This document shows, piece by piece, positions 1-64,000 of a stretch of DNA of 64,000 nt. The stretch is taken from IMG/VR virus record IMGVR_UViG_3300021197_001931, positions 64,001 to 128,000 of that record; one strand, written 5' to 3'. The notes beneath the pieces are model-generated. The model ran no database searches. It worked only from the letters and a program-made list of their open reading frames with translations, and was not told where the DNA came from. This DNA comes from a virus. The position numbers and the translations under genes are program-made. How positions within the stretch are numbered: the stretch's first letter is position 1; each line of letters starts with the position of its first letter.

Positions 1-1
1 A

Positions 2-1372
2 ATTAGTTTCGAACCACTCCCAGCTGAGTTTTATTCCTCTGGGGGCCAAATAAATTTGGTTGATGTTGACATTCAACTTGTGCCTTCAATACAGCTCATT
101 GAACTTCCTTATGTTTCATCTATAACGGCTGGGATTAACGTTTTGCGAAGAACTATGTTGGACGACCCTCCCATGCCACCAGAGGTTGAGGTGCTCCCAT
201 ATACTGGTGTTAATGACCATCTTCTATTTTTACTAAATACTGGAGCTGGCTCAAGAGAGTTCTTGCCAATATCTTTCAATAGCGAAGAACAAAATTTTAT
301 AGATAGGATTAGGCTAAACAATCCAGGGTCGGATACAGATGAAATTTTATATGAGAACGATGATCCATCAACTATATTTGAAGTTTATAGATTAGAGAGA
401 AAACCCACTTCGTATAATGATTTTAAAGGAAACCTTTTAGCCGAGGTTAGCTCTATAGATGAATTAATAGGATACAGGCAAGCGTCGTCAGTTGGGTATC
501 GAAACTTTATTCAGCCAAATACGGTATATTATTACATGTTTAGGGCGGTTGATATTCATGGGCACGTATCTCATCCAAGCCCAGTGTATCAAATTGAATT
601 AATAGACGATCAAGGGGCAGTATATCCGATCATAAGAAGCTTTGAGTTTGAGTCGCAATTACAAAGAAAGTCTAAAATTAAAAAATTAAATAGATTTTTA
701 AAAATTAGTCCCACTTTTTTGCAAAGTGTTCTGGGAGATCTAAGCATAACCTCTGGTCCCCCGGCTACTGCACCAAGGGAAGATAGTCTTCCTCTTGGGG
801 TTCAAACCCTAAGTCTTTGGGACAAAAGTTTTAAAATTAGGTTGACAGGACGAAAAACTGGTAGGAAAATTGACTTAAATATCAATTTTAATAAAGAATA
901 TGATAATACGCTTCCTGACGAGGCTCCTGACATTGTTTATGATGAGGCTACCAGCCCAGCGGAGCCAGTCACGACTACACCAGAATCGACATATACACCA
1001 CCGGATGTCCCCGATGAATCTGAAGTCAGCCCTCCTTTGAAGGAAACTGAGTTTATACCTGGCACGCTGCCCCCAGAATTGCGACCTGATACTAGCGCGC
1101 CTCCTTTAAAGGAAGTTGAGCTTACACTTGGCACACTTCCCCCAGAATTGCGACCTGATACTAGCGCGCCTAGTATGATTCCACGCGAAACATTAGGAAA
1201 CGTAAACACTCGGCGCCCACCAGGAGATCCAAGCTTTGGTAGAGATTCAATGCCTGCCGGCGGCAGAGTCTTTCGGGATTTTCCTCCCGCTCCTCCCCCA
1301 CGCACTCCCCCGCGGACCCATCAACAGTCATCAGTTGATGATCCGAAGAATCGCCGCTACCGGGACGATTAA
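2..1372 (+). CDS. 5'-truncated hypothetical (probably virion/baseplate-region) protein with Pro-rich tail
   Basis: Frame is open from base 2, upstream of the TTG at 56. Possible FN3/Ig-like segment (YYYMFRAVDIHGHVSHPS); low-complexity Pro-rich C-terminus. Confidence 0.6.
   Translation: MSFEPLPAEFYSSGGQINLVDVDIQLVPSIQLIELPYVSSITAGINVLRRTMLDDPPMPPEVEVLPYTGVNDHLLFLLNTGAGSREFLPISFNSEEQNFIDRIRLNNPGSDTDEILYENDDPSTIFEVYRLERKPTSYNDFKGNLLAEVSSIDELIGYRQASSVGYRNFIQPNTVYYYMFRAVDIHGHVSHPSPVYQIELIDDQGAVYPIIRSFEFESQLQRKSKIKKLNRFLKISPTFLQSVLGDLSITSGPPATAPREDSLPLGVQTLSLWDKSFKIRLTGRKTGRKIDLNINFNKEYDNTLPDEAPDIVYDEATSPAEPVTTTPESTYTPPDVPDESEVSPPLKETEFIPGTLPPELRPDTSAPPLKEVELTLGTLPPELRPDTSAPSMIPRETLGNVNTRRPPGDPSFGRDSMPAGGRVFRDFPPAPPPRTPPRTHQQSSVDDPKNRRYRDD
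1031..1168 (+). repeat. 69-bp in-frame tandem duplication (2 copies)
   Basis: PPLKETEFIPGTLPPELRPDTSA and PPLKEVELTLGTLPPELRPDTSA; units start at 1031 and 1100. Confidence 0.95.
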
Positions 1373-1382
1373 TAGGTATGAG

Positions 1383-1390
1383 ACTATTTA
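1383..1390 (+). promoter_or_regulatory. putative late promoter motif ACTATTTA (variant ACTAATTA at 1422)
   Basis: Octamer recurs upstream of structural genes throughout 1-40 kb. Confidence 0.65.
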
Positions 1391-1450
1391 AAAGAAAAAC
1401 GGGAAAAATGATTAGAAAATCACTAATTATATTTATAACGAGGAAATAAT

Positions 1451-2380
1451 ATGGCTTTTTTGAACAATTCAGGAGATATTATTCTTGATGCAGTCTTGAC
1501 TGATCTAGGTAGACAACGCCTAGCCAGAGGTGACGGCAGCTTTAGAATTACAAAGTTTGCTTTAGCGGACGACGAGATTGATTACACTCTTTACAATAAG
1601 AACCATCCCAGCGGCAGCGCTTATTACGACCTTGAGATTTTGCAGACACCAGTCCTAGAGGCGTTCACAAACAACACATCTTTCTTAAAATCAAAGCTAG
1701 TAACAATACCCCGATCAAATATTTTATATTTACCAGTGCTAAAACTGGCCCAGGGGGCACAAAAAAGGGAACCCTTTTATTCAAGCGTAAATGCATATCT
1801 TGTCGCCGTAAATGAGGCAACACAAGATTCAAAAATTTCTAATTCTATCAAAATGGATGTTGATGGAATCCTTTATGGAGCAAGTGGTTTTGAGAACAAT
1901 AATCCCATCACTATTCACCAGGGGCTGGATACAGATGAGATTTCTTCAAATCGAGCCCTCGATTCAAGCTTGATCGAAACATCTTATATGATTGAGGTAG
2001 ACAACAGACTGGGCAGCATAGTTAGCCCTCAAGGCGTCCCAGCAACCTACTCTTTCCTTGATGATGACAACATTGCCACATATTATTTTAGCATCAAATC
2101 TGACAGGAGTTATTTTGAAAATATAACAAATCCAAAAGTCTTGTCTTCGTTGGCTGGCCCACGAGGTTCGAGTCTTGTATTTAAAATAGCTTCTTCGGTG
2201 GAACTCGCTACTAGTACCCACTTGTTTACAAAACTAGGCGGAAACACGATGTCCGTGGATGCTGCATCTGGCGGAGGAACTGTCAATGTAAATTATATTG
2301 ACGCCACAGTTAGAGTTACGGGCGTAAACACAGGATATAGACTAGATATTCCAATTAGATTTATTAGATCACCATCTTAA
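1451..2380 (+). CDS. putative baseplate/tail-collar structural protein
   Basis: N-terminus AVLTDLGRQRLA...ITKFALADDEIDY resembles the start of tail-collar fibre (DUF3751-like) domains; SD GAGGA. Confidence 0.55.
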   Translation: MAFLNNSGDIILDAVLTDLGRQRLARGDGSFRITKFALADDEIDYTLYNKNHPSGSAYYDLEILQTPVLEAFTNNTSFLKSKLVTIPRSNILYLPVLKLAQGAQKREPFYSSVNAYLVAVNEATQDSKISNSIKMDVDGILYGASGFENNNPITIHQGLDTDEISSNRALDSSLIETSYMIEVDNRLGSIVSPQGVPATYSFLDDDNIATYYFSIKSDRSYFENITNPKVLSSLAGPRGSSLVFKIASSVELATSTHLFTKLGGNTMSVDAASGGGTVNVNYIDATVRVTGVNTGYRLDIPIRFIRSPS

Positions 2381-2392
2381 AAAGGATAGAAA

Positions 2393-3523
2393 ATGGCTAC
2401 CACATTTAAAACATTAGGCGCAAAAGACGTTACGTCGACAAGATCTCTCTTACACGAAGCAATTCCAATTACTGGATCGATAGTTTCGGGAACCTATGTT
2501 CAAGGAGGATACGCGGGCACTGAAACAAATATTAGGGACTATACACACGGTATGTTCCAAAGTGTGTATGATTATCCGTATTTAAGCTCATCTGCAAATC
2601 ATATTTTTGATTTAACAATGGGGTATTCCGCCAATTCTGCTCTTTCTAAGTCATCTCTTGTAGCGCAAAATGCAAAAAAGATTAATATCTATAATCAAAT
2701 GGCCCAAGTCCTCATGGGTTTTGATCACACAGGGTCCGTCCATGAATTTGATGAAGACGGAGATCTAAGTGGTGGCTCTAAAATGCGCGAGTGCTTCTTT
2801 GTTAATTTCGCAAGATTGTTGACAAAGGATGAAATTAAAAAGGGCACGTTTGCTTTGACTCTAGGAGTTAGTGGTGCATATAACGATTTTGGCGCATTTG
2901 TCCAGAGAGTACAATTAGCAGATACGAATGCAGCCACAAGCTTTAAAGTGAACTCTCCTGCTGGAGAATATTCAATATTGTATGCAACAAATGTGGCCGG
3001 AACAGAGCTAATCAACCCAACAGCAGGAACAACAGCTATTAAAGCAGGGCTGATATTTTATCAAGCCGGCGTTGCAGTAATAACTGGATCTATTTTTGCT
3101 AGCCAGCAAACTGAGCCTCTTGGGCTTCTATCTGGCTCAGGTGGCCCTGGAGAGCCTCTCCGATTTAACGCCTCTGAAGAAACTGTAAGTGCTGTTATGT
3201 CTGGGTCTACGATCTCTGCTGCCGCTGAAGGATTTAGGCATAGGTATGAAAACCTTAACTTTAATAACACAACAGAGCTAAATTCAACAATCTATTTCTG
3301 TAGAGCGAACAATAATGATTTTAATTATTCTTCAAACCCATCTTACTTATCAGCTAGTAAACTACGGGTAAAAGATAATGCTTCTGACCCTCCGCTTGCT
3401 TATGCAACAACTGTTGGGTTGTATAGTCCCGATAACGAACTTTTAGCAACTGCAAAACTTTCTGAACCAATTAAAAAGGACCCAACTGACGAATTTACAC
3501 TAAGAGTGCGTTTAGATTATTAA
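2393..3523 (+). CDS. putative baseplate/tail-collar structural protein
   Basis: C-terminal TTVGLYSPDNELLATAKLSEPIKK motif resembles the end of DUF3751-like domains. Confidence 0.55.
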   Translation: MATTFKTLGAKDVTSTRSLLHEAIPITGSIVSGTYVQGGYAGTETNIRDYTHGMFQSVYDYPYLSSSANHIFDLTMGYSANSALSKSSLVAQNAKKINIYNQMAQVLMGFDHTGSVHEFDEDGDLSGGSKMRECFFVNFARLLTKDEIKKGTFALTLGVSGAYNDFGAFVQRVQLADTNAATSFKVNSPAGEYSILYATNVAGTELINPTAGTTAIKAGLIFYQAGVAVITGSIFASQQTEPLGLLSGSGGPGEPLRFNASEETVSAVMSGSTISAAAEGFRHRYENLNFNNTTELNSTIYFCRANNNDFNYSSNPSYLSASKLRVKDNASDPPLAYATTVGLYSPDNELLATAKLSEPIKKDPTDEFTLRVRLDY

Positions 3524-3544
3524 CATAAGCTATTTATTTATGTT

Positions 3545-4774
3545 ATGCCATATTATAAATTCAAACAAAGCGATATTTACTTTAATCGCATAAAAGCACA
3601 CCCGCAAAAGAAGTTTTTTGTCTACAACTCTTCAATCTTTTTAGATAATCAATCCAAAATTAGTGGAACTTTTACAGGAAGTATACCAAACGCACCTACG
3701 GGATATGTCAGCCTGTATGAGCTTAATGTTGACAGACACGACCTCAGCATGGGTCCAGCCCCAGCTTTAATAAATCCGTTTGTTGAGCGTGATTCAAACC
3801 TAACTGCATTTCGAACTATAAGCACTTCAAGTTTTTATAGGACAGAAATAGGAGAAAGTGTAACGGGGTCTTACCCTCTTACTGCAAGCATAGAGAGAGA
3901 TTTATTTGAAGCTTGTCCTGTCGGTGAAAGCCGCAATCGAGCAAATAAAATAAATGCTTTAAAGACAACATTGGATTATTATACTCCACTAAGCAATCAG
4001 TATGAGTTTAGTTCTTCAAACGGAAATTGGGATAAAGGCCAGCAGGCCATAAATTTAATTAGCATTCCGTCAATCTTTTACGGCTCTACAATAAAAAAGG
4101 GAACAGTTGACTTAAAGTTCTATATAACTGGAACCTTGATAGGTGAGCTTCGAGATGAGAACTACAATGGCGAACTAATACAAGTCGGGCCACCAGGGAG
4201 TAATGGGTCAGGAAGCGTAGCTGGGGTTGCTCTATATGATGAGGGGTTCCTAATGCTAACAGGAAGTTGGCCACTAGAGCACGCTGGTTATGATTATACA
4301 AACGCCAACAAGGCTTCAAAGTCTTCATGGTTATATTTCAATGTTGGGGCAAACGATAATATACCCGCGCACCCCGGTAATACAACAAACCCGGCGATAT
4401 CAAGACTATCCGCCAGCTATGACTCTCAGTTTTCTGGCACCAATTACGTTCCCGTTAAGACAATGTTGGCTCATGCTCCAAGAAATGAGCTTAATTACTC
4501 AAGTAACCCATCATACATAGACCAGTCTAGCGCAGGCGCATTTGTTTTTTATACTAGTTCTGCTGGATATATAGAAAATGATAAACAAGGAATTAAAAAT
4601 ACTATAAAATCACCGTATGTAAGCCCTACTGGTAGTTACATGCCTCAAACTTTCATATCAAAGGTTGGAATTTTTGATAAAGATAAGAATTTGATTGCTA
4701 TAGCTAAGGTTGCAACTCCGGTTAAAAAAACAGAAGAGAGAGAGCTTACGTTTAAATTAAAACTGGATTTTTAA
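3545..4774 (+). CDS. putative baseplate/tail-collar structural protein, paralog of the preceding gene
   Basis: Shares NYSSNPSY and KVGIFDKDKNLIAIAKVATPVKK..LTFKLKLDF with 2393..3523; GCTATTTA at 3529. Confidence 0.55.
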   Translation: MPYYKFKQSDIYFNRIKAHPQKKFFVYNSSIFLDNQSKISGTFTGSIPNAPTGYVSLYELNVDRHDLSMGPAPALINPFVERDSNLTAFRTISTSSFYRTEIGESVTGSYPLTASIERDLFEACPVGESRNRANKINALKTTLDYYTPLSNQYEFSSSNGNWDKGQQAINLISIPSIFYGSTIKKGTVDLKFYITGTLIGELRDENYNGELIQVGPPGSNGSGSVAGVALYDEGFLMLTGSWPLEHAGYDYTNANKASKSSWLYFNVGANDNIPAHPGNTTNPAISRLSASYDSQFSGTNYVPVKTMLAHAPRNELNYSSNPSYIDQSSAGAFVFYTSSAGYIENDKQGIKNTIKSPYVSPTGSYMPQTFISKVGIFDKDKNLIAIAKVATPVKKTEERELTFKLKLDF

Positions 4775-5313
4775 TGATTTTAGGATTAGATGTAAGCACC
4801 AGCATAACCGGGGCAACAGTTGTTAATGAAGACGGAGATGTCGTCTGTAATGTAGCCTGGGATACTAGGAATAAAAAGTATTTCCCAACACTCATCTCAA
4901 AAGCCACTTGGATTGAAGAGCGGCTGATTGATATTCAAAAAAAATATAAAGTTAAAGAAATCTATATAGAGCAATCTCTGCATTCTTTTAGATCTGGGTT
5001 TTCATCGGCCCAAACTTTATCAACCCTATCTCGTTATAACGGCATAATATCTTGGATATGTTATCAAGTATTTTTGTTAGAGCCAATGTATGTGGCTGCC
5101 ACTACTGCTAGAAAATCTTGTGGGATCAAGGTTCCAAAGGGCTCAAAGGCAAAGCAAGTTGTGCTTGAATACCTGCTTGACAATGAACCAGAGTTCAGCA
5201 TAGAATATACTCGACAAGGCAATCCAAAGCCGGATTCCTACGATCGAGCAGACAGTATTGTCATTGCTAAGGCTGGTTATAACTTATGGAAGAACAAAAA
5301 CTCTCCATCTTAA
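4774..5313 (+). CDS. ruvC: RuvC-like Holliday junction resolvase
   Basis: ILGLDVSTSITG, IYIEQ and DRADS catalytic acidic residues of the RuvC fold. Confidence 0.85.
   Translation: MILGLDVSTSITGATVVNEDGDVVCNVAWDTRNKKYFPTLISKATWIEERLIDIQKKYKVKEIYIEQSLHSFRSGFSSAQTLSTLSRYNGIISWICYQVFLLEPMYVAATTARKSCGIKVPKGSKAKQVVLEYLLDNEPEFSIEYTRQGNPKPDSYDRADSIVIAKAGYNLWKNKNSPS
5177..5206 (+). promoter_or_regulatory. sigma70-like promoter upstream of primase
   Basis: TTGACA-N18-TAGAAT inside the 3' end of ruvC. Confidence 0.6.
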
Positions 5314-6221
5314 AAGCAGTTCTCGGAAGGTTTCGAAGGACCGGTTCCGAATATCTTTTTGCCTGCCCATTTTGTAAACATCACAAGCCAAAATTCTCTG
5401 TTAATCTTAATCGAGGAGCAAAGTGTTGGGTATGTGACTGGAAAAGCCCTGATGTTCGCCGTGTAATACGACGTGTGGGCTCTTTCGATCAACTGCAGGA
5501 GTGGGATGCGATTACTGGTCGCGTCTCTCTGAGCGCGTTTGACGAGCTTTTTGGAGACTATGAAGATGTGGTGGCCGAAGAGACCATAAAATTGCCAGAC
5601 TCTTTCATATCCTTGGCCAATAGAAATATTTCCTTGTCCTCTTTGGCTGCTAGACAATACTTAAAAAGTAGAGGCCTAACAGAAAAGGACCTTGTAAATT
5701 GGAAGATTGGATTTTGTACTAGCGGTGAGTATGCAAACCGTGTTATAATCCCGTCGTTCAACATGAATGGAGAGGTAAACTATTTCATTGCTCGTGCGTA
5801 TAACGATGATTGGATGCGATATAAGAATCCACCAGTCAGTAGAGACATTGTTTTTAATGAGTTGTTTCTTGATTGGGACAGCGACCTAACAATAGTTGAA
5901 GGAGCCTTTGATGCCATTGTTGCTGGGCCCAATGCCGTTCCTATTCTGGGGTCAACCTTGAATGAGCGGTCTAAATTGTTCCAAGCGATTGTCAAACATG
6001 ACACACCAATATATATTGCTCTTGACCCTGACGCAGAAAAGAAGTCAAACAAACTTATTTCAGCACTGATGAAGTACGATGTTGAGCTTTATAAGGTTGA
6101 CATCTCTGGATATGATGATGTAGGGTCAATGACCAAGCGAGAGTATCAAAAGAGAAAAGAACAGGCACTCTTCATGTCTTCGGACAATTATCTTTACTAT
6201 CGCGCTCTAAGCGCGGTTTAG
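5286..6221 (+). CDS. DNA primase (Zn finger + TOPRIM)
   Basis: CPFC...CWVC, YLKSRGL, RVIIP, VEGAFDA, LDPD. Confidence 0.9.
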   Translation: MEEQKLSILKAVLGRFRRTGSEYLFACPFCKHHKPKFSVNLNRGAKCWVCDWKSPDVRRVIRRVGSFDQLQEWDAITGRVSLSAFDELFGDYEDVVAEETIKLPDSFISLANRNISLSSLAARQYLKSRGLTEKDLVNWKIGFCTSGEYANRVIIPSFNMNGEVNYFIARAYNDDWMRYKNPPVSRDIVFNELFLDWDSDLTIVEGAFDAIVAGPNAVPILGSTLNERSKLFQAIVKHDTPIYIALDPDAEKKSNKLISALMKYDVELYKVDISGYDDVGSMTKREYQKRKEQALFMSSDNYLYYRALSAV

Positions 6222-6228
6222 GAGCCTT

Positions 6229-9200
6229 ATGACATTCAAAATCGCACACTGTGCGGACGTGCATATTAAAAATCTCAAGTATCATTATGAGTATAGGCAC
6301 GTTTTTGCACAAATGTATGATATTTTACGTGATGAGAACGTAGATTGTATCTATATTGGGGGCGATATAGCCCACACAAAGACCCAAATTTCACCTGAAT
6401 TTGTTGAAATTTGCTCTGACTTCTTTACAAATCTGGCCAATATTGCCCCAACTTATGTGATTCTTGGCAATCACGACGGCAATTTGCGTAACTCAACCAG
6501 ACAAGATGCAATTACTCCCATTGTAAAGGCACTTAAAAACCCAAATCTGCACCTTCTTCGTGGATCTGGAGAACACCAGGTAAGTGACGACATTACTTTT
6601 AATGTCTTGTCCATCTTCGACGAGGACGGCTGGGTTAAACCTAGCGACCCCAACAAGATTAACATTGCTCTTTACCATGGTGCGATTGCTGGTGTCGAAA
6701 CAGATACTGGCTTTGTCTTAACTCATGGAGATCATGATTGCTCAATCTTTGAGGATCACGACTTTGCTATGCTTGGAGACATACATAAAACAAATCAAAT
6801 CGTAGATACCGAGGGACGTGTAAGATACTGCGGTTCAATCGTACAACAAAATCATGGTGAGACTAATGATAAAGGATTTTTGACTTGGGAAATTGATAGT
6901 AAAGATGATTTTACTGTCAAGCACCATAAACTTATTAATCCCAAGCCCTTTGTGACGCTCATCCTAACTCCAAAGGGCAGGCTTCCAAATAAAGCCAAAG
7001 TTCCGCCCAATGCTCGCTTGAGGCTTATTGGCAATAATAATATTCCTATCGACAAGCTTCGCAAAGCCATCGATAGTGCAAAGCACAAGTATTCTCCTGA
7101 AAGTGTGACTTTCCTTAATAAGTCTCTTGACTCACGAGGTAATGTTGAAAAACTTACGAGTGGTCTCAATAAGGAAAACCTAAGAGACATGGCAGTTCAG
7201 GAAAAGCTAATCACAGAGTATCTAAAAGATTTTGAGATTAACCAAAAAACTCTTGATCAAATATTTGCCTTAAATCGCAAATACAATTCTATGATTAATA
7301 CTGAAAATGATGTTTCGCGCAATGTTAATTGGAAGCTAAACTCTTTGGAGTGGGACAACCTTTTTAATTATGGTGAAGGTAACAAGATTGACTTTGATAA
7401 GCTAAATGGCATCGTAGGCATTTTTGGAAAGAACTACTCTGGTAAGAGCAGTATTATTGATAGCCTTCTCTATGGCATGTTCAATTCTACCTCAAAAAAC
7501 GAACGAAAAAATCTAAATGTTATTAATCAAAATAGAGATGATGGCAATGCTGTGCTCGTGGCCACCATTGGTGATGACAAGTACAAGATAACTAGAGACT
7601 CGGAGAAGTACACCAAAAAAGTCAAGGGTAACGAGGTTACCGAGGCCAAAACCAATGTAAACTTTGCCAAGATTGATGGCGATGACGAACAGAGTCTAAA
7701 TGGCATGACACGAGCAGAAACAGACCATAATATCAAAAAGACTTTTGGAACAATGGAAGATTTTCTCTTAACATCGATGGCTGCTCAATTTGGGGCCCTG
7801 TCTTTTATTGGCGAAGGATCAACAAAAAGAAAAGAGATTCTTGCCAAGTTTTTGGACCTAGTTGTGTTCGAAGACAAGTTTAAACTTGCCAAGAAAGATT
7901 CGTCAGAACTTAAGGCTGCCTTGAAGCGTTTAGAGGGCAACGATTATACAGAGAGGATCACGGAAGTATCATCTAAATTTCAAGAGAACAAAGACCTTTT
8001 AGATTCTTGCTCTGAAGAGTCAGAGAGTCTTAAAAGACAATTGGCATCTAAAAATGCTGAGTTATCTGAGTTAAAGTCGCGCATCGCTGCAGCACCAGAT
8101 TCGGCATCCAAGTTAGTCATGGCACGAGAACGTCTTGGATACTGTGATAAAGAAATAGATTCGCTAAAAAAGAAAGAGCAGCAACTGTCGGAAAAGGTCA
8201 CTACTAAAAATGATGCTCGAACAAAGATTGCAGAATTTTTAAGCAGCCTTAATATTATGGATTTGAAGGAGCAGCAAGAGTTTCTTGAGGTCAAGACTGA
8301 CGAACTCCAAGGGCTCTTATCCCAAATTAAGAAAAGCGAAGGCTTAATTAAAAATGATGAAAAGAAGCTAAAGCTTCTTTCTGAAGTTCCATGCGGAAAT
8401 GAGTTTCCTAAGTGTAAATTTATCAAGGACGCCCATAAAGCAAAGGGCACGCTTGAAGATAATAAAGGCAGCCTTGCAGATCTAAATAAAAAACATGATT
8501 CAGTTTCTGCTGAAATAGGTGTCTCTGACATTGAAAATGTTCGTGGTCTTATACGAAAGCACGAACAACTTTCTCTAAAAAACACACAGCTAAAAAAAGA
8601 CCTAGAGTACATCTCATTAGAGATGCAGACAGTTATTTCCCGCAGAAACGAATTGCTTGTAAATCGAGAGGGCCTGTTTAAGGAAGTAGAATCTTTCGAG
8701 AAAGACAAAGAGGGTTTAAAAAAGGCCAAAGATTATAATGCGGAAAGATCATCTCTAGATTCTGATATCAAAAGATTGAACAAGAAGCTAGAAAGTTGTG
8801 AAGTTCGTTTGAGAGAGTTTTATCTCCAGCATGGATCATATGAGCAGAAGCTAATTAATCTTCGTGAGCAAAAGCAAGAGCTAGAAGATTTAAGAACGGA
8901 ATATTCTGCGTATGATCTTTATATGAAGTGTATGCATAGTAATGGAATTGCCTATGATATTATTAAGAAGAAGCTTCCTGCTATTAACGAGGAGATTTCA
9001 AAAGTTCTAACAAATGTGGTAGACTTTGAAGTGTACATGGAAAGTGGAGATAAAAGGCTAGATATTTTTATTAAACACCCACGTTACATTGGCAGACCAA
9101 TTGAAATGGGCTCTGGAGCAGAAAAGACTGTGGCCTCGATGGCAATTAGGCTTGCGTTGCTAACAGTATCTAGCTTGCCTAAGAGCGATGTGTTTATTTT

Positions 9201-9381
9201 AGATGAGCCTGGTACCGCTTTAGACAAGGACAACATGGATGGGTTTGTTAGAATTTTAGATATGATTAAATCAAAATTTAAAACAATTCTACTTATTTCG
9301 CATCTTGATTATTTAAAGGATTGCGTAGACACGCAGGTAGTCATTGACAAACAAGATGGGTACGCTTTAGTTAGCAACTAA
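6229..9381 (+). CDS. fused SbcD/Mre11 nuclease - SbcC/Rad50 ATPase (T4 gp47-gp46 equivalent)
   Basis: Metallophosphoesterase motifs ADVH, GGD, GNHD, GDIH; Walker A GKNYSGKSS; long coiled coil; signature GSGAEK; Walker B FILDEP; ISH loop. Confidence 0.92.
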   Translation: MTFKIAHCADVHIKNLKYHYEYRHVFAQMYDILRDENVDCIYIGGDIAHTKTQISPEFVEICSDFFTNLANIAPTYVILGNHDGNLRNSTRQDAITPIVKALKNPNLHLLRGSGEHQVSDDITFNVLSIFDEDGWVKPSDPNKINIALYHGAIAGVETDTGFVLTHGDHDCSIFEDHDFAMLGDIHKTNQIVDTEGRVRYCGSIVQQNHGETNDKGFLTWEIDSKDDFTVKHHKLINPKPFVTLILTPKGRLPNKAKVPPNARLRLIGNNNIPIDKLRKAIDSAKHKYSPESVTFLNKSLDSRGNVEKLTSGLNKENLRDMAVQEKLITEYLKDFEINQKTLDQIFALNRKYNSMINTENDVSRNVNWKLNSLEWDNLFNYGEGNKIDFDKLNGIVGIFGKNYSGKSSIIDSLLYGMFNSTSKNERKNLNVINQNRDDGNAVLVATIGDDKYKITRDSEKYTKKVKGNEVTEAKTNVNFAKIDGDDEQSLNGMTRAETDHNIKKTFGTMEDFLLTSMAAQFGALSFIGEGSTKRKEILAKFLDLVVFEDKFKLAKKDSSELKAALKRLEGNDYTERITEVSSKFQENKDLLDSCSEESESLKRQLASKNAELSELKSRIAAAPDSASKLVMARERLGYCDKEIDSLKKKEQQLSEKVTTKNDARTKIAEFLSSLNIMDLKEQQEFLEVKTDELQGLLSQIKKSEGLIKNDEKKLKLLSEVPCGNEFPKCKFIKDAHKAKGTLEDNKGSLADLNKKHDSVSAEIGVSDIENVRGLIRKHEQLSLKNTQLKKDLEYISLEMQTVISRRNELLVNREGLFKEVESFEKDKEGLKKAKDYNAERSSLDSDIKRLNKKLESCEVRLREFYLQHGSYEQKLINLREQKQELEDLRTEYSAYDLYMKCMHSNGIAYDIIKKKLPAINEEISKVLTNVVDFEVYMESGDKRLDIFIKHPRYIGRPIEMGSGAEKTVASMAIRLALLTVSSLPKSDVFILDEPGTALDKDNMDGFVRILDMIKSKFKTILLISHLDYLKDCVDTQVVIDKQDGYALVSN

Positions 9382-9388
9382 CTATTTA
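9381..9388 (+). promoter_or_regulatory. putative late promoter ACTATTTA
   Basis: Exact motif 22 nt before the holin-like gene. Confidence 0.65.
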
Positions 9389-9409
9389 TTAAATGTCTAC
9401 GGAGGCAAT

Positions 9410-9616
9410 ATGACAGAAGCACAAATACAAAAAGCTCCTTTGGCTGATAGAATTCTTGGCAAGTTAACTTCAAGAAAGCTATTGGTTTGGGGCACGGCCA
9501 CGGCCCTGGCATTTCTAGGGTTTGTGACATCTAGTGATTGGGTGACAATTTCAGTGGTATACATCGGCTCTCAAGGCGTTGTTGACACTGTAGTCGCTCT
9601 GAAGAATGCGGGTTAG
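9410..9616 (+). CDS. small two-TM holin-like protein
   Basis: 68 aa, SRK followed by two hydrophobic helices; SD GGAGG. Confidence 0.5.
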   Translation: MTEAQIQKAPLADRILGKLTSRKLLVWGTATALAFLGFVTSSDWVTISVVYIGSQGVVDTVVALKNAG

Positions 9617-10025
9617 TGTGAGCTTGCTCACAATAAAAACTCTCCTATTAAAAGCATGGGCATGGACCAAAACTCATTGGTATGTGCCTGTGCTTTTTAT
9701 TACCGCTGCCTTACTTACCATTTTTACCAAAGGTGACGCTGTTAATCCCATTTTGGATCTAATGGACAAGAACCGCAAGAACTATGAAAATAGAGTCAAA
9801 GTTCTAGAAGAAAGTCGTGAGAATGAAATAAGAAGGTCAGAAGAAGTCAGGATAAAATTTGATGAAACGATACGACAGATTGAGCGACAACATGATGAGT
9901 CTAGTAGTTCACTTGATAGAGAAAGGCGTAAAAGGGTTAAGGAGCTTGTGGAAAACTTTCATCAAGATCCTGGATCCCTCTCAGAAGCTTTAGAAAAGGA
10001 ATTCGGGTTTAAGAATGTTGAGTAG
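9606..10025 (+). CDS. N-terminal TM plus coiled-coil protein (i-spanin-like)
   Basis: Hydrophobic WYVPVLFITAALLTIF followed by charged heptads. Confidence 0.45.
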   Translation: MRVSVSLLTIKTLLLKAWAWTKTHWYVPVLFITAALLTIFTKGDAVNPILDLMDKNRKNYENRVKVLEESRENEIRRSEEVRIKFDETIRQIERQHDESSSSLDRERRKRVKELVENFHQDPGSLSEALEKEFGFKNVE

Positions 10026-10467
10026 AATCCTAGTATTGATAGCAATTTTTAGTTTATTTCCAGTAGACCTGTTAGCACAAGAAGAGCCACAGTTTACTCA
10101 GCTAGAAGAAGGTGAACCAGCACCATTTGCTGGCACCTTATTCAACCCAACTGCAACTGCACAGTTGATTGCAGATCGTGAGTTTCGACTCACGGACTGT
10201 GACTTGCGTGTAAATTATGAGATTAATCTCTTAACGGCTCGCCGCGACTTGGAATACAATCTCTTACAAGTGCGGTATGATTCACTTGAAGAGCGTAGTA
10301 CAGCACTCTCTAGCCTAAAAGATCAAGAAATAATTGATCTTCGAGAGGCTGTTCGCAAGCACCCTAACCGTCATAGCCATTGGTTTTTTGCGGGAGGATT
10401 TGTTGCTGGCGCAGTTACCTCAATTGCAATCTTCTTTGCAGCAAGAGAAATTAATCAGGGGTCGTAG
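10015..10467 (+). CDS. exported coiled-coil protein with C-terminal TM helix
   Basis: Signal peptide ending LLA-QE, coiled coil, then WFFAGGFVAGAVTSIAIFF. Confidence 0.5.
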   Translation: MLSRILVLIAIFSLFPVDLLAQEEPQFTQLEEGEPAPFAGTLFNPTATAQLIADREFRLTDCDLRVNYEINLLTARRDLEYNLLQVRYDSLEERSTALSSLKDQEIIDLREAVRKHPNRHSHWFFAGGFVAGAVTSIAIFFAAREINQGS

Positions 10468-10859
10468 TGAGTAACAAAGACTGGAACAAAATAGCAAAAA
10501 TAGAACAGGCCATCAGTAAGAAATATGGCAACGATGCAATTCAAAATCCTAAAGACAATTGGACTGATGAAAAAGAAGAAGAATATCTTAAACAGATGCG
10601 CAAATTGTCAGAAAAGGAATATGGCTTAATTGAGAAAGATCAGAAAGTAGAGGTTAATGGTGTTTTAGTACCCAAGAAACTACTTAATAAAGAGTCTAAT
10701 CGCACCTGTGCTGTGTGTAACGTTTATTCATTCGATGTTCGTGATGATGTTTACATGAACAAACATGATTGTTGCTATAAGTGCTATATACAGTGGGTAG
10801 AGGACCGAGAAGAAAGATGGCAATCTGGATGGAGACCAAATAATGGCAACGACACTTGA
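10467..10859 (+). CDS. hypothetical Zn-finger protein
   Basis: CAVC...CCYKC; GTG start overlapping the upstream stop. Confidence 0.6.
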   Translation: MSNKDWNKIAKIEQAISKKYGNDAIQNPKDNWTDEKEEEYLKQMRKLSEKEYGLIEKDQKVEVNGVLVPKKLLNKESNRTCAVCNVYSFDVRDDVYMNKHDCCYKCYIQWVEDREERWQSGWRPNNGNDT

Positions 10860-11352
10860 GATTATCCGAGGAATTTCACAAGCAGCGGCAAACATAGGAT
10901 ACGACGGAGCCCACGAGGGCATTCATGGCGACGGTGAGCCCAGAAGCGCGGGACTGCGAAGAGAAGAGGGCCACATGATTAACGACCGTCGAGTGATTGA
11001 TGGGTTTGGCGTTAAGTTTATGGGTAACGTACTCTGTATCACTTATTCTAGTGAATTGCAGCTTAAAGAAGTGTACGCTAATGGTTTTGAGAGCGAAATA
11101 GAGCAAAGAATAGCTGAAGTAGCAAAGTTCTTAAAAAAGGAGTATAAGGCTGTTACCGGATCCACCCTATCCTTAACAAAGATGGGGGATGCTGATATGA
11201 TTGTTCAAAACAGATCAAAGGTTTGGACTTGGGTTCAAGCACAATGCATGTTTAAAATTGGAGGCATTCAAGAGGTTGTTGAAGTTACCGAAGAAGAGAA
11301 AGACTTAAGAGATCGATTTAAAGATTTCCTCAGCTTGGGAAACAGCAATTAA
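10843..11352 (+). CDS. hypothetical protein
   Basis: 169-aa ORF with SD GGAG, directly upstream of terL. Confidence 0.6.
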   Translation: MATTLEIIRGISQAAANIGYDGAHEGIHGDGEPRSAGLRREEGHMINDRRVIDGFGVKFMGNVLCITYSSELQLKEVYANGFESEIEQRIAEVAKFLKKEYKAVTGSTLSLTKMGDADMIVQNRSKVWTWVQAQCMFKIGGIQEVVEVTEEEKDLRDRFKDFLSLGNSN

Positions 11353-11361
11353 AAATGAAGA

Positions 11362-12960
11362 ATGGCTTATCAACTTACCAAGAAAGAAATTTATAGAGAA
11401 GTTTTAAAGTGTGGTAAGGACCCTGTTTACTTTATAAACAATTATGCAAGAATATCCCATCCGCAAAGAGGACTAATTCCATTTAAAACTTATGACTTTC
11501 AGTCGGACCTTCTAAGCGATTTTAACAACTACCGTTTTAATATTATTTTAAAAGCCAGGCAATTAGGTATCTCAACTATTACAGCGGGATACATTGTCTG
11601 GCTTATGCTTTTTCATCGTGATAAAAATGTGTTAGTCATCGCAACCAAGTTTGGAACAGCTTCGAATCTTGTTAAGAAAGTAAAAAACATTTTAAAGAAT
11701 GTACCAGACTTTCTACAAATTTCAGATATTACTATTGATAATCGATCTTCTTTTGAACTTTCAAATGGATCTCAAATAAAAGCCTCATCAACCTCTGGTG
11801 ATGCAGGTCGTTCAGAAGCATTGTCTTTACTAGTGATTGATGAGGCCGCGCACGTAGAGGGCCTCAAAGAATTATGGACTGGCTTGTATCCAACTCTTTC
11901 AACTGGTGGAAGATGTATAGCCCTGTCTACACCCAATGGCGTGGGTAATTGGTTCCACAAAGCATACACGGAAGCGGAACAGGGCATAAATGATTTTTAT
12001 CCAACAAATCTGCCTTGGCAAGTGCACCCCGATAGGGACCAGGGGTGGTTTGAAAAAGAGACAAGAAACATGTCTCGTCGACAAATTGCCCAAGAATTGG
12101 AATGCAACTTCAATACGTCAGGTGAGACAGTGGTTCATCCTGATGATATAAAAAGAATCTTTGATTCTGTAAGGGATCCAAAACATAGGACTGGCTTTGA
12201 CAGAAACTATTGGATTTGGGAAGAACACAAGGAAGACTGCACCTATATGCTTGTTGCAGACGTTGCTCGCGGCGATGGAAAGGATTATTCTGTGTTTCAT
12301 GTTATAAAACTTGAAACTATGGAAGTTATCGCAGAGTACCAAGGAAAGCCAGCACCAGATGTTTATGCTAGTATGTTATATTCGTCAGGGAAAGAATATG
12401 GTAATTGCTTGTTAGTGGTTGAAAATAACTCTGTTGGATTTGCAGTTTTGGATAAATTAAGAGACTTGGAATATCCAAATATTTATTACTCTATCAAATC
12501 AACACATGAATATATAAACCAGCTTGAGGCAGAATCTATGTCTAATTCTGTGGCTGGGTTCACAACATCCCAGAAGACTCGTCCATTAATCGTGGCAAAA
12601 TTGGAAGAATTCATTAGAAATAAACTAATTACTCTATATTCTTTGCGGACGGCTAATGAGTTTAAGACATTTGTCTGGAATAACGGACGCCCACAAGCTA
12701 TGAGGAGTTATAACGACGATTTAATAATGGCTTTGGCGATCGCGTGTTGGGTTCGAGACACAGCCCTTGAGACAAGCCAGAGAGATATAGAATATCAAAA
12801 AGCGTTTTTAGGATCTATGATAATGTCCAATACTAAAATAAATACTACAATCCCTGGTATGCATGGCTATAATCCTAAATATGATTTTGAAAATGATTTA
12901 AAAAAGAAAGATAATATACAACAAGTTGATAAAGAATTTGTTTGGCTATTCAAAGGATAA
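11362..12960 (+). CDS. terL: terminase large subunit (T4 gp17-like)
   Basis: LKARQLGIST, VIDEAA, STPNG; nuclease motifs ADVARGDGKDYS and DDLIMALA. Confidence 0.96.
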   Translation: MAYQLTKKEIYREVLKCGKDPVYFINNYARISHPQRGLIPFKTYDFQSDLLSDFNNYRFNIILKARQLGISTITAGYIVWLMLFHRDKNVLVIATKFGTASNLVKKVKNILKNVPDFLQISDITIDNRSSFELSNGSQIKASSTSGDAGRSEALSLLVIDEAAHVEGLKELWTGLYPTLSTGGRCIALSTPNGVGNWFHKAYTEAEQGINDFYPTNLPWQVHPDRDQGWFEKETRNMSRRQIAQELECNFNTSGETVVHPDDIKRIFDSVRDPKHRTGFDRNYWIWEEHKEDCTYMLVADVARGDGKDYSVFHVIKLETMEVIAEYQGKPAPDVYASMLYSSGKEYGNCLLVVENNSVGFAVLDKLRDLEYPNIYYSIKSTHEYINQLEAESMSNSVAGFTTSQKTRPLIVAKLEEFIRNKLITLYSLRTANEFKTFVWNNGRPQAMRSYNDDLIMALAIACWVRDTALETSQRDIEYQKAFLGSMIMSNTKINTTIPGMHGYNPKYDFENDLKKKDNIQQVDKEFVWLFKG

Positions 12961-12965
12961 AATAA

Positions 12966-14948
12966 ATGGCAGATTATAAAGACAATCCAAAAAATCCACA
13001 AAATAGACTGTTTAAGCAATTAACCAGAGTGTTTTCTGGGCCAATGATAAGGTACAGAAGTCAAACTGGGAGACGTATAAAGCGAAGAGATATGGACAAA
13101 TATGCCAATAGCTTTAAGTCTGCTAGCGGCCAACAATTTAAAAAGTCAGAATATCATTCCTATGAAAAACTTCAAGCACACGCCTATACTAACCAAAACC
13201 GATCGGAAAGATATTCCGACTTCGATCAGATGGAATATATGCCAGAGATAGCATCAGCCCTAGACATTTACGCAGATGAAATGTCAACGTCGTCAGAATT
13301 AACCCCACTATTAAATATACGGTGCCACAATGATGAAATAAAGGCTGTTTTAGAAACTTTATATCATAATGTTCTAAACATAGATTTCAATTTATTTGGA
13401 TGGTGTAGATCAATGTGCAAGTTTGGAGATTATTTTTTATATCTCGACATTGATGAAGATCAGGGAATTAGATCTGCGATTGGATTACCGGCAGAAGAGA
13501 TAGAAAGGCTAGAAGGAGAAGACAAAACAAATCCAAACTATGTTCAATATCAATGGAATTCAGCGGGAATGACTTTTGAAAACTGGCAGGTGGGACACTT
13601 TAGAATCTTAGGAAATGATAAGTATGCCCCATATGGAACTTCGGTTCTTGAGCCTGCTAGGCGTATATGGAGACAACTAACACTACTTGAGGATGCTATG
13701 ATGGCATATAGAATCGTTCGATCACCAGAAAGGCGCGTATTCTATATTGATGTTGGAAATATAAATGCAACGGACGTTGAGCAATACATGCAAAAAGTCA
13801 TGACTCAAATGAAGAGAAACCAGCTTGTTGATAGTGACACTGGACGAGTTGATTTACGTTACAATCCAATGTCAGTAGAGGAAGACTATTTCATCCCAGT
13901 CCGTGGCGGAACATCATCTAAAATTGAAACACTGCCTGGTGGAGCTGCGTCGAGCGATATAGACGATGTTAAATATCTACGTGACAAACTGTTTGCCGCC
14001 CTTAAGGTCCCACAGTCATATCTAACACAAGGCGAGGAAGGGAGTGAGGATAAGACAACACTGGCGCAAAAGGATATTAGGTTTGCCAGAACAATTCAAA
14101 GGCTGCAACGATCAATCGTTTCGGAACTAGAAAAGATCGGGATTATCCATCTATACACTCTTGGGTTTAGAGGTGATGATATTATCTCCTTTGACCTGTC
14201 CCTAAACAACCCTTCAAAGCTTGCGGAACTTCAAGAGCTGGAATATTGGAAAACTAAATTTGATGTGGCTGGAGCGGCTACAGAAGGATTCTTTAGTCGT
14301 CGTTGGATTGCAGAACACCTATTCCACCTCTCGGAAGATGAATTCTTGCGAAACACCAGAGAGCTTGTATACGATAAGAAATATGACGCCCTACTTCAAG
14401 CACAATTTGAAGCAGCCACTTCTGAGGCAGCAGGAATGGACACGGGAGCAGGAGCTGATAACCTAGGCGACGACATGGCTGAGCCGCCCGCCGACGAGAC
14501 CCCTGATTTAGACGCTGCGCTTGGCGGTGAAGAGCCTGCTGCTGGCACAAGTATAGAGGATATTGTTAATAGGCCTCTAGTTGGCCCAGGAGGCGATGCT
14601 CCTGGCAAGAGGGACGTCTCCAAGGCAATGAGGCAAGATGGTATGACAACTACTTCAAAGTCTAAAGGAAAATGGTATCTACCGGTGTCTAATGATGCAA
14701 GAAAAGACAGTGGCCCCAGGCTTCGTAGCTACAAAGCAAAGTGGGGAAATGAAAAGACTAAAGCAACAATGAGAAATATCGCTCCTGGCGCCCAAGAGTT
14801 GTTAGGACTAGGAAAAGGTATTTATGAGAATATAGAATCTACTTATGATATGGAAGAGAAAAAAATTATTGACTCTCATTTTGAAATTAGAAGACTAGTA
14901 GAAAACCTGGAGCAAAATAAAGATGTTAACGAAGACGAGACACAATAA
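12966..14948 (+). CDS. portal protein (T4 gp20-like) with acidic C-terminal extension
   Basis: LEDAMMAYRIVRSPERRVFYIDVG, EDYFIP, IETLPG, ALKVP. Confidence 0.95.
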   Translation: MADYKDNPKNPQNRLFKQLTRVFSGPMIRYRSQTGRRIKRRDMDKYANSFKSASGQQFKKSEYHSYEKLQAHAYTNQNRSERYSDFDQMEYMPEIASALDIYADEMSTSSELTPLLNIRCHNDEIKAVLETLYHNVLNIDFNLFGWCRSMCKFGDYFLYLDIDEDQGIRSAIGLPAEEIERLEGEDKTNPNYVQYQWNSAGMTFENWQVGHFRILGNDKYAPYGTSVLEPARRIWRQLTLLEDAMMAYRIVRSPERRVFYIDVGNINATDVEQYMQKVMTQMKRNQLVDSDTGRVDLRYNPMSVEEDYFIPVRGGTSSKIETLPGGAASSDIDDVKYLRDKLFAALKVPQSYLTQGEEGSEDKTTLAQKDIRFARTIQRLQRSIVSELEKIGIIHLYTLGFRGDDIISFDLSLNNPSKLAELQELEYWKTKFDVAGAATEGFFSRRWIAEHLFHLSEDEFLRNTRELVYDKKYDALLQAQFEAATSEAAGMDTGAGADNLGDDMAEPPADETPDLDAALGGEEPAAGTSIEDIVNRPLVGPGGDAPGKRDVSKAMRQDGMTTTSKSKGKWYLPVSNDARKDSGPRLRSYKAKWGNEKTKATMRNIAPGAQELLGLGKGIYENIESTYDMEEKKIIDSHFEIRRLVENLEQNKDVNEDETQ

Positions 14949-15759
14949 AAAAAGAAATACCGCTTTTCTTTATGAGGCCCTCGTTAGAGAGCTTACTAAG
15001 AGTATAGTGTCAAAGAATAATAATAAAAAAAATATCATAATCTCAATTATGAAAGAGCATTTTGCAAAAGAAACTGCCCTTAGAAAAGAGCTAGAGCTGT
15101 TTAAAGATCTTTATGAAAGTACATCTATTCACCCTTACATGTGTGAAAAGCTAATACAAGAGGTAAAAAGGTCTCATTCCAATCTTGACTCAAAGCAAAT
15201 ATTTGATGAACAAACTGCATTGATAAATAAAATAAACAAACTTTTGTCAAAAAATGTTTTTTCTAATTTTGTTCCAAACTATAAGAACTTAGCTACGATA
15301 GCACAGATACTAAATCCAGATGTTTCCGCAAAGAGCAGAGTAATTCTTGAAGGGAGTCTGGTAAGCTGCATGTCATTGGACTCAAAGCAAGGGGCTCGTG
15401 AAATGGTGCCAATTGATAACATCGTTTATTCAACATTTGTTAAAAAATTCAATGAGCAATACGGCAATGGTCTCTTGGAGGAGCAAAAAGAGCTATTAAG
15501 CAAATATATTGCATCATTTCATGATAATGCGATAGAACTAAAAATTTTCTTAAACGAAGAGATTTCAAATTTAAGGAAGGCTCTGATCGTAGCTAACGAA
15601 AAGGCCACAGAGGAAAACAACGCTGCATTGTGTAGCAAAATCACAGAGGTTATAAATGTTGTTGATGAATCTTCAAAGTCTGAGATAACCATAGAAACTA
15701 TAACTAAAATTTTAAAAATTCAAAGTCTTGTAAAGGAACTTGAGATTAATGGCAATTAG
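14923..15759 (+). CDS. hypothetical helical head-module protein
   Basis: 278-aa ORF overlapping the portal stop. Confidence 0.65.
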   Translation: MLTKTRHNKKRNTAFLYEALVRELTKSIVSKNNNKKNIIISIMKEHFAKETALRKELELFKDLYESTSIHPYMCEKLIQEVKRSHSNLDSKQIFDEQTALINKINKLLSKNVFSNFVPNYKNLATIAQILNPDVSAKSRVILEGSLVSCMSLDSKQGAREMVPIDNIVYSTFVKKFNEQYGNGLLEEQKELLSKYIASFHDNAIELKIFLNEEISNLRKALIVANEKATEENNAALCSKITEVINVVDESSKSEITIETITKILKIQSLVKELEINGN

Positions 15760-16318
15760 AGTCAAAATTGGAAAAGCTGAAGACGAGGGCACTACCGCTA
15801 GTCAGCTAGCAAAAACGCCAGATGTAAAGGTGCGCCTTGATATTAGAAAAACTTTGGACGGTAACCTGATAATATCAGACCACCCAGATATAACCATTGT
15901 TATAATTCCTACAAAAAGAAAAATATTGTCTTTGGCCAAACAATTAAATAGTGGAGTTGTGTATGGGGCACAAAATAGATTGTTCGATTTTTTAATTGAC
16001 AAGGGGGTAGTAAGCCCCACATCTGTGGAGGGTGGTTCCATATATGCTTCAATGGAGGCCACAATACCAGAGGCCCCCAATATACCAGCAGTAAAAGTTG
16101 CAATTATCAATGTTGCCAGATGGCTTGAAAGCGAAAAACCCTCTATTGATTTCTTAGATAATTACGAAGATGTTTTTGTACTAGACTTAACAGACCCAGA
16201 CGCCGTTCACTCAACGGAACTTGGGCAAGTCCCCCATGCGGCAGAAAAAGGATCTATAAAGCCGTCGCTAGCCAGAGGCCCCTATGGACTATCCATGTAT
16301 AACTACTATGGTTATTAG
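15749..16318 (+). CDS. hypothetical protein
   Basis: The ATG at 15749 is a likelier start than the TTG at 15740; overlaps the upstream gene. Confidence 0.6.
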   Translation: MAIRVKIGKAEDEGTTASQLAKTPDVKVRLDIRKTLDGNLIISDHPDITIVIIPTKRKILSLAKQLNSGVVYGAQNRLFDFLIDKGVVSPTSVEGGSIYASMEATIPEAPNIPAVKVAIINVARWLESEKPSIDFLDNYEDVFVLDLTDPDAVHSTELGQVPHAAEKGSIKPSLARGPYGLSMYNYYGY

Positions 16319-16326
16319 AGGGTAGA

Positions 16327-16650
16327 ATGAATCTAGTTTACTTTATTCTATGTGCTTTTGGGTTGACCAATATTTTAGTCTATGGATCTATCTTCAACAA
16401 AATAAGACCTAAGCATCATTTCTTTCATTGCCCTATGTGTGTTGGCTTCTGGGTTGGTGTTTTTTTGTTGGTGACTAACCGTTTAACAGAACTATTTACG
16501 TTTGAGCATAGTTTATACAATGCTTTTGTATTGGGGTGTTTAAGCTCTGGTACATCATATATACTTGCCATGCTAGTTGGCGACAAAGGAGTAAGAAGTG
16601 AGATTCACAAACCTGAAGTGGGGACTACAACCAGTCCGTCGCTGTTGTAA
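16327..16650 (+). CDS. membrane protein, DUF1360-like
   Basis: Three hydrophobic segments and CPMCVGFW motif. Confidence 0.55.
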   Translation: MNLVYFILCAFGLTNILVYGSIFNKIRPKHHFFHCPMCVGFWVGVFLLVTNRLTELFTFEHSLYNAFVLGCLSSGTSYILAMLVGDKGVRSEIHKPEVGTTTSPSLL

Positions 16651-16687
16651 AGGATCGAAACTCATGCGGGTGGCGCCCGCAATATAG
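16598..16687 (+). CDS. uncalled 29-aa peptide MRFTNLKWGLQPVRRCCKGSKLMRVAPAI
   Basis: GTG start 6 nt after AAGGAG; ACTATTTA at 16491; stop 9 nt before the protease ATG. Confidence 0.4.
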   Translation: MRFTNLKWGLQPVRRCCKGSKLMRVAPAI

Positions 16688-16696
16688 GTATTAAAA

Positions 16697-17296
16697 ATGG
16701 CTAAACAATTATTAAGAGAATATTACGAACTTTGTGATGGTGGAATTTGTCAGGACCTCTTAACAGAGTCCGAAAAAGCTATGGTACGCGAAGGCCACAT
16801 GATCCTTACAGGCGTTTGCCAAAGGGCTATGGTTGAAAATGGAAATCGTCGAATCTATAGTGAACGAATTCTTGCAAGAGAAGTTGAAAAGTATCAATCA
16901 CTAATTGAACAAAAGAGATCTCTTGGAGAGCTTGACCACCCTGATAGCTCAGTTGTTAGTCTTGAGAAGGTGTCTCACATGATTATATCCCTCTGGATGG
17001 AGGGCAATGATGTGTATGCAAAACTATTGGTGCTACCAACACCAGCGGGCAATATTTTAAAGGCCCTTGTTAATAGTGGATGTTCAATTGGCATTTCATC
17101 TCGTGGAATGGGCTCTGTTAGAGAGCAGGGTGGGCAGACAATTGTTGAAGATGACTTTCAACTAATTTGCTTTGATATGGTTTCCGAGGCGTCCACCCCT
17201 GGTGCTTACATGGAGCAAAAGCATGAGGGAATGTCCTCTTTGAGAGAGGGCGGCAATAAACTAAATCAACTCTTTAACGATATTTTAAGGGATTAA
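16697..17296 (+). CDS. prohead protease (T4 gp21-like)
   Basis: NGNRRIY, LGELDHP, GISSRGMGS, FDMVSEAS. Confidence 0.93.
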   Translation: MAKQLLREYYELCDGGICQDLLTESEKAMVREGHMILTGVCQRAMVENGNRRIYSERILAREVEKYQSLIEQKRSLGELDHPDSSVVSLEKVSHMIISLWMEGNDVYAKLLVLPTPAGNILKALVNSGCSIGISSRGMGSVREQGGQTIVEDDFQLICFDMVSEASTPGAYMEQKHEGMSSLREGGNKLNQLFNDILRD

Positions 17297-17297
17297 A

Positions 17298-19307
17298 ATG
17301 AATACAAAAACAGAGAGTATTTCTACAATTCTTGAGGGTTTTGAAAAAGACATCGAACGAAGTCGTGCAAGAACCAAGAAATTTTTATCTCAACTTGAGC
17401 CAGTGCTTTTTGGACCTGAAGGGGAGTTTGCAAAAATTGATCGGAGAAAAGCTTTGGCAAAAAAAGCCAAAGAGGCCGAGACCCAAGACAAGCAGCCACA
17501 GGGCCAACCTGCAACAAAAGAAGAGCCCCCGCAAGGCGCTGCTATATTCTTACAACGAGGCGATAGAAAAAATTTAACTGATGCTTTTAAAGGTGTGAAA
17601 GTTGATGGCTCTTTAAAAAGAATTGTCATAAACAGTGTCATGGATCAACTAAAGGCCATGGATGTTGCAATCCTTGAAGCTACCCACAGCAGCATTACTA
17701 TACAAACAAAAGCAATCGTTGACGACCTTAAAAAGGCCGGTGCCAACTCTCAGCAGATTAAAGCTCTGCTTGGGGCACTCGGCCAATGGGCGAATACCCA
17801 AGATTTTCCAAAAATAAAAATAGCAAAAACAAAGATTCCGACTCGTAGGGCAAAAGCTAAGAAGGCCGCAGTTGAGCCAGAACCAGCTCCCGCCGCAGCA
17901 GAAAAGGAAGAGTCTTTAGACAAGGATGCAATTCTTGATGCTATAAAAGATAAGATGAATCGCCCATTCTCTGTGAAGTTGGGACCTCGCCGGTACCGAC
18001 CAACTACAATGAAATCAGTTCCAGAGAAGCTACACGATGTTATTCTTAAATCTGTTGAAAAGAAGTTAGATGCTGGTGAAAAGAAAATATCAATGAGCGA
18101 TATTTTTACAGGGTTAGAAACAGTAAAGCTTACCGATGATGAGACAAAGATAGCCGGCACCGTGGGTAAAGAGGGGCTAGAGAAAGCCGGTGATACGCAA
18201 TTAAAAAGACTCTCAAAGGCCCTAAAGGAGGCCGGTATTAGTATTGTGAATGATGGACAAGACATTGATCCAAAGAGTCTTTCTGTTATTCAAGCATTGT
18301 CTGCTGGCCGAGACGTCCGCGCAGAACTAGAAGTAGGTATAACAAACAGAACTATTGCTCGTCAGTCAGTTCAGGCCAAAGGTGAGGAAATTAAAGTTGC
18401 AGGGGCTACACCTTCAACATCGACAAAGAAAAAACCGCGCGCTAGAGATCTAATAGCTAAAATTGAGAAAGCAAAAACCCTAGAAGATCTTGGAGCCTTG
18501 GTGCCAGACGATGAAAAACGAATAACTGTCTTGAGGGCCCGTGATGATAGGCGTGGCGAGATTAAGAAGGCCCAAGGTGAGGAAATTAAAGTTGCAGGGG
18601 CCATCCTAACAGTCAAGAAAGGCAAGCCTGATGAAGTTAGAGTCGCAAAACCAGAGGACAAAAAAGAGTTTGAAGAAGCCGCTGAGGAAGCAGCTGAGGA
18701 GGTTGTCCCCTCCAAAGAGACAGAAGATAAAATTGAAAAAACATCCACTCCTGTCGAAGACCTTGCACCCAAAGAAAAAGAGCAAGCTAAAAAAAGCATA
18801 AAGCCAGAAGACGTTACGGTGCTTATAGATTCTAAAACAATTGATGATGTTGTGAAAGCAGTTATGGACGCTTATAAGGAACAAGAGGGTATTAAGGGGC
18901 AACAGTACAAGATAACCGAAAAGGACGCCAAGGAATCAGTTACAAAGGTACTTCGATCCCTCTTGGACCCAGAAAATACAAAGATATTGAAAGCCCTGGT
19001 GGATGGGGAATTTAAACAATATGGGCCAATTCCGACCAAAAAGCTTGTAGGCATAGTAAACAACTCACTAAATATATCTCTTGACGGAGAAGAGGAAGAA
19101 GTAGAAGACGAGGAAGAAATAAAAGTTCCCGACTTTATGTCAAGGCTTGACGCCATACTTGCTGGTGGTTCCTCTAAAGATACCGATAATGTCAAAGAGA
19201 TACCAGCGTTAGAGCCAGCCCTTCAAGAAACAAAGACAGTTCAAGACTATATAAATGAAAGTCACGAAGATAAATTTAACAAACTACTGAAAGCATTTAC
19301 AAAATAG
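17298..19307 (+). CDS. Lys/Glu-rich hypothetical protein, possible internal head protein
   Basis: 669 aa, low complexity, directly after the protease; several I/L-x-E motifs. Confidence 0.55.
   Translation: MNTKTESISTILEGFEKDIERSRARTKKFLSQLEPVLFGPEGEFAKIDRRKALAKKAKEAETQDKQPQGQPATKEEPPQGAAIFLQRGDRKNLTDAFKGVKVDGSLKRIVINSVMDQLKAMDVAILEATHSSITIQTKAIVDDLKKAGANSQQIKALLGALGQWANTQDFPKIKIAKTKIPTRRAKAKKAAVEPEPAPAAAEKEESLDKDAILDAIKDKMNRPFSVKLGPRRYRPTTMKSVPEKLHDVILKSVEKKLDAGEKKISMSDIFTGLETVKLTDDETKIAGTVGKEGLEKAGDTQLKRLSKALKEAGISIVNDGQDIDPKSLSVIQALSAGRDVRAELEVGITNRTIARQSVQAKGEEIKVAGATPSTSTKKKPRARDLIAKIEKAKTLEDLGALVPDDEKRITVLRARDDRRGEIKKAQGEEIKVAGAILTVKKGKPDEVRVAKPEDKKEFEEAAEEAAEEVVPSKETEDKIEKTSTPVEDLAPKEKEQAKKSIKPEDVTVLIDSKTIDDVVKAVMDAYKEQEGIKGQQYKITEKDAKESVTKVLRSLLDPENTKILKALVDGEFKQYGPIPTKKLVGIVNNSLNISLDGEEEEVEDEEEIKVPDFMSRLDAILAGGSSKDTDNVKEIPALEPALQETKTVQDYINESHEDKFNKLLKAFTK
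18373..18601 (+). repeat. 34-bp direct repeat pair (18373-18406 and 18568-18601)
   Basis: AGGCC(A/C)AAGGTGAGGAAATTAAAGTTGCAGGGGC, one mismatch, 195 bp apart and in frame. Confidence 0.95.
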
Positions 19308-19315
19308 GATCTTAA

Positions 19316-19750
19316 ATGAAGAAACAAGAATTAAAAAAGCTTTTAAAGCCACTTATTAAAGAATGCATTAAAGAGGTAATCCTCGAAGAAGGTGTCCTCT
19401 CTAATGTTGTGTCTGAGGTCGTTCAAGGCCTTGGCGCACCAAGAATCGTAGAAGCTAAAGCGGCTCCGGTTCAGCAGCAGTCTTCTATCGAAGACATGCA
19501 AAGAGCGGCAGAACAAAAAAGAGCGCAATTAAGCGAACAGAAAAATAAACTTCTTTCTGCAATAAATACAGAGGCATATGGAGGAATAGATTTGTTTGAG
19601 GGGACAGAGCCCCTTTCGGGTGGAGGGAAGGTCTCATCTGGACCACAAGCGCAAGGGCCCTTATCAAATATTGACGCAAACGACCCTGGGGTGGACATAA
19701 GTGGAATTATGGGGATAGCAGGCGGAAGATGGGCCGCACATTTAAAATAA
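19316..19750 (+). CDS. hypothetical head-associated protein
   Basis: N-terminal LIKECIKEVILEE with repeated I/L-x-E motifs. Confidence 0.6.
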   Translation: MKKQELKKLLKPLIKECIKEVILEEGVLSNVVSEVVQGLGAPRIVEAKAAPVQQQSSIEDMQRAAEQKRAQLSEQKNKLLSAINTEAYGGIDLFEGTEPLSGGGKVSSGPQAQGPLSNIDANDPGVDISGIMGIAGGRWAAHLK

Positions 19751-19760
19751 CGGAAATAAA

Positions 19761-20021
19761 ATGACAATTAATGCAAAAGTAACACCAAAGAATAGACATG
19801 AATCTTCAGATAGAATGATTAGAAGATTTATCAAGAAAACAAAAAAGATTAAATTAATGGATGAGTTAAGAGAGCGAAGGTATTACGTAAAGCCCTCTGA
19901 AATAAAAAGGTCAGAAAAAAGAAGAAGAATTGCAGAAAATGCAAAACGAGTGCGTCAAGAAAAAGCTATTTTGCTTGAAGAGTCTAATTATAGTAATAAG
20001 CGTTCCAAAAACAGGAGATAA
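19761..20021 (+). CDS. rpsU: ribosomal protein bS21 homolog
   Basis: ESSDRMIRRFIKK...ELRERRYYVKPSEIKR matches the bS21 pattern. Confidence 0.85.
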   Translation: MTINAKVTPKNRHESSDRMIRRFIKKTKKIKLMDELRERRYYVKPSEIKRSEKRRRIAENAKRVRQEKAILLEESNYSNKRSKNRR

Positions 20022-20023
20022 AA

Positions 20024-20497
20024 ATGGCAAATCCTTCAGACACTATGTCCGTACTGAAAAACTATAGAGTTGGTCTAAATAATGTTGGTTCTTATCAAGT
20101 AGCAGGAAAGCCCTACATTACAGGGTCAGATGCAGGACCAGTCGGTGGTGAAAGTTATTATGCATTTCCATCAGTAACAAACAACATAACAGTTACAAAC
20201 TATTCAGTGTTAGATACAGCACTTCCAAATCAGCGACAATGTGAGGAAATAAGGGTTCATTTTAATTCAACTGGCTCTAGTGCAGTGGTCGCTGGTCACC
20301 ACTATTATATATTATCCGGAACTGTTCAATCAATTGACTTAAACGTAAAGTGTAAAGAAATTTATATTTCGTCTCCTGATGCAGGCTCCCCAAGAAAATA
20401 TAGAATTGCAGCTAGCCTTACACAAATTCCTGTTGAGAGAATGTATGCGTTGACTGGATCTGGTTTAACAACTGATGTCCGTGGCCCGCATAGCTAA
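20024..20497 (+). CDS. hypothetical virion protein
   Basis: Beta-rich 157 aa; SD AGGAG; TCTAATTA at 19983. Confidence 0.55.
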   Translation: MANPSDTMSVLKNYRVGLNNVGSYQVAGKPYITGSDAGPVGGESYYAFPSVTNNITVTNYSVLDTALPNQRQCEEIRVHFNSTGSSAVVAGHHYYILSGTVQSIDLNVKCKEIYISSPDAGSPRKYRIAASLTQIPVERMYALTGSGLTTDVRGPHS

Positions 20498-20511
20498 TTT
20501 AGGAGTAACTA

Positions 20512-22605
20512 ATGCCAGATTATGGATGGGCATATATAAACTTAGATGTTCTAAAAACTATTCAAGGGCCGTCTGAGGTAACTGGCACAATTGCCATTAT
20601 AATAGATGATACGACCTTTTCTGGTTCTCAGTTCCTGGCCTATGCAACGGCTTCTAATAAAGTTGGCATTGGTTTAGATTTCCCAACTGTTGTGCCAACT
20701 CACCAGTTACATGTTTCTGCTAGTGCTGGTGAAGAAGTCGCAGCTAACTTCACGGGCGACATCCTCGTTTCAGGGTCTGCTTTTATTTCTGGCACCCTAA
20801 GAGTAGAAAATATCCAAGCGAAAACTGTAATTTCTTCTAGCCATTTGCTGGTCAGGGATCCAGTTATAGGGCTTGGATTTGGTGATGGGTCTAATCAAAC
20901 TGGATCGGTTGGCGATCGAGGCATCATTTTTGGATTAGCAGGCAATTTAAACCAAGCGATTATTTGGGACCAAAGTTCTGGTAGTTTTATTGTGGGTAAA
21001 GTCGGTTCTCAGGGCCCAGACAGTGACTCATACACAATGGCTGACGCGGATTTGTCAACCTTTAAAGTCGGCGTATTAACAGCATCCGCAGGTCTTGTCA
21101 CAAACACGGTATCAGCATCTCACAATGTAAGTATTGTTGGAAATGTTGCTACAGAGGGCACGTTAAGCGTATCTGGATCAACAGTTTTGGGTCACGCTAG
21201 TTCAAATAACACAACCATAACTGGGCAAACTATAAATATACCCAATGTGGCAGCTGGAACTGATAATACTGTAGTTATCTACAATGGAAGTACACTTCTC
21301 ACTGACGAAATAGATTCAAAAGTTTGGGACGGTAACTTAATAGATGTTACAGGAACTCCGTCAGATAATCAAGTGGTAACTTTTGCAGACGCTGACACAG
21401 TACAGGGAGAATCAAATCTAACGTTTGATGGTTCTACTTTAACAGTTGGTAATGATATTTCGGTCGCTGGAAAATTAGTACATACGGGAGATACAGACAC
21501 CCATGTAAAATTTGATGCTGATAAGATAGAGCTTATTGCCGGAAATGAAACACTATTAACGTTAACAGAAGATTCTCAAGACATAGTAATCGTGGGCGAC
21601 GGCGGTGATGTAGACTTCCAAGTAAAAACAAGCGGAAACAACAATACCATTTTTGCACAAGGAAGCACAGATAGAGTTGGATTAGGCACAAGTTCACCAA
21701 ATGCAGTGCTAGAAATAAGCAGATCTGTTGGAATGGCCAAGCCAATGTTCCAAGTAGTCCATGGAGGCACACATAATAATATTTCTGATGGTAAGCCCCT
21801 TATTATCGTGACTGGTTCTACCCCCGATGGATTTACTGGGGTTGTTGGAATTAATACCGAGAACCCCAAGGGGGTCTTGCATGTGGCTGGTGCAGGAAAG
21901 ACGGCGTTGATAGCTAACGCTGAAGGGAAGGTCATAATAGGAAAAGATACCAGCACAATAGGGTCGACCTTTGAAGTGCAATCAGACCTAAATACCGATG
22001 CTATAGCTAAGTTTGTTAATACACAAAATGTAACTGGTGATGAGGGCCCATTTGTAATCTTCCATATTTCCGGTTCTTCTGATGGTGGAGGACACTTTGG
22101 AAGCCACCACTCTGGTAGTAACATGCACCTATCAGGGACCTCTTTCCTTACGGCTGTGACTGCTTCGGTAGGGTTTAGCGGGTCTATTGGTAACTTTGGA
22201 ACTCTCAACATTAATAGCGTTGCGATTACTCAGGGAACTGTCGACGGGACTACAATCGGCGGAACAACCCCAGGTGTGGTCAATCAGACTGCTGGAACTG
22301 TTAAATATCGTTCTAAAGACAATGGAGACAGCCCATATAGCGTTGTTGCAAGCGATTATATAATTGGCGTTGACACAAGTGGTGGCGCAGTGCAAATAAA
22401 CCTACAGGCCGCTAGTTCCGCTGGCACTGGAAGAATGTTAATAATTAAGGATATTAAAGGAACTGCTGGAGCAAACAACATCACAATCGAGCCGAACGGT
22501 TCTGAGTTTATTGACAGGCAGGCTAATTTAATTATAGCTGCTAACTCTGGATCTGTCATGCTATTCTGTGATGGATCTGAGTATTTTATTGCAGGAACAA
22601 GATAA
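20512..22605 (+). CDS. fibre-like protein
   Basis: G/S/T-rich with VGIG-type fibre repeats; C-terminal VDTSGGAV...IIKD...NNITI...ID domain. Confidence 0.7.
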   Translation: MPDYGWAYINLDVLKTIQGPSEVTGTIAIIIDDTTFSGSQFLAYATASNKVGIGLDFPTVVPTHQLHVSASAGEEVAANFTGDILVSGSAFISGTLRVENIQAKTVISSSHLLVRDPVIGLGFGDGSNQTGSVGDRGIIFGLAGNLNQAIIWDQSSGSFIVGKVGSQGPDSDSYTMADADLSTFKVGVLTASAGLVTNTVSASHNVSIVGNVATEGTLSVSGSTVLGHASSNNTTITGQTINIPNVAAGTDNTVVIYNGSTLLTDEIDSKVWDGNLIDVTGTPSDNQVVTFADADTVQGESNLTFDGSTLTVGNDISVAGKLVHTGDTDTHVKFDADKIELIAGNETLLTLTEDSQDIVIVGDGGDVDFQVKTSGNNNTIFAQGSTDRVGLGTSSPNAVLEISRSVGMAKPMFQVVHGGTHNNISDGKPLIIVTGSTPDGFTGVVGINTENPKGVLHVAGAGKTALIANAEGKVIIGKDTSTIGSTFEVQSDLNTDAIAKFVNTQNVTGDEGPFVIFHISGSSDGGGHFGSHHSGSNMHLSGTSFLTAVTASVGFSGSIGNFGTLNINSVAITQGTVDGTTIGGTTPGVVNQTAGTVKYRSKDNGDSPYSVVASDYIIGVDTSGGAVQINLQAASSAGTGRMLIIKDIKGTAGANNITIEPNGSEFIDRQANLIIAANSGSVMLFCDGSEYFIAGTR

Positions 22606-23456
22606 TGACAATACTGACTGGCTCATTGACCAGTCTGACGCTAAGCGGCAGTAGTCTGGTACAAAGAAAAAATACTGGTGCTGAGGTCCTCATGGATCTT
22701 GATTTTACCAAACTTCCAAATCAAAGTTTGACTGATGATGCAACTAATAGTATTGGAGGATTTCCATTTTATATAGATAAAGTAAGTTCGCCTGAATGGG
22801 TGAATATTGTCAATGGTACCGGATTAGCTTTCCGTGGAACACAAAATAAGCTTTTAAGAGTTTTTTTAGATCTAACTGGAACGTTTCCACAAATAGACAC
22901 AACAGATAGAATAAGAGTGGTAGCTCAATATTTTGTTACTACATTTGGTGGCGTTGGTGGCCCGGGGAATACGATATACGCTGGGCTTTCTAATGGGTAT
23001 GTCGCTGCTGACGAGGGGACACAAACATACGATTCTTATGTGTTTTCTTATGCTGAGCGAAACAACTCTGTTGTATCGGATAAATTTATTTTCGGTGCAA
23101 TACACTCAATGGGAGGCGGTACTGCTGTGAATACTCACAACGTAGTAAGCCCAGCTAGCGCAGCGCCTACTATAGTAAGATTAGAATTAGACGGAGTTCA
23201 AGATAATTGGTATACAGCCGGTGATTTTAATATATCTTCTTCTAATGGTTTGACAGATTTCCCAACCCCCGGTGGTATAACTTATAGAACTAGACAACGA
23301 ATGCAGACTAACACAAGTATGCCAAGGCTAACAAACGATTATGTGGCCCCATTTACAGGCAGCTTCCACGTATGGCTGCAATTCTCTCCTAATATTTCAG
23401 AGATGTCAGCTTCGATACAGAGGCTAAGCATATTTAGATATGGAGTGGACCAATGA
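22605..23456 (+). CDS. beta-rich putative receptor-binding protein, paralog A
   Basis: Aligns by eye with 23634..24500. Confidence 0.55.
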   Translation: MTILTGSLTSLTLSGSSLVQRKNTGAEVLMDLDFTKLPNQSLTDDATNSIGGFPFYIDKVSSPEWVNIVNGTGLAFRGTQNKLLRVFLDLTGTFPQIDTTDRIRVVAQYFVTTFGGVGGPGNTIYAGLSNGYVAADEGTQTYDSYVFSYAERNNSVVSDKFIFGAIHSMGGGTAVNTHNVVSPASAAPTIVRLELDGVQDNWYTAGDFNISSSNGLTDFPTPGGITYRTRQRMQTNTSMPRLTNDYVAPFTGSFHVWLQFSPNISEMSASIQRLSIFRYGVDQ

Positions 23457-23632
23457 AAACAGCCAACATAAGAATACAAAAGATTTGTGAATCTTTAAAT
23501 TCTGCTTTATCTGATGCGGCGTTTTTTCAAATTATAATTTCGTTGCAAGAATTTGACAATATTACCACCGATAACGCACGTATTGCTTTAGTTGATCAGA
23601 TTATTGCTGCCGTAAACGAGGCAAGAGGATAA
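23453..23632 (+). CDS. uncalled 59-aa helical protein, paralog of 24500..24682
   Basis: ATG overlaps the upstream TGA; IIISLQEFDNITTDNARIALVDQIIAAVNEARG. Confidence 0.75.
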   Translation: MKTANIRIQKICESLNSALSDAAFFQIIISLQEFDNITTDNARIALVDQIIAAVNEARG

Positions 23633-23633
23633 A

Positions 23634-24500
23634 ATGAGTTTTTCAATTACGGGCAGTAGTTTGGTATTAGGAGATGATAAAGGTGCTTCTGAGGTTGTAT
23701 TTGATTTAAATTTTAGAGAAATGGTGAACCAATCTTTATCTGCTGGTGTTAATACCCTAAGCGATGGAACAAAAATATTTGTAACCCTAGTTGATAGTCC
23801 CCCTTGGGCATCTATTGTTAATGGACAGGGCCTAAGCGCTCGATGTCTCACAAATGACCAAGTAATAGTTTCGTTGGATTTAACTGGAGCCATAAACGCT
23901 GGGAAAACCGCCACTGACCCTGGTCGGTTTAACCCAAGAGATAGATTAAGAATGATAGCAGAAATTAGTGGTACCACGATTTCTGGTGCTGGGGCCAACG
24001 GAGATGGTTTTTACTCAACAATTGGAAATGGGATAACAACAGAAGTAGGAACTGGAGATTTTTCTGGAACGCCTATTTCCACCGAGGGGGTGTTTGCAGC
24101 CATTCACGTAGATTCAAACAATGGTAATAAACTAACACCTAGAATTTGGTCTAGAATAGGCGGCACATATGCCGAAAAGGACTATACTGGAGTTGACGAG
24201 AGGGTCGTCACACCCGGAGTTACGCATGTGGTGTTAGAAACAGATATTTTTGAAGGATCTTGTTGGACAAGATATAAGACTGGCTCAACCTCACTAGACC
24301 CACATGTTGGCGGATTACCAGTCCCTACAGAGCTAACAACTTATGGTAGAGCAAGACTTCTCGCTAGTGGCGGAGTAGTTGTGGACAATAGCCCTTTTAC
24401 CGGATCTGTTATAGGAAATCTTACCTTTTGGGCACCGGTTACCGAGGTATCTGCTTCCTTAACAAGATTGACATTACTAAGATATGGAAATATTAAATAA
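23634..24500 (+). CDS. beta-rich putative receptor-binding protein, paralog B
   Basis: Shares D-L-x-F, NQSL, SPxW, IVNGxGL, LDLTG, PFTGS and RYG blocks with paralog A. Confidence 0.55.
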   Translation: MSFSITGSSLVLGDDKGASEVVFDLNFREMVNQSLSAGVNTLSDGTKIFVTLVDSPPWASIVNGQGLSARCLTNDQVIVSLDLTGAINAGKTATDPGRFNPRDRLRMIAEISGTTISGAGANGDGFYSTIGNGITTEVGTGDFSGTPISTEGVFAAIHVDSNNGNKLTPRIWSRIGGTYAEKDYTGVDERVVTPGVTHVVLETDIFEGSCWTRYKTGSTSLDPHVGGLPVPTELTTYGRARLLASGGVVVDNSPFTGSVIGNLTFWAPVTEVSASLTRLTLLRYGNIK

Positions 24501-24682
24501 TGAATATTATAGATACAAGTATTGTAAATAAATATACAAGCATGGCTGGACTCCCTACAGAGACCGTAGAGCAAGAAATCAATATTACTCTTGAAGAATT
24601 AGACAATATCGCCACTGATGAACAGAAACTTGCCTTATGGCAACAAATTTCTGATGCAATTACTGCTGCACGCGGTAGTTAG
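24500..24682 (+). CDS. 60-aa helical protein, possible assembly chaperone
   Basis: INITLEELDNIATDEQKLALWQQISDAITAARG. Confidence 0.7.
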   Translation: MNIIDTSIVNKYTSMAGLPTETVEQEINITLEELDNIATDEQKLALWQQISDAITAARGS

Positions 24683-24686
24683 TATT

Positions 24687-25166
24687 ATGGGACGTGGAAG
24701 TAGAAGCAGATTTAAATACTACATGCCAGAAATACCTGTTGAGCAATTTGATATTTATGGTATCACCATGCCCGCTGCTGGGCCCTTTGCTGAAAAGTTT
24801 GAGTATATTCCCCCAACTGTTGATGACAATCTGCTAACAGAAGCAGAATTTGAAGATAAATTTAAAGTTGATGAAGCTTCAAAGCTTCAATCATATTCAG
24901 CTGATATAACTTTGGTTCCAACAGAACACTTTGTAGGCGTGGACACCAATGCTTCAGCTATTACGATTACGCTACCAACAGCAGCAAGTATCAGCTCAGG
25001 AAAACAGTTAGTTATAAAGGACGAAGGCGGTTCTGCTGGTACAAATAGTATTACTATTACCACATATGATGGATCCTTAATAGATGGAGAAACATCAGTA
25101 AAACTAGAATCTGATTATGCTGCCATAAACATTTACTATAACGGTAGTGGTTGGCACATCTATTAA
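24687..25166 (+). CDS. short protein carrying the shared C-terminal fibre domain
   Basis: VGVDTNASAITITLP...VIKDEGG...NSITI...IDG; ATG at 24687 preferred over 24618 because it follows the upstream stop. Confidence 0.65.
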   Translation: MGRGSRSRFKYYMPEIPVEQFDIYGITMPAAGPFAEKFEYIPPTVDDNLLTEAEFEDKFKVDEASKLQSYSADITLVPTEHFVGVDTNASAITITLPTAASISSGKQLVIKDEGGSAGTNSITITTYDGSLIDGETSVKLESDYAAINIYYNGSGWHIY

Positions 25167-25226
25167 CATAAATTTAACAAAAATATTTAAATAGATTCTC
25201 TAAAACCGCGTCTATATACCATTGCC

Positions 25227-25255
25227 AGGTCTAGGGGAAACCTTAGACCTTTTTT
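25227..25255 (+). terminator. GNRA hairpin with U-tract (terminator or 5' stabiliser)
   Basis: AGGTCTAGGG-GAAA-CCTTAGACCT-TTTTT. Confidence 0.6.
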
Positions 25256-25278
25256 GAACTCATAGGAGGGTTTTTTTA

Positions 25279-27489
25279 ATGGCTTATAAAACAATTATCG
25301 GTACTCTTAAGACTGCCGGTACTCTTGATGTCTCCGCTGGTGACATTGATCTCGCAGCAGGTTCTGTCGACAACGCAGACCTCGCTGGCTCTATTGCTAA
25401 CTCCAAGCTAGCAAATTCCGCCGTCACAGTTACTGCTGGTGACGGACTCTCAGGTGGTGGTTCCGTTTCTCTCGGTTCTTCCGTCTCAGTTGCTGTTGAC
25501 CTTAACGAACTAACTGCTGCTACGGTTGACGTTGCCAATGACAGTCTTGCCCTAATTGATGCCACTGATAATGGCTCCAAGAAAGAGAGCATTGCTGATC
25601 TTATGACTGCCGTCGCTGGTGATGGCCTCAAAGCCGCCTCTGGTGTGCTAGCCATGGATCTTAATGAACTAAGTGCCGCTGCAGTCGCAGTTAGTGCTGA
25701 CAGCATCGCCATTATCGATGCCACTGACAACAGCTCTAAAAAAGAGAGCATCGCTGATCTCGTCACCGCCATGGCTGGTGATGGTCTCGCTGCTTCTTCT
25801 GGCGTCCTCGCCGTTGGCGTTGACGACAGCACTGTTGAGCTAAACTCCGATGCTCTTCGTGTTAAGGCTGCTGGTATTAACGTGTCTCACCTCAACTCCG
25901 CAGTTGCCGGTAACGGACTTTCTGGTGGAGCTGGTTCTGCTCTTGCTGTTGCGGTAAGTGGCGCTGTTCACGTTACCTCCGATAAGGTTGCACTTAGTGG
26001 CGCTATTGCTGGTGCGGGCCTCAAATGGCTTGGCGATGTTGATATCATCACCGGACTTGAGCTTGACCTCTCTGAGTATAGCCGCGTCGATGTTGCCGCT
26101 GGTGACCACTTCCTCATGCTTGACTCAGACGGCTCCAGCGTTCAGCTAGAGCGTTTTGACAAGCTTGCCAACGCCATGGCTGGTGACGGTCTGGAAGATT
26201 CTAGTGGCGTCCTTGCTGTCAAGGTTGACGACACTGGTATTGAAATTGACTCTGATACTGTACGTCTCAAGGACAACGGTGTCACCCTAGCCAAGATGGC
26301 TGGTCTCGCACGAGGCAAGTTCATCTATGGTGACGCTTCTGGTGACCCCGCAGCCCTATCTGTTGGTTCTGCTCACCAGTTCCTCCAAGCTGACGGCACC
26401 GACCTCGCTTGGGTCTCAATGAGTGGTGACGTCACCCTTGCCGCTGGTGTTGCCTCAATCGGTGCCACCAAGGTTACTGACGCAATGATGAACGACGACG
26501 TTGCTACCGGTCTTGCTGGCAATGGTCTTTCCGCTGCCTCTGGTGTCCTCGCCCTCGACCTCAATGAGCTAAGTGCTGCTGCGGTTGATCGTGCGAACGA
26601 CTCCATCGTTATCATTGATGCAACTGACAACAGCTCCAAGAAGGAGAGCATTGCCGACCTCGCCTCAGCTTTCGCTGATGGTGACGGCATTGAAGCTGCC
26701 GATGGTAAGCTTAGCGTCAAGGTCGACGATAGCTCTGTTGAAATCAACTCTGACGCTCTTCGCGTCAAGGCTTCTGGTATCACCAACGCAATGCTCGCTG
26801 GTTCCATCGCGAACGCCAAGCTTTCCAACAGTGCCGTCACTGTTGGTAGCACGAGCCTTTCACTCGGTGGTAGCGCAACTGCTTTCTCCGGTCTAACCGG
26901 TCTTGATTTCACCGCTGCTGACGCCAGTATTGCTGCTAGTCTCGGTGCAAACACCCTAACCATCGGTGGTGGTTCTTCACACGTCAAAATTGCCGGTGAC
27001 CTTCAGGTCGTTGGTACACTTGAGACTGTTAGTGCCACAGATCTTAGGGTTGAGGACCTAACCATTGAGGTTGCCAGAGGTGCTGCCAACTCTTCAGCTG
27101 CCGATGGCGCCGGTCTAAAGATTGATGGCGCTGACAAGTCCTTGACTTGGAGCGACAGCGACTCAGCGTTCAAGTTTGATGCTGACCTCTATGCAGCTGC
27201 TGGCCTAACTGGTCGCCTACACGCTATCAGCTCTGACGCTACCCTAACCCAAGGACACTTCTTGGTCAAGGTCTCCACCTCTGGTGGTGCCGTCGCAGTG
27301 ACGCTGCCCAGCAGCATGCCTACTGGTAAGGTCTTCGTGATCAAGGACGACGGTTCTGCCGCATCCAACGCGATTACGATTAATACCGCCGGATCAGAGA
27401 CCATTGATGGTGCCGCAAGCATCCAGATCATCTCTGCCTACGGTGCTGCTAACCTTATGTTTGATGGCAGCAACTACCTAGTCTGGTAA
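25279..27489 (+). CDS. repeat-rich fibre protein, likely abundant in the virion
   Basis: Three copies of DLNELxAAxV...IDATDNxSKKESIADL, many AGDGL units, shared C-terminal domain, strong codon bias. Confidence 0.75.
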   Translation: MAYKTIIGTLKTAGTLDVSAGDIDLAAGSVDNADLAGSIANSKLANSAVTVTAGDGLSGGGSVSLGSSVSVAVDLNELTAATVDVANDSLALIDATDNGSKKESIADLMTAVAGDGLKAASGVLAMDLNELSAAAVAVSADSIAIIDATDNSSKKESIADLVTAMAGDGLAASSGVLAVGVDDSTVELNSDALRVKAAGINVSHLNSAVAGNGLSGGAGSALAVAVSGAVHVTSDKVALSGAIAGAGLKWLGDVDIITGLELDLSEYSRVDVAAGDHFLMLDSDGSSVQLERFDKLANAMAGDGLEDSSGVLAVKVDDTGIEIDSDTVRLKDNGVTLAKMAGLARGKFIYGDASGDPAALSVGSAHQFLQADGTDLAWVSMSGDVTLAAGVASIGATKVTDAMMNDDVATGLAGNGLSAASGVLALDLNELSAAAVDRANDSIVIIDATDNSSKKESIADLASAFADGDGIEAADGKLSVKVDDSSVEINSDALRVKASGITNAMLAGSIANAKLSNSAVTVGSTSLSLGGSATAFSGLTGLDFTAADASIAASLGANTLTIGGGSSHVKIAGDLQVVGTLETVSATDLRVEDLTIEVARGAANSSAADGAGLKIDGADKSLTWSDSDSAFKFDADLYAAAGLTGRLHAISSDATLTQGHFLVKVSTSGGAVAVTLPSSMPTGKVFVIKDDGSAASNAITINTAGSETIDGAASIQIISAYGAANLMFDGSNYLVW

Positions 27490-27510
27490 ATTAAGCTATC
27501 ACTTAGCTTG

Positions 27511-27544
27511 GAGGGGCGTCCATTTGGGCGCCCTTCTTTTTTTT
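27511..27544 (+). terminator. rho-independent terminator
   Basis: GAGGGGCGTCC-ATTT-GGGCGCCCTTC followed by T8. Confidence 0.85.
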
Positions 27545-27563
27545 GACTTTAAAGGCCTAAAGC

Positions 27564-27571
27564 ACTATTTA
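27564..27571 (+). promoter_or_regulatory. putative late promoter ACTATTTA for scaffold-capsid operon
   Basis: Exact motif just after the terminator. Confidence 0.7.
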
Positions 27572-27622
27572 CCTTTGATACAAATACATTTTGTTCACTA
27601 TTGATTCATTAGGAGATTATAA

Positions 27623-28741
27623 ATGTCATCAATGCTGGAGAAAGCTATCGTCGATGCAACAGCATTACGAGAGGCGGCACTTAAGAACGCAGAGGCTTCT
27701 ATTATAGAGAAGTACGCCCCAGAAATCAAGAACGCAGTTGAAACTCTTCTTGAGCAAGAACTTGGTGCTGATATTGGCATGGACGACATGCAACAAGAGG
27801 CAGAGGTGTCTGAGGATGAGGGCGACGAAGTTGACGTCCCTGCTGCCTTTTTGGAAGGTCTAGGCGGAAATCCCAAAGATGGAGAAGACGTTGAGCTAGA
27901 GCTTACACTAGAGGCCCTTACAGAGATGGCTAAAGAACTCACAACAGAAGAAGAAGATGAAACCCTAGAGGAAGGCGAAGAAGAAGTCCTTGAAGAGGAC
28001 GAGGAAACTCTAGAGGAAGAAGACGGGATGACTAGCGTCAAGGCTGGTGCGGATGACAATCCAGAAGAGACAAAAATGGATCACCTACCACCGGATGTTT
28101 TGAAAAATATTGCCAACAAAAAAGGCGTGAAGAAGGAATCCACTGAATCTGATGATGTCATTCTTGATCTTGACGAAGATGACATTGCAAAACTGGTCGA
28201 AGAACTCGTTGTTGATATCACACCTCAAAAGAGCGGATGGGCTGGCACACCAGAATCCGAGATGCAGTATAACATTGAGCTAGAACTAGCTAGCAGAGCT
28301 GCAACTGAGGCCCGTGAAGAGAACGAGGCATTAAAGAAAGCCATCGAAGAGCTTTCTGAATCCAAAGAACGTCTTGAGGGATCTAATAAATCCCTTAAGG
28401 AGGCAGTTTTGAAAATGAAAGACTTATTTGACGAGGTAAGTGTTTCAAACGCAAAACTATTATATACGAATCGTATTTTGAGTAGCCCCTCCTTGAATGA
28501 GCGACAAAAAGAGAACATTGTCGAAGCTATCTCCAAAGCCGGTTCGGTAAATGAAGCGAAGGTCATATATGATACACTTCAAAGCACAGGGGGCACAACT
28601 TCCAAGAAGTCAATGCCAAAATCCCTAAGCGAAGCAATTCAAAGATCTTCATCTACTGTTCTTCCCAGGCGTAAGTCTGAAAGAACTACCGATACTGCTA
28701 TTGACAGATTGCAAATTCTTGCAGGTATTAAACATAAATAA
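27623..28741 (+). CDS. prohead scaffolding/core protein (gp22-like)
   Basis: Acidic coiled coil directly before the major capsid gene; ends RLQILAGI. Confidence 0.8.
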   Translation: MSSMLEKAIVDATALREAALKNAEASIIEKYAPEIKNAVETLLEQELGADIGMDDMQQEAEVSEDEGDEVDVPAAFLEGLGGNPKDGEDVELELTLEALTEMAKELTTEEEDETLEEGEEEVLEEDEETLEEEDGMTSVKAGADDNPEETKMDHLPPDVLKNIANKKGVKKESTESDDVILDLDEDDIAKLVEELVVDITPQKSGWAGTPESEMQYNIELELASRAATEAREENEALKKAIEELSESKERLEGSNKSLKEAVLKMKDLFDEVSVSNAKLLYTNRILSSPSLNERQKENIVEAISKAGSVNEAKVIYDTLQSTGGTTSKKSMPKSLSEAIQRSSSTVLPRRKSERTTDTAIDRLQILAGIKHK

Positions 28742-28764
28742 ATTAATAAGGAGGTGATACTTTT

Positions 28765-30579
28765 ATGTCTGTTTTAAATAAATTAACTGAAGGTATTGTT
28801 AACCGTGATATGAAGAAGGAAGGCGCTGCTCTTCTCTCCAAGTGGGAAAAGACTGGTCTTCTCGAAGGTCTCGATAACGATACTAAGAAAAATGGCATGG
28901 CTCGACTATTAGAGAACCAAGCCAAAGAACTTCTACGTGAGGCCGCTAGCTCCATGGCTGGTGGTGACGTTGAGGGTTTTGCTGCTGTAGCATTCCCCAT
29001 CGTTCGTCGCGTATTCGGTGGGCTCATTGCTAACGACCTCGTGTCCGTGCAACCCATGAGCCTACCCTCTGGTCTAATCTTCTTCCTCGACTTCACTTAT
29101 GGTGGAATCAACGGAGATAGCAGAAGACTAGATAATGCTACTGGAGCTTCATTGTATGGTGGTGGACGAGTTGGCTCTCAGATCACCGGAGGTGTTGATC
29201 TAACGGCGGGTAACGCTGAGTTAGGCTTCTACGCTCTAAACAATGGCTACGCTTCACCCACGGCATCTTTCTCTGTTCCTGCAAATGGAACGGGAGGTGG
29301 CCCTGGTCTTGTACCCCTGGTTTCCGGAACAATCCAAGATAATGGTATTCCGCAAATTGAAGGTATTGGCCAAGACGACAACGCAACTTACAAGGTTGAG
29401 AGAATTCTACAATTTGACGCTGATCTAACAAGCGGTTCAGCGTTCCTAGTTTGCTCACTTCAAAAGAATGAGTTGTCTTCTTCAAATGGTTCAAGCTTTA
29501 ACTTTGATAACTTGGTTGCACTAAGTCTCACAGGAACAGGCGTCACTGACAACCTAGGTACTGGCGACTATGCACGACTCGTTCGTCGTCTAACGACTGA
29601 GGACTTTAATGACTCAAACAACATTCTTCTTACCTTTGAGACCACCGGATCAGCTGTGGCTGGTTCACCTACTCTCTTGTCCGAGTTGGTTACAGCAGGT
29701 GTTTCAGTCTTGAAGGGGCCGATTGTTGACAACTTCACTGCCGCCGATTCAATTGGTGGTGTTCAAGGTGCAACTGATTGGGCTCTAGAGAATGAGACAG
29801 ATATCCCCGAAATCAACATCAAGGTTGATAGCATTGCCGTCACTGCAGTGACCAAGAAGCTCAAGGCGAAGTGGACCCCTGAGCTTGGTCAAGACCTTAA
29901 TGCTTATCACAACCTAGATGCTGAGGTCGAGCTTACGAGCATTCTCTCTGAGCAAATTGCCCTAGAGATTGACCGTGAGATCCTAGAAGACCTAATCAAG
30001 GGTGCCGAGGCTGGTACACTCTACTGGTCACGTTCACCTGGTCTCTTCGTGAATCGCGAGACTGGTCAAGAAGTAGGAGCTTCATCTGCAGCCCCTGACT
30101 TCACCGGTACCGTTTCCGAGTGGTATGAGACTCTTCTAGAGACCATTAACGATGTCTCTGCTAGAATCCACCGCAAGACTCTAAGAGGCGGAGCTAACTT
30201 CATCGTGTGTTCACCTGAAGTTGCTTCTATCCTTGAGTTCACGGCTGGATTCAGAGCTGCTGTCACCGTTGATGGAGACAGAGGAACAGCTGGCGCGGTT
30301 AGAACCGGTCAACTTTCTAAGAAGTTGGATGTCTATGTTGATCCCTACTTCCCCCGTAACGTGGTCCTCGTTGGCCGCAGAGGCGGAAGCTTCCTAGAGA
30401 GTGGATATGTTTACGCTCCTTACGTCCCGCTACAAGTCACTCCCACCATCTTCGGTGTTGAGGACTTCGTACCCCGTAAGGGCGTGATGACACGCTACGC
30501 TAAGAAGATGGTCCGTCCTGATATGTACGGTCTAGTCATCTGCCGTGGCCTAATTGGTGAGGCTGGCGCAGTCAGCTAA
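28765..30579 (+). CDS. major capsid protein (T4 gp23-like)
   Basis: VQPMSLPSGLIF, KLKAKWTPELGQDL, EIDREI, YAPYVPL, GVMTRY; SD AAGGAGGT. Confidence 0.97.
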   Translation: MSVLNKLTEGIVNRDMKKEGAALLSKWEKTGLLEGLDNDTKKNGMARLLENQAKELLREAASSMAGGDVEGFAAVAFPIVRRVFGGLIANDLVSVQPMSLPSGLIFFLDFTYGGINGDSRRLDNATGASLYGGGRVGSQITGGVDLTAGNAELGFYALNNGYASPTASFSVPANGTGGGPGLVPLVSGTIQDNGIPQIEGIGQDDNATYKVERILQFDADLTSGSAFLVCSLQKNELSSSNGSSFNFDNLVALSLTGTGVTDNLGTGDYARLVRRLTTEDFNDSNNILLTFETTGSAVAGSPTLLSELVTAGVSVLKGPIVDNFTAADSIGGVQGATDWALENETDIPEINIKVDSIAVTAVTKKLKAKWTPELGQDLNAYHNLDAEVELTSILSEQIALEIDREILEDLIKGAEAGTLYWSRSPGLFVNRETGQEVGASSAAPDFTGTVSEWYETLLETINDVSARIHRKTLRGGANFIVCSPEVASILEFTAGFRAAVTVDGDRGTAGAVRTGQLSKKLDVYVDPYFPRNVVLVGRRGGSFLESGYVYAPYVPLQVTPTIFGVEDFVPRKGVMTRYAKKMVRPDMYGLVICRGLIGEAGAVS

Positions 30580-30603
30580 TCACTGATTAGTTAAAAAACA
30601 GTC

Positions 30604-30644
30604 AAACCCTCAGTTCTTTTCGGAGAGCTGAGGGTTTTGTCTTT
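30604..30644 (+). terminator. rho-independent terminator with UUCG loop
   Basis: AAACCCTCAGTTCTT-TTCG-GAGAGCTGAGGGTTT followed by T-rich tail. Confidence 0.88.
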
Positions 30645-30650
30645 CTATGG

Positions 30651-30760
30651 GCTATTTACAATTACCTGGTTATTGGGCGGGCTTTGACCCGTCTCCGCTT
30701 TGTTAAACAAAGCGCGAACATGATTATAAATGGCGAAAAGCCAAGGGAGGGTTTCTAACT
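30651..30760 (+). promoter_or_regulatory. late promoter motif plus structured 5' leader
   Basis: GCTATTTA at 30651; hairpins at 30675-30694, 30696-30714 and 30731-30743 before SD GGAGG. Confidence 0.5.
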
Positions 30761-31414
30761 ATGGGAAGTAAAAGATTGGGTCTTGCGAGAACGCAAGCAC
30801 TATTAGAGAATTTGAAGAGAAGCTTGGCGCTGGGCGCCACCGAGGTCACCTGCAAAAAAGTGACGTGCAGCAATGGTGTTGTTGTTGATGCTGACGGCGT
30901 TAACATCGGCGCCGGCGGGCTGCAAGTTGATGCTGGTGGAATTATTGATAAAAATGTAACTAAGCAGTCCGGTACTGGCGCAGAGGACTTGACTTCAACG
31001 GCTGCCAACCTTATCTGGTGGTCTAGCGCAGCACAGGCTGGCGATATTACATTGCCCCAAGCGACAGCTAGCAACGTAGGCATGATCATCAGAGTTTTCG
31101 CTTGCGCTGACTGGAGTGGGACCGAATTTAAGCTTGGATTTGCAAATGGAGGCTCAACAGTTATGACGGGCAATTTGCAACTTGGAGCCATTGATGCCGC
31201 CGCCGGCGACGAGAACATTTCATTTAAAGTAACAACCAATACAAAATCAATTCGTATTGACAGTGACGCTGTAGACAGAGCTGGTGGAGCAATTGGCTCA
31301 ATGTACACCTTCTACTATCTTGAGGCAAACTTGGTCTTTGTTGAGGCTAAGGGACTAATCACTACTGGCACCCCGGCACCGAGCGCGAACGCTTCTACCA
31401 CTGGCGGAGTCTAA
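30761..31414 (+). CDS. putative head decoration/virion protein
   Basis: Follows the capsid gene in its own transcription unit; ITLP...GM beta domain. Confidence 0.5.
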   Translation: MGSKRLGLARTQALLENLKRSLALGATEVTCKKVTCSNGVVVDADGVNIGAGGLQVDAGGIIDKNVTKQSGTGAEDLTSTAANLIWWSSAAQAGDITLPQATASNVGMIIRVFACADWSGTEFKLGFANGGSTVMTGNLQLGAIDAAAGDENISFKVTTNTKSIRIDSDAVDRAGGAIGSMYTFYYLEANLVFVEAKGLITTGTPAPSANASTTGGV

Positions 31415-31442
31415 TAACAATATTTTTTATATTGTGAATACT

Positions 31443-31476
31443 AAAAGCCCCCTCAACAGAGGGGGCTTTTTCTTTT
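31443..31476 (+). terminator. rho-independent terminator
   Basis: AAAAGCCCCCTC-AACA-GAGGGGGCTTTT followed by T-rich tail. Confidence 0.9.
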
Positions 31477-31517
31477 ATTAACAACTATTTATTATATCAC
31501 AATCTGAAAGGGAAAAG

Positions 31518-31748
31518 ATGGAAATCATAACATGTGACCATACTATGGAGCTTACTAGCGATCAAGTTTGGAATATTCTTAAAGTGGAATTAATTGATGG
31601 ATTAGATAGCGGAGAGCTGTCAGAGGATGAGTTTGCGGACCAGATGAAGACGCTCCGCAATGTTGTCAACACTAATGAATTCAAATTGGTTATCGCTTCA
31701 AAGAATCAGGTGGCCACGGCTGGCGATGCTTCTGTTAGAAAGCTTTGA
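31518..31748 (+). CDS. hypothetical protein
   Basis: 76-aa ORF after ACTATTTA at 31484. Confidence 0.6.
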   Translation: MEIITCDHTMELTSDQVWNILKVELIDGLDSGELSEDEFADQMKTLRNVVNTNEFKLVIASKNQVATAGDASVRKL

Positions 31749-31771
31749 TAAATACACACTACGGAGGATTC

Positions 31772-32164
31772 ATGGGAAAGAAAAGAAGATATAGAAAATA
31801 TCCACATAAGTTTGGAAAAAAGTACGGTTTAAAATATGGCCTCAACAAAGACGCCAAAGAGCATGATGAGACAGTTGCTAAGACAATCTTGAGAACAGAA
31901 TCAACTGTATTGGCCTCTCCGGAGCCCGTCATTGAACCTGTCATTGAACCTGTCATTGAACCTGTTGTATTAGCTACACCAGAACCTATTAATGAGGTTT
32001 CAGTTACTGAGGTTGTGAAAGAGGACCCGGTGATAAAGGCTGTCAAGAAGACAACTACTCGCCGAAAAACAACAAGAAATCTAAAAAAAACCTCTGAGGT
32101 GTCTACAGCTACACCTAAGAAAACTAGAAGAAAAAGAACAACTAGACCAAAAACAGCAAGCTAG
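31772..32164 (+). CDS. basic low-complexity protein
   Basis: ATG after GGAGG; K/R/T-rich termini; EPVI repeats. Confidence 0.6.
   Translation: MGKKRRYRKYPHKFGKKYGLKYGLNKDAKEHDETVAKTILRTESTVLASPEPVIEPVIEPVIEPVVLATPEPINEVSVTEVVKEDPVIKAVKKTTTRRKTTRNLKKTSEVSTATPKKTRRKRTTRPKTAS
31922..31965 (+). repeat. 12-bp tandem repeat (GAACCTGTCATT, about 3.7 copies)
   Basis: Encodes EPVIEPVIEPVIEPV. Confidence 0.9.
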
Positions 32165-32213
32165 AAGATCTTTATAGTTATTGTAACTAATTATGTAGAG
32201 GAGAATTCTAAGC

Positions 32214-33485
32214 ATGTCTGTCCCTACATTATCGCCCAAACAGAGCACAAGCCCAATCGTATTGCCGGCGACGGGGAGCGAGGCAAAGGTCTCCGCTGCA
32301 GTACCCCTTGGTATGTACACTGGCTCGGCGGAGTTTTTGTCGGGAGCCGCTTCTCAAGTCAAGTATACATATAGAAAGCTAGGCGGGGATGTTCTAGATA
32401 TTGAACTAACGCCAGAAAATGTGTATGCAAACTTTGAGGAGGCTGTTTTAGAATACTCTTATTTAATTAATACCCATCAAGGTAAAAATATTTTATCAAC
32501 AATTCTTGGTGCTACGACTGGGACTTTTGACCACAGAGGGGAGCTTAGACCCGGTGATAGTTTGTCTTCTAGTTTGGGTGGCAAAGGAGTAGAACTAAGA
32601 TACCCTCAGATTCGTTTTGAATACGCAAGAAGAGTTGGCAATGCTGTGGCTTTTGATGCTGGCTTGGGTGGAGTTGTGAGGGAATATTCAGCATCGATTG
32701 AGATAAAACAAGAAGTCCAGGACTATGATCTACAATCTATTGTTGCGACAGCTGCAGCGGCGGGAGGTGTTGACTTTGCCTCAATTGACACAAGCAAGAG
32801 GATTATAGTTAATAGGGTTTTCTATAAGACTCCGCGCTCCATGTGGAGATTCTATGGTTACTACGGCGGCTTAAATGTGGTTGGCAACCTTGCAACATAT
32901 GGGCAATATGCTGATGATTCCACTTTTGAGCTTATTCCTGTTTGGCAAAACAAGCTCCAGGCAATGAACTTTGAGGATATGATCTATACTAGAACTTCTC
33001 ATTTTTCTTACGAATTAAGAGATAACAGATTACGAATCTTTCCACAACCGCTCACTAGTGAGATTGGGCAGATGTGGTTTACTTTTCAAGTTCTAGATGA
33101 TGCTTGGAATGTAGACACTACTAGAAAAGATGGAGTTGATGGTGTAAATAATCTCAATACTATACCATTTTCAAATATTCCATATGAAAACATTAACTCT
33201 GTTGGCAAGCAATGGATTCGCAGATTTGCACTTGCTTTATCAAAAGAAACCCTTGGCCAGATTAGAGGAAAATTTGGAACTATACCGATTCCAGGAGAGA
33301 GTTTAACCCTGAATGCCTCTGATTTATTGTCTCAAGCTCAAACAGAGCAAACATCATTAAGAGATGAATTAAAATCCGTTCTAGATGAAATGGTGTATAC
33401 GGCACTTGCTGAGAAGGACGCTGCCATGGCAAACAACATGACCACCATAAAGCAGCAAGCTCCACTGCCAATTTTCCAAGGATAG
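32214..33485 (+). CDS. neck protein (gp13-like)
   Basis: RKLGG..LDIEL, WIRRFALALSKETLGQIRGKF..IP; position after the head genes. Confidence 0.8.
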   Translation: MSVPTLSPKQSTSPIVLPATGSEAKVSAAVPLGMYTGSAEFLSGAASQVKYTYRKLGGDVLDIELTPENVYANFEEAVLEYSYLINTHQGKNILSTILGATTGTFDHRGELRPGDSLSSSLGGKGVELRYPQIRFEYARRVGNAVAFDAGLGGVVREYSASIEIKQEVQDYDLQSIVATAAAAGGVDFASIDTSKRIIVNRVFYKTPRSMWRFYGYYGGLNVVGNLATYGQYADDSTFELIPVWQNKLQAMNFEDMIYTRTSHFSYELRDNRLRIFPQPLTSEIGQMWFTFQVLDDAWNVDTTRKDGVDGVNNLNTIPFSNIPYENINSVGKQWIRRFALALSKETLGQIRGKFGTIPIPGESLTLNASDLLSQAQTEQTSLRDELKSVLDEMVYTALAEKDAAMANNMTTIKQQAPLPIFQG

Positions 33486-33494
33486 GGGGCAAAG

Positions 33495-33986
33495 ATGTCA
33501 AGTAATAAATGGAAACAACCGGATAATCCACCTCCTCCATTGTTTATTGGTAAAAAAGAAAGAGATTTAATAAAGCAAGTTAATGATGAGCTTATTGAGA
33601 GAGTTGTTGGTCAGGCGGTACTATATTATCCGATAGACGTGGAAACAACTAATTTTCATCCAATCTATGGAGAAGCGATTGAAAAAAACTTTCTTCCTCC
33701 AATTAGAGTTTATGCACTCGTTGAATGGAATGCGTATGGCACAGAATACTCAGACAATATAGGTGTCGATCAAAGGGTTGAAATAACTGTTCACTTTCAC
33801 GAAAGAAGGTTGCAAGAGGATCAAAACATATACGTGAGAACTGGTGATTTTGTCCTCTATGGCGGAGTTTATTACGAATTAGTTGATTGGGCTGAACCTA
33901 GAAAAATATATGGCCAAGTGGAACATAGCATTGAAATATCAGCAAAATGTGTAAGGGCTCGTCCTGGAGTGTTTAATGGCAGCTAA
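33495..33986 (+). CDS. head-closure/neck protein (gp14-like)
   Basis: GQAVLYYP, IYGEA, GDFV; synteny. Confidence 0.7.
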   Translation: MSSNKWKQPDNPPPPLFIGKKERDLIKQVNDELIERVVGQAVLYYPIDVETTNFHPIYGEAIEKNFLPPIRVYALVEWNAYGTEYSDNIGVDQRVEITVHFHERRLQEDQNIYVRTGDFVLYGGVYYELVDWAEPRKIYGQVEHSIEISAKCVRARPGVFNGS

Positions 33987-34830
33987 AATTAAAAAAATTA
34001 TGCCCTCCACTCTGGAGACCATTGATAAAGCATTTTATGATTGGGTTGATGACAATTTAAATGTTTTCTCAACCACAAATGAAGGTTGGAAGAAGGTCCC
34101 TCTTATCTGGGTGTCGGCAGAGAGATCCTTTCAGGTGAAAACCGATAAGGACCTAAGAGACGATTATGGCGTGTTAAAGCTTCCACTTATAACAATTGAG
34201 AGAAAATCTATTGTAAAGGACCCAAATAGAAAAGGAATCTATCAAGCAAATATACCACCCAAAAATGATCCCAAAGGTGGAGCGGTTGTGTTATCCACCA
34301 GGATTAATCAAACCAAGACGGGCGATTTTGCAAACGCAGATTCTTACAAAACAAAAGCTAGCTTTTCTTCCCAGGGAGATGGTTTTGGCCAACAGAATTT
34401 TAAATTTCAAAATAAAAAAATAGTATATGAAACTTTAACTATACCAGTGCCAACGTATGTAAATGTAACCTACTCTGTTATGCTTAAGGGTGAATACTTT
34501 CAACAAATAAATGAAATGCTAACACCTTTTCTCGTAAAGACAGGCCAGATAAACAATTTCTTTATCACATCTGATGGGCACAAATTTGAAGGCTTTTTGC
34601 CTCAAGACTTTTCACAAAACAATAATGTCTCCAATCTTGGAGGTGATGAGAGAGTATTTGAGACAAAAATGGATATTAGGGTGCTTGGATATCTGTTGGG
34701 CGCAGACAATAATGATGATCGCCCCAAGATAGCCGTTAGGGAAAATTTTGTAGAAGTCAAATTTCCTAGAGAACGTGTTATCTTGGGAGATATACCAACT
34801 ACTGTTTCTGGTGCCTTTTATCGAGAGTAA
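33976..34830 (+). CDS. tail terminator/sheath stabiliser (gp15-like)
   Basis: KVPLIW...ER, LPLITIER, PTYVNVTY; directly before the sheath gene. Confidence 0.7.
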   Translation: MAAKIKKIMPSTLETIDKAFYDWVDDNLNVFSTTNEGWKKVPLIWVSAERSFQVKTDKDLRDDYGVLKLPLITIERKSIVKDPNRKGIYQANIPPKNDPKGGAVVLSTRINQTKTGDFANADSYKTKASFSSQGDGFGQQNFKFQNKKIVYETLTIPVPTYVNVTYSVMLKGEYFQQINEMLTPFLVKTGQINNFFITSDGHKFEGFLPQDFSQNNNVSNLGGDERVFETKMDIRVLGYLLGADNNDDRPKIAVRENFVEVKFPRERVILGDIPTTVSGAFYRE

Positions 34831-34924
34831 TTTTGGACTTTGCGCTCAAGAGTTACTATTTACTACGAGAACCACAAGTAATAATTACTAAGGTATACAA
34901 ATTTGAGCAAGGAGAAATTAAATA

Positions 34925-37864
34925 ATGGCAAGTGGAGCTAGAAGATTTAAGTTCATTTCCCCTGGTGTTTATTTAAACGAGATTGATCGTTCACAATTGC
35001 CAGCAGAATCGACAGCCATAGGCCCAGTCATCATTGGACGAACAAAGAGAGGCCCAGCAATGGTGCCCACAAAGGTCGCGTCTTTTGAAGAATTTGTGAG
35101 AGTCTTTGGTGAACCAGTACCTGGTGCTGGCGGTGGAGACAACTGGAGAGAGGGCACTTTTGACGGCCCCACTTACGGCGCTTACGCTGCTCAAGCTTGG
35201 TTGAATTCAGGAGAAGCCCCTGTGACCATGATGCGCTTGCTTGGTACTCATCACGACGATCGCGTTACAGCTGGGTCCGCTGGTTGGGATGTTACAGGAC
35301 AGCCAACGATGGAAAAAGGAAAGAATGGCGGAGCTTATGGGCTGTTCCTAGTCGACTCTGGGTCTCAGGCAACACATAACACTGGTACCTTGGCTGCTGT
35401 TTGGTATATGGAACAAGGGACCTCAATGAGATTGAGTGGAAACTTTGTTGGCTTCAACAGACCAGTAGATGGCTCAGATGGCGGAGAGCTAGTTACTCAT
35501 GGCGCCGGTACAGCTCTCATGTTCAAGAGCAGCGGCGAAAAGGCAGAATTTGTTATGGAGGTTTTTAAAGATGGAACTCCCATTAGCAATGGCACCTTGT
35601 CAGAGAAAGTTTGCTTCAACTTTGATAGAGATAGTGAAAAGTTTATTCGTAAAGTGTTCAACACGAACCCTTCCCAGACAAACTCTGATGTTGTAACCAC
35701 TAGTAACAACCCAAACTATTTTACTTACTGGTTGGGTGAAACATTTGAAGGGTTTGTTTCAACACAAGTCACGGGATCAACTAGCACCGCCACAGAGGCA
35801 GGAAATGTTCATGGTGTGCTTCTAGGATTAGAGGGGACAGCCGACGCCACACTAGAGTATGCAGATCACCAAATTACATTCCAAAACGCCGAAACTCCTT
35901 ATTTTAGATCGCAAGATTTGGGAATCTTCTCTAACTTTGAATTAACAAATAATGTACAATTATTTAAACTCGTTGCTTTAGAATATGGCGAATGGGCAAA
36001 TAGAAATATTAAAGTTTCAATTGAGAATCTAAAGGCAGCCGATTATCCAGATGTTGATCCCTACGGAACATTCTCAGTTGTTCTTCGATCGGTTCGTGAT
36101 CGTGATGAGAAAGTTAACGTGCTGGAGAGATTTGATAACGTAAACCTTAATCCCAATTCTGCTGACTATATCGCTAGAAGAATTGGAGATTCATATTTCA
36201 CATGGAGCGACACAGACAGAAGGTTAAGGCAATTTGGAGCATATCCGAATAATTCTGATTATGTTCGTGTCGTTGTTCCTGAGAGTGTCGACGAAGGGGC
36301 CATAAATCCAGAGCTTCTTCCGTTTGGTTATACTGGGCCGCCTAGATTTAAAGGATTCTCCATTGGAAGTGGAAGTTCAATTCCGTTTGTTTTGGGAGAA
36401 CACGGCGGCACCAGCCAAGCTCCAGTAAAGGGTGCAGCCACGATTGCTTTTAGTGGTTCTCAGAATGCTGAGCAGTTTGTCGGCGCTATCGCAGATAACG
36501 GTGGACAGCTGAGCGCTAGCTTCTTATTCCCCTCTATGAGACTCAGGAATAGTGCAAGCGATGGCTATCTAACAGACGAGACTGACGCCTACTTCGGTCT
36601 TCAAACTACAAGAAACGCATCTAGCACGCTGTTTGACTTTAGCTATTATGATCTGACTAGAGCACTTCCAAAGGGCATTGATTCATTTACTGCCGGAACA
36701 GCCACTGATCACTCCTTCGGGTTTAGTATGGACGACGTAGTTTCTGGAACCTCTGGTTATCACTACGATTCAGGCTCAAGAAAGCGTGGCGAATCTTATA
36801 CATCTCTAACTGGAAGGGGATATAAAGACCTATTATCTGCTGGATATGATAGATTTACATCTCCAATGTTTGGTGGGTTTGATGGACTCGATGTGACGGA
36901 GAAAGAGCCTTTCAGAAACACTGGCCTATCAGGCAAAACAAGACTGAACAGCTACGCATATAACACCATTGAAAGAGCAATAGATTCTGTTGCTAGTCCC
37001 GAGTTTGTTGAGGCTAACATAATGGCCATTCCTGGAATTTACAATTCTACCTTAACAGACCGTCTCATCAATACGTGTGAGGATAGAGGAGACGCTCTTG
37101 CAATTATCGACCTTGAGAATGATTGGGTTCCCTTTACGGAAGGTACAGCCGCCGTATCAGCAAGGCTTCCCAATGTATCTAGCGCCATTACGAGCCTAAA
37201 GAGTAGAAGTTTAAACTCTAGCTATGGTTGCGCATTCTTCCCATGGCTCCAAGTCAAAGACACGGCGACAGGTCGCTTGATCAATTCCCCTCCCTCAGTC
37301 GCAGCCTTGGGAACCTTTGGAAGCTCTCAAGCGAGATCAGAGATTTGGTTTGCCCCAGCAGGGTTTACAAGAGGTGGACTTACTGATGGTGCTGCTGGTG
37401 TGCCGGTTACAAACGTAAAGCTCAGACTGACTTCAAAAGACAGGGATGATCTTTATGCGGTAAATATTAATCCGATTGCCACATTCCCGAATGAAGGTAT
37501 TGTAATTTTCGGACAAAAGACACTGCAAGCTTCTAGGTCTGCGTTAGATAGAATCAACGTGCGTCGTTTGATGATCTTTGTTAAGAAAGAGATTTCAAAG
37601 ATTGCAAATGGTATTCTGTTTGAGCCTAATGTCCAGGCAACATGGGATCGTTTTACTGCTGCAGTAAACCCCTTCCTGGGCGACGTTAAGGCAAGATTTG
37701 GCCTCACAGACTTTAGGGTTGTTCTTGACACCACTACAACTACAGATGATCTAATCGATAGAAATATTCTATACGCGAAGATTTATCTCAAGCCAGCTCG
37801 TGCCATTGAGTTTATCGCGCTAGACTTTATTATCACAAGAACTGGTGCTTCATTTGATGACTAG
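34925..37864 (+). CDS. tail sheath protein (gp18-like)
   Basis: SPGVYLNEIDRS, WFAPAGFTRG, FGQKTL, RINVRRL, FEPN; ACTATTTA at 34855. Confidence 0.96.
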   Translation: MASGARRFKFISPGVYLNEIDRSQLPAESTAIGPVIIGRTKRGPAMVPTKVASFEEFVRVFGEPVPGAGGGDNWREGTFDGPTYGAYAAQAWLNSGEAPVTMMRLLGTHHDDRVTAGSAGWDVTGQPTMEKGKNGGAYGLFLVDSGSQATHNTGTLAAVWYMEQGTSMRLSGNFVGFNRPVDGSDGGELVTHGAGTALMFKSSGEKAEFVMEVFKDGTPISNGTLSEKVCFNFDRDSEKFIRKVFNTNPSQTNSDVVTTSNNPNYFTYWLGETFEGFVSTQVTGSTSTATEAGNVHGVLLGLEGTADATLEYADHQITFQNAETPYFRSQDLGIFSNFELTNNVQLFKLVALEYGEWANRNIKVSIENLKAADYPDVDPYGTFSVVLRSVRDRDEKVNVLERFDNVNLNPNSADYIARRIGDSYFTWSDTDRRLRQFGAYPNNSDYVRVVVPESVDEGAINPELLPFGYTGPPRFKGFSIGSGSSIPFVLGEHGGTSQAPVKGAATIAFSGSQNAEQFVGAIADNGGQLSASFLFPSMRLRNSASDGYLTDETDAYFGLQTTRNASSTLFDFSYYDLTRALPKGIDSFTAGTATDHSFGFSMDDVVSGTSGYHYDSGSRKRGESYTSLTGRGYKDLLSAGYDRFTSPMFGGFDGLDVTEKEPFRNTGLSGKTRLNSYAYNTIERAIDSVASPEFVEANIMAIPGIYNSTLTDRLINTCEDRGDALAIIDLENDWVPFTEGTAAVSARLPNVSSAITSLKSRSLNSSYGCAFFPWLQVKDTATGRLINSPPSVAALGTFGSSQARSEIWFAPAGFTRGGLTDGAAGVPVTNVKLRLTSKDRDDLYAVNINPIATFPNEGIVIFGQKTLQASRSALDRINVRRLMIFVKKEISKIANGILFEPNVQATWDRFTAAVNPFLGDVKARFGLTDFRVVLDTTTTTDDLIDRNILYAKIYLKPARAIEFIALDFIITRTGASFDD

Positions 37865-37912
37865 AGAAAAACAATAGTTAATACTATTTAAACTGTAAGG
37901 AGAAAACAAGAG

Positions 37913-38509
37913 ATGCCATTCTGGAGTTCTGGACAAGTTGAGCCAAAAAGACAATTTAGATTTTTAGTGAGTATTCCGAATATGGCCGATGCAGCGCAAT
38001 TCTATGCTCGCAGCGTCACTAAGCCTGGGTTTACTGTTACGCAAGCAAACCATAAATTTCTAAACCACACTTTCTACTATCCCGGTAAGGTTGAGTGGAA
38101 CACAGTTACTGTTTCTTTGGTTGACCCAGTTAGCCCAGATGCAACAGGTGACATTCTCTCTATTCTTAGAAGAAGTGGCTACAATGTGCCCTCTAACTTA
38201 GATGCGACATCTGGTAATGAATCAATGTCTACGATTGGCAAGGGCAATGCAAACGCAGCTCTTGGCGAGGTCGTAATTCGTGCCTTAGATGAAGATGGCA
38301 ATTTCCTAGAGGAGTGGACTCTAAATAACCCATTTATTGTTGGGGTTAGTTTCAACAACTATGATTATAGCGCGGAAGAGCTTTCTACAGTTGATTTGGA
38401 AATTCGTTATGATTGGGCTTCTTACGTAATCCCAGACGGTCGTCCTCAATCTCCTGGAGCGAGTTCTCTTAGAAGAATCTTCACGCCAGATAATCCTTCA
38501 CCTATTTAA
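37913..38509 (+). CDS. tail tube protein (gp19-like)
   Basis: EPKRQFRF, YYPGKVEW, EEWTL, IRYDWA; ACTATTTA at 37883. Confidence 0.88.
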   Translation: MPFWSSGQVEPKRQFRFLVSIPNMADAAQFYARSVTKPGFTVTQANHKFLNHTFYYPGKVEWNTVTVSLVDPVSPDATGDILSILRRSGYNVPSNLDATSGNESMSTIGKGNANAALGEVVIRALDEDGNFLEEWTLNNPFIVGVSFNNYDYSAEELSTVDLEIRYDWASYVIPDGRPQSPGASSLRRIFTPDNPSPI

Positions 38510-38580
38510 TATTGCGTATATTAGTATTTAAAAACCAAATTTTATTGATATATAATGCCATGTAAAGTACGAGGTATAAA

Positions 38581-39435
38581 TTGGCAAGAAACAATTCGGG
38601 GCGCACAAAAAGCGCTAAACCTAAAAAAACAGTAGAACAAGAGGCCCCACCGCCTAAAACATCAGTATTAGATTTTGTGACGCCAACTGAATTTGTTGAG
38701 CTTCCAAGTAATGGTAGATTTTACAATACATCTCACCCATTGCATCGCCAAGAAACAGTTGAAATTAGATTCATGACTGCAAAGGATGAAGATATTTTAA
38801 CAAGCCAAACTCTTCTTCGCAAGGGCTTGGCTTTAGAAAAGTTTCTTCAAAATGTTTTAGTAAATAAATCAATTGACCCTTCAACCTTATTGGTGGGTGA
38901 TAGAAACGCTATCCTAGTAGCTGCTAGAATCACAGGGTATGGGTCAAATTATGAAACAAACACGCCATGTCCATCTTGCGGGAACAAGGACATTTTTTCA
39001 TTTAATTTAAATGACGGATCAATTTATTCAGGTGATGACTTGGGCGATATGGAGATTCATGAAACGGATCACTATACTTTTACGACGACACTTCCTATGA
39101 CAAAAGTTAACGCAGAATTTAGACTTTTAACTGGTGAAGATGAGTCATTTATTACTCGTAATAATGTTAGAAGAAAGAAAACTTCTGCCCTTGAAACAAG
39201 CCTAACCACTCAGATGGCTAGGTGTATTGTGTCTCTAAATGGTGACACAGATAGGTCTATTGTAAATCAGTTTGTTGAACTAATGCCGGCATTTGATTCA
39301 CGTCATATAAGAAGCGCTATCAAGAGAGTAACTCCAAACTTAGATTTAACACAAGCGTATAGGTGCTCAGAGTGTAATCATGAGCAAGAAATGGAGGTGC
39401 CGTTTACAACGGATTTCTTTTGGCCTAACAGATAA
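38581..39435 (+). CDS. tail/baseplate assembly chaperone (gp26-like)
   Basis: VELPSNG, MTAKDEDIL, CPSC...CSEC, ends DFFWPNR; TTG start after GAGGT. Confidence 0.8.
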   Translation: MARNNSGRTKSAKPKKTVEQEAPPPKTSVLDFVTPTEFVELPSNGRFYNTSHPLHRQETVEIRFMTAKDEDILTSQTLLRKGLALEKFLQNVLVNKSIDPSTLLVGDRNAILVAARITGYGSNYETNTPCPSCGNKDIFSFNLNDGSIYSGDDLGDMEIHETDHYTFTTTLPMTKVNAEFRLLTGEDESFITRNNVRRKKTSALETSLTTQMARCIVSLNGDTDRSIVNQFVELMPAFDSRHIRSAIKRVTPNLDLTQAYRCSECNHEQEMEVPFTTDFFWPNR

Positions 39436-39637
39436 ATATATTGAAAATGTTTACGAGCAGTTTTTCTTTTTAATGTATCATGGTAAGTGGGATTTTCAAC
39501 AATCCTATAATTTACCAGTTGGTTTGAGAGAATGGTTTACAAAAAGACTTCTAAAACAACTAGAAGACGAAAAAGAAGCAAGAGAAAATGCTTCAAGCAA
39601 CAAAAAGACCCACACTATACCATCTAACTTACCTTAA
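39422..39637 (+). CDS. +1-frame extension of the tail chaperone (or separate small gene)
   Basis: GLTDKY...YNLPVGLREWF; no good SD for its own start; lies between chaperone and tape measure genes. Confidence 0.65.
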   Translation, partial: GLTDKYIENVYEQFFFLMYHGKWDFQQSYNLPVGLREWFTKRLLKQLEDEKEARENASSNKKTHTIPSNLP

Positions 39638-39640
39638 CCA

Positions 39641-39673
39641 TAAAGCCGGGACACATGTTCTGGCTTTATTTTT
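39641..39673 (+). terminator. rho-independent terminator
   Basis: TAAAGCCGGGAC-ACAT-GTTCTGGCTTTA followed by T5. Confidence 0.75.
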
Positions 39674-39733
39674 ATTTAAAACTAATTATTTAAGCAAAAG
39701 GGGTTAATAGACATACAGTCTAGAATATTTATT

Positions 39734-41596
39734 ATGGCCGATAGAAAAGAACAGTTAGAAAATCAAATTAAAGCCCTGAACGCCTCTAAAGAGCAGCTTA
39801 AAATCGAGGAGCGGCTGGCAGCCCAGCGTAAGGACTACGCTAGTGAAGCGGAAAAAATACTTGAACATCAACAAGAAGAGATAAAACTCTCACGAGCCAA
39901 CATAGAGCTGAAGAAAGAGCAGAAAAAACTCAGTGCAGGGCTGCGCGCTTCCATGGAGGCAGACTTAGCAGATCAAATAAATAAATATGAGCAGATTAAG
40001 AAAACGCAACAGGATATACAAAACATACAAAGCTCAACTGATGATCTTATGGGAAGCATTGCTTCAAAGATTGGTCTTTCCAACAAGGGTAGCGCTGAAT
40101 TTTTAAAAAACATATTGGGAGCAAAAGATCAAACTCAAGCTCTTAAAATCGCCTGGGGTAGAGCGGCAGCAAATATTGGAAAGTTTGCAACAGCAGCTGG
40201 AGTTGCCGCTGCAAGCGTAATGGCAATAGGCAAAGCGACAGCAGACGCTGTTGTAGAAATTGATCGAGTAAGGGCTGGTTTTGTTGGCGTTACTGCGGAT
40301 ACATCCGATGCGATGAAGATGGCCGAGAGACTTACCTTTAGCAACCTGGAATTGGCGATATCTTTTGGAGAAATGTCAAAAGCTCAAGTGCAACTTAGAA
40401 CGCAGTTCGCACAATTTGGATTCCTATCCGATAGTGTTAGGGAGAGCGTAACTCTACAGGGTGCGCAATTACAAAAACTTGGTGTTGATGCGGGAACAAC
40501 TGCAACAATCATGAACACTTTAACAATGTCTTTTGGTCAATCCGCGACTGAGGCTGCTGGGACTCAAAGGGAAATAATAGGTCTCGGCCAGGCCCTAAAA
40601 ATACCTCCTGCGATTATCGCCCGTGATTTTGCACAAGCGCTGCCGCATTTAGCACAGTTTGGCAATCAGGCAGTTCGAGTTTTTGAGGAACTTAGTGTTG
40701 CGGCACGGCAAGCTGGCGTTTCAGTTTCAGACTTAACGGGAATATTTGGAGACCAGTTTAATACTTTTGAAGGTGCTGTAGGTGCGGCTGGACGCCTTAA
40801 CCAAGCTCTTAGGTCAGATGTGTTTAGTGGCATGGAATTGTTGATGGCGGATACCGCTGAAAGACAAAGGATGATAAAAGAGGGCTTAAGGTTATCCGGA
40901 GTAGAGTTCCAGAACCTAGAGAGATATGAGAAGTTATACATTGCGAATGCTATAGGAATCAGAGATGTAGCGCAGGCTGCGGCTATTTTGGGTGATTCTC
41001 AAGAACAAGTTGCCATGCGTATTGGCGATACTAGTTTCTCAATGACAGAAATGGAAGAGATGACCAAGAGTGCTACTGCGACCATGGATAAGCTACAATT
41101 TGTATTTATACAGCTAGCAGTTGCAGTTACCCCACTTGCTGACCTTTTTGCTGTTATAATTCAAGGGTTTTTGGATTTTGTCAATGTCATTCCTGGTGGC
41201 ATGGGGACAATAGTTGCTCTGGTTGGTGCGCTTGCCGGATTTGCAACAGGAGGTCCAGTAGGAGCGGTAATTGGTATTGGATCTGCATTGTTAGGGGGTG
41301 CAGCTGCTACTGGTGTTGGGACAAGAGTTGGTGATGCACACTTTGGCCCAGGAGAAGTAAAGCAAATTGTTATGAATGACGGAAGCGTTGCCATTCCAAA
41401 TAAAAATGATAGCATAAACGCCGCAAAAGATCAACCTTTAGATATGATAAATGAGCTAAAAGAAATAAAAAATGCGATTCTTCAAAGCAATAATGGCGGG
41501 TCAAAGTTTGTATTAGAAATTGAGGGAAGAGCATTTGACGCACCAGTAAAAAGAATAATTAAAGACACCACTCTTGGCCCTGCGGGTCTTTTTTAA
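39734..41596 (+). CDS. tape measure protein
   Basis: Ala-rich helical protein with hydrophobic Gly-rich C-terminal segment; synteny; ACTAATTA at 39681. Confidence 0.85.
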   Translation: MADRKEQLENQIKALNASKEQLKIEERLAAQRKDYASEAEKILEHQQEEIKLSRANIELKKEQKKLSAGLRASMEADLADQINKYEQIKKTQQDIQNIQSSTDDLMGSIASKIGLSNKGSAEFLKNILGAKDQTQALKIAWGRAAANIGKFATAAGVAAASVMAIGKATADAVVEIDRVRAGFVGVTADTSDAMKMAERLTFSNLELAISFGEMSKAQVQLRTQFAQFGFLSDSVRESVTLQGAQLQKLGVDAGTTATIMNTLTMSFGQSATEAAGTQREIIGLGQALKIPPAIIARDFAQALPHLAQFGNQAVRVFEELSVAARQAGVSVSDLTGIFGDQFNTFEGAVGAAGRLNQALRSDVFSGMELLMADTAERQRMIKEGLRLSGVEFQNLERYEKLYIANAIGIRDVAQAAAILGDSQEQVAMRIGDTSFSMTEMEEMTKSATATMDKLQFVFIQLAVAVTPLADLFAVIIQGFLDFVNVIPGGMGTIVALVGALAGFATGGPVGAVIGIGSALLGGAAATGVGTRVGDAHFGPGEVKQIVMNDGSVAIPNKNDSINAAKDQPLDMINELKEIKNAILQSNNGGSKFVLEIEGRAFDAPVKRIIKDTTLGPAGLF

Positions 41597-41617
41597 AACT
41601 TTAGATTATATACTATT

Positions 41618-42511
41618 ATGGCAGAAACAATATTTAGCAATGGCGACAGTTCTGATAACTATGCAAACAAAAAAGCATTGTATCTTAGCTTTTTTCATTT
41701 AGCTAGCAAAAAAGAAGTTAATTTTAAGGCGTTCGTAACAAGCTATAGTGAGACACTGTCCACTGAGTGGAATCTAGAGCAAGTATTTGGACGCAATGAT
41801 CCTATTGCTACTTTTAAATCCACAGCAAGAAGAGTTTCTGTAAGCTGGGTCATTCCGGCTGCCTCTTTGGATGAGGCAAAAGTAAATTTAGGTAGATGTA
41901 ATCTTTTATCCCAATTTATGTATCCAGCCTATACTAACTTAGATGGAGACGCCTCAACTTTATCCAAACCTCCTTTGATGAGAATAAGATTTGCAAATTT
42001 AATAAAAAATTCTTCACTTGGTGATGATGCTGGTGCGAGGGTGTCTGGGCTCTTATCTGCGGTTAATGCGATAACAATTACTCCATCATTTGACGACACA
42101 AGTGGGTTTTTTGATCCTGGTCAGGGAAAACTTTTCCCTAAGTTGATAACCGTAAACTTGGACTTTACTGCGCTTCACGAGCATCAATTAGGATGGGGAA
42201 CATCCTCTGGGTTTGAATCACAAGAATTACAAGACTTTCCTTTTGGTAACGCAGTTGTACCTAGACCAGGCAATTCCCCAGAGGCTAGAGTGATCTCCCC
42301 AGCTGCGAATGGAGCTTCAAGTGGCGATGTGGATGATAGCGTGGCCCCTCCCAATGGAACACCGGCACAGCGCTCCAGTGAAGAATCAGAGAGAGTTAAT
42401 GCAGAAACTGAAGAAGAGGCGCTTCTTCTAACTGACGGCGCCGGGGCCGGCGGTATGGCACAGCCAAGCGATAGGGGCTGGTTGCGACCTAGGTCTGGAA
42501 CAACAGGGTAA
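41618..42511 (+). CDS. baseplate tube-initiator-like protein
   Basis: FKAFVTSYSE, FGRNDPI, PPLMRIRF; synteny. Confidence 0.65.
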   Translation: MAETIFSNGDSSDNYANKKALYLSFFHLASKKEVNFKAFVTSYSETLSTEWNLEQVFGRNDPIATFKSTARRVSVSWVIPAASLDEAKVNLGRCNLLSQFMYPAYTNLDGDASTLSKPPLMRIRFANLIKNSSLGDDAGARVSGLLSAVNAITITPSFDDTSGFFDPGQGKLFPKLITVNLDFTALHEHQLGWGTSSGFESQELQDFPFGNAVVPRPGNSPEARVISPAANGASSGDVDDSVAPPNGTPAQRSSEESERVNAETEEEALLLTDGAGAGGMAQPSDRGWLRPRSGTTG

Positions 42512-42517
42512 TATATA

Positions 42518-42856
42518 ATGTCTAGATATGCAAATGAAACTCCATTTTTAAACGATTCAGAATTTTACGAAGAATTCTTCAAGGAAAGAAACGTAAAATA
42601 TATTAGACACTTTAGGAGTGGAAAAATACGCCACCCAACTATAAAAGAGAGAGCATCTCTTGAGAGAGTTAGGCATATCTGGAAAGTTGGGGATCGGTTT
42701 TATAAATTAGCTCACAGATATTATGGCGACCCATCCCTATGGTGGATTATTGCGTGGTTCAACTTAAGACCAACAGAGGGGCACTGTGAGACGGGAGATT
42801 TAATTAGAATCCCGTTGCCACTAGATAGGGTTCTGGAAATGTTGAGGTATGAATAG
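42518..42856 (+). CDS. LysM-like baseplate protein (gp53/gpX-like)
   Basis: GDRFYKLAHRYYGDPSLWWIIA..N...GDLIRIP. Confidence 0.85.
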   Translation: MSRYANETPFLNDSEFYEEFFKERNVKYIRHFRSGKIRHPTIKERASLERVRHIWKVGDRFYKLAHRYYGDPSLWWIIAWFNLRPTEGHCETGDLIRIPLPLDRVLEMLRYE

Positions 42857-45800
42857 ATGGCACATGAAGACGGACACGATGAAGCTGAACCACAAGGAGG
42901 CAACGTTGGCCTTAGATTGTCCGACGATCAGTGGATCGTAAACAATGGCTATTCAGCAGACTACACAGCAAACTCAATTCGTCAAAGTCTAATCAACAGC
43001 ATTAATGAAGGCACAGCAATTAGAAGGGGAGTTTTCATAACCTTGCAAGAGTGGTTTGATTCTGAGGTTAGGACGAACAATGCTCGGTCATGGTTTGCAA
43101 ACGTATCAAATTTAAATATAACAATAGGTGGATCTCCTGACTTTCGACTTGCATATAACGCGACTCAGGCCGTCAACAATGGAGACATAAGGCCATTCGT
43201 TGCGGCTGGTTTCTCTGCGAGGGCGACTGCAATTATAGCTTCAAATCCCGACTCCTCTTTTCGAAATGTAGCTAGAAATGGCTACGTCCACAATAGAATT
43301 AGAAATATATACACGTTTCCCAGCGGCCCAGTGCCTCGTGACATTGTGGAGCAAGTACAGGGAAATTTGCAACAATTTTACGCTGACTCCGAGTCAGAGG
43401 TTAAAACAAGAGAGCAGCTAGATGAATTTATAAGAACAAAGTTTGTAGCGATTCTTGAAACACTGGGGGCGCCTGGTGATATAAATCAAGATCAGCAAGA
43501 TGCATATACCAGATGGGCCACTGGTGATTCAACACTTACAACGACAGATAATTTTCAAGTTGCAATTCGAAATTATCTATATCAACAATTTGCATGGCTT
43601 TATTATACACTCAGGGCTCAACAATTTGTAGATCCATCTCTTGGAAACGACGGCACGCAATTAATGAGTGAAGTGTTGCTCGACATGGACCTGAATGGCC
43701 TTGCCGAAATATATAAAAATGCCCGAATACGCGAGCTAGTCTCTGAGGCTCGTATTGATGCTACTGCAGATAATAGTATAGCCCAAGCTGCAGCGCGAGC
43801 GATTTTGGGCGACCAGGCTTTCGAGGACCTTACAGTAGTTGGACAACAGCTTGGCCTGATAGAAGAAGCAGAGACAGATGATATTGAAGAAACGTTAGAG
43901 GAGAATATAGAGGCACAAGTAGATAACACAAGAACAATACCTCCTGCGCAGTTGGCGCAACAAAGAAGGCTCGCAGAACAAGCATTTTTATTAGATTACT
44001 TAGACAGGTATGCCCTAATCAATAAAAAAAGAGGCGAAAGATATGTTACCCCCGATGGGGATCCTCACTTCATTATGGTTCATGGTCCTACCGATACCAT
44101 AGTAAATAAATTAATGTATAACCCTGCTCTAGAAGAATTAGATTCAATCAAAACATCTGAGTTATCTGGCCTTGTACCAAAAATACGATTATACAAATCA
44201 AGTTACCTACCAACCGAAGATTTTATTAGAGGTAGGGAAATAAGACACAACATACCTTTTAAAAGTTTTATAAATCCCCAAGAAATAGAAGACATGCTGA
44301 CTTCAGATTTTGATAGGGGCCAGGGAGTTGGCATAAAGAGTTTTGAATGGCGTCTTGAGGGGCGAGATCCTTTTGCGGCCCGTAGGGATATATTTGCTAG
44401 GTTGACACTATTTTTTCAAACTATGGATGAGTTTATAAAAACTCGAAATGCGCCAAATCCAAAGTTTGTTGATAATCAGCAAGATGTACCATTACAGGGC
44501 GGCGATGATCCATTTAGTTTTAGATATGTTGATTTAGTAAACATAGGAATGGCCCATCCTGAAAAGAATTTTATATGGGATCCAGACTATTACAAGATTG
44601 AGGCTGAAGTTGGTTGGCACGACCCTGGTGACAGGGGAGACAGTAGCACTTTTTTAAGTGAGGGAACAAGAAACGCCATAAAAAACTCTACTATGGTTCT
44701 TCATTTGGCTGCATATGACCACGAGATTGACATAAATGACGAAGGCAATGTAACTTTAACCATAGAATATCTCGCTTGGCAAGAGGGCGTTTATTTGGGC
44801 CCAGATTCCGATATTTTGTCAACCCCAGAAAGAAGAAGAGATAGACTCAGGTATGTCAAAATTTTAGCTGACAGGCAAAAAGGAAACTGCCCAGAACAAT
44901 ATATTGCAGATTTGCAGGAGGAATACAAGAAAAAAGTTAGAAGACAGAATACAGAGAGTTGGGGGAGGTTACTAAATGGATTATATGAAAACGATAGAAT
45001 ATTTTTTACGAAAGTAGATACAGACTTTTTGGATATTTACCTAAACGAGGGCCGTTCCGGTATTGTACAGCCAATGTTAGAAGAGCTTGGCCTGTCTACT
45101 CCTTTAGCTGAATTTGATCCGGCTGACCCCTCTAACACAGATGCGGCTGCTCCAGCATCCCAAGAAGAGTTGGAATCTAGGATGCCCGAGAGCGTAGATG
45201 GTGCTAATTTTGATGAAAACGAGACTATTTTAGAGTCTTTAAAGGAGCTTCAATATACTCAAGATGACGAGAACTATCATTTACAATTTTTTTATTTTGG
45301 AGATCTGCTTCAAACTGCTCTAGAGGTTGTTCACTCTGACCAAACTCCCCAAGAGGACTCATATGGAGCGAGAAACAAGCTAAAAGAAAATATGAGAATT
45401 CTATTGGGCCCAATCAGCTATGAATTAAACAGAAGAGTTACAGAAAGTGAGGCTCCAGAGAGTATAGCCTCTAAATACATACAAGAGTTAATATATGATA
45501 TAAATCTTGCTGACATTCCTATATCTGTCCACTACTTTATTGATTGGTTTTTAACCAAGGTTGTCGCCCAAGAAAGAACAATATATCCCGTCCTGTCCTT
45601 CATCAGAGAGGTAACTAGTGACCTAATAGCTAACGCTATGAGAACACAAAGCGGAGCAGAGAGAAATGTAGCCAGACAAGAGCTACAGCTTAGAACAAAT
45701 TTTTTTACTGCAGCTGGTTCTAGTAGAGGGCAGGAAGAGAAGCTGTTTCAATATCCATACTTAAATTCTGTCCCTAGCGGCGGTGGGGACTCAGTTTTTA

Positions 45801-46474
45801 TAGAAGAGGACCCCTCTTCGGTCTTCACCAGGGTCAACCTGGCGGGCCCTGGTATAAATTTGCCAAGGCCAATACTTTCAAAGCCTCAAATAAATCAAAA
45901 ATCCTATGATTATATGCTAGTTTACGCCATAAATACTGGGGCCACTGAAGACTTGGATGGTGATAGAGACAAAGACAGAGAAAGGGGAATTTACCATTTT
46001 GGCATAGGAAAACCATATGGCATAATTAAAAATATTAAATTCTCAAAAACAGATATTCCATTTTTAAGAGAAAGCAGGCTAGAGCAAGAGTTTTTAGGTC
46101 AATTGACTGGTCTAGCGGTTCTGGCGAACGTTTACAACGTTACTATAGAGTGCTACGGAACAACTATGTTCCACCCAGGCATGAAGATCTATGTCAACCC
46201 GCTTGGTCTATCTCCAAAGTTTGGCTCCCCAGTGCCCCGAAGTGGCAAATCGTCCCCCGCCAGCATTCTAGGAATTGGGGGATATCATGTCGTGACAAAA
46301 GTTCACTCCCGCATTGAGAGGGGCCTCTATGTAACTACGATAACTGCAATATGGGAGTCAGCGGGGGCTTCTTTGGCAGATTCGGGAACAAGTGTTGCTC
46401 AAATTGGTGAGGCTGATATTGATTGTGTTACAACACGTAAAGAAATTAAATCACTATTGACTTCAATTTCTTAG
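42857..46474 (+). CDS. large baseplate hub protein (gp27/VgrG-like C-terminus)
   Basis: C-terminal TIECYGTTMFHPGM...GGYHVVTKVHSRI...YVTTITA; follows the LysM gene. Confidence 0.6.
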   Translation: MAHEDGHDEAEPQGGNVGLRLSDDQWIVNNGYSADYTANSIRQSLINSINEGTAIRRGVFITLQEWFDSEVRTNNARSWFANVSNLNITIGGSPDFRLAYNATQAVNNGDIRPFVAAGFSARATAIIASNPDSSFRNVARNGYVHNRIRNIYTFPSGPVPRDIVEQVQGNLQQFYADSESEVKTREQLDEFIRTKFVAILETLGAPGDINQDQQDAYTRWATGDSTLTTTDNFQVAIRNYLYQQFAWLYYTLRAQQFVDPSLGNDGTQLMSEVLLDMDLNGLAEIYKNARIRELVSEARIDATADNSIAQAAARAILGDQAFEDLTVVGQQLGLIEEAETDDIEETLEENIEAQVDNTRTIPPAQLAQQRRLAEQAFLLDYLDRYALINKKRGERYVTPDGDPHFIMVHGPTDTIVNKLMYNPALEELDSIKTSELSGLVPKIRLYKSSYLPTEDFIRGREIRHNIPFKSFINPQEIEDMLTSDFDRGQGVGIKSFEWRLEGRDPFAARRDIFARLTLFFQTMDEFIKTRNAPNPKFVDNQQDVPLQGGDDPFSFRYVDLVNIGMAHPEKNFIWDPDYYKIEAEVGWHDPGDRGDSSTFLSEGTRNAIKNSTMVLHLAAYDHEIDINDEGNVTLTIEYLAWQEGVYLGPDSDILSTPERRRDRLRYVKILADRQKGNCPEQYIADLQEEYKKKVRRQNTESWGRLLNGLYENDRIFFTKVDTDFLDIYLNEGRSGIVQPMLEELGLSTPLAEFDPADPSNTDAAAPASQEELESRMPESVDGANFDENETILESLKELQYTQDDENYHLQFFYFGDLLQTALEVVHSDQTPQEDSYGARNKLKENMRILLGPISYELNRRVTESEAPESIASKYIQELIYDINLADIPISVHYFIDWFLTKVVAQERTIYPVLSFIREVTSDLIANAMRTQSGAERNVARQELQLRTNFFTAAGSSRGQEEKLFQYPYLNSVPSGGGDSVFIEEDPSSVFTRVNLAGPGINLPRPILSKPQINQKSYDYMLVYAINTGATEDLDGDRDKDRERGIYHFGIGKPYGIIKNIKFSKTDIPFLRESRLEQEFLGQLTGLAVLANVYNVTIECYGTTMFHPGMKIYVNPLGLSPKFGSPVPRSGKSSPASILGIGGYHVVTKVHSRIERGLYVTTITAIWESAGASLADSGTSVAQIGEADIDCVTTRKEIKSLLTSIS

Positions 46475-46492
46475 TATGAAATAATTATTATA

Positions 46493-47710
46493 ATGGCTAA
46501 CTTTCAAGGCAAAAACAAACAAACTATAAAAAAGTTATTTTATGAAAGACTAAAATATTCATCACAAGCTTTTCCATCAAACGAAAGCCTAGTAGGAGTG
46601 ATCAAAAACTTTCAATTTGCAGAAAGAGCAATGTATGGAAGAATGAATAAAGAACATATTGCAATTTCTTTAAATACGAGCGAAATGAAGAGCTTAAAAA
46701 GCACTAAAGACCCTAAAAAACAAACTATGGTTGTAAATTTTGTTGCAGATGCTTTTGAAAACTTTATAATTGAATTTCAAAAAGCATCTATTTCTGGGAA
46801 ACTAGACGCTGATGATCCTTACCTATTTGATGTCAAAGCCTATAGGGGCTTTATAGACCCAGTTAAGGGCTATCGAGATTACACTAGTAAAATTATTAAT
46901 ATTTTTAATACAAAGTTTTTAACAAAAGAGAGAAGAGAGACAATTAACGATTTTTCCTCTTTTTTTGTCTTATTTTCTTCATACTTGAGTGAGATCTCAG
47001 AATCGTTACCAATAACTTTTGGTTCATATATTACAAGCATTTATTCTGGAGCTTTAAACACGGGCCTAGCAATACATATTTCTGATTTAGATGCATCAAA
47101 TGATTCTGTAAAAGAAGAATTCATTAACAGCACTAATTTTCAATTCTATAAAGTGACTGCCGAAAAACATGGATTTTCAATAAACAAAAATGCCCCTTGG
47201 ATTTTAACTGCCGACATAGCCAGCCCATCCATGCTAAGGTATTCATCCCGATACGGATTTGATAGCGAAGACTCTATACTGTCTGGCTATTATTACAAGG
47301 CCTACACGAAGGACATTGGAAATTTAAAAAGTCTGTTCTATAGGGCCTATAGCCTGTTAATTAGCGAAAAGCCTAAAAACATAAAAGTTAACGATTTTGG
47401 TATGAGAGATGTGACCTGTAGGGCCGAATTGTCCTTACAAGAATTTGGGGAAAGTTACCCTGACAGAAAATGGGTTGACTTTTACGTTGATATTAGATAT
47501 GTTGAGCAACATAAACCTGTGAGTCTGGCTTTTATGAAAATCGTTAAACGAGAAGCAAAGTCGATACAAGCACTAAGTGGTACTGGGGCAGCTCAACAGT
47601 ATATCAACACAGTAATCCGAGGATTTGACAATCACAAAGGCTCTTTTGCTCAAAAAGTTGCAAAACAGCAGTTCAAAAAAGATAAAAAAATAACTAAACC
47701 AACATATTAA
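46493..47710 (+). CDS. hypothetical protein
   Basis: 405-aa AT-rich ORF whose stop overlaps the polA start. Confidence 0.6.
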   Translation: MANFQGKNKQTIKKLFYERLKYSSQAFPSNESLVGVIKNFQFAERAMYGRMNKEHIAISLNTSEMKSLKSTKDPKKQTMVVNFVADAFENFIIEFQKASISGKLDADDPYLFDVKAYRGFIDPVKGYRDYTSKIINIFNTKFLTKERRETINDFSSFFVLFSSYLSEISESLPITFGSYITSIYSGALNTGLAIHISDLDASNDSVKEEFINSTNFQFYKVTAEKHGFSINKNAPWILTADIASPSMLRYSSRYGFDSEDSILSGYYYKAYTKDIGNLKSLFYRAYSLLISEKPKNIKVNDFGMRDVTCRAELSLQEFGESYPDRKWVDFYVDIRYVEQHKPVSLAFMKIVKREAKSIQALSGTGAAQQYINTVIRGFDNHKGSFAQKVAKQQFKKDKKITKPTY

Positions 47711-48903
47711 TGATTTTCCAAACACTCGATAACAAAAGGGAGTGTGTCGGTGTATTTCTCAATGGAGAACTACATTTTGATAACGTTCCTGATAATCTTA
47801 CTCGTACATGGTCTTATTCTTCGTTTCTAGAGGACTATGATGGTATCGAATATGCATTCCTGTATGCTAAGAGGCCCCTAGACGAGGCGTGCCCCAGACA
47901 CTTGGGTGATGAGTGGGATTCCATCAACAATCGCCTCAAAGCGTTTCTTACGGCCTTTAAGGAGTCTAAAATAGATTTGTCCAAAAACTGCTTTTTTGAC
48001 CTAGTTCCCCAGAAGTTTCTAAAGCAATACTGCTCTGTTCGCAACAAGATTACTGAGTATGTGATAAACAATTATCACAAACCAGAAAACTACGATTTTT
48101 TGGTAAACCTAGCAAAAATTACGCATGACATGAAGTTTAGGGATTTGAATATTGATAAAACTGAATTGCGTGACCTAATGCACGAGGAGAAAACTAGAAA
48201 ATTTGCTTATAAGCTGGGTCACATCTCACATTCTTGCAATTATAATATTTTTGGAACAAAGACAGGCAGATTGACCACCAAGAAGAACAGTTTTCCTATA
48301 CTTACAATGGATAAGAGATATAGAAAAATTATCAAGCCAACAAACGATTGGTTTGTATCTCTAGATTTTAATGGCGCTGAACTAAGAACTTTTCTAGCAC
48401 TCGCAGGAATTAGCCAGCCAGATGTAGATGTACATGAGTGGAATCGCATCAATGCTTATAATGAAGTTGGTAGCCGGAAAGAGGTAAAGGAAAGGTTTTT
48501 TGCGTGGCTTTACAATATGGAATCCAAGGATTACCTTTCTCATAGAATTTACGGCAAAAGTAGAGAAAAGGTCATAGAAGAGTATTATCAAAACAACAGC
48601 ATTACAAATCCCTTTGGCAGGTCTATTTCAGCAGACGATTATCATGCCATGAGTTATCTAATTCAAAGCACTTGTTCGGATGTTGTGCTGCGACAAATGA
48701 TTAAGTTGAACAAATACTTGCAGGATAAGGATTCTTTTGTTGCATTTTGTGTGCATGATGAAGTAGTCTTGGACCTTACCGATGTTGAGTGTAAGCTAAT
48801 CAATGTTTTGGTTGAATATTTTACAAATACGCCTTTAGGAAATTTTAAAGTTAATGTAAACTATGGCAAGAATTATGGAGAAATGAGAGAATGGATTCAA
48901 TAA
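47710..48903 (+). CDS. minimal family A DNA polymerase
   Basis: TKTGRLT; motif A LDFNGAELR; motif B RKEVKERFFAWLY; YLIQST; motif C VHDEV. Confidence 0.85.
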   Translation: MIFQTLDNKRECVGVFLNGELHFDNVPDNLTRTWSYSSFLEDYDGIEYAFLYAKRPLDEACPRHLGDEWDSINNRLKAFLTAFKESKIDLSKNCFFDLVPQKFLKQYCSVRNKITEYVINNYHKPENYDFLVNLAKITHDMKFRDLNIDKTELRDLMHEEKTRKFAYKLGHISHSCNYNIFGTKTGRLTTKKNSFPILTMDKRYRKIIKPTNDWFVSLDFNGAELRTFLALAGISQPDVDVHEWNRINAYNEVGSRKEVKERFFAWLYNMESKDYLSHRIYGKSREKVIEEYYQNNSITNPFGRSISADDYHAMSYLIQSTCSDVVLRQMIKLNKYLQDKDSFVAFCVHDEVVLDLTDVECKLINVLVEYFTNTPLGNFKVNVNYGKNYGEMREWIQ

Positions 48904-49724
48904 TCGGATTAGGTGCAGCGGGTTGTAGAATAGCTGATAAATTCTCTCAATACCCTCAATATGATATTTATAAGATGGATGTCGGCCTCAAAAGAACTCC
49001 AAGAACATATGGCATAAAAAAAGCCAGCACCCCCGAAGAGTTTGAGCAATCAATCGGCAGCCTTAAGAGATTCTTCAAGCCGTTACAGGGTGAAGTTTTA
49101 TTTGTTGTTGGAGCTTCTGGCTTTGTTTCTGGTGCTTCTTTGAGGATTCTTGAACAAATAAAATCACACGACACTTCGATCTTGTGCGTTTGTTCAGACC
49201 CAGAATTACTAGGTGAGATGGATAAGATGCAACAGCGCTTAACTATAAATGTGTTTCAGCAATATGCTAGATCTGGAGTTTTTAATAAAGTGGTGTTGGC
49301 CTACAACAATCAGCTTGAAGATATTTTGGGAGATATTCCAGTGATAGGCTTTTATGACAAGTTGAATGATTTACTTATTTCTACAATTAATATCATAAAT
49401 GTGCTTGACCGCTCTGATAGTATTATGGATAATATTTCATCACCGCATGAGGTTAGTAGGCTGTGCACCTATGGAATCGTTGATTTTCAAACAGGGGAAG
49501 AGAAACTATTTTTTCCTGTTGACAGCGTTAGGGAAAAGGTCTATTATTATGCCATCAATGAGGAGAAATTAAGAGAGTCGAGCGATATTCGCAAGAAAAT
49601 AATTTCTCAAGTTAAGGAGAATTCTGTTGACACGAAGGTATCATATGGAATATACTCTACTCAATACGAAGAAGACTACGTTTATTGCGTAGCATATTCT
49701 TCAACGATACAACAATTAGATTAA
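48891..49724 (+). CDS. divergent tubulin/FtsZ-like protein
   Basis: IIGLGAAGCRIA matches the FtsZ N-terminal loop; signature loop degenerate (GASGFVSGA); NNQL and YDKLN-like blocks. Confidence 0.65.
   Translation: MDSIIGLGAAGCRIADKFSQYPQYDIYKMDVGLKRTPRTYGIKKASTPEEFEQSIGSLKRFFKPLQGEVLFVVGASGFVSGASLRILEQIKSHDTSILCVCSDPELLGEMDKMQQRLTINVFQQYARSGVFNKVVLAYNNQLEDILGDIPVIGFYDKLNDLLISTINIINVLDRSDSIMDNISSPHEVSRLCTYGIVDFQTGEEKLFFPVDSVREKVYYYAINEEKLRESSDIRKKIISQVKENSVDTKVSYGIYSTQYEEDYVYCVAYSSTIQQLD
49519..49547 (+). promoter_or_regulatory. sigma70-like promoter P1 for ssb
   Basis: TTGACA-N17-TATTAT. Confidence 0.65.
49627..49656 (+). promoter_or_regulatory. sigma70-like promoter P2 for ssb
   Basis: TTGACA-N18-TATACT. 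Confidence 0.65.
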
Positions 49725-49772
49725 CCAGAAGTTGGGGATATTTGCCCAATTTACTATACAAGGAGAAAAATA

Positions 49773-50528
49773 ATGGGAATCAATCTAGACAAAATGCGAG
49801 AGAAGCTTGCCGCAGTTCAGAACCGTGGTGATTCAAGTAAGAGTGCTTTCTGGCGTCCAGTGGACGGCGACCAGACTATTCGAATTATTCCAACAGAGGA
49901 TGGAGACCCTTTCAAGGAGGTATATTTTCACTATAATGTAGCTAAGGGTGGAATTGTTTGTCCAAAGCGTAACTATGGTGATGACTGTCCGATTTGCGAG
50001 TTTGGATCAAAGCTGTGGCGTGAAGGGTCAGATAACAACGATGATGCTTCAAAGAGGATGGCAAAGAGCCTGTTTGCAAGGCAGCGATTCTTTAGCCCTG
50101 TAATGGTGCGAGGAGAAGAGCAAGAAGGTCCCCGATGGTGGGGCTATGGCAAGATGGCCTATGAGACACTTCTCAGCCTTGTTCTAAATCCTGATTATGG
50201 GGATATCACTGACCCAGAAGAAGGAACCGACCTTGTTCTTAGTTACGGCAAGCCACCTGGTGCTTCGTTCCCGCAAACAAAGATCCAGCCTCGACGTAGG
50301 ACTTCTCTCATGATGGAAGACGAAAACACAATTGCTGCAACTCTAAGCGCTATTCCGGACGTTGAACAGCTTTTTGAACGTAAGTCGACCCAAGAGGTCC
50401 AGGCGATACTTGACGAGTTTATGTCTAAGGACGTAGATGCGGAGGCCTCATCTTCGGAATCTGTTCACTATGGCAAGAACAGCGGAAATTCTGTTGATCA
50501 GGCATTTAAAGAGCTAATGAACGCATAG
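49773..50528 (+). CDS. single-stranded DNA-binding protein (gp32-like)
   Basis: FWRP, IRIIP, HY...CP...CPIC, DITDPEEGTD; acidic tail. Confidence 0.88.
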   Translation: MGINLDKMREKLAAVQNRGDSSKSAFWRPVDGDQTIRIIPTEDGDPFKEVYFHYNVAKGGIVCPKRNYGDDCPICEFGSKLWREGSDNNDDASKRMAKSLFARQRFFSPVMVRGEEQEGPRWWGYGKMAYETLLSLVLNPDYGDITDPEEGTDLVLSYGKPPGASFPQTKIQPRRRTSLMMEDENTIAATLSAIPDVEQLFERKSTQEVQAILDEFMSKDVDAEASSSESVHYGKNSGNSVDQAFKELMNA

Positions 50529-50546
50529 TTCAAACACATTTGACTT

Positions 50547-50570
50547 GGGGCCCAGAGGGCCCCTTGTCTT
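50547..50570 (+). terminator. GC hairpin between ssb and recA (weak terminator or processing site)
   Basis: GGGGCCC-AGA-GGGCCCC followed by TTGTCTT. Confidence 0.5.
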
Positions 50571-50579
50571 GGAGGGATA

Positions 50580-51695
50580 ATGGCAAGAGCGAGAAAAGTA
50601 AAAACTGGTAAGTTGTCAATGGATGAGATGCGTGGCTTGATTAATAAGCAGGCTGGCTGCGAGGTGGCGTTTAATTTAAATGAGGATAATCCCACAGAGG
50701 TAGAGGAGTGGATCCCAACTGGATCTAGGTGGCTTGATTCTATTGTTTGTCGAGGGCGTCTGGCAGGTATCCCGGTCGGTAAAGTAATTGAAATTGCCGG
50801 ATTAGAGGCCACAGGCAAATCATATATGGCTGCCCAGGTAGCAGCCAATGCTCAAAAGATGGGGATTGATGTTTTCTACTTTGATTCTGAATCAGCAATT
50901 GATCCAACTTTTCTAGTTCGATCAGGATGTGATCTGGACAATATGATGTATGTTCAGGCCTCATCAGTTGAGTTTGTGTTAGAAACCATAGAGATGCTCT
51001 TGTCGTCTAATGACAATAAGATGTTATTTATCTGGGACTCTTTAGCATTAACACCAGCTATTAGTGATATTGAGGGTGATTTTAATCCTCAATCTTCAAT
51101 GGCCATGAAGGCTAGAATTTTGTCCAAAGGTATGGCCAAATTGACACAGCCGATTGCTAATTCGAAATCAACATTTCTTGTGCTTAACCAGCTAAAGTCA
51201 AACATTACTAGAGTGGCTGCTGAAGCTCTAACTACTCCATATGTTACTCCTGGTGGTAAGTCTATGATTTACGCCTACTCCCTTAGAATTTGGCTAACGG
51301 GCCGCAAAGCTAAGAAGAGTTTTGTAGTGGATGAGAATGGGTTTAGAGTCGGAAGTGAGGTAAAAGTAAAGTTAGAAAAATCAAGGTTTGGAACCCAAGG
51401 GAGACAGTGCACTTTCAAAATTCTTTGGGGAGACGAGATTGGTATTCAGGATGATGAAAGTCTCTTTGAAGCTATTAAGTCTTCAAAGTACCTAGATCAA
51501 CGTGGTGCCTGGTATGAGTTGGATATGGGCAACGATACCAAAGAAAAATTTCAATCATCAAAGTGGGTTGAACTTATGCAAAATGATTCGTTTAAGCAGA
51601 GAGTTCACAACATAATGGATGAAGAGATTATTTTTAATTTTGAAAAACGAGAGGGAAGCGCAGAGGACTACTATAATATTGATCCCGAAGAGTAG
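50580..51695 (+). CDS. recA: RecA/UvsX recombinase
   Basis: IPTGS, GLEATGKS, DSE, IWDS, NQL, TPGG. Confidence 0.95.
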   Translation: MARARKVKTGKLSMDEMRGLINKQAGCEVAFNLNEDNPTEVEEWIPTGSRWLDSIVCRGRLAGIPVGKVIEIAGLEATGKSYMAAQVAANAQKMGIDVFYFDSESAIDPTFLVRSGCDLDNMMYVQASSVEFVLETIEMLLSSNDNKMLFIWDSLALTPAISDIEGDFNPQSSMAMKARILSKGMAKLTQPIANSKSTFLVLNQLKSNITRVAAEALTTPYVTPGGKSMIYAYSLRIWLTGRKAKKSFVVDENGFRVGSEVKVKLEKSRFGTQGRQCTFKILWGDEIGIQDDESLFEAIKSSKYLDQRGAWYELDMGNDTKEKFQSSKWVELMQNDSFKQRVHNIMDEEIIFNFEKREGSAEDYYNIDPEE

Positions 51696-51706
51696 TCTAA
51701 AAAGCG

Positions 51707-51756
51707 TTGACTTCACCCCCTCCTTGATGTATATTACATGCATATCAAGGAGGGGG
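51707..51756 (+). promoter_or_regulatory. sigma70-like promoter inside an RBS-sequestering inverted repeat
   Basis: TTGACT-N17-TATATT; perfect 13-bp arms at 51716-51728 and 51744-51756. Confidence 0.8.
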
Positions 51757-51757
51757 C

Positions 51758-52153
51758 ATGGTTATTTCCGGCAGACACAAGAGACATATTAAGTTGGCCA
51801 AGAGGGTCGCATATCAGTCTGATTTCCACGAGTATCGTCATGGCGCAGTTCTGGTAAAGGGCAATCGTGTACTAAATACATCAGCAAACAAGAATAGCTA
51901 TAAGCTATGGGGACAAAGGTTCCGCCACCGTGATTGTGGATACGCTACCCATCACGCAGAACTTGGATGTATTCTTGGCGTCGACAGGTCTATCACCCAA
52001 GGTGCAACAGTTTATGTAGCCCGTATCGGCAAGAAGGGGGAGTTTAGAATGTCTAAGCCCTGTTCGATGTGCGAATCAGCCATGAGACACGTAGGCATCA
52101 AAAAGGTTGTATACACTGTTGATGAAGAAGAGATTGGTTCCTTTAAGCTATGA
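51758..52153 (+). CDS. zinc-dependent cytidine/dCMP deaminase-family protein
   Basis: HGAVLV, HAE, SKPCSMC. Confidence 0.88.
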   Translation: MVISGRHKRHIKLAKRVAYQSDFHEYRHGAVLVKGNRVLNTSANKNSYKLWGQRFRHRDCGYATHHAELGCILGVDRSITQGATVYVARIGKKGEFRMSKPCSMCESAMRHVGIKKVVYTVDEEEIGSFKL

Positions 52154-53106
52154 AGAGAGTTTTGATAATCGATGGCCTCAATTCTTATTATAGAGCTTAT
52201 ATTTGTGACCCCAGTGTTTCATCCCATGGCCAGCCTATAGGGGGTATAAAGGGGTTTATCAAAATTCTACAGAGAATGTGCCGCGAGGTAAAACCTGATA
52301 GAATTGTAATTTGTTGGGATGGTCCTGGTGGGAGTAGAAAAAGGCGCACACAGAATAAAAACTATAAATCAGGAAGAAAGCCAATAAAGCTAAACAGAAA
52401 TATACATGTTTTGTCTGTGGACGAAGAGCTAGAAAACAAAGTCTGGCAACAAACAGAGCTAGTAGACATGTTAAACGATATGCCGGTAATTCAACTTTTA
52501 TTTCCAGAGGTTGAGGCTGACGATATTATAAGCTGTGTTGCTCAGGCACCGGTGTTCTCAGGTTGGCAAAAAATCATTGTATCGTCCGATAAAGACTTTA
52601 TTCAACTATGTGATGACGATGTAATACTTTACAGGCCGTCACAAAAACAAATTTTAAATAAGCCAAGAATTATCGAGACTTACGGAATTCATCCAACTAA
52701 TTTTGCCCTAGCTAGAGCTATCGCAGGAGACCCTAGCGACAACATAAAGGGCGTGCAAGGCGTGGGTTTAACCACAGTATCAAAAAGATTTGTTTTTCTG
52801 AAAGAGGAAAAGTCTTTTACTTTTAAAGACATATATGATTTTTGCGATGAAGTAGAGAAAAAACTTAAGGTTCATACGTCTATTTTAGAGAACAAAAAGG
52901 TAATAGAAAATAATTATAAACTGATGCAGCTTTACTCTCCATCGATATCGGTCCAGAGTAGAAAAAAAGTAAATTATATACTTGAGAACGCAGACTTGTC
53001 TTTTAATAAAACAGCCATTATGAAGACAATGTATGGAATAGGATTCGGCGAATTAAACTGGTCGGATCTTTCCACAACCTTAAGAAGAATTTCGGTTGAA
53101 AAGTAA
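52150..53106 (+). CDS. 5'-3' exonuclease (Pol I N-terminal / T4 RNase H-like)
   Basis: LIIDG, YKSGR, EADD, SSDKD, GDPSDNIKGV. Confidence 0.93.
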   Translation: MKRVLIIDGLNSYYRAYICDPSVSSHGQPIGGIKGFIKILQRMCREVKPDRIVICWDGPGGSRKRRTQNKNYKSGRKPIKLNRNIHVLSVDEELENKVWQQTELVDMLNDMPVIQLLFPEVEADDIISCVAQAPVFSGWQKIIVSSDKDFIQLCDDDVILYRPSQKQILNKPRIIETYGIHPTNFALARAIAGDPSDNIKGVQGVGLTTVSKRFVFLKEEKSFTFKDIYDFCDEVEKKLKVHTSILENKKVIENNYKLMQLYSPSISVQSRKKVNYILENADLSFNKTAIMKTMYGIGFGELNWSDLSTTLRRISVEK

Positions 53107-53140
53107 TAAATTTTGTGACATAGTATAAACAGGGGATCAA

Positions 53141-54523
53141 ATGAAGTTTAATGAGAAGGCCGATTTTAGTCGGTTTGGTAAGTCGTTTCAAGAAAGTTTG
53201 TGCCAACTTGTGTTGCAAGATAGGCCGTTTGCGGATCAAATCTCTGAGGTCCTTGATTACAGCTTCTTTGAGCTGAAATACCTTCAGACATTCGTAAGAA
53301 AGATATTTTCTTATCGTAACAAGTATGGGGTTCACCCTTCTAGTAAAATTATGATGACTATTTTGCGTTCTGACCTTGAGAACGAGACTGAGATAGTTCA
53401 AAAGCAAATTAGAGATTATTTTGCTAGGATTTATGAACAGGAAATCCAAGACTCGGATTATATTAAAGATACCTCTCTAGAATTTTGTAAGAAGCAGAAA
53501 CTTAAAGAGGCAATGCTTAAGTCTGTAGAACTGCTACAAAATTCTTCTTTTGAGGAGATTGCTAGTACAATCAACGAGGCCCTTCGTCTGGGGTCAGATA
53601 ATAATTTTGGTTATGATTATTTAAAAGACTTTGAGCAGAGATTCCTTTTTAAGGCACGAAACCCTATTGCTACTGGCTGGAAGGAAATGGATAATATCGT
53701 AAAAGATGGCCTTGGAAAGGGCGAGCTTGGTGTCGTAATCGCCCCTACTGGGGCTGGAAAGTCAATGGCCCTTGTTCATATTGGAGCCCAAGCAGTTAAG
53801 GCTGGCAAAACGGTCGTTTACTATACTTTGGAGCTTCAAGACACTGTGGTTGGCACTAGATTTGATAGTTGCATAACCGGACTGCCGCTGAATGATCTCA
53901 GGCCGTTGAAGGAAGAAGTGTTTGAGATGGTAAAGGATCTGCCTGGCAAACTTATCATCAAGGAATATCCAACAAGGTCTGCGAGCACAAACACGCTAAA
54001 AACACACATTGAAAAGTTGAAGAATCGAGATATTCATGTAGACATGGTAATTGTAGATTACGCAGACCTTCTTCGACCAGTTAATATCCGAAAAGAAAGA
54101 AGGCACGAACTTGAGAATCTTTATGAAGATTTGCGAGGGATGGCACAAGAGTTTAAATTTTGTGTCTGGACAGCTTCACAAACAAATCGTTCTGGGTTAA
54201 ACTCGGAAATCATCACAATGGAGTCAATATCAGAGGCGTTCAACAAATGCTTTGTTGCAGACTTTATTTTCTCCATCTCTCGCACTATTCAAGACAAGGC
54301 AGTGAATGGGGGTAGAGTATTTGTTGCTAAAAATAGAAATGGGCCAGATGGGATTGTTTTTCCGATATTCATGGATACATCAAATGTCTGCATTAAAGTT
54401 TTGCCTCAATTGGCAGAAGAAAACTTAAATGGAACAAACGCTCCATCATCAAAGGAACAATCGCAAGTTCTTTACGAAAAGTATAAGAAGTTCAAGAAGG
54501 GATCAAATGTAAATGTACAATGA
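53141..54523 (+). CDS. replicative helicase (DnaB/gp41-like)
   Basis: APTGAGKS, TLE, IVDYAD, TASQTNR, KNRNG. Confidence 0.93.
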   Translation: MKFNEKADFSRFGKSFQESLCQLVLQDRPFADQISEVLDYSFFELKYLQTFVRKIFSYRNKYGVHPSSKIMMTILRSDLENETEIVQKQIRDYFARIYEQEIQDSDYIKDTSLEFCKKQKLKEAMLKSVELLQNSSFEEIASTINEALRLGSDNNFGYDYLKDFEQRFLFKARNPIATGWKEMDNIVKDGLGKGELGVVIAPTGAGKSMALVHIGAQAVKAGKTVVYYTLELQDTVVGTRFDSCITGLPLNDLRPLKEEVFEMVKDLPGKLIIKEYPTRSASTNTLKTHIEKLKNRDIHVDMVIVDYADLLRPVNIRKERRHELENLYEDLRGMAQEFKFCVWTASQTNRSGLNSEIITMESISEAFNKCFVADFIFSISRTIQDKAVNGGRVFVAKNRNGPDGIVFPIFMDTSNVCIKVLPQLAEENLNGTNAPSSKEQSQVLYEKYKKFKKGSNVNVQ

Positions 54524-56939
54524 AGAAGAAGTAAGAGAGAAAACTCTAGAATATTTTAATGGAGATGAGTTAGCCACTAATGTTTTTATGACAAAGTATT
54601 GTCTCAAAAACAAACAAAGCCAATTTACAGAGCTATCTCCTGACGACATGCACATTCGCATGGCAAAGGAGTTTTCTAGAATTGAAGAAAAATTTGGTGG
54701 CCCCTCCGCCCTCTCTTATGATAAAATTTATGAACTCTTAAAGGGATTTAATAAAGTGGTTCCGCAAGGGTCGCCAATGATGGGTATTGGAAATAATCAT
54801 GTTAATGTTTCTCTCTCAAATTGTGTCGTGGTGGACAGCCCAGCTGATAACGTTTCTTCCATCATGGATGCTGGTAAGCACCTCGCCAATCTATTTAAAC
54901 GGCGTTGTGGTGTTGGGCTTGACCTTTCTAATCTACGGCCACAAGACACTCCTGTCAATAACTCGGCTGGTACGACTACTGGCGCTTGGAGCTTTGCTGA
55001 TTTCTATTCTTACGTTTGTCGTATGATTGGCCAGAATGGTCGCCGTGGAGCACTGATGATTAGTCTTGACGTGCGCCATCCTGATGTTTTTGAATTTATT
55101 AAAATGAAGCATGACCTTGCAAAGGTCACTGGGGCAAATGTATCTGTTCGCATTACTGACGACTTTATGAGGGCGGTGATGGAGGATGGTAATTACCACC
55201 TTCATTTCCCAGTGGGTTCGCCTAATCCAACATATACTACGATTGTTAAGGCAAAAGAGGTGTGGCAAGAAATTGTTGAGTCTGCAACAAAAACAGCAGA
55301 ACCGGGTATCCTAATGTGGGACAACATAACAAAAAACCTACCAGCAGAAGCCTATGCTGACCAGGGCTTTAAAACCTTGACAACTAATCCGTGCGGAGAG
55401 ATCCCTCTCTCGGCCTACGATAGTTGCCGCCTTATTTCTGTAAATCTAAAAAACTTTGTAAGGGACCGATGGACGGACCACGCTACATTTGATTTTAAAG
55501 AATTTGCATCTATTGTCAGAAGTGCAATGAGATTGTCAGACGACCTTGTTGAACTAGAAATTGAAAAACTTAATAACATTTTAAACAAAGCTGACACACA
55601 AGATGAGAAAGATCTTTGGACGAATCTGCTAAATGCATGCCAGAACGGTCGTCGCACGGGATTGGGTACTCACGGGCTTGCTGACGCTATTGCCAACTTG
55701 GGCTTTGCTTATGATTCACCAGAGGCATTAGAGATCATTGATAAGATATATGAAACTTTAAAGATTAATGCTTACGGCGAAAGTGTGAATCTCTCTAAAG
55801 AAAGGGGCTCTTTCCCAATTTTTGACTGGGATACAGAAAAGGATAATAATTTCATTTCCTCTCTCCCCGCCGAACTAAGAGAAGCTATTAAAGAATTTGG
55901 ACGGAGAAATATTTCTATTTTGACCAATGCTCCTACTGGCAGTGTGTCAATCATGTCCCAAACAAGCTCCGGACTAGAGCCAGTATTTAGAAACTCTTAT
56001 ACTCGACGTCGAAAGCTCTCTCACAATGATACAAACGAGGTTGCCGACTTTGTTGATGAATTGGGAGATGGCTGGAAAGAATTTAAAGTGTTTCACCATA
56101 ACGTAGCAGAATATTTAGCTGAGTTTGGACTATCTGACATCGATGTACCACCTTTCTTCACTGAGAGTGATGGAATTGATTGGCAACAGAGAGTAAATAT
56201 CCAAGCAGTTATTCAGCGCCATATTGACCACTCGATTAGCTCCACTATTAATCTTCCAAAGGGAACTTCTCCTGATGTTGTTGCCGAGCTATATTTGGAG
56301 GGGTGGCGCCGTGGCTTAAAAGGAGTTACAGTTTATGTAGATGGTTCTCGCTCTGGCGTACTCGTTACTGAAACAGATGCAAAGCAAGAGGACTTTCCTC
56401 AACACAGCGCTCCTAAGAGGCCCAAAGAGCTTCCTTGTGATATTCACCACACAACTATCGGTGGCGAAAAATGGGTATTCCTAGTAGGGCTTTGGGAGGG
56501 AAAGCCGTATGAAGTTATGGGTGGATTGGCAAACTTGATTGAAATCCCAAGGAAATACAAGACTGGAACACTTGTCAAACATCCACGAAAAACAATGAAT
56601 TCTGTATATGATTTGAAATTTGGGGCAGACGAAGATGAAGTATTGATTAAAAATGTTGTAAAGGTTTTTGATAACCCTAACAATTCAATCTTCACTAGAA
56701 TGATCTCACTATCGCTAAGACACGGAGCAAAAATTAACTATGTTGTGGAGCAGCTTCAAAAAAATAGAGAAAGTGATATGTTTAGTTTTTCTAGATGTAT
56801 TGCTCGTACTCTCAAGAATTATATCAAGGATGGAGAACGGGCTTCTGAAAAGACTTGCCCCTCGTGTGGCTCCGAAGGATTGATCTATGTGGAGGGTTGT
56901 GCAACTTGCACCAGTTGCGGATATGCAAAATGTGGTTAA
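54513..56939 (+). CDS. nrdJ: class II (B12-dependent) ribonucleotide reductase
   Basis: LSNC, TNPCGE, APTGS, ISSTIN, GVTVY; C-terminal CPSC...CTSC ribbon; no nrdB nearby. Confidence 0.9.
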   Translation: MYNEEEVREKTLEYFNGDELATNVFMTKYCLKNKQSQFTELSPDDMHIRMAKEFSRIEEKFGGPSALSYDKIYELLKGFNKVVPQGSPMMGIGNNHVNVSLSNCVVVDSPADNVSSIMDAGKHLANLFKRRCGVGLDLSNLRPQDTPVNNSAGTTTGAWSFADFYSYVCRMIGQNGRRGALMISLDVRHPDVFEFIKMKHDLAKVTGANVSVRITDDFMRAVMEDGNYHLHFPVGSPNPTYTTIVKAKEVWQEIVESATKTAEPGILMWDNITKNLPAEAYADQGFKTLTTNPCGEIPLSAYDSCRLISVNLKNFVRDRWTDHATFDFKEFASIVRSAMRLSDDLVELEIEKLNNILNKADTQDEKDLWTNLLNACQNGRRTGLGTHGLADAIANLGFAYDSPEALEIIDKIYETLKINAYGESVNLSKERGSFPIFDWDTEKDNNFISSLPAELREAIKEFGRRNISILTNAPTGSVSIMSQTSSGLEPVFRNSYTRRRKLSHNDTNEVADFVDELGDGWKEFKVFHHNVAEYLAEFGLSDIDVPPFFTESDGIDWQQRVNIQAVIQRHIDHSISSTINLPKGTSPDVVAELYLEGWRRGLKGVTVYVDGSRSGVLVTETDAKQEDFPQHSAPKRPKELPCDIHHTTIGGEKWVFLVGLWEGKPYEVMGGLANLIEIPRKYKTGTLVKHPRKTMNSVYDLKFGADEDEVLIKNVVKVFDNPNNSIFTRMISLSLRHGAKINYVVEQLQKNRESDMFSFSRCIARTLKNYIKDGERASEKTCPSCGSEGLIYVEGCATCTSCGYAKCG

Positions 56940-56955
56940 GTTAGGCTAATCAATT

Positions 56956-56964
56956 TGCTATAAT
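56956..56964 (+). promoter_or_regulatory. extended -10 promoter
   Basis: TG-C-TATAAT upstream of the AGGAG SD. Confidence 0.55.
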
Positions 56965-56980
56965 GCGAGAGGAGAAGCAA

Positions 56981-57202
56981 ATGAGATTTAATCACTTATT
57001 ACCACGTCATCTTTCCGAGGGCCATTGCCCCGGAACAAAAAAAGTACATAGATGGAAGCCGGTGTCCATTACTGCCACGCAGGGGGACTATATGAGTGTC
57101 AGCTTTGTGTGCAGTAATTGCAAAGAAAGAGCTGCCAATTTTATAACCTGTGAGCAATATAAGATGCATGCAGAAAAACTAGAAAAGGAGTGTGAATTAT
57201 AA
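56981..57202 (+). CDS. small Zn-ribbon-like protein
   Basis: C...H and CSNC; ATG at 56981 has SD AGGAG. Confidence 0.6.
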   Translation: MRFNHLLPRHLSEGHCPGTKKVHRWKPVSITATQGDYMSVSFVCSNCKERAANFITCEQYKMHAEKLEKECEL

Positions 57203-57483
57203 TGTTAGAGCCAAGAAATCGTCATATTGTTGTTATTCCAAAAGAGGAACAAAACCAAGAGGAGGAGAGGGCAGTATTGTTACCTGAAAATTACCGTAAG
57301 CCACAGTCCGAACACACTGTTGTGTCCGTTGTTTCAGCAGCCCCTGATGTGTCCCAATTAGTAATGGCTGGCGATACTGTTGTTGTTGATAGGTCAATGC
57401 TAAAAGAGATCTCACTTGACGGATCAACATACCATTTAATCCTAGAAAATTATATTCTTGGAATTGTTCAAGCAGAGGTATAA
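57202..57483 (+). CDS. groES: GroES-like co-chaperonin
   Basis: LEPRNRHIVV, LLP, GDTVVV, ILENYILG. Confidence 0.8.
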   Translation: MLEPRNRHIVVIPKEEQNQEEERAVLLPENYRKPQSEHTVVSVVSAAPDVSQLVMAGDTVVVDRSMLKEISLDGSTYHLILENYILGIVQAEV

Positions 57484-57644
57484 TGGCAAAGACAATTAAA
57501 GAACTAGCCGACTCAATCAGTAAGCGTGCAGTTATGTTGAGTGAGCCAAATAGGACTAGAAAGTCCCTTTGGCATCATAAAAATATGATTAAGCTAGAGA
57601 TAAAAAAAATACAAGAAATTATTAGTGCTACGGAGGATCAATGA
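57483..57644 (+). CDS. uncalled 53-aa hypothetical protein
   Basis: ATG after GAGGT; overlaps the groES stop and the thyX start, filling the gap exactly. Confidence 0.6.
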   Translation: MAKTIKELADSISKRAVMLSEPNRTRKSLWHHKNMIKLEIKKIQEIISATEDQ

Positions 57645-58363
57645 GTAAGAGTATTGAGCTTTTTGGTGATGGCATCGGAAAGGTTGAGTACGTTCAACAT
57701 ATGGGCGAGGACATCACAGTTGTTAATTCAGCAAGAGTTTCTTTTGGAAAACAAAAAGAATTTGTCGATGATAAAGATAAGAAGCTAATTAAGTATCTTA
57801 TTAGGCACCGCCACACCTCAACTTTGGAGCATAACAGTGTCACTTTCCGTTTTTGCGTTCCTTTATTTATTCGTAGTCAGCACCACCGTCATCGCACTTG
57901 GTCGTATAATGAAATCTCCAGGCGATACACTGATGTCAACCTCAGCTTTTATGAACCATTGGCTTTCAGGACACAGCATAAGTCAAATCGACAAGCATCG
58001 AACGCAGAAGAACTAGTCGATCCAGATATTTACCATTCTCACCCAGAGATGACTCATCCGGTAAAATCCTCTGCCTCAACCTTGGTGAAAAAGCATCACA
58101 AAGATGCTTTGGATTTGTTTGATAGCCTCCTTGCGTCTGGAGTTTGCCGAGAGCAAGCACGAGGGGTTTTGCCACAAAATCTATATACCGAATACTACGG
58201 CACGGTTAATCTTAGTAATCTTTTAAAATTTATTGATTTACGAACTCACGACGGGGCACAGTGGGAAATACAACAGGTCGCTAAAGCGTGTCTGGAAATC
58301 GCCACTGACTTATGGCCAATTACGGTGGGTGCATACAGAGAAATAAGGCATGCAGAGGATTAG
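57641..58363 (+). CDS. thyX: flavin-dependent thymidylate synthase
   Basis: SARVS, HTSTLEH, RHRTWSYNEISRRY, EQARGVLP, AQWEI. Confidence 0.96.
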   Translation: MSKSIELFGDGIGKVEYVQHMGEDITVVNSARVSFGKQKEFVDDKDKKLIKYLIRHRHTSTLEHNSVTFRFCVPLFIRSQHHRHRTWSYNEISRRYTDVNLSFYEPLAFRTQHKSNRQASNAEELVDPDIYHSHPEMTHPVKSSASTLVKKHHKDALDLFDSLLASGVCREQARGVLPQNLYTEYYGTVNLSNLLKFIDLRTHDGAQWEIQQVAKACLEIATDLWPITVGAYREIRHAED

Positions 58364-59186
58364 GGATCATCTATATAAATTTGATGATTTGGTATTAGGC
58401 GGGACACTTCCTGCATTCCTGTATGCATATTGCAATAGCTTGCCGGTCCTATACGTTGATAAAAAAATTCCTCTTAGATTCGAAGTATCTAATAATAACA
58501 TTTTTGACAACGTTGACAAGGTAGGCCTATGGAATAGGCTTGGGGCTTTCTTGTCTCTGGCTGGGCTGCTTCCCTTTTCTGATAAGCTAACTGGCTTTAG
58601 GATACTTGAAAAAAACTATGCAGAAGCGTATACAGATTCTAGAAAGATAAAAATCTCATTTAATCGTCTTTTAATTTTTGATGAAGATAAAATACAGGGA
58701 CTAGAATCGCCTGTATTTAAGGCAAAGAGAGAATATAAAGTTTATGATTGGCTGATTACAAGGGGAATGTCTAGGCACCAGACAGAGTTACTAGAGTCGG
58801 GTGACAACTTTGTTAAGCAGGTACTTTTCTACCCCTCAGAGAGAAAGGGCACGCAAAAGACAACTAGAGATATGGTTGCGGTGTCTTACTTAACAGAGGA
58901 GCAGATAAACGATTTGGATTATTCAGAGAATTATGCTAGATTAAAAGCAAAGAACATGATGAAAGAGGCTGGCCTTCGTGGCTATTCAAATGGTTTTAGT
59001 AAAATAAAGCAGGCGACTCAGTATTATGCGATTGTATTAGAACACGACCGAAGAGAAGTAAAAACTGTAGGTAGGGACATTTATAAAAATACTGATACAA
59101 TCCTTCACAATGTCTGCAAAGAAGAGGAGATAAACATTGAGTATGTAAGCTCCCAATTGCAAACAATTAATAGACGGCTATGTTAA
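58350..59186 (+). CDS. hypothetical protein with degenerate Rossmann-like N-terminus
   Basis: DDLVLGGTLPAFLYA resembles a DvxIxGxG dinucleotide-binding start. Confidence 0.45.
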   Translation: MQRIRDHLYKFDDLVLGGTLPAFLYAYCNSLPVLYVDKKIPLRFEVSNNNIFDNVDKVGLWNRLGAFLSLAGLLPFSDKLTGFRILEKNYAEAYTDSRKIKISFNRLLIFDEDKIQGLESPVFKAKREYKVYDWLITRGMSRHQTELLESGDNFVKQVLFYPSERKGTQKTTRDMVAVSYLTEEQINDLDYSENYARLKAKNMMKEAGLRGYSNGFSKIKQATQYYAIVLEHDRREVKTVGRDIYKNTDTILHNVCKEEEINIEYVSSQLQTINRRLC

Positions 59187-60052
59187 AAAATGGCCACCAA
59201 CATCCAAACTTATTTCATTTAGCTGGGATTGTGCCTGTGGCATCCCAAAAAATGGATTTTGGAATGGATTGGTCTGATTGCCTTATGCCAATTGCACCAG
59301 ACTTTACGGCTGTTGAGAACGCTGTTCTAGAGTGTGCATGGGCTGGGTGCGAAACAATATGGATAATCTGCAATGATGACGTTTCTCCCCTGATAAGGTA
59401 TCGAATAGGCGACTTTTTGATGGATCCGGTCTATTTTAACAGATTTGATGTTCATCCTAGTGAAAATAAAAGAAGAATACCGGTTTTTTACGTTCCTATT
59501 CACAATAGAGACAGAGGAAGAAGAGATTGTTTGGCATGGAGCGTTATTCATGGAGCAGCTAGGTGTTTTTCTGTTTGTTCTAGATTAAGCAGTCAATTAT
59601 CGCCGAGAAAATACTATGTATCGTTTCCACATGGAATCTATAGGGCAGATTTTCTAAGATCGCATAGAAAATCAATATCATCACCCAAACCATTCTTTTT
59701 GGCTCACCAAGGAAACACAATCAGGACGGGAGCCCAGCTTGGGTTCACTTTTGATGCTGATGACTGGAAAATATTTAGAGATGTGCTGAGACTTCGAAGA
59801 GACGATCTTATTAAAGCAGAGTTGTTGGAAAAAAAGAATGCTGCCTCCCAATTCACTCTTGACATGGTATTTAAAAACGGTAGAATTGAAGACGCCTTAG
59901 AAGCAGAAGTTCCTTGGTACTATCCCATAGATTCTTGGGATATGTACTGCTCTTTTTTGGGATCAAAAGATAGAAAAGAGCTTGCACGACCAGGGCCACA
60001 TATATTAAAATACAGAGAATACAACCGGATTGGATACGAACCAGATGACTAA
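59180..60052 (+). CDS. degenerate sugar-phosphate nucleotidyltransferase-like protein
   Basis: AGIVPVA...DCLMPI, AGCETIWII and IDSWDMY match the GT-A NTP-transferase layout; the GxGTR loop is absent. Confidence 0.55.
   Translation: MLKNGHQHPNLFHLAGIVPVASQKMDFGMDWSDCLMPIAPDFTAVENAVLECAWAGCETIWIICNDDVSPLIRYRIGDFLMDPVYFNRFDVHPSENKRRIPVFYVPIHNRDRGRRDCLAWSVIHGAARCFSVCSRLSSQLSPRKYYVSFPHGIYRADFLRSHRKSISSPKPFFLAHQGNTIRTGAQLGFTFDADDWKIFRDVLRLRRDDLIKAELLEKKNAASQFTLDMVFKNGRIEDALEAEVPWYYPIDSWDMYCSFLGSKDRKELARPGPHILKYREYNRIGYEPDD
59859..59886 (+). promoter_or_regulatory. sigma70-like promoter upstream of dnaE
   Basis: TTGACA-N16-TAGAAT. Confidence 0.5.
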
Positions 60053-63000
60053 CAGAGCCGAACCAGGGATTCCTTTTGTTGGCCTGCACGCACACAGTGT
60101 TGCAGGTTCAATTTTTGATGGCCTAGGCTATCCTGATGAACATATGGAATTTGCTTATAAAAATGGAATGGATGCGCTAGCCCTTACAGACCATGGGAAC
60201 ATGAATGGCCTTTCTCATCAAGTTCTTCATGCAAAGAAGATGATGGAGGAGGGTAAAGACTTTAAGCCCATCTTTGGAATGGAGGCTTATTTTATTCCTT
60301 CAATCAGCGAATGGCGTGTAGAGTATGAGAGAGTGAAAGCTGAGAAGAAGACTAAGAAGAGTGACAGCGAAGTGTCTGGAGCGACCGTTGAGGATGAAGC
60401 TGCCTCCAAACGTGCCGTCAAGAGTGTCCTCAATCGTCGTCGCCATCTCGTGTTGTTGGCGCAAAACCAGAAAGGGTTGGAGAATCTATTTCTTCTCGTT
60501 TCAAACAGCTACAAGCCTGAAAACTTTTATCGCTATCCTCGTGTCGATTACGACCTACTAAACAAATATTCGGAGGGAATTATCGCTGCATCAGCGTGTC
60601 TTGGTGGCGTGTATGCTGGAAACTATTGGGCAAACCGAGATGAGGGCGAGGAGGCTGTCCTCAGCGCTATGCGCGAGACAACAAAGAAGATGGTCTCTAT
60701 TTTTGGTGATCGTTGGTATGGAGAGCTTCAATGGAACAATGTACCAGAACAACATGACCTAAACCAGTATATCATTAAGATGCATGAAGAGTTTGACATC
60801 CCCCTTATTTCAACGGCAGATAGTCACTACCCCAACAGGGACGCCTGGAAAGACCGTGAGCTTTACAAGCGATTGGGCTGGCTAGGAAAGGGCCGACCGG
60901 AGTGGGCTTCTGATGGAGAGCTTCCCTTGAGCGTTGAAGAGATTGGATACGAACTATATCCCAAGAATGGCGATGAGATGTGGGAATCTTATAAGAAATA
61001 TTCTAATCAAGTAGACGTTCAATATGATGATGATCTTGTGCGCAATTCAATTGTTGAGACATTTTTCATTGCTCACTCTCGCATCGATCGTTTTATGCCT
61101 GATACAACGGTCAGGCTGCCAGACTTTGTGGTTCCCGAAGACATATCAGAAGCCCAAGCAATACGCAAGATGTGCTTTGAGGGGCTACGTCGCCTTGGAA
61201 AGCAGGACGATGAGGAGTACACTAGTCGCCTGAACATTGAGCTTGACGTTATTGACGACAGAGGATTCAGTAAATATTTCCTTACAATGAAGGCCATTGC
61301 TGATCGAGCTAACGAAAGCATGCTTACAGGACCAGGCAGAGGTTCAGCTGCTGGGTCTTTGGTAGCTTATGCTCTAAATATAACTCAAGTTGACCCCCTC
61401 AAGTATGGGCTTCTCTTCTCTCGTTTCCTGCGCTCTGATGCCAAGGATTATCCTGATATTGATTATGATGTGGCTGAGCCAATGGCTCTTAAGGAAAAAC
61501 TTGTGGAGGAGTGGGGAGACACAACTGTAGTTCCTATTAGTAATTGGAATACCCTACAGCTTCGAAGTCTTGTTAAAGATATTAGTAAGCTTTACGAGAT
61601 CCCTTTTACAGAAGTGAATAAGGTCACGGGCAAGATGCTCTCTGAAGCAACCCCGCTTGCCAAGAAAGACCATGGAATTACAGCGGGTGTTTACAGTCCA
61701 ACTTTTGAGGAAGTGAAGAAATACAGCAAAACACTTCAAGATTTTCTAACACAATACCCCAAAGTGGCCAGTCATATTGATGTGTTGTATGGCCAGGTTA
61801 GAAGTTGCAGCAGGCACGCTGGTGGTGTTGTAATTGCTGATAACCTAGATAGATACATGCCACTCATTAACAGCAAAGGAGTCCGACAGACTCCCTGGTC
61901 AGAGGGGCAGAATGTGCGCCACTTGGAGCCAATGGGCTTTATTAAGTTTGATATTCTAGGCCTATCGACACTAAGAATGATTGAGGGGGCCATTACACAT
62001 ATTCTAAAGCGTCACAAGGGAGTCAAAGAGCCTACCTTTGATGATGTGAAGGAATTTTATGATAAGCATTTGCACCCTGACACTATTGATTTAAACAATC
62101 AAGACGTATATAAGAATATTTTTCACAAAGGAATGTGGGCAGGAGTCTTTCAATTTACAGAGGAGGGAGCACAAGACTTTTGTCAGAGAGCGCAGCCGAC
62201 TAGTATTATCGACCTAGCTGCAATCACTTCCATTTATAGACCTGGCCCCTTGAGTGCTGGAGTAGACAAGTCATATGTCAAGGCAAAGGAAAACCCAAGA
62301 GATATCAGCTACATACATCCAATTGTGAAAGAACATACTAAAGAAACTTATGGGTTTCTAATCTTTCAAGAGCAGATTGCAATGCTTGCACACAAGCTTG
62401 GCAAGGATGTATCTCTCGATGAAGGCAACCTACTAAGGAAAGTGCTTACCAAGAAAGGCACGGGCAAGGGAGCAAGGGCCAAGAAGAAGATTTATGATAA
62501 GTTCATTGCTGGCTGCGAAGAGAAGGGGATTAAGACCCATCTAGCAACGGAGCTTTGGCAGACCTTTGAATATTTCTCTGGCTATGGCTTTAACAAGTCG
62601 CACGCTGTTTCATATTGCTTCCTATCATATCAGTGTGCGTGGCTTCTAAATTATTATCCTGCAGAGTGGGTTGCAGCGTTTCTAGATAAGGAGCCTGAGA
62701 CAAGGAAAGAGAAGGCTATTAATATTGCCAAGAGCATTCACTTTGAAATTGAAGGCCTTAATATTAATACATCTGGAAAGGTCTGGGAGATCTCAGAGGA
62801 CGGCAAAACATTGATCCAACCTCTATCTTCTTGTAAGGGAATCGGAGATGCGGCTATAGAGCAAATCATAGGCAACAGGCCATATCAAGTTATCGAAGAC
62901 TTTATCTTTAATGAAGACATTGTATATTCAAAAGTAAACAAGAGGGTTATAGATATTTTGATTCGGTCGGGTACTCTTGACGGACTAATTGATGACAGAT

Positions 63001-63479
63001 TCACAGGAGCAAAACACTTCTGGTCTGCCGTAGCTGTTGATCGCCCACGTAACCAGAAGAAGCTTGATGAGAATATTGAGACATATTATCCGGAGGGCGA
63101 CTTCAACGATGAAGAAAAAATTGAATATCTTGTAAGTTTAACTGGCGTATTTCCTATGGAACGTGTTATAACTGGTGAGGTTCTTAGGAAACTACAAGAG
63201 CTTCGTATTCCCCCACTTGGAGAATACGACCCAGACCTTCTAATTTCGTGGTTTATTCCTCGCAAGATTATTCCAAAGAAAACCAAGAAGGGTAAGGATT
63301 ACTGGATTGTTGAATGTATCGATGACACAAGCACAACCACTAGGGTTAGATGCTGGGGTGTTGACCCCAAGAGAGATAAGATACATCTAAATCATCCTTA
63401 CATGGCCAAGCTTGACTATAGTCCCGATTGGGGTTTCTCGACAAGGGCGGTTGGTAGAACTTTTAAGATGTTGGGGTAG
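60030..63479 (+). CDS. dnaE: DNA polymerase III alpha subunit (family C)
   Basis: PHP motifs HAHS, ALTDHG, DSHY; GRGSAAGSL; PDIDYD; KFDILGL; YGFNKSH. True start may be the ATG at 60045. Confidence 0.97.
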   Translation: MDTNQMTNRAEPGIPFVGLHAHSVAGSIFDGLGYPDEHMEFAYKNGMDALALTDHGNMNGLSHQVLHAKKMMEEGKDFKPIFGMEAYFIPSISEWRVEYERVKAEKKTKKSDSEVSGATVEDEAASKRAVKSVLNRRRHLVLLAQNQKGLENLFLLVSNSYKPENFYRYPRVDYDLLNKYSEGIIAASACLGGVYAGNYWANRDEGEEAVLSAMRETTKKMVSIFGDRWYGELQWNNVPEQHDLNQYIIKMHEEFDIPLISTADSHYPNRDAWKDRELYKRLGWLGKGRPEWASDGELPLSVEEIGYELYPKNGDEMWESYKKYSNQVDVQYDDDLVRNSIVETFFIAHSRIDRFMPDTTVRLPDFVVPEDISEAQAIRKMCFEGLRRLGKQDDEEYTSRLNIELDVIDDRGFSKYFLTMKAIADRANESMLTGPGRGSAAGSLVAYALNITQVDPLKYGLLFSRFLRSDAKDYPDIDYDVAEPMALKEKLVEEWGDTTVVPISNWNTLQLRSLVKDISKLYEIPFTEVNKVTGKMLSEATPLAKKDHGITAGVYSPTFEEVKKYSKTLQDFLTQYPKVASHIDVLYGQVRSCSRHAGGVVIADNLDRYMPLINSKGVRQTPWSEGQNVRHLEPMGFIKFDILGLSTLRMIEGAITHILKRHKGVKEPTFDDVKEFYDKHLHPDTIDLNNQDVYKNIFHKGMWAGVFQFTEEGAQDFCQRAQPTSIIDLAAITSIYRPGPLSAGVDKSYVKAKENPRDISYIHPIVKEHTKETYGFLIFQEQIAMLAHKLGKDVSLDEGNLLRKVLTKKGTGKGARAKKKIYDKFIAGCEEKGIKTHLATELWQTFEYFSGYGFNKSHAVSYCFLSYQCAWLLNYYPAEWVAAFLDKEPETRKEKAINIAKSIHFEIEGLNINTSGKVWEISEDGKTLIQPLSSCKGIGDAAIEQIIGNRPYQVIEDFIFNEDIVYSKVNKRVIDILIRSGTLDGLIDDRFTGAKHFWSAVAVDRPRNQKKLDENIETYYPEGDFNDEEKIEYLVSLTGVFPMERVITGEVLRKLQELRIPPLGEYDPDLLISWFIPRKIIPKKTKKGKDYWIVECIDDTSTTTRVRCWGVDPKRDKIHLNHPYMAKLDYSPDWGFSTRAVGRTFKMLG

Positions 63480-63481
63480 CA

Positions 63482-64000
63482 ATGAGTAAAATAAGAGAAT
63501 TCATTATTGAAAGCAAGAAGCACGGAAAACATACTATACTGATTGATGAAGAGGACTGGGAGAAGGTTTCTCAGCACAAGTGGTGCATAGATGCTACGGC
63601 TAGGAGAAACAGTCGTGGAGGGTTTTACGCAAAGACCTCCATCCTACACCCAGACGGGGGGTGGTATGACAACCCAACTAGTGGTCGCGGACGCAGACGA
63701 ACATCAATGTTCCTGCATCGCTTTCTGATGAATCCACCCCCAGGCTATATGGTCGACCATATAAACCATAATGGGCTGGACAACAGAAGGGAAAATCTAC
63801 GTATTTGCACGCGGGTAGAGAACGGACGTAATAGACTTCCTTCAAAGAAGACCGCTTCTGGCTATAAAGGAGTTAGAAGAAACGGCAGCGATAATTGCTG
63901 GCAGGCTAAGATCAATATAGATAAAAAACAAACATATATAGGCTCCTTTGCAACGGCAGAGGAAGCAGCCTTAGCTTATGACAAAGTGGCGATTAAAGAG
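63482..64000 (+). CDS. HNH endonuclease with AP2 domain (3'-truncated, absent from the ORF track)
   Basis: LHRFLM...VDHINHNGLDNRRENLR; SGYKGV...WQAKI...YIGSFATAEEAALAYD. Confidence 0.9.
   Translation, partial: MSKIREFIIESKKHGKHTILIDEEDWEKVSQHKWCIDATARRNSRGGFYAKTSILHPDGGWYDNPTSGRGRRRTSMFLHRFLMNPPPGYMVDHINHNGLDNRRENLRICTRVENGRNRLPSKKTASGYKGVRRNGSDNCWQAKINIDKKQTYIGSFATAEEAALAYDKVAIKE

Follow-up and report, generated by a model that had tools for sequence, protein, structure and literature searches.

Relatives of tubulin and FtsZ are, to our knowledge, known in phages only as PhuZ, from nucleus-forming jumbo phages, and TubZ, from plasmid-like prophages; both are canonical GTPases. PhuZ requires an acidic C-terminal tail and acts with the phage nucleus. 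Bacillus plasmids and phage c-st carry TubZ, the tubulin of type III partition, whose long C-terminal tail is reportedly required for dynamics. The archaeal CetZ proteins, which are tubulin/FtsZ-like cell-shape proteins, retain the GGGTG[ST]G signature and the T7 acids. Here we describe a tubulin-fold protein of 277 aa, the smallest among those compared, whose gene directly follows that of a small family-A DNA polymerase (PolA) in an uncultured marine T4-like (‘Far-T4’) phage, a T4-type myovirus of about 160 kb.

Layout of the locus

The window, a 64,000-nucleotide stretch of the phage record, carries the following features in and around the three genes of interest.

42857..46474, + strand: protein of unknown function, 1205 aa (ORF list; context only)
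46493..47710, + strand: ORF1, 405 aa, modelled as a LAS fold without zinc ligands plus a helical C-terminal domain
47475..47503, + strand: candidate sigma-70-type promoter TTGACT-17-TATGTT inside the ORF1 3' end, for the PolA-tubulin operon
47710..48903, + strand: mini family-A DNA polymerase (PolA), 397 aa (Pfam PF00476 at 2e-13)
48891..49724, + strand: minimal tubulin/FtsZ-fold protein, 277 aa (AF2, Foldseek, VIA, conservation)
49519..49656, + strand: two strong sigma-70-type promoter matches, TTGACA-17-TATTAT and TTGACA-18-TATACT, in the 3' end of the tubulin gene, upstream of gp32 (sequence scan)
49773..50528, + strand: gp32-type single-strand DNA-binding protein (Pfam PF08804 at 1e-15, phrog_1192)
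50547..50563, + strand: terminator-like GC hairpin 3' of gp32 (sequence scan)
50580..51695, + strand: UvsX/RecA recombinase (Pfam RecA at 6e-38, phrog_97)
52150..53106, + strand: 5'-3' exonuclease (FEN), a separate gene corresponding to the nuclease half of a split Pol I (PF02739 at 1e-28)
60030..63479, + strand: DnaE, Pol III alpha with PHP domain (Pfam PF07733, PF17657, PF02811, PF14579)

An initial annotation of this DNA had reported three overlapping ORFs and grouped ORF1, PolA and the tubulin-like gene as one module. The overlaps between the three + strand ORFs are 1 nt (TAATG) and 13 nt, and the ORFs are not the product of chance, since all three are conserved across hundreds of clusters. 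GGAG lies 10 nt upstream of the ATG of the tubulin gene. The full DnaE noted in the window was likewise found, and it is likely the replicative polymerase of the phage.

The inclusion of ORF1 in the module was not supported. ORF1 models as a LAS fold and probably ends the tail block, and in relatives the promoter of PolA and the tubulin gene lies inside its 3' end. The 1205-aa gene upstream comes after sheath, tube and baseplate-hub genes and has tail genes as neighbours; it is also conserved upstream of ORF1 in relatives, and its product had no match in Pfam or PHROGs. In 17 of 28 related loci, a TTGACA-N17-TATAAT-type site lies no more than 200 nt ahead of PolA, while the same type of promoter precedes ORF1 in 1/21 and the tubulin gene in 4/64. 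Of 78 related loci, 46 have a promoter equivalent to those at 49519..49656 ahead of gp32. Two other candidates were discarded: a leaderless promoter at 46457-46485 before ORF1 was not conserved (1/21 loci), and the T4 late promoter TATAAATA occurred at chance level. RNA was represented by five tiny contigs at a depth of 2–4 in two marine metatranscriptomes, with no transcript ends, and these contigs may be DNA carry-over. We picture the stretch as the border between two gene blocks, where a tail block would give way to a replication operon, PolA-Tub-gp32, opened by PolA and the tubulin-like gene and followed by UvsX, a deaminase, FEN and DnaB.

Conservation of the gene neighbourhood, proposed at the outset as a check on the linkage of the two genes, proved near-universal. 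PolA is directly upstream of the tubulin gene in all 121 related loci scored and gp32 is downstream in all 136; at the PolA/tubulin junction, the genes overlap or are at most 3 nt apart in 47/68 loci. Inserted genes are found between them in 18/68 loci, and the 103-aa ORFs inserted there in relatives had no Pfam match. The mini PolA also occurs without the tubulin gene in the cultured relatives immuto, Mel-JY01 and LR756508. In Flavobacterium phage immuto, two small genes separate PolA from SSB; the idea that they are a split tubulin was rejected (hhalign probability <1%). Since gene order is collinear across the whole region, adjacency by itself is weak evidence of shared function.

A minimal tubulin/FtsZ fold

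The AF2 model of the 277-aa protein (pLDDT 92.6, pTM 0.91) matched >500 FtsZ, TubZ and CetZ chains in Foldseek, the best at 7e-14 with a TM of 0.70 (FtsZ). VIA gave Z scores of 25.0 for CetZ, 23.7 for TubZ, 23.0 for FtsZ and 21.8 for tubulin, in alignments that take in 256–272 of the 277 residues. The model shows the two-domain architecture of the superfamily: a Rossmann-like six-stranded N-domain, the core helix H7 and a C-terminal domain. Judged by this model, the protein is a real two-domain tubulin/FtsZ fold. The proposal of a tubulin fold with an altered GTPase signature was upheld by AF2, Foldseek and VIA. The case for homology comes from the predicted structure; profile searches of the family against tubulin/FtsZ profiles with hhalign were not significant (E 0.039–0.5).

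Other sequence searches gave no hint of the fold. The protein had no match in Pfam or PHROGs, and its gene had none among 50,697 phage records (blastn, tblastn). Searches of the PDB with the protein (phmmer, profile) returned chance-level or Rossmann-type matches only, and the PDB profile search with the family ranked the Rossmann-type KtrA, not tubulin/FtsZ. A search of the whole phage record with the Pfam Tubulin profile PF00091 found nothing, although 13 of 14 control genomes were matched. The family itself comprises 867 clusters at 50% identity, all of about 275–290 aa, sampled in Tara, JGI and ENA; it is abundant and globally distributed in a group of marine T4-type phages. A literature search found no paper describing it. 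The 277-aa protein would found a new minimal family within the tubulin/FtsZ superfamily.

The two loops first noted, a tubulin-type N-terminal loop and an altered T4, are both present. The T1 loop, IGLGAAGC (G6-L-G8-x-A-G11), fits GxGxxG, and 99% of 137 clusters retain G8. The T4 stretch, GASGFVSGA, departs from the [SAG]GGTG[SA]G signature, and family-wide only G75 is conserved (92%; Ala in the phage copy studied); any residue can stand in place of the Thr, and Ile or Val in place of the fifth Gly. Both phosphate loops, T3 and T4, are degenerate across the family. Residues 174–190 contain no conserved acid corresponding to the T7 catalytic acid (NxDxx[DE]); the position aligned with FtsZ D212, as placed by sequence register rather than by coordinates, carries E/D in 43% of clusters; the studied copy has Ser there. 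The protein stops right after S10, 7 residues past the last strand, and has no C-terminal tail.

The base-contact residues are better preserved. N139 (T6) is kept in 77% and N159 (H7) in 79% of clusters, a mapping taken from HMM and hhalign alignments. The two covary (Fisher 4e-17), both being present in 101 of the 137 clusters, both absent in 25 and mixed in 11, and both also covary with position 77, which is D/E in 84% of the ‘absent’ class as against 1% of the ‘present’ class. Pocket-lost forms occur in at least two lineages, with gene context unchanged. Q123, R127, S128 and Q274 are kept at ≥95% in pocket-present and pocket-absent classes alike. Because T1, G77, N139 and N159 are present, the studied copy probably still binds nucleotide, and because an acid is found at the T7-equivalent position in 43% of clusters, some family members could yet hydrolyse GTP in filaments.

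Among known relatives, CetZ (3zid, 4b45, 4b46) is the best structural match, with an rmsd of 2.9 over 256 aligned residues; both proteins have the two-domain fold and the central helix H7. At 12–17% identity, the likeness is undetectable by sequence, and the 277-aa protein is about 60 residues shorter than CetZ, is phage-borne and has a degenerate T4. TubZ (2xka, 4ei7), with 270 residues aligned, resembles it in being carried by mobile elements or phages and in being DNA-associated; unlike the 277-aa protein, which has neither a tail nor an adjacent adaptor gene, TubZ has the canonical signature and TubR/tubC partners. PhuZ of the phiKZ-like phages has the tubulin fold too (BFVD PhuZ rows at E about 4e-7), but the TM is just 0.5–0.6 and the identity 11–12%. 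The flanking of the gene by PolA and gp32 in all loci, together with the missing tail, further separates the family from PhuZ and TubZ. The alignment to FtsZ, although not significant by sequence, has a consistent topology from T1 to H7, pairing GLGxAG with GVGGGG, PE with NPE, N139 with N165 and N159-D160 with N186-D187. Set against FtsZ, there are no T3 glycines, no NxDxxD in T7 and no C-terminal peptide, and T4, where G75 alone is conserved, is shorter by about 2 residues.

The mini PolA and ORF1

PolA matched Taq and Bst Pol I in PDB profile searches and aligned in hhalign to residues 693–924 of E. coli Pol I. The alignment equates D219, E224 and Q319 with D705, E710 and Q849; R256/K260/F264/Y268 with R754/K758/F762/Y766; and H349-D350-E351 with H881-D882-E883. 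Motifs A (DxxxxE), B (RxxxKxxxFxxxY) and C (HDE) of family A, whose presence had been reported from the sequence, are therefore all in place. The aligned residues are invariant in 62 orthologues save F264 (56/62) and E351, which is mostly Ser; motif C thus reads HDS in most members of the mini-PolA family and HDE in the studied copy. By these alignments, PolA is a complete polymerase domain with its catalytic residues intact.

PolA is like the Pol I polymerase domain (Klenow residues 518–928; Klentaq; Bst large fragment) in motifs 2, A, B, 6 and C and in all catalytic residues, and is of the Phe762 type, as in Pol I. Unlike Pol I, it has no 3'-5' exonuclease domain, and neither an active nor a vestigial one was found by Pfam or the PDB profile search, as had been suspected. 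It also lacks the 5'-3' nuclease domain, FEN being a separate gene. The fingers are shorter than in Pol I, by about 12 residues from motif A to motif B and by about 32 from motif B to Q849. Alignments with the Pol I of Taq, Bst and E. coli begin after the thumb, and no sequence similarity to Pol I could be detected in the first 175 residues. The suggestion that PolA leaves little room for a thumb was mistaken: about 206 residues precede motif A, compared with about 175 (residues 518–692) in Klenow, so there is room for a thumb, and the length is that of a whole polymerase domain. A possible zinc site was rejected because, of four Cys invariant in close relatives, C61 and C108 are lost in deeper orthologues. 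A search of the ESM Atlas with PolA returned its own family only. Judging from the gene set, mini PolA and FEN most likely would do the job of Pol I (gap filling, Okazaki-fragment maturation and repair) beside the DnaE replicase.

ORF1 (AF2 pLDDT 89.9) models as a VanY/LAS-fold pseudo-peptidase. In the model, residues about 48–265 resemble a LAS (VanY/LdcB/Hedgehog-N) fold, followed by a helical C-terminal domain. The top 12 rows in VIA were all LAS folds, the best being LdcB 4jid at a borderline Z of 8.1 (residues 48–261); Foldseek also pointed to the LAS family (E 0.05, probability 0.97), and hhalign gave a weak match to the VanY domain of an immuto tail-module protein. No Pfam match was found, and nothing in the ESM Atlas. 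The likeness of ORF1 to the VanY/LdcB LAS metallopeptidases (4jid, 4mur; PF02557) lies in this borderline fold match and in two motif remnants: SPLxSGLxIE aligns with SPHGWGGALD, and APWRL with NPWRL, in the immuto VanY domain. It differs from them in an extra helical insertion, in the C-terminal helical domain and in the absence of both zinc-binding histidines. For the zinc ligands (His, Asp, His; SxHxxGxAxD and ExxH), no conserved His was found in 38 orthologues; the first ligand position is occupied by Leu/Met, and that of the Asp by Glu, Asp, His, Tyr or Phe. ORF1 would be a catalytically dead VanY/LAS-fold protein that closes the tail block. The idea that ORF1 is the other half of a split Pol I, with the missing exonuclease or thumb, was rejected, its fold being LAS-like and not DnaQ-like.

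Possible roles of the tubulin-fold protein

From the fold, the family, the synteny and the motif states we infer nucleotide binding, partners and a role. We favour, with middling confidence, a nucleotide-binding, non-cytomotive scaffold of the replication module, accompanied by a tail-block ORF1 and a Pol I-type mini PolA. The protein would be a static or slowly cycling scaffold or adaptor working with replication and recombination proteins, with nucleotide as a structural or regulatory ligand, and would not form a GTP-driven cytomotive filament. Several lineages have lost the pocket and kept the family-specific patch Q123, R127, S128 and Q274. The scaffold reading rests on this loss of the pocket with retention of the patch, on the lack of a conserved T7 acid and on the missing tail.

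We consider it unlikely that the protein is a cytomotive phage tubulin like PhuZ or TubZ, whose GTP-driven filaments position or segregate replicating phage DNA. Such a role would fit the complete two-domain fold, close to that of TubZ, the phage precedents among the BFVD matches and the position of the gene among replication genes; about three quarters of clusters retain T1 and the base-contact residues of T6 and H7, and an acid stands at the D212-like position in a large minority of them. Nevertheless, the T3/T4 loops are degenerate family-wide, the T7 acid is not conserved and is absent from the studied copy, there is no C-terminal tail of the kind that PhuZ and TubZ need and no TubR-like adaptor gene is adjacent. 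Moreover, pocket-lost lineages retain the gene, the invariant patch and the context.

The constant position of PolA directly upstream, with stop and start overlapping in most loci, raises the possibility of a dedicated, translationally coupled accessory subunit of the mini PolA, for instance a tether or processivity factor, which we think decidedly unlikely. The invariant patch, independent of the nucleotide pocket, would suit such a subunit, and the distance-matrix correlation for PolA and the tubulin-like protein was the highest of the pairs (Pearson 0.75, partial 0.54, 0/2000 permutations). By rank, however, the mirror tree is weak, with a Spearman of just 0.28, equal to that of the ORF1-PolA pair; the signal is suggestive and is inseparable from linkage, which could account for it. 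Genes are inserted at the junction in some loci, and the cultured relatives carry the mini PolA without the tubulin gene. The physical complex proposed in the initial annotation is not supported, given a correlation that is weak by rank and cultured relatives that have the polymerase alone.

A role in host takeover, in which an FtsZ mimic with a defective T7 face would cap or poison host FtsZ filaments early in infection, appears quite improbable. The fold is FtsZ-like and lacks the catalytic acid, which has to come from an incoming subunit, and the host-type promoter in front of the gene suggests early expression. Phage inhibition of FtsZ also has precedent in lambda Kil, which is said to be such an inhibitor. 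The identity to any FtsZ is 11–16%, which argues against conserved FtsZ interfaces, and CetZ, TubZ and tubulin are equally distant; the absolute linkage is to PolA and gp32 rather than to host-takeover genes, and cultured relatives do without the gene.

A three-protein complex of ORF1, PolA and the tubulin-like protein is highly improbable: ORF1 adjoins PolA in 97/99 loci (gaps of -1 to about 18 nt), but its modelled fold is of the peptidoglycan-peptidase type, it resembles the VanY domain of the immuto tail-module protein, it evolves much faster (22–30% identity where PolA has 40–50%) and the promoter of the relatives lies between the ORF1 body and PolA.

A bolder reading is that the tubulin fold was recruited to the viral replisome as a nucleotide-optional subunit, binding the mini Pol I, which has no proofreading domain (or gp32/UvsX), via Q123/R127/S128/Q274 and tethering or organizing lagging-strand and repair synthesis. 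We put this forward as a speculation with little probability behind it; if true, the tubulin fold would here serve a purpose outside the cytoskeleton. The mini PolA, the separate FEN and DnaE show that a T4-like virion and a replisome of bacterial style can go together. The family, with its eroded GTPase motifs, offers a natural test case for a tubulin fold without GTP-driven dynamics. Its gene is kept even in lineages where the nucleotide pocket has been discarded, and it points to a so far unrecognized step in the way these phages replicate their DNA or take over the host.

Gene blocks and the mini PolA

The parent phage record is uncultured and 161,719 bp long, the window being its bases 64001-128000, and every window gene lies on the + strand. 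Virion genes occupy bases 1 to ~42,000. The replication block starts at 47.7 kb and contains mini PolA, the 277-aa gene, gp32 SSB, UvsX/RecA, dCMP deaminase, FEN, DnaB, RNR, ThyX and DnaE, the last with a PHP domain.

28765-30579, +, major capsid (virion block)
34925-37864, +, sheath (virion block, where tube and baseplate hub also lie)
46493-47710, +, ORF1, 405 aa
47475-47503, +, weaker candidate promoter (promoter scan)
47710-48903, +, mini family-A DNA polymerase (PolA), 397 aa
48891-49724, +, tubulin gene, 277 aa
49519 and 49627, +, two strong promoter sites (promoter scan)
49773-50528, +, gp32
52150-53106, +, FEN, a gene separate from PolA

By its capsid protein, 46% identical to that of Flavobacterium phage vB_FspM_immuto and 41% to that of Rhodothermus phage RM378, the phage belongs to the 'Far-T4' group (PMC4360716). 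Directly 5' of DnaE are two overlapping genes without Pfam match (58350-59186 and 59180-60052; 278 and 290 aa), candidate clamp, clamp-loader or proofreading partners of DnaE. Directly 3' of it, an HNH endonuclease gene with an AP2 DNA-binding domain (63482-64000) runs past the window end; it is likely a homing endonuclease.

The three ORFs lie where the initial annotation had placed them, and its motif readings for PolA and the tubulin-like gene were borne out. ORF1 overlaps PolA by a single base (TAATG) and PolA overlaps the 277-aa gene by 13 nt; GGAG lies 10 nt 5' of the ATG of the latter. A perfect 7-bp GC hairpin 3' of gp32 (50547-50563, GGGGCCC-AGA-GGGCCCC), followed by a weak T tract, is the sole strong terminator-like site in 46-52 kb.

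PDB profile alignments of PolA begin at residue ~175, before which no sequence similarity was found, and hhalign maps residues 207-387 to E. coli Pol I 693-924. The suggestion that there is little room for a thumb did not hold, since the stretch before motif A, at ~175-206 residues, is as long as Klenow 518-692. Judged from its sequence, PolA is a polymerase domain minus the exonuclease domain and, by length, no thumbless stump. G186, R187, R205, D219, E224, R256, K260, Y268, Q319, H349 and D350 are invariant in 62 orthologues, and 56 of them have Phe at F264, the counterpart of Phe762. Motif C (48754-48762) reads HDE in the window phage's clade alone, HDS in 48/62 and HDA in 5/62; the equivalent of Klenow E883 is thus mostly non-acidic. 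Mini PolA and the separate FEN would constitute a split Pol I, serving gap filling and Okazaki-fragment maturation beside the DnaE replicase; this is the economical reading suggested by the gene set.

ORF1 and the block boundary

ORF1 matched nothing in Pfam, PHROG, PDB sequences or Atlas. Its AF2 model, built with 38 orthologues, has pLDDT 89.9, and the best 12 VIA rows are all of the LAS (Hedgehog/DD-peptidase) fold over residues ~48-265, among them LdcB (Z 8.1), VanXYc, VanX, Shh-N, Ply500, LysB4 and MepA; unrelated helical rows follow. Foldseek agrees (probability 0.97, E 0.05). The family has no conserved histidine, which indicates loss of the zinc site. One immuto tail-module protein (938 aa), encoded two genes 5' of PolA, ends in a genuine VanY domain (Pfam 6.6e-10), to which hhalign aligns ORF1 (SPLxSGLxIE with SPHGWGGALD, APWRL with NPWRL; E 0.012). 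This immuto protein, the 'carboxypeptidase' gp237 (L083:10511-13324), keeps SPHGWGGALD and has NPWRL in the usual place of the VanY ExxH; the PWRL motif it shares with ORF1 is near-invariant in the ORF1 family.

Among relatives, a strong host-type promoter lies ≤200 nt 5' of PolA, inside the ORF1 3' end, in 17/28 loci; equivalent promoters precede gp32 in 46/78, the tubulin gene in 4/64 and ORF1 in 1/21. In the window, a sigma-70-like sequence with an upstream TG (46457-46485, TTGACT-17-AATAAT) ends 8 nt 5' of the ORF1 ATG, and the start has no Shine-Dalgarno sequence, so that the ORF1 message would be near-leaderless; this promoter is not conserved in relatives (1/21 loci). Five short contigs from two marine metatranscriptomes, 99-100% identical, map to ORF1, PolA and the tubulin/gp32 junction; they are too sparse to define transcription units.

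The initial annotation had grouped all three ORFs in one overlapping module and suggested that the tubulin-like protein and PolA may form a replication, repair or organising complex. From its modelled fold, its likeness to the immuto VanY domain and the promoter placement, ORF1 is probably the closing gene of the tail block. The replication block opens with the PolA-tubulin operon.

Fold and motif states of the 277-aa protein

The AF2 model of the 277-aa protein (25-sequence alignment) has pLDDT 92.6 and pTM 0.91. Foldseek against the PDB matched solely FtsZ, TubZ and CetZ (best 7e-14, TM 0.70), and VIA-align gave Z scores of 25.0 for CetZ 3zid, 23.7 for TubZ 2xka, 23.0 for FtsZ 2r6r and 21.8 for tubulin, over 256-272 of 277 residues at 11-17% identity, making it about equidistant from all known branches. 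As modelled, the protein has the tubulin/FtsZ fold, in line with the initial annotation.

This relation is invisible to sequence methods. Pfam Tubulin matched nothing in the entire phage record, with 13/14 control genomes positive; hhalign against E. coli FtsZ was not significant, with topology consistent from T1 to H7; and a deeper profile ranks the Rossmann-type KtrA above tubulin/FtsZ. BFVD holds no family member, tblastn matched no record in the cultured-phage collection, and a profile matched none of the four nearest cultured-phage records. In 1.84 billion representatives, a profile search recovered 867 clusters (329 below 1e-30), and every one of them is ~275-290 aa long.

Across 137 cluster representatives scored for motif states, G8 (T1), Y24, G75, L84, L87, Q123, R127, S128 and Q274 are near-invariant. 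G75, the first T4 glycine, is Ala in the window copy; beyond it T4 is free (~x-G-[GAS]-[GS]-x-[IV]-[SA]-G-A), and the T3 glycines are absent. The expected T7/H8 region, residues 174-190, is coil in the model and lacks a conserved acid: 43% of clusters have E/D at the position that matches FtsZ D212 by register, where the window copy has Ser. The chain ends just past the last strand, leaving no tail. The protein is probably not a classic polymerisation-activated GTPase, and a PhuZ/TubZ-like filament seems unlikely.

Gene neighbourhood, pocket covariation and role

In 155 loci from two IMG/VR scans, some contigs being counted twice, PolA lies directly 5' of the tubulin gene in 121/121 loci with sufficient flank, gp32 lies 3' in 136/136, and an ORF1 homologue precedes PolA in 97/99. 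The PolA/tubulin junction is overlapping or ≤3 nt apart in 47/68 loci. A gene is inserted exactly at it in 18/68, either a ~103-aa ORF without Pfam match (L007, L020, L024, L038 and others) or one of 640-850 aa (L009:3407-5956, L039:1466-3388, L052:3706-5619), two of these three large proteins containing MopE metal-binding repeats and matching VWA weakly. The sole match in 185,579 prokaryote genomes, on a 'candidate division WOR-3' MAG chromosome (CP070664.1, 2247234-2256046; L169), holds the ORF1-PolA-tubulin-gp32-UvsX block with UvsX 80% identical; in all likelihood it stems from a phage contig misplaced in the MAG by binning and is not host evidence.

Dependence is one-way: immuto, Microcystis phage Mel-JY01 and LR756508 encode mini PolAs (416-456 aa) and no tubulin homologue; in immuto two small unrelated genes take its slot. 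The distance-matrix correlation is highest for PolA-tubulin (Pearson 0.75, partial 0.54), but its Spearman value of 0.28 equals that of ORF1-PolA, making it indistinguishable from tight linkage. That the protein is an accessory subunit of PolA is improbable, and that it caps host FtsZ slightly more so. Our literature search found no paper linking tubulin or FtsZ with Far-T4 phages: the Far-T4 paper (PMC4360716) mentions neither, and the PolA virioplankton survey mentions no such link.

N139 (T6) and N159 (H7) are kept together in 101 clusters and lost together in 25, with 11 clusters in a mixed state (Fisher 4e-17, uncorrected for phylogeny), and T4 position 77 is Asp/Glu in 84% of clusters without the two asparagines vs 1% otherwise. 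At the sequence level, this joint change of three pocket positions is a new result. Pocket-lost forms occur in one deep clade (L094-L105, L127, L166) and, separately, in L143 and L157; they keep the same gene context, and Q123, R127, S128, Q274 and R/K190 are conserved in both classes alike. We read the three residues as a functional nucleotide pocket in most of the family, including the window copy, which probably binds nucleotide; the family's conserved function, however, would not depend on that pocket. We favour a scaffold or adaptor role and give about an even chance to the combined statement that the protein binds nucleotide, is no classic polymerisation-activated GTPase and acts in such a role with replication or recombination proteins.

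Follow-up and report, generated by a model that had tools for sequence, protein, structure and literature searches.

What does a promoter do inside a hairpin, and which of the genes behind it does such an arrangement serve? The question is raised by a phage locus at which a sigma70-type promoter, an inverted repeat and the Shine-Dalgarno sequence (SD) of a deaminase gene overlap. The window, i.e., the whole stretch of 64,000 nucleotides that was analysed, comprises bases 64,001–128,000 of a 161.7-kb viral record (~72% complete). T4-like head and tail-sheath genes are present in this genome, and structural genes lie upstream of the replication block on the same strand. The block is almost all on the plus strand, as is every element from ssb to the exonuclease described below, and it contains genes for a small PolA, ssb, recA, the deaminase, a 5′–3′ exonuclease, a helicase, ribonucleotide reductase, ThyX and DnaE. 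Between the small PolA and ssb a 277-aa protein is encoded (48891–49724), which looks tubulin/FtsZ-like by eye and has no family match in Pfam, PHROG or NCBIfam; an HNH-AP2 homing-type endonuclease (63482–64000) lies directly 3′ of dnaE. Elsewhere a PurA/PurZ-like gene (PHROG 1211; L080:658–1647, equal to G000 128057–129049) is found with a dUTPase and an IMPDH/GMPR-like gene nearby.

The hairpin-promoter element in the window

The recA/UvsX gene (50580–51695; PF00154, E=6e-38) stops 20 nt 5′ of the hairpin. An A-tract (51699–51703), probably UP-like, with A at −6 in 28 and at −5 in 36 of 45 representatives, precedes the −35 hexamer TTGACT (51707–51712), which is separated by 17 nt from the −10 hexamer TATATT (51730–51735). 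A perfect 13-bp repeat (51716–51728 with 51744–51756) is lengthened by G·U and U-A pairs to a 15-bp stem with an 11-nt loop. The 5′ arm (51716–51730), delimited by folding and covariation, is the promoter spacer and would be present as an anti-SD strand only in read-through RNA; the −10 hexamer forms the stem top and part of the loop, and the 3′ arm (51742–51756) holds the SD (AAGGAGG, 51747–51753) with no U-tract after it. The stem thus spans the promoter and buries the SD of the gene for a Zn-dependent deaminase of 131 aa (51758–52153; ATG at 51758, motifs HAE and PCxMC). All coordinates given in the initial annotation, i.e., those of the 13-bp repeat, TTGACT at 51707, N17, TATATT at 51730 and the ATG, proved correct, and the SD lies wholly in the second arm, as was said there.

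The stem energy is −27.4 kcal/mol (z = −5.7 for 51713–51760), and none of 200 shuffled sequences was equally stable. Opening the deaminase ribosome-binding site, the SD duplex of which is worth −11.9 kcal/mol, takes 26.4 kcal/mol, the highest value in the genome; the mean for 136 genes is 5.6 (sd 3.2). This cost depends on where the RNA begins: it is 22–24 kcal/mol for transcripts that start upstream of 51716 and 5.0 for a start at 51742, so that the two-leader logic proposed at the outset is borne out by folding. The promoter match alone is weak evidence, and the support for it comes from conservation in relatives; promoter-pattern matches number 44, with 31 expected. The Rfam search of the element gave no real match.

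The 5′–3′ exonuclease gene (52150–53106; PF02739) starts in an ATGA overlap with the deaminase stop. It has neither an SD nor a promoter of its own in the window (SD duplex −2.8 kcal/mol), whereas in most relatives an SD is retained, and its translation is probably coupled to that of the deaminase through the overlap. On the other side, the read-through would originate from the gp32-like ssb (49773–50528; PF08804, E=1e-15), which is preceded by a TTGAC-type promoter in 79 distinct relatives. The ssb-recA spacer holds a GC-rich hairpin (50547–50563) recognised in a terminator scan as terminator- or attenuator-like; a hairpin of −12 kcal/mol or stronger is found in all 77 related spacers and a T-rich tail in 61 of them, which suggests graded output along the replication block. 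In one clade (L103, L104, L107, L263, L309) this ssb-recA hairpin is itself a promoter-in-hairpin with the SD outside. Another hairpin, in the ssb leader (49732–49752), has a conserved GA-ATT loop motif on varying stems in 60 of 116 related ssb leaders and is a candidate operator for autogenous translational control.

We consider it reasonably probable that the element is a cassette which restarts expression and insulates it, heading a (deaminase)-exonuclease operon and making that operon independent of ssb-recA read-through. Read-through RNA would carry both arms, fold and bury the deaminase SD in the window, and the folding would probably also silence the coupled exonuclease: as this gene overlaps the deaminase stop and lacks an SD, it probably falls under the gate as well. 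Initiation by host sigma70 polymerase at about 51742 would produce a 16-nt leader that lacks the 5′ arm and can be translated. The output of the operon would then be set by the cassette promoter and not by the upstream operon. Many relatives have a U-tract after this stem, and there the stem probably also acts as a terminator of transcription.

Pairing and start sites among related loci

Related loci were gathered through deaminase or recA searches, and the counts given here are of related sequences, not of independent events. The promoter-in-hairpin geometry is present in 91 of 154 distinct deaminase upstream regions (99 if a TTGCA-type −35 is allowed), the spacer is 17 nt long in 87 of these 91, and on a quick deaminase tree (131 columns) the hairpin is spread throughout. 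Arm sequence varies among the relatives and pairing is conserved, as the initial annotation had expected of a functional stem. When the arms of 48 divergent representatives were exchanged, native pairs reached −21.7 kcal/mol against −11.2 for swapped ones, and the native arm was the best partner of the 48 in 33 cases; in a nearest-neighbour comparison the pair was kept in 11 of 12 double changes. A weaker pairing excess (4.29 versus 3.67 of 7, with a permutation maximum of 4.09) is also seen for spacer positions opposite bases other than those of the SD. Pair counts on a sequence-only MAFFT alignment were equivocal, with slid registers outscoring the window's own, because loop lengths shift the register; the consensus from MAFFT and RNAalifold (4 pairs), in which the arms were misregistered, was set aside and the swap and nearest-neighbour tests were used instead. 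The covariation is in this way shown computationally.

The same holds for the strand. G·U pairs exceed A·C pairs by 64 to 19, which indicates selection for the structure in sense-strand RNA, and in 41 of 48 representatives it is the sense strand that gives the better fold. Both figures, together with the conservation of pairing and not of arm sequence, speak against a role of the inverted repeat as DNA, be it a repressor operator or a cruciform, even though the repeat overlaps the promoter symmetrically. RNase III can cleave long stems, and the repeat might also be a site at which read-through RNA is processed; taken together, a DNA or RNase III function is regarded as very unlikely.

The consequence for ribosome access is also shared: the ribosome site is costlier to open on the long leader in 47 of 49 cases, and the SD lies inside the stem in 43 of the 48 representatives and outside it in L068 and L071. 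About 14 relatives have neither such a promoter nor the hairpin, or have a deaminase that overlaps recA, and in a homolog from a Streptomyces phage no such hairpin was seen by eye. One clade (L120, L121, L125, L133, L138, L143, L270, L278) keeps a strong hairpin upstream of the deaminase with no recognisable −10, and its members with such a hairpin have an SD-like arm ~20 nt from the deaminase start; the class of hairpins without a promoter includes GC-rich coding sequence, only about eight members being clear. In L042–L046, L058 and L059, where the deaminase start overlaps the recA end, a TTGACA-17-TAGAGT match occurs inside recA, which may be a coding coincidence.

The start of the short transcript can be placed with the help of eleven relatives that are leaderless and hairpin-free. 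Their start codon follows the first T of TTGAC by 35 nt in ten cases and by 36 nt in one, which puts the predicted start of the window at A51742; a purine occupies +35 in 39 of the 48 hairpin representatives. The start near 51742 that had been suggested from the window alone thus agrees with the relatives. For a leaderless gene with no SD, only RNA made from the gene's own promoter is translated, and the leaderless relatives appear to reach the same promoter-of-origin logic without a hairpin. On the quick deaminase tree the leaderless state needs three changes, and a single origin is possible.

The operon boundary and its read-through

Which gene the cassette serves can be read from its distribution. 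The hairpin accompanies 82 of 100 deaminase promoters and 1 of 79 ssb promoters, and the cassette stays beside the deaminase when other genes are inserted after recA. In recA-anchored loci the deaminase follows recA in 4 of 51 and is best regarded as an accessory gene. In 139 of 140 loci with the deaminase, the exonuclease lacks a promoter of its own; among loci without the deaminase, an exonuclease promoter is present in 22 of 51, ten of these being promoter-in-hairpin cassettes, of which at least six have a U-tract with the SD outside the stem and are terminator-like. Two cassettes, one before a deaminase (L116) and one before an exonuclease (L198), differ at 2 of the first 46 positions, and in other lineages the cassette also precedes recA and a methylase-like gene. 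As the cassette can stand before the exonuclease in loci without a deaminase, it is not tied to that gene, and the distribution of promoters and cassettes indicates that it heads the downstream replication operon; the deaminase was inserted into this operon or lost from it. This link to an operon boundary, again a computational result, lends no support to the initial proposal that the gate exists because of the deaminase. The slot just 3′ of recA is variable (L005–L010, L015, L099, L116, L120 and many more) and holds small His/Pro-rich proteins with signal-peptide-like N-termini, often with a CGTCTA motif in front.

A sigma70 promoter in a stem-loop is already known. The PeSLs (promoter-early stem-loops) of the T4-like phages RB49/phi1, PST and nt-1 consist of an intergenic sigma70-like promoter with an AT-rich upstream region and a stem-loop that blocks upstream transcription, followed by an SD and a start codon; a stem-loop that overlaps the −10 box is a described subclass (PMC2839356; PMC4122927). 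They recur as sequence-conserved copies in hyperplastic regions and mediate recombination, and their SD is at the 3′ extremity (PMC2839356; PMC4122927). The present cassette resembles them, at the level of sequence, in its intergenic promoter, its AT-rich upstream region and its stable stem-loop overlapping the promoter. It differs in being single-copy and fixed at the recA/exonuclease boundary, with pairing and not sequence conserved, in its SD, which is usually the 3′ arm itself, in the absence of a U-tract in the window, and in the leaderless starts that replace it in some lineages. Only 1 of ~25 intergenic TTGAC promoters in the 161.7-kb record carries such a stem, a count that refers to a record ~72% complete and falls short of the repeated copies of PeSLs.

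Could the element nevertheless be a pure terminator of the PeSL type, with the overlap of SD and stem due to tight packing and without translational effect? A run of at least three T after a G-run is found in 29 of the 48 representatives, and the T fraction 5′ of the start codon is 0.44, against 0.17 for ssb and 0.19 for recA. L068, L071 and the cassettes preceding exonuclease or recA genes, whose SD is not in the stem, point the same way, as does the clade that keeps its hairpins with no recognisable promoter, and termination was demonstrated for a PeSL stem-loop (PMC2839356). Yet the window, L238 and L002/L004/L084 lack a U-tract and their arms are still compensated, and an opening cost of 22–26 kcal/mol must affect any read-through RNA that is made. 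A terminator and nothing else is therefore improbable as an account of the element. Stems of 15–20 bp with 10-nt loops are long for classical terminators, which also counts against the termination part of the insulator reading. Because neither the window nor its nearest relatives have a U-tract, SD occlusion explains the local case best; across the relatives, the counts of SDs in the stem and of T-runs indicate that occlusion and termination both seem to be used. The SD-occlusion switch described in the initial annotation accordingly remains the best reading for the window and is not the whole story for the family, in which many members have a U-tract and some have the SD outside the stem.

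The second known system is that of the translation-initiation hairpins of T4 e, soc, 49 and I-TevI and of Aeh1 mobE, in which the SD is sequestered in long transcripts and a short RNA, made from a promoter in the 5′ strand, lacks the inhibitory arm; in T4 the promoters are gp55-dependent late promoters, so that expression is delayed (PMC3014915). The cassette shares with T4 e and soc the sequestration of the SD in long RNA, in silico (22–24 versus 5 kcal/mol), and the promoter in the 5′ strand, from whose predicted start a short RNA without the arm would arise. Unlike them it has a host sigma70-type promoter (TTGACT-17-TATATT) and not a late one, and its stem is often terminator-like.

The hairpin may then be a temporal gate and the mirror image of T4 e/soc, blocking late read-through so that the operon is expressed early or in the middle period only. 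Two classes of promoter seem to exist in the genome. Of 55 plus-strand matches to a candidate late motif, CTA[ATG]TTA, 33 are no more than 120 nt from a gene start (7 expected), and none falls in the replication block. One ORF (G000:34110–34811, E=6e-4) is weakly gp55-like, and the structural genes are upstream on the same strand. A hairpin of T4 polarity with the late motif stands before a protease gene in the same genome, and in some relatives (11 of 76 insert loci) the late motif occurs just 3′ of recA. However, the nearest late motif in the window is 12 kb upstream (39682), most read-through should coincide in time because ssb shares the sigma70 promoter class, and the conserved ssb-recA hairpin already steps transcription down. 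A temporal gate is for these reasons a tentative explanation, clearly less probable than insulation; it is compatible with insulation and possible as an added role. Uncoupling of dose is favoured over timing because ssb has the same promoter class, and on the same ground (79 relatives) the early-only control first proposed for the deaminase is not supported.

Within the window the late motif precedes structural genes at 1384, 3530, 9382, 27565, 31485, 32187, 34856, 37884, 39682 and other positions, and it is enriched only before genes, not across the whole window. When the strict motif was used, the supposed association of the hairpin with a nearby late promoter failed to appear (4 of 56 hairpin loci with inserts). 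The T4-polarity hairpin mentioned above (L321; G000 ~141460–141506) lies before a trypsin-like protease gene whose start ranks second in occlusion in this genome; the candidate late motif is at the loop, and the 3′ arm contains SD and ATG.

The polarity proposed for the cassette has a counterpart in a mobile element. In IS10 a host-polymerase promoter reportedly yields a transcript that can be translated, and read-through RNA is said to hide the ribosome-binding site. The cassette would be alike in that the transcript of its own promoter is translated and read-through is silent; it is unlike in that a mobile element guards against random neighbours, whereas the cassette sits at a fixed phage operon boundary and uses the whole promoter spacer as an arm. 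Protection of the IS10 transposase from external promoters has been reported (Davis, Simons and Kleckner, 1985, cited in PMC13181058). By analogy the cassette would act both like a PeSL and like a T4 e/soc hairpin, but it is a member of neither class as defined. The combination of a spacer that serves as anti-SD arm, an optional U-tract and interchange with leaderless starts at one operon boundary was not found described in the searchable literature.

The deaminase and the natural series of cassettes

The initial annotation took the tight control as a sign of a hazardous enzyme, and it remains to be asked what the protein itself suggests. Its zinc ligands H66, E68, C102 and C105, within HAE and PCxMC, are invariant in 89 sequences. 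The best profile matches are phage dCMP deaminases (E 2e-6 to 6e-6), and in structure comparison the dCMP deaminases of T4 (1vq2) and S-TIM5 (4p9c), with which the HAE and PCxxC zinc ligands are shared, score Z 11–12, although fold scores tie among dCMP, cytidine, guanine and tRNA deaminases. The clades of the CDA/TadA/MafB19 superfamily were defined earlier (PMC3239186), and measured by the definition for dCMP deaminase/ComEB the protein, apart from its zinc ligands, departs at each signature: N44-K-N-S stands for NxxP, G70-C71 for NA and T84...A88 for TxxxT, and there is no Cys at 21–28, where the helix 1-strand 1 Cys would be expected. The TIGR02571 score is 13.9 bits against a cut-off of 219. 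In the model (pLDDT 92) strands 116–120 and 125–130 are joined by four residues, with no helix 4 between them, and 76 of the 89 sequences have 12 residues after Y119. The protein is also strongly basic (net charge +13; family mean +12).

It does not fit TadA either: helix 4 and the two helices after strand 5 are absent, and NF008113 gives 26 bits against a cut-off of 150. The TadA motifs of strand 2 and EPCxMC are present in part, N44 being conserved and PCxMC containing an invariant M104, with K100 in place of the E. Of the MafB19-like series (C-terminal hairpin, N after strand 2, HxE, V in strand 3, G before strand 4) the first features are present and +xxC is absent (S99), and PF14437 is passed with 31.9 bits (cut-off 27); this stand-alone protein between recA and the exonuclease has neither MafB19-like secretion domains nor an adjacent immunity gene, and a weak search found two longer forms. 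As was rightly suspected from the start, it is not a canonical dCMP deaminase, and judged from the model it partly matches the MafB19-like hairpin division. At E up to 1e-10 the family has 1,697 clusters, some of which may belong to neighbouring families. Cellular genomes hardly contain it, distant relatives occur in Streptomyces and Klebsiella phages, and three MAG contigs from unrelated taxa that carry it are probably misbinned phage. No paper on the family was found in a literature search.

A gate that evolved to restrain a hazardous deaminase, i.e., one engaged in RNA or DNA editing, anti-defence or attack on the nucleotide pool, would agree with the missing dCMP-deaminase signatures, the basic charge and the conserved RFR, NK and R89 residues, with a modelled strand-4/strand-5 hairpin, in which it is unlike dCMP deaminases and TadA, with the phage-restricted family and with TTG or GTG starts in nearly half of the hairpin representatives (23 of 48 by the first-start rule). 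Against it stand the cassettes that persist before an exonuclease without deaminase and before recA and other genes, the six loci at which the deaminase start overlaps the recA end with no hairpin, the lack of a PADLOC match, the dCMP deaminases among the best sequence and structure matches, and the neighbouring ThyX, dUTPase and ribonucleotide reductase. Such an origin of the gate is thus unlikely. Equally doubtful is a filter by promoter of origin, exerted through terminator, SD occlusion or leaderless start, that would confine to early infection a basic phage-specific deaminase acting on tRNA, mRNA or ssDNA and not on free nucleotides. A clade with a deaminase overlapping the recA end and no hairpin means that a hazardous enzyme is not implied by the regulation, and the regulation does not decide the substrate. 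Nucleotide or nucleoside salvage has about an even chance, because ThyX, dUTPase and the reductase adjoin; a polynucleotide substrate is somewhat less likely, and the small remainder falls to other substrates.

For the phages concerned this means, first, that a large family annotated as dCMP deaminase or TadA meets neither definition. Second, about 90 sequence-divergent versions of one 50-nt part are at hand, each joining a promoter to an anti-SD hairpin and often to a terminator-like tail, and the leaderless versions within the series mark the start site. In this series PeSL terminator cassettes and T4-type SD hairpins come together as alternative states of a single element, and the series offers a ready natural set for reporter tests as well as a compact insulator design.
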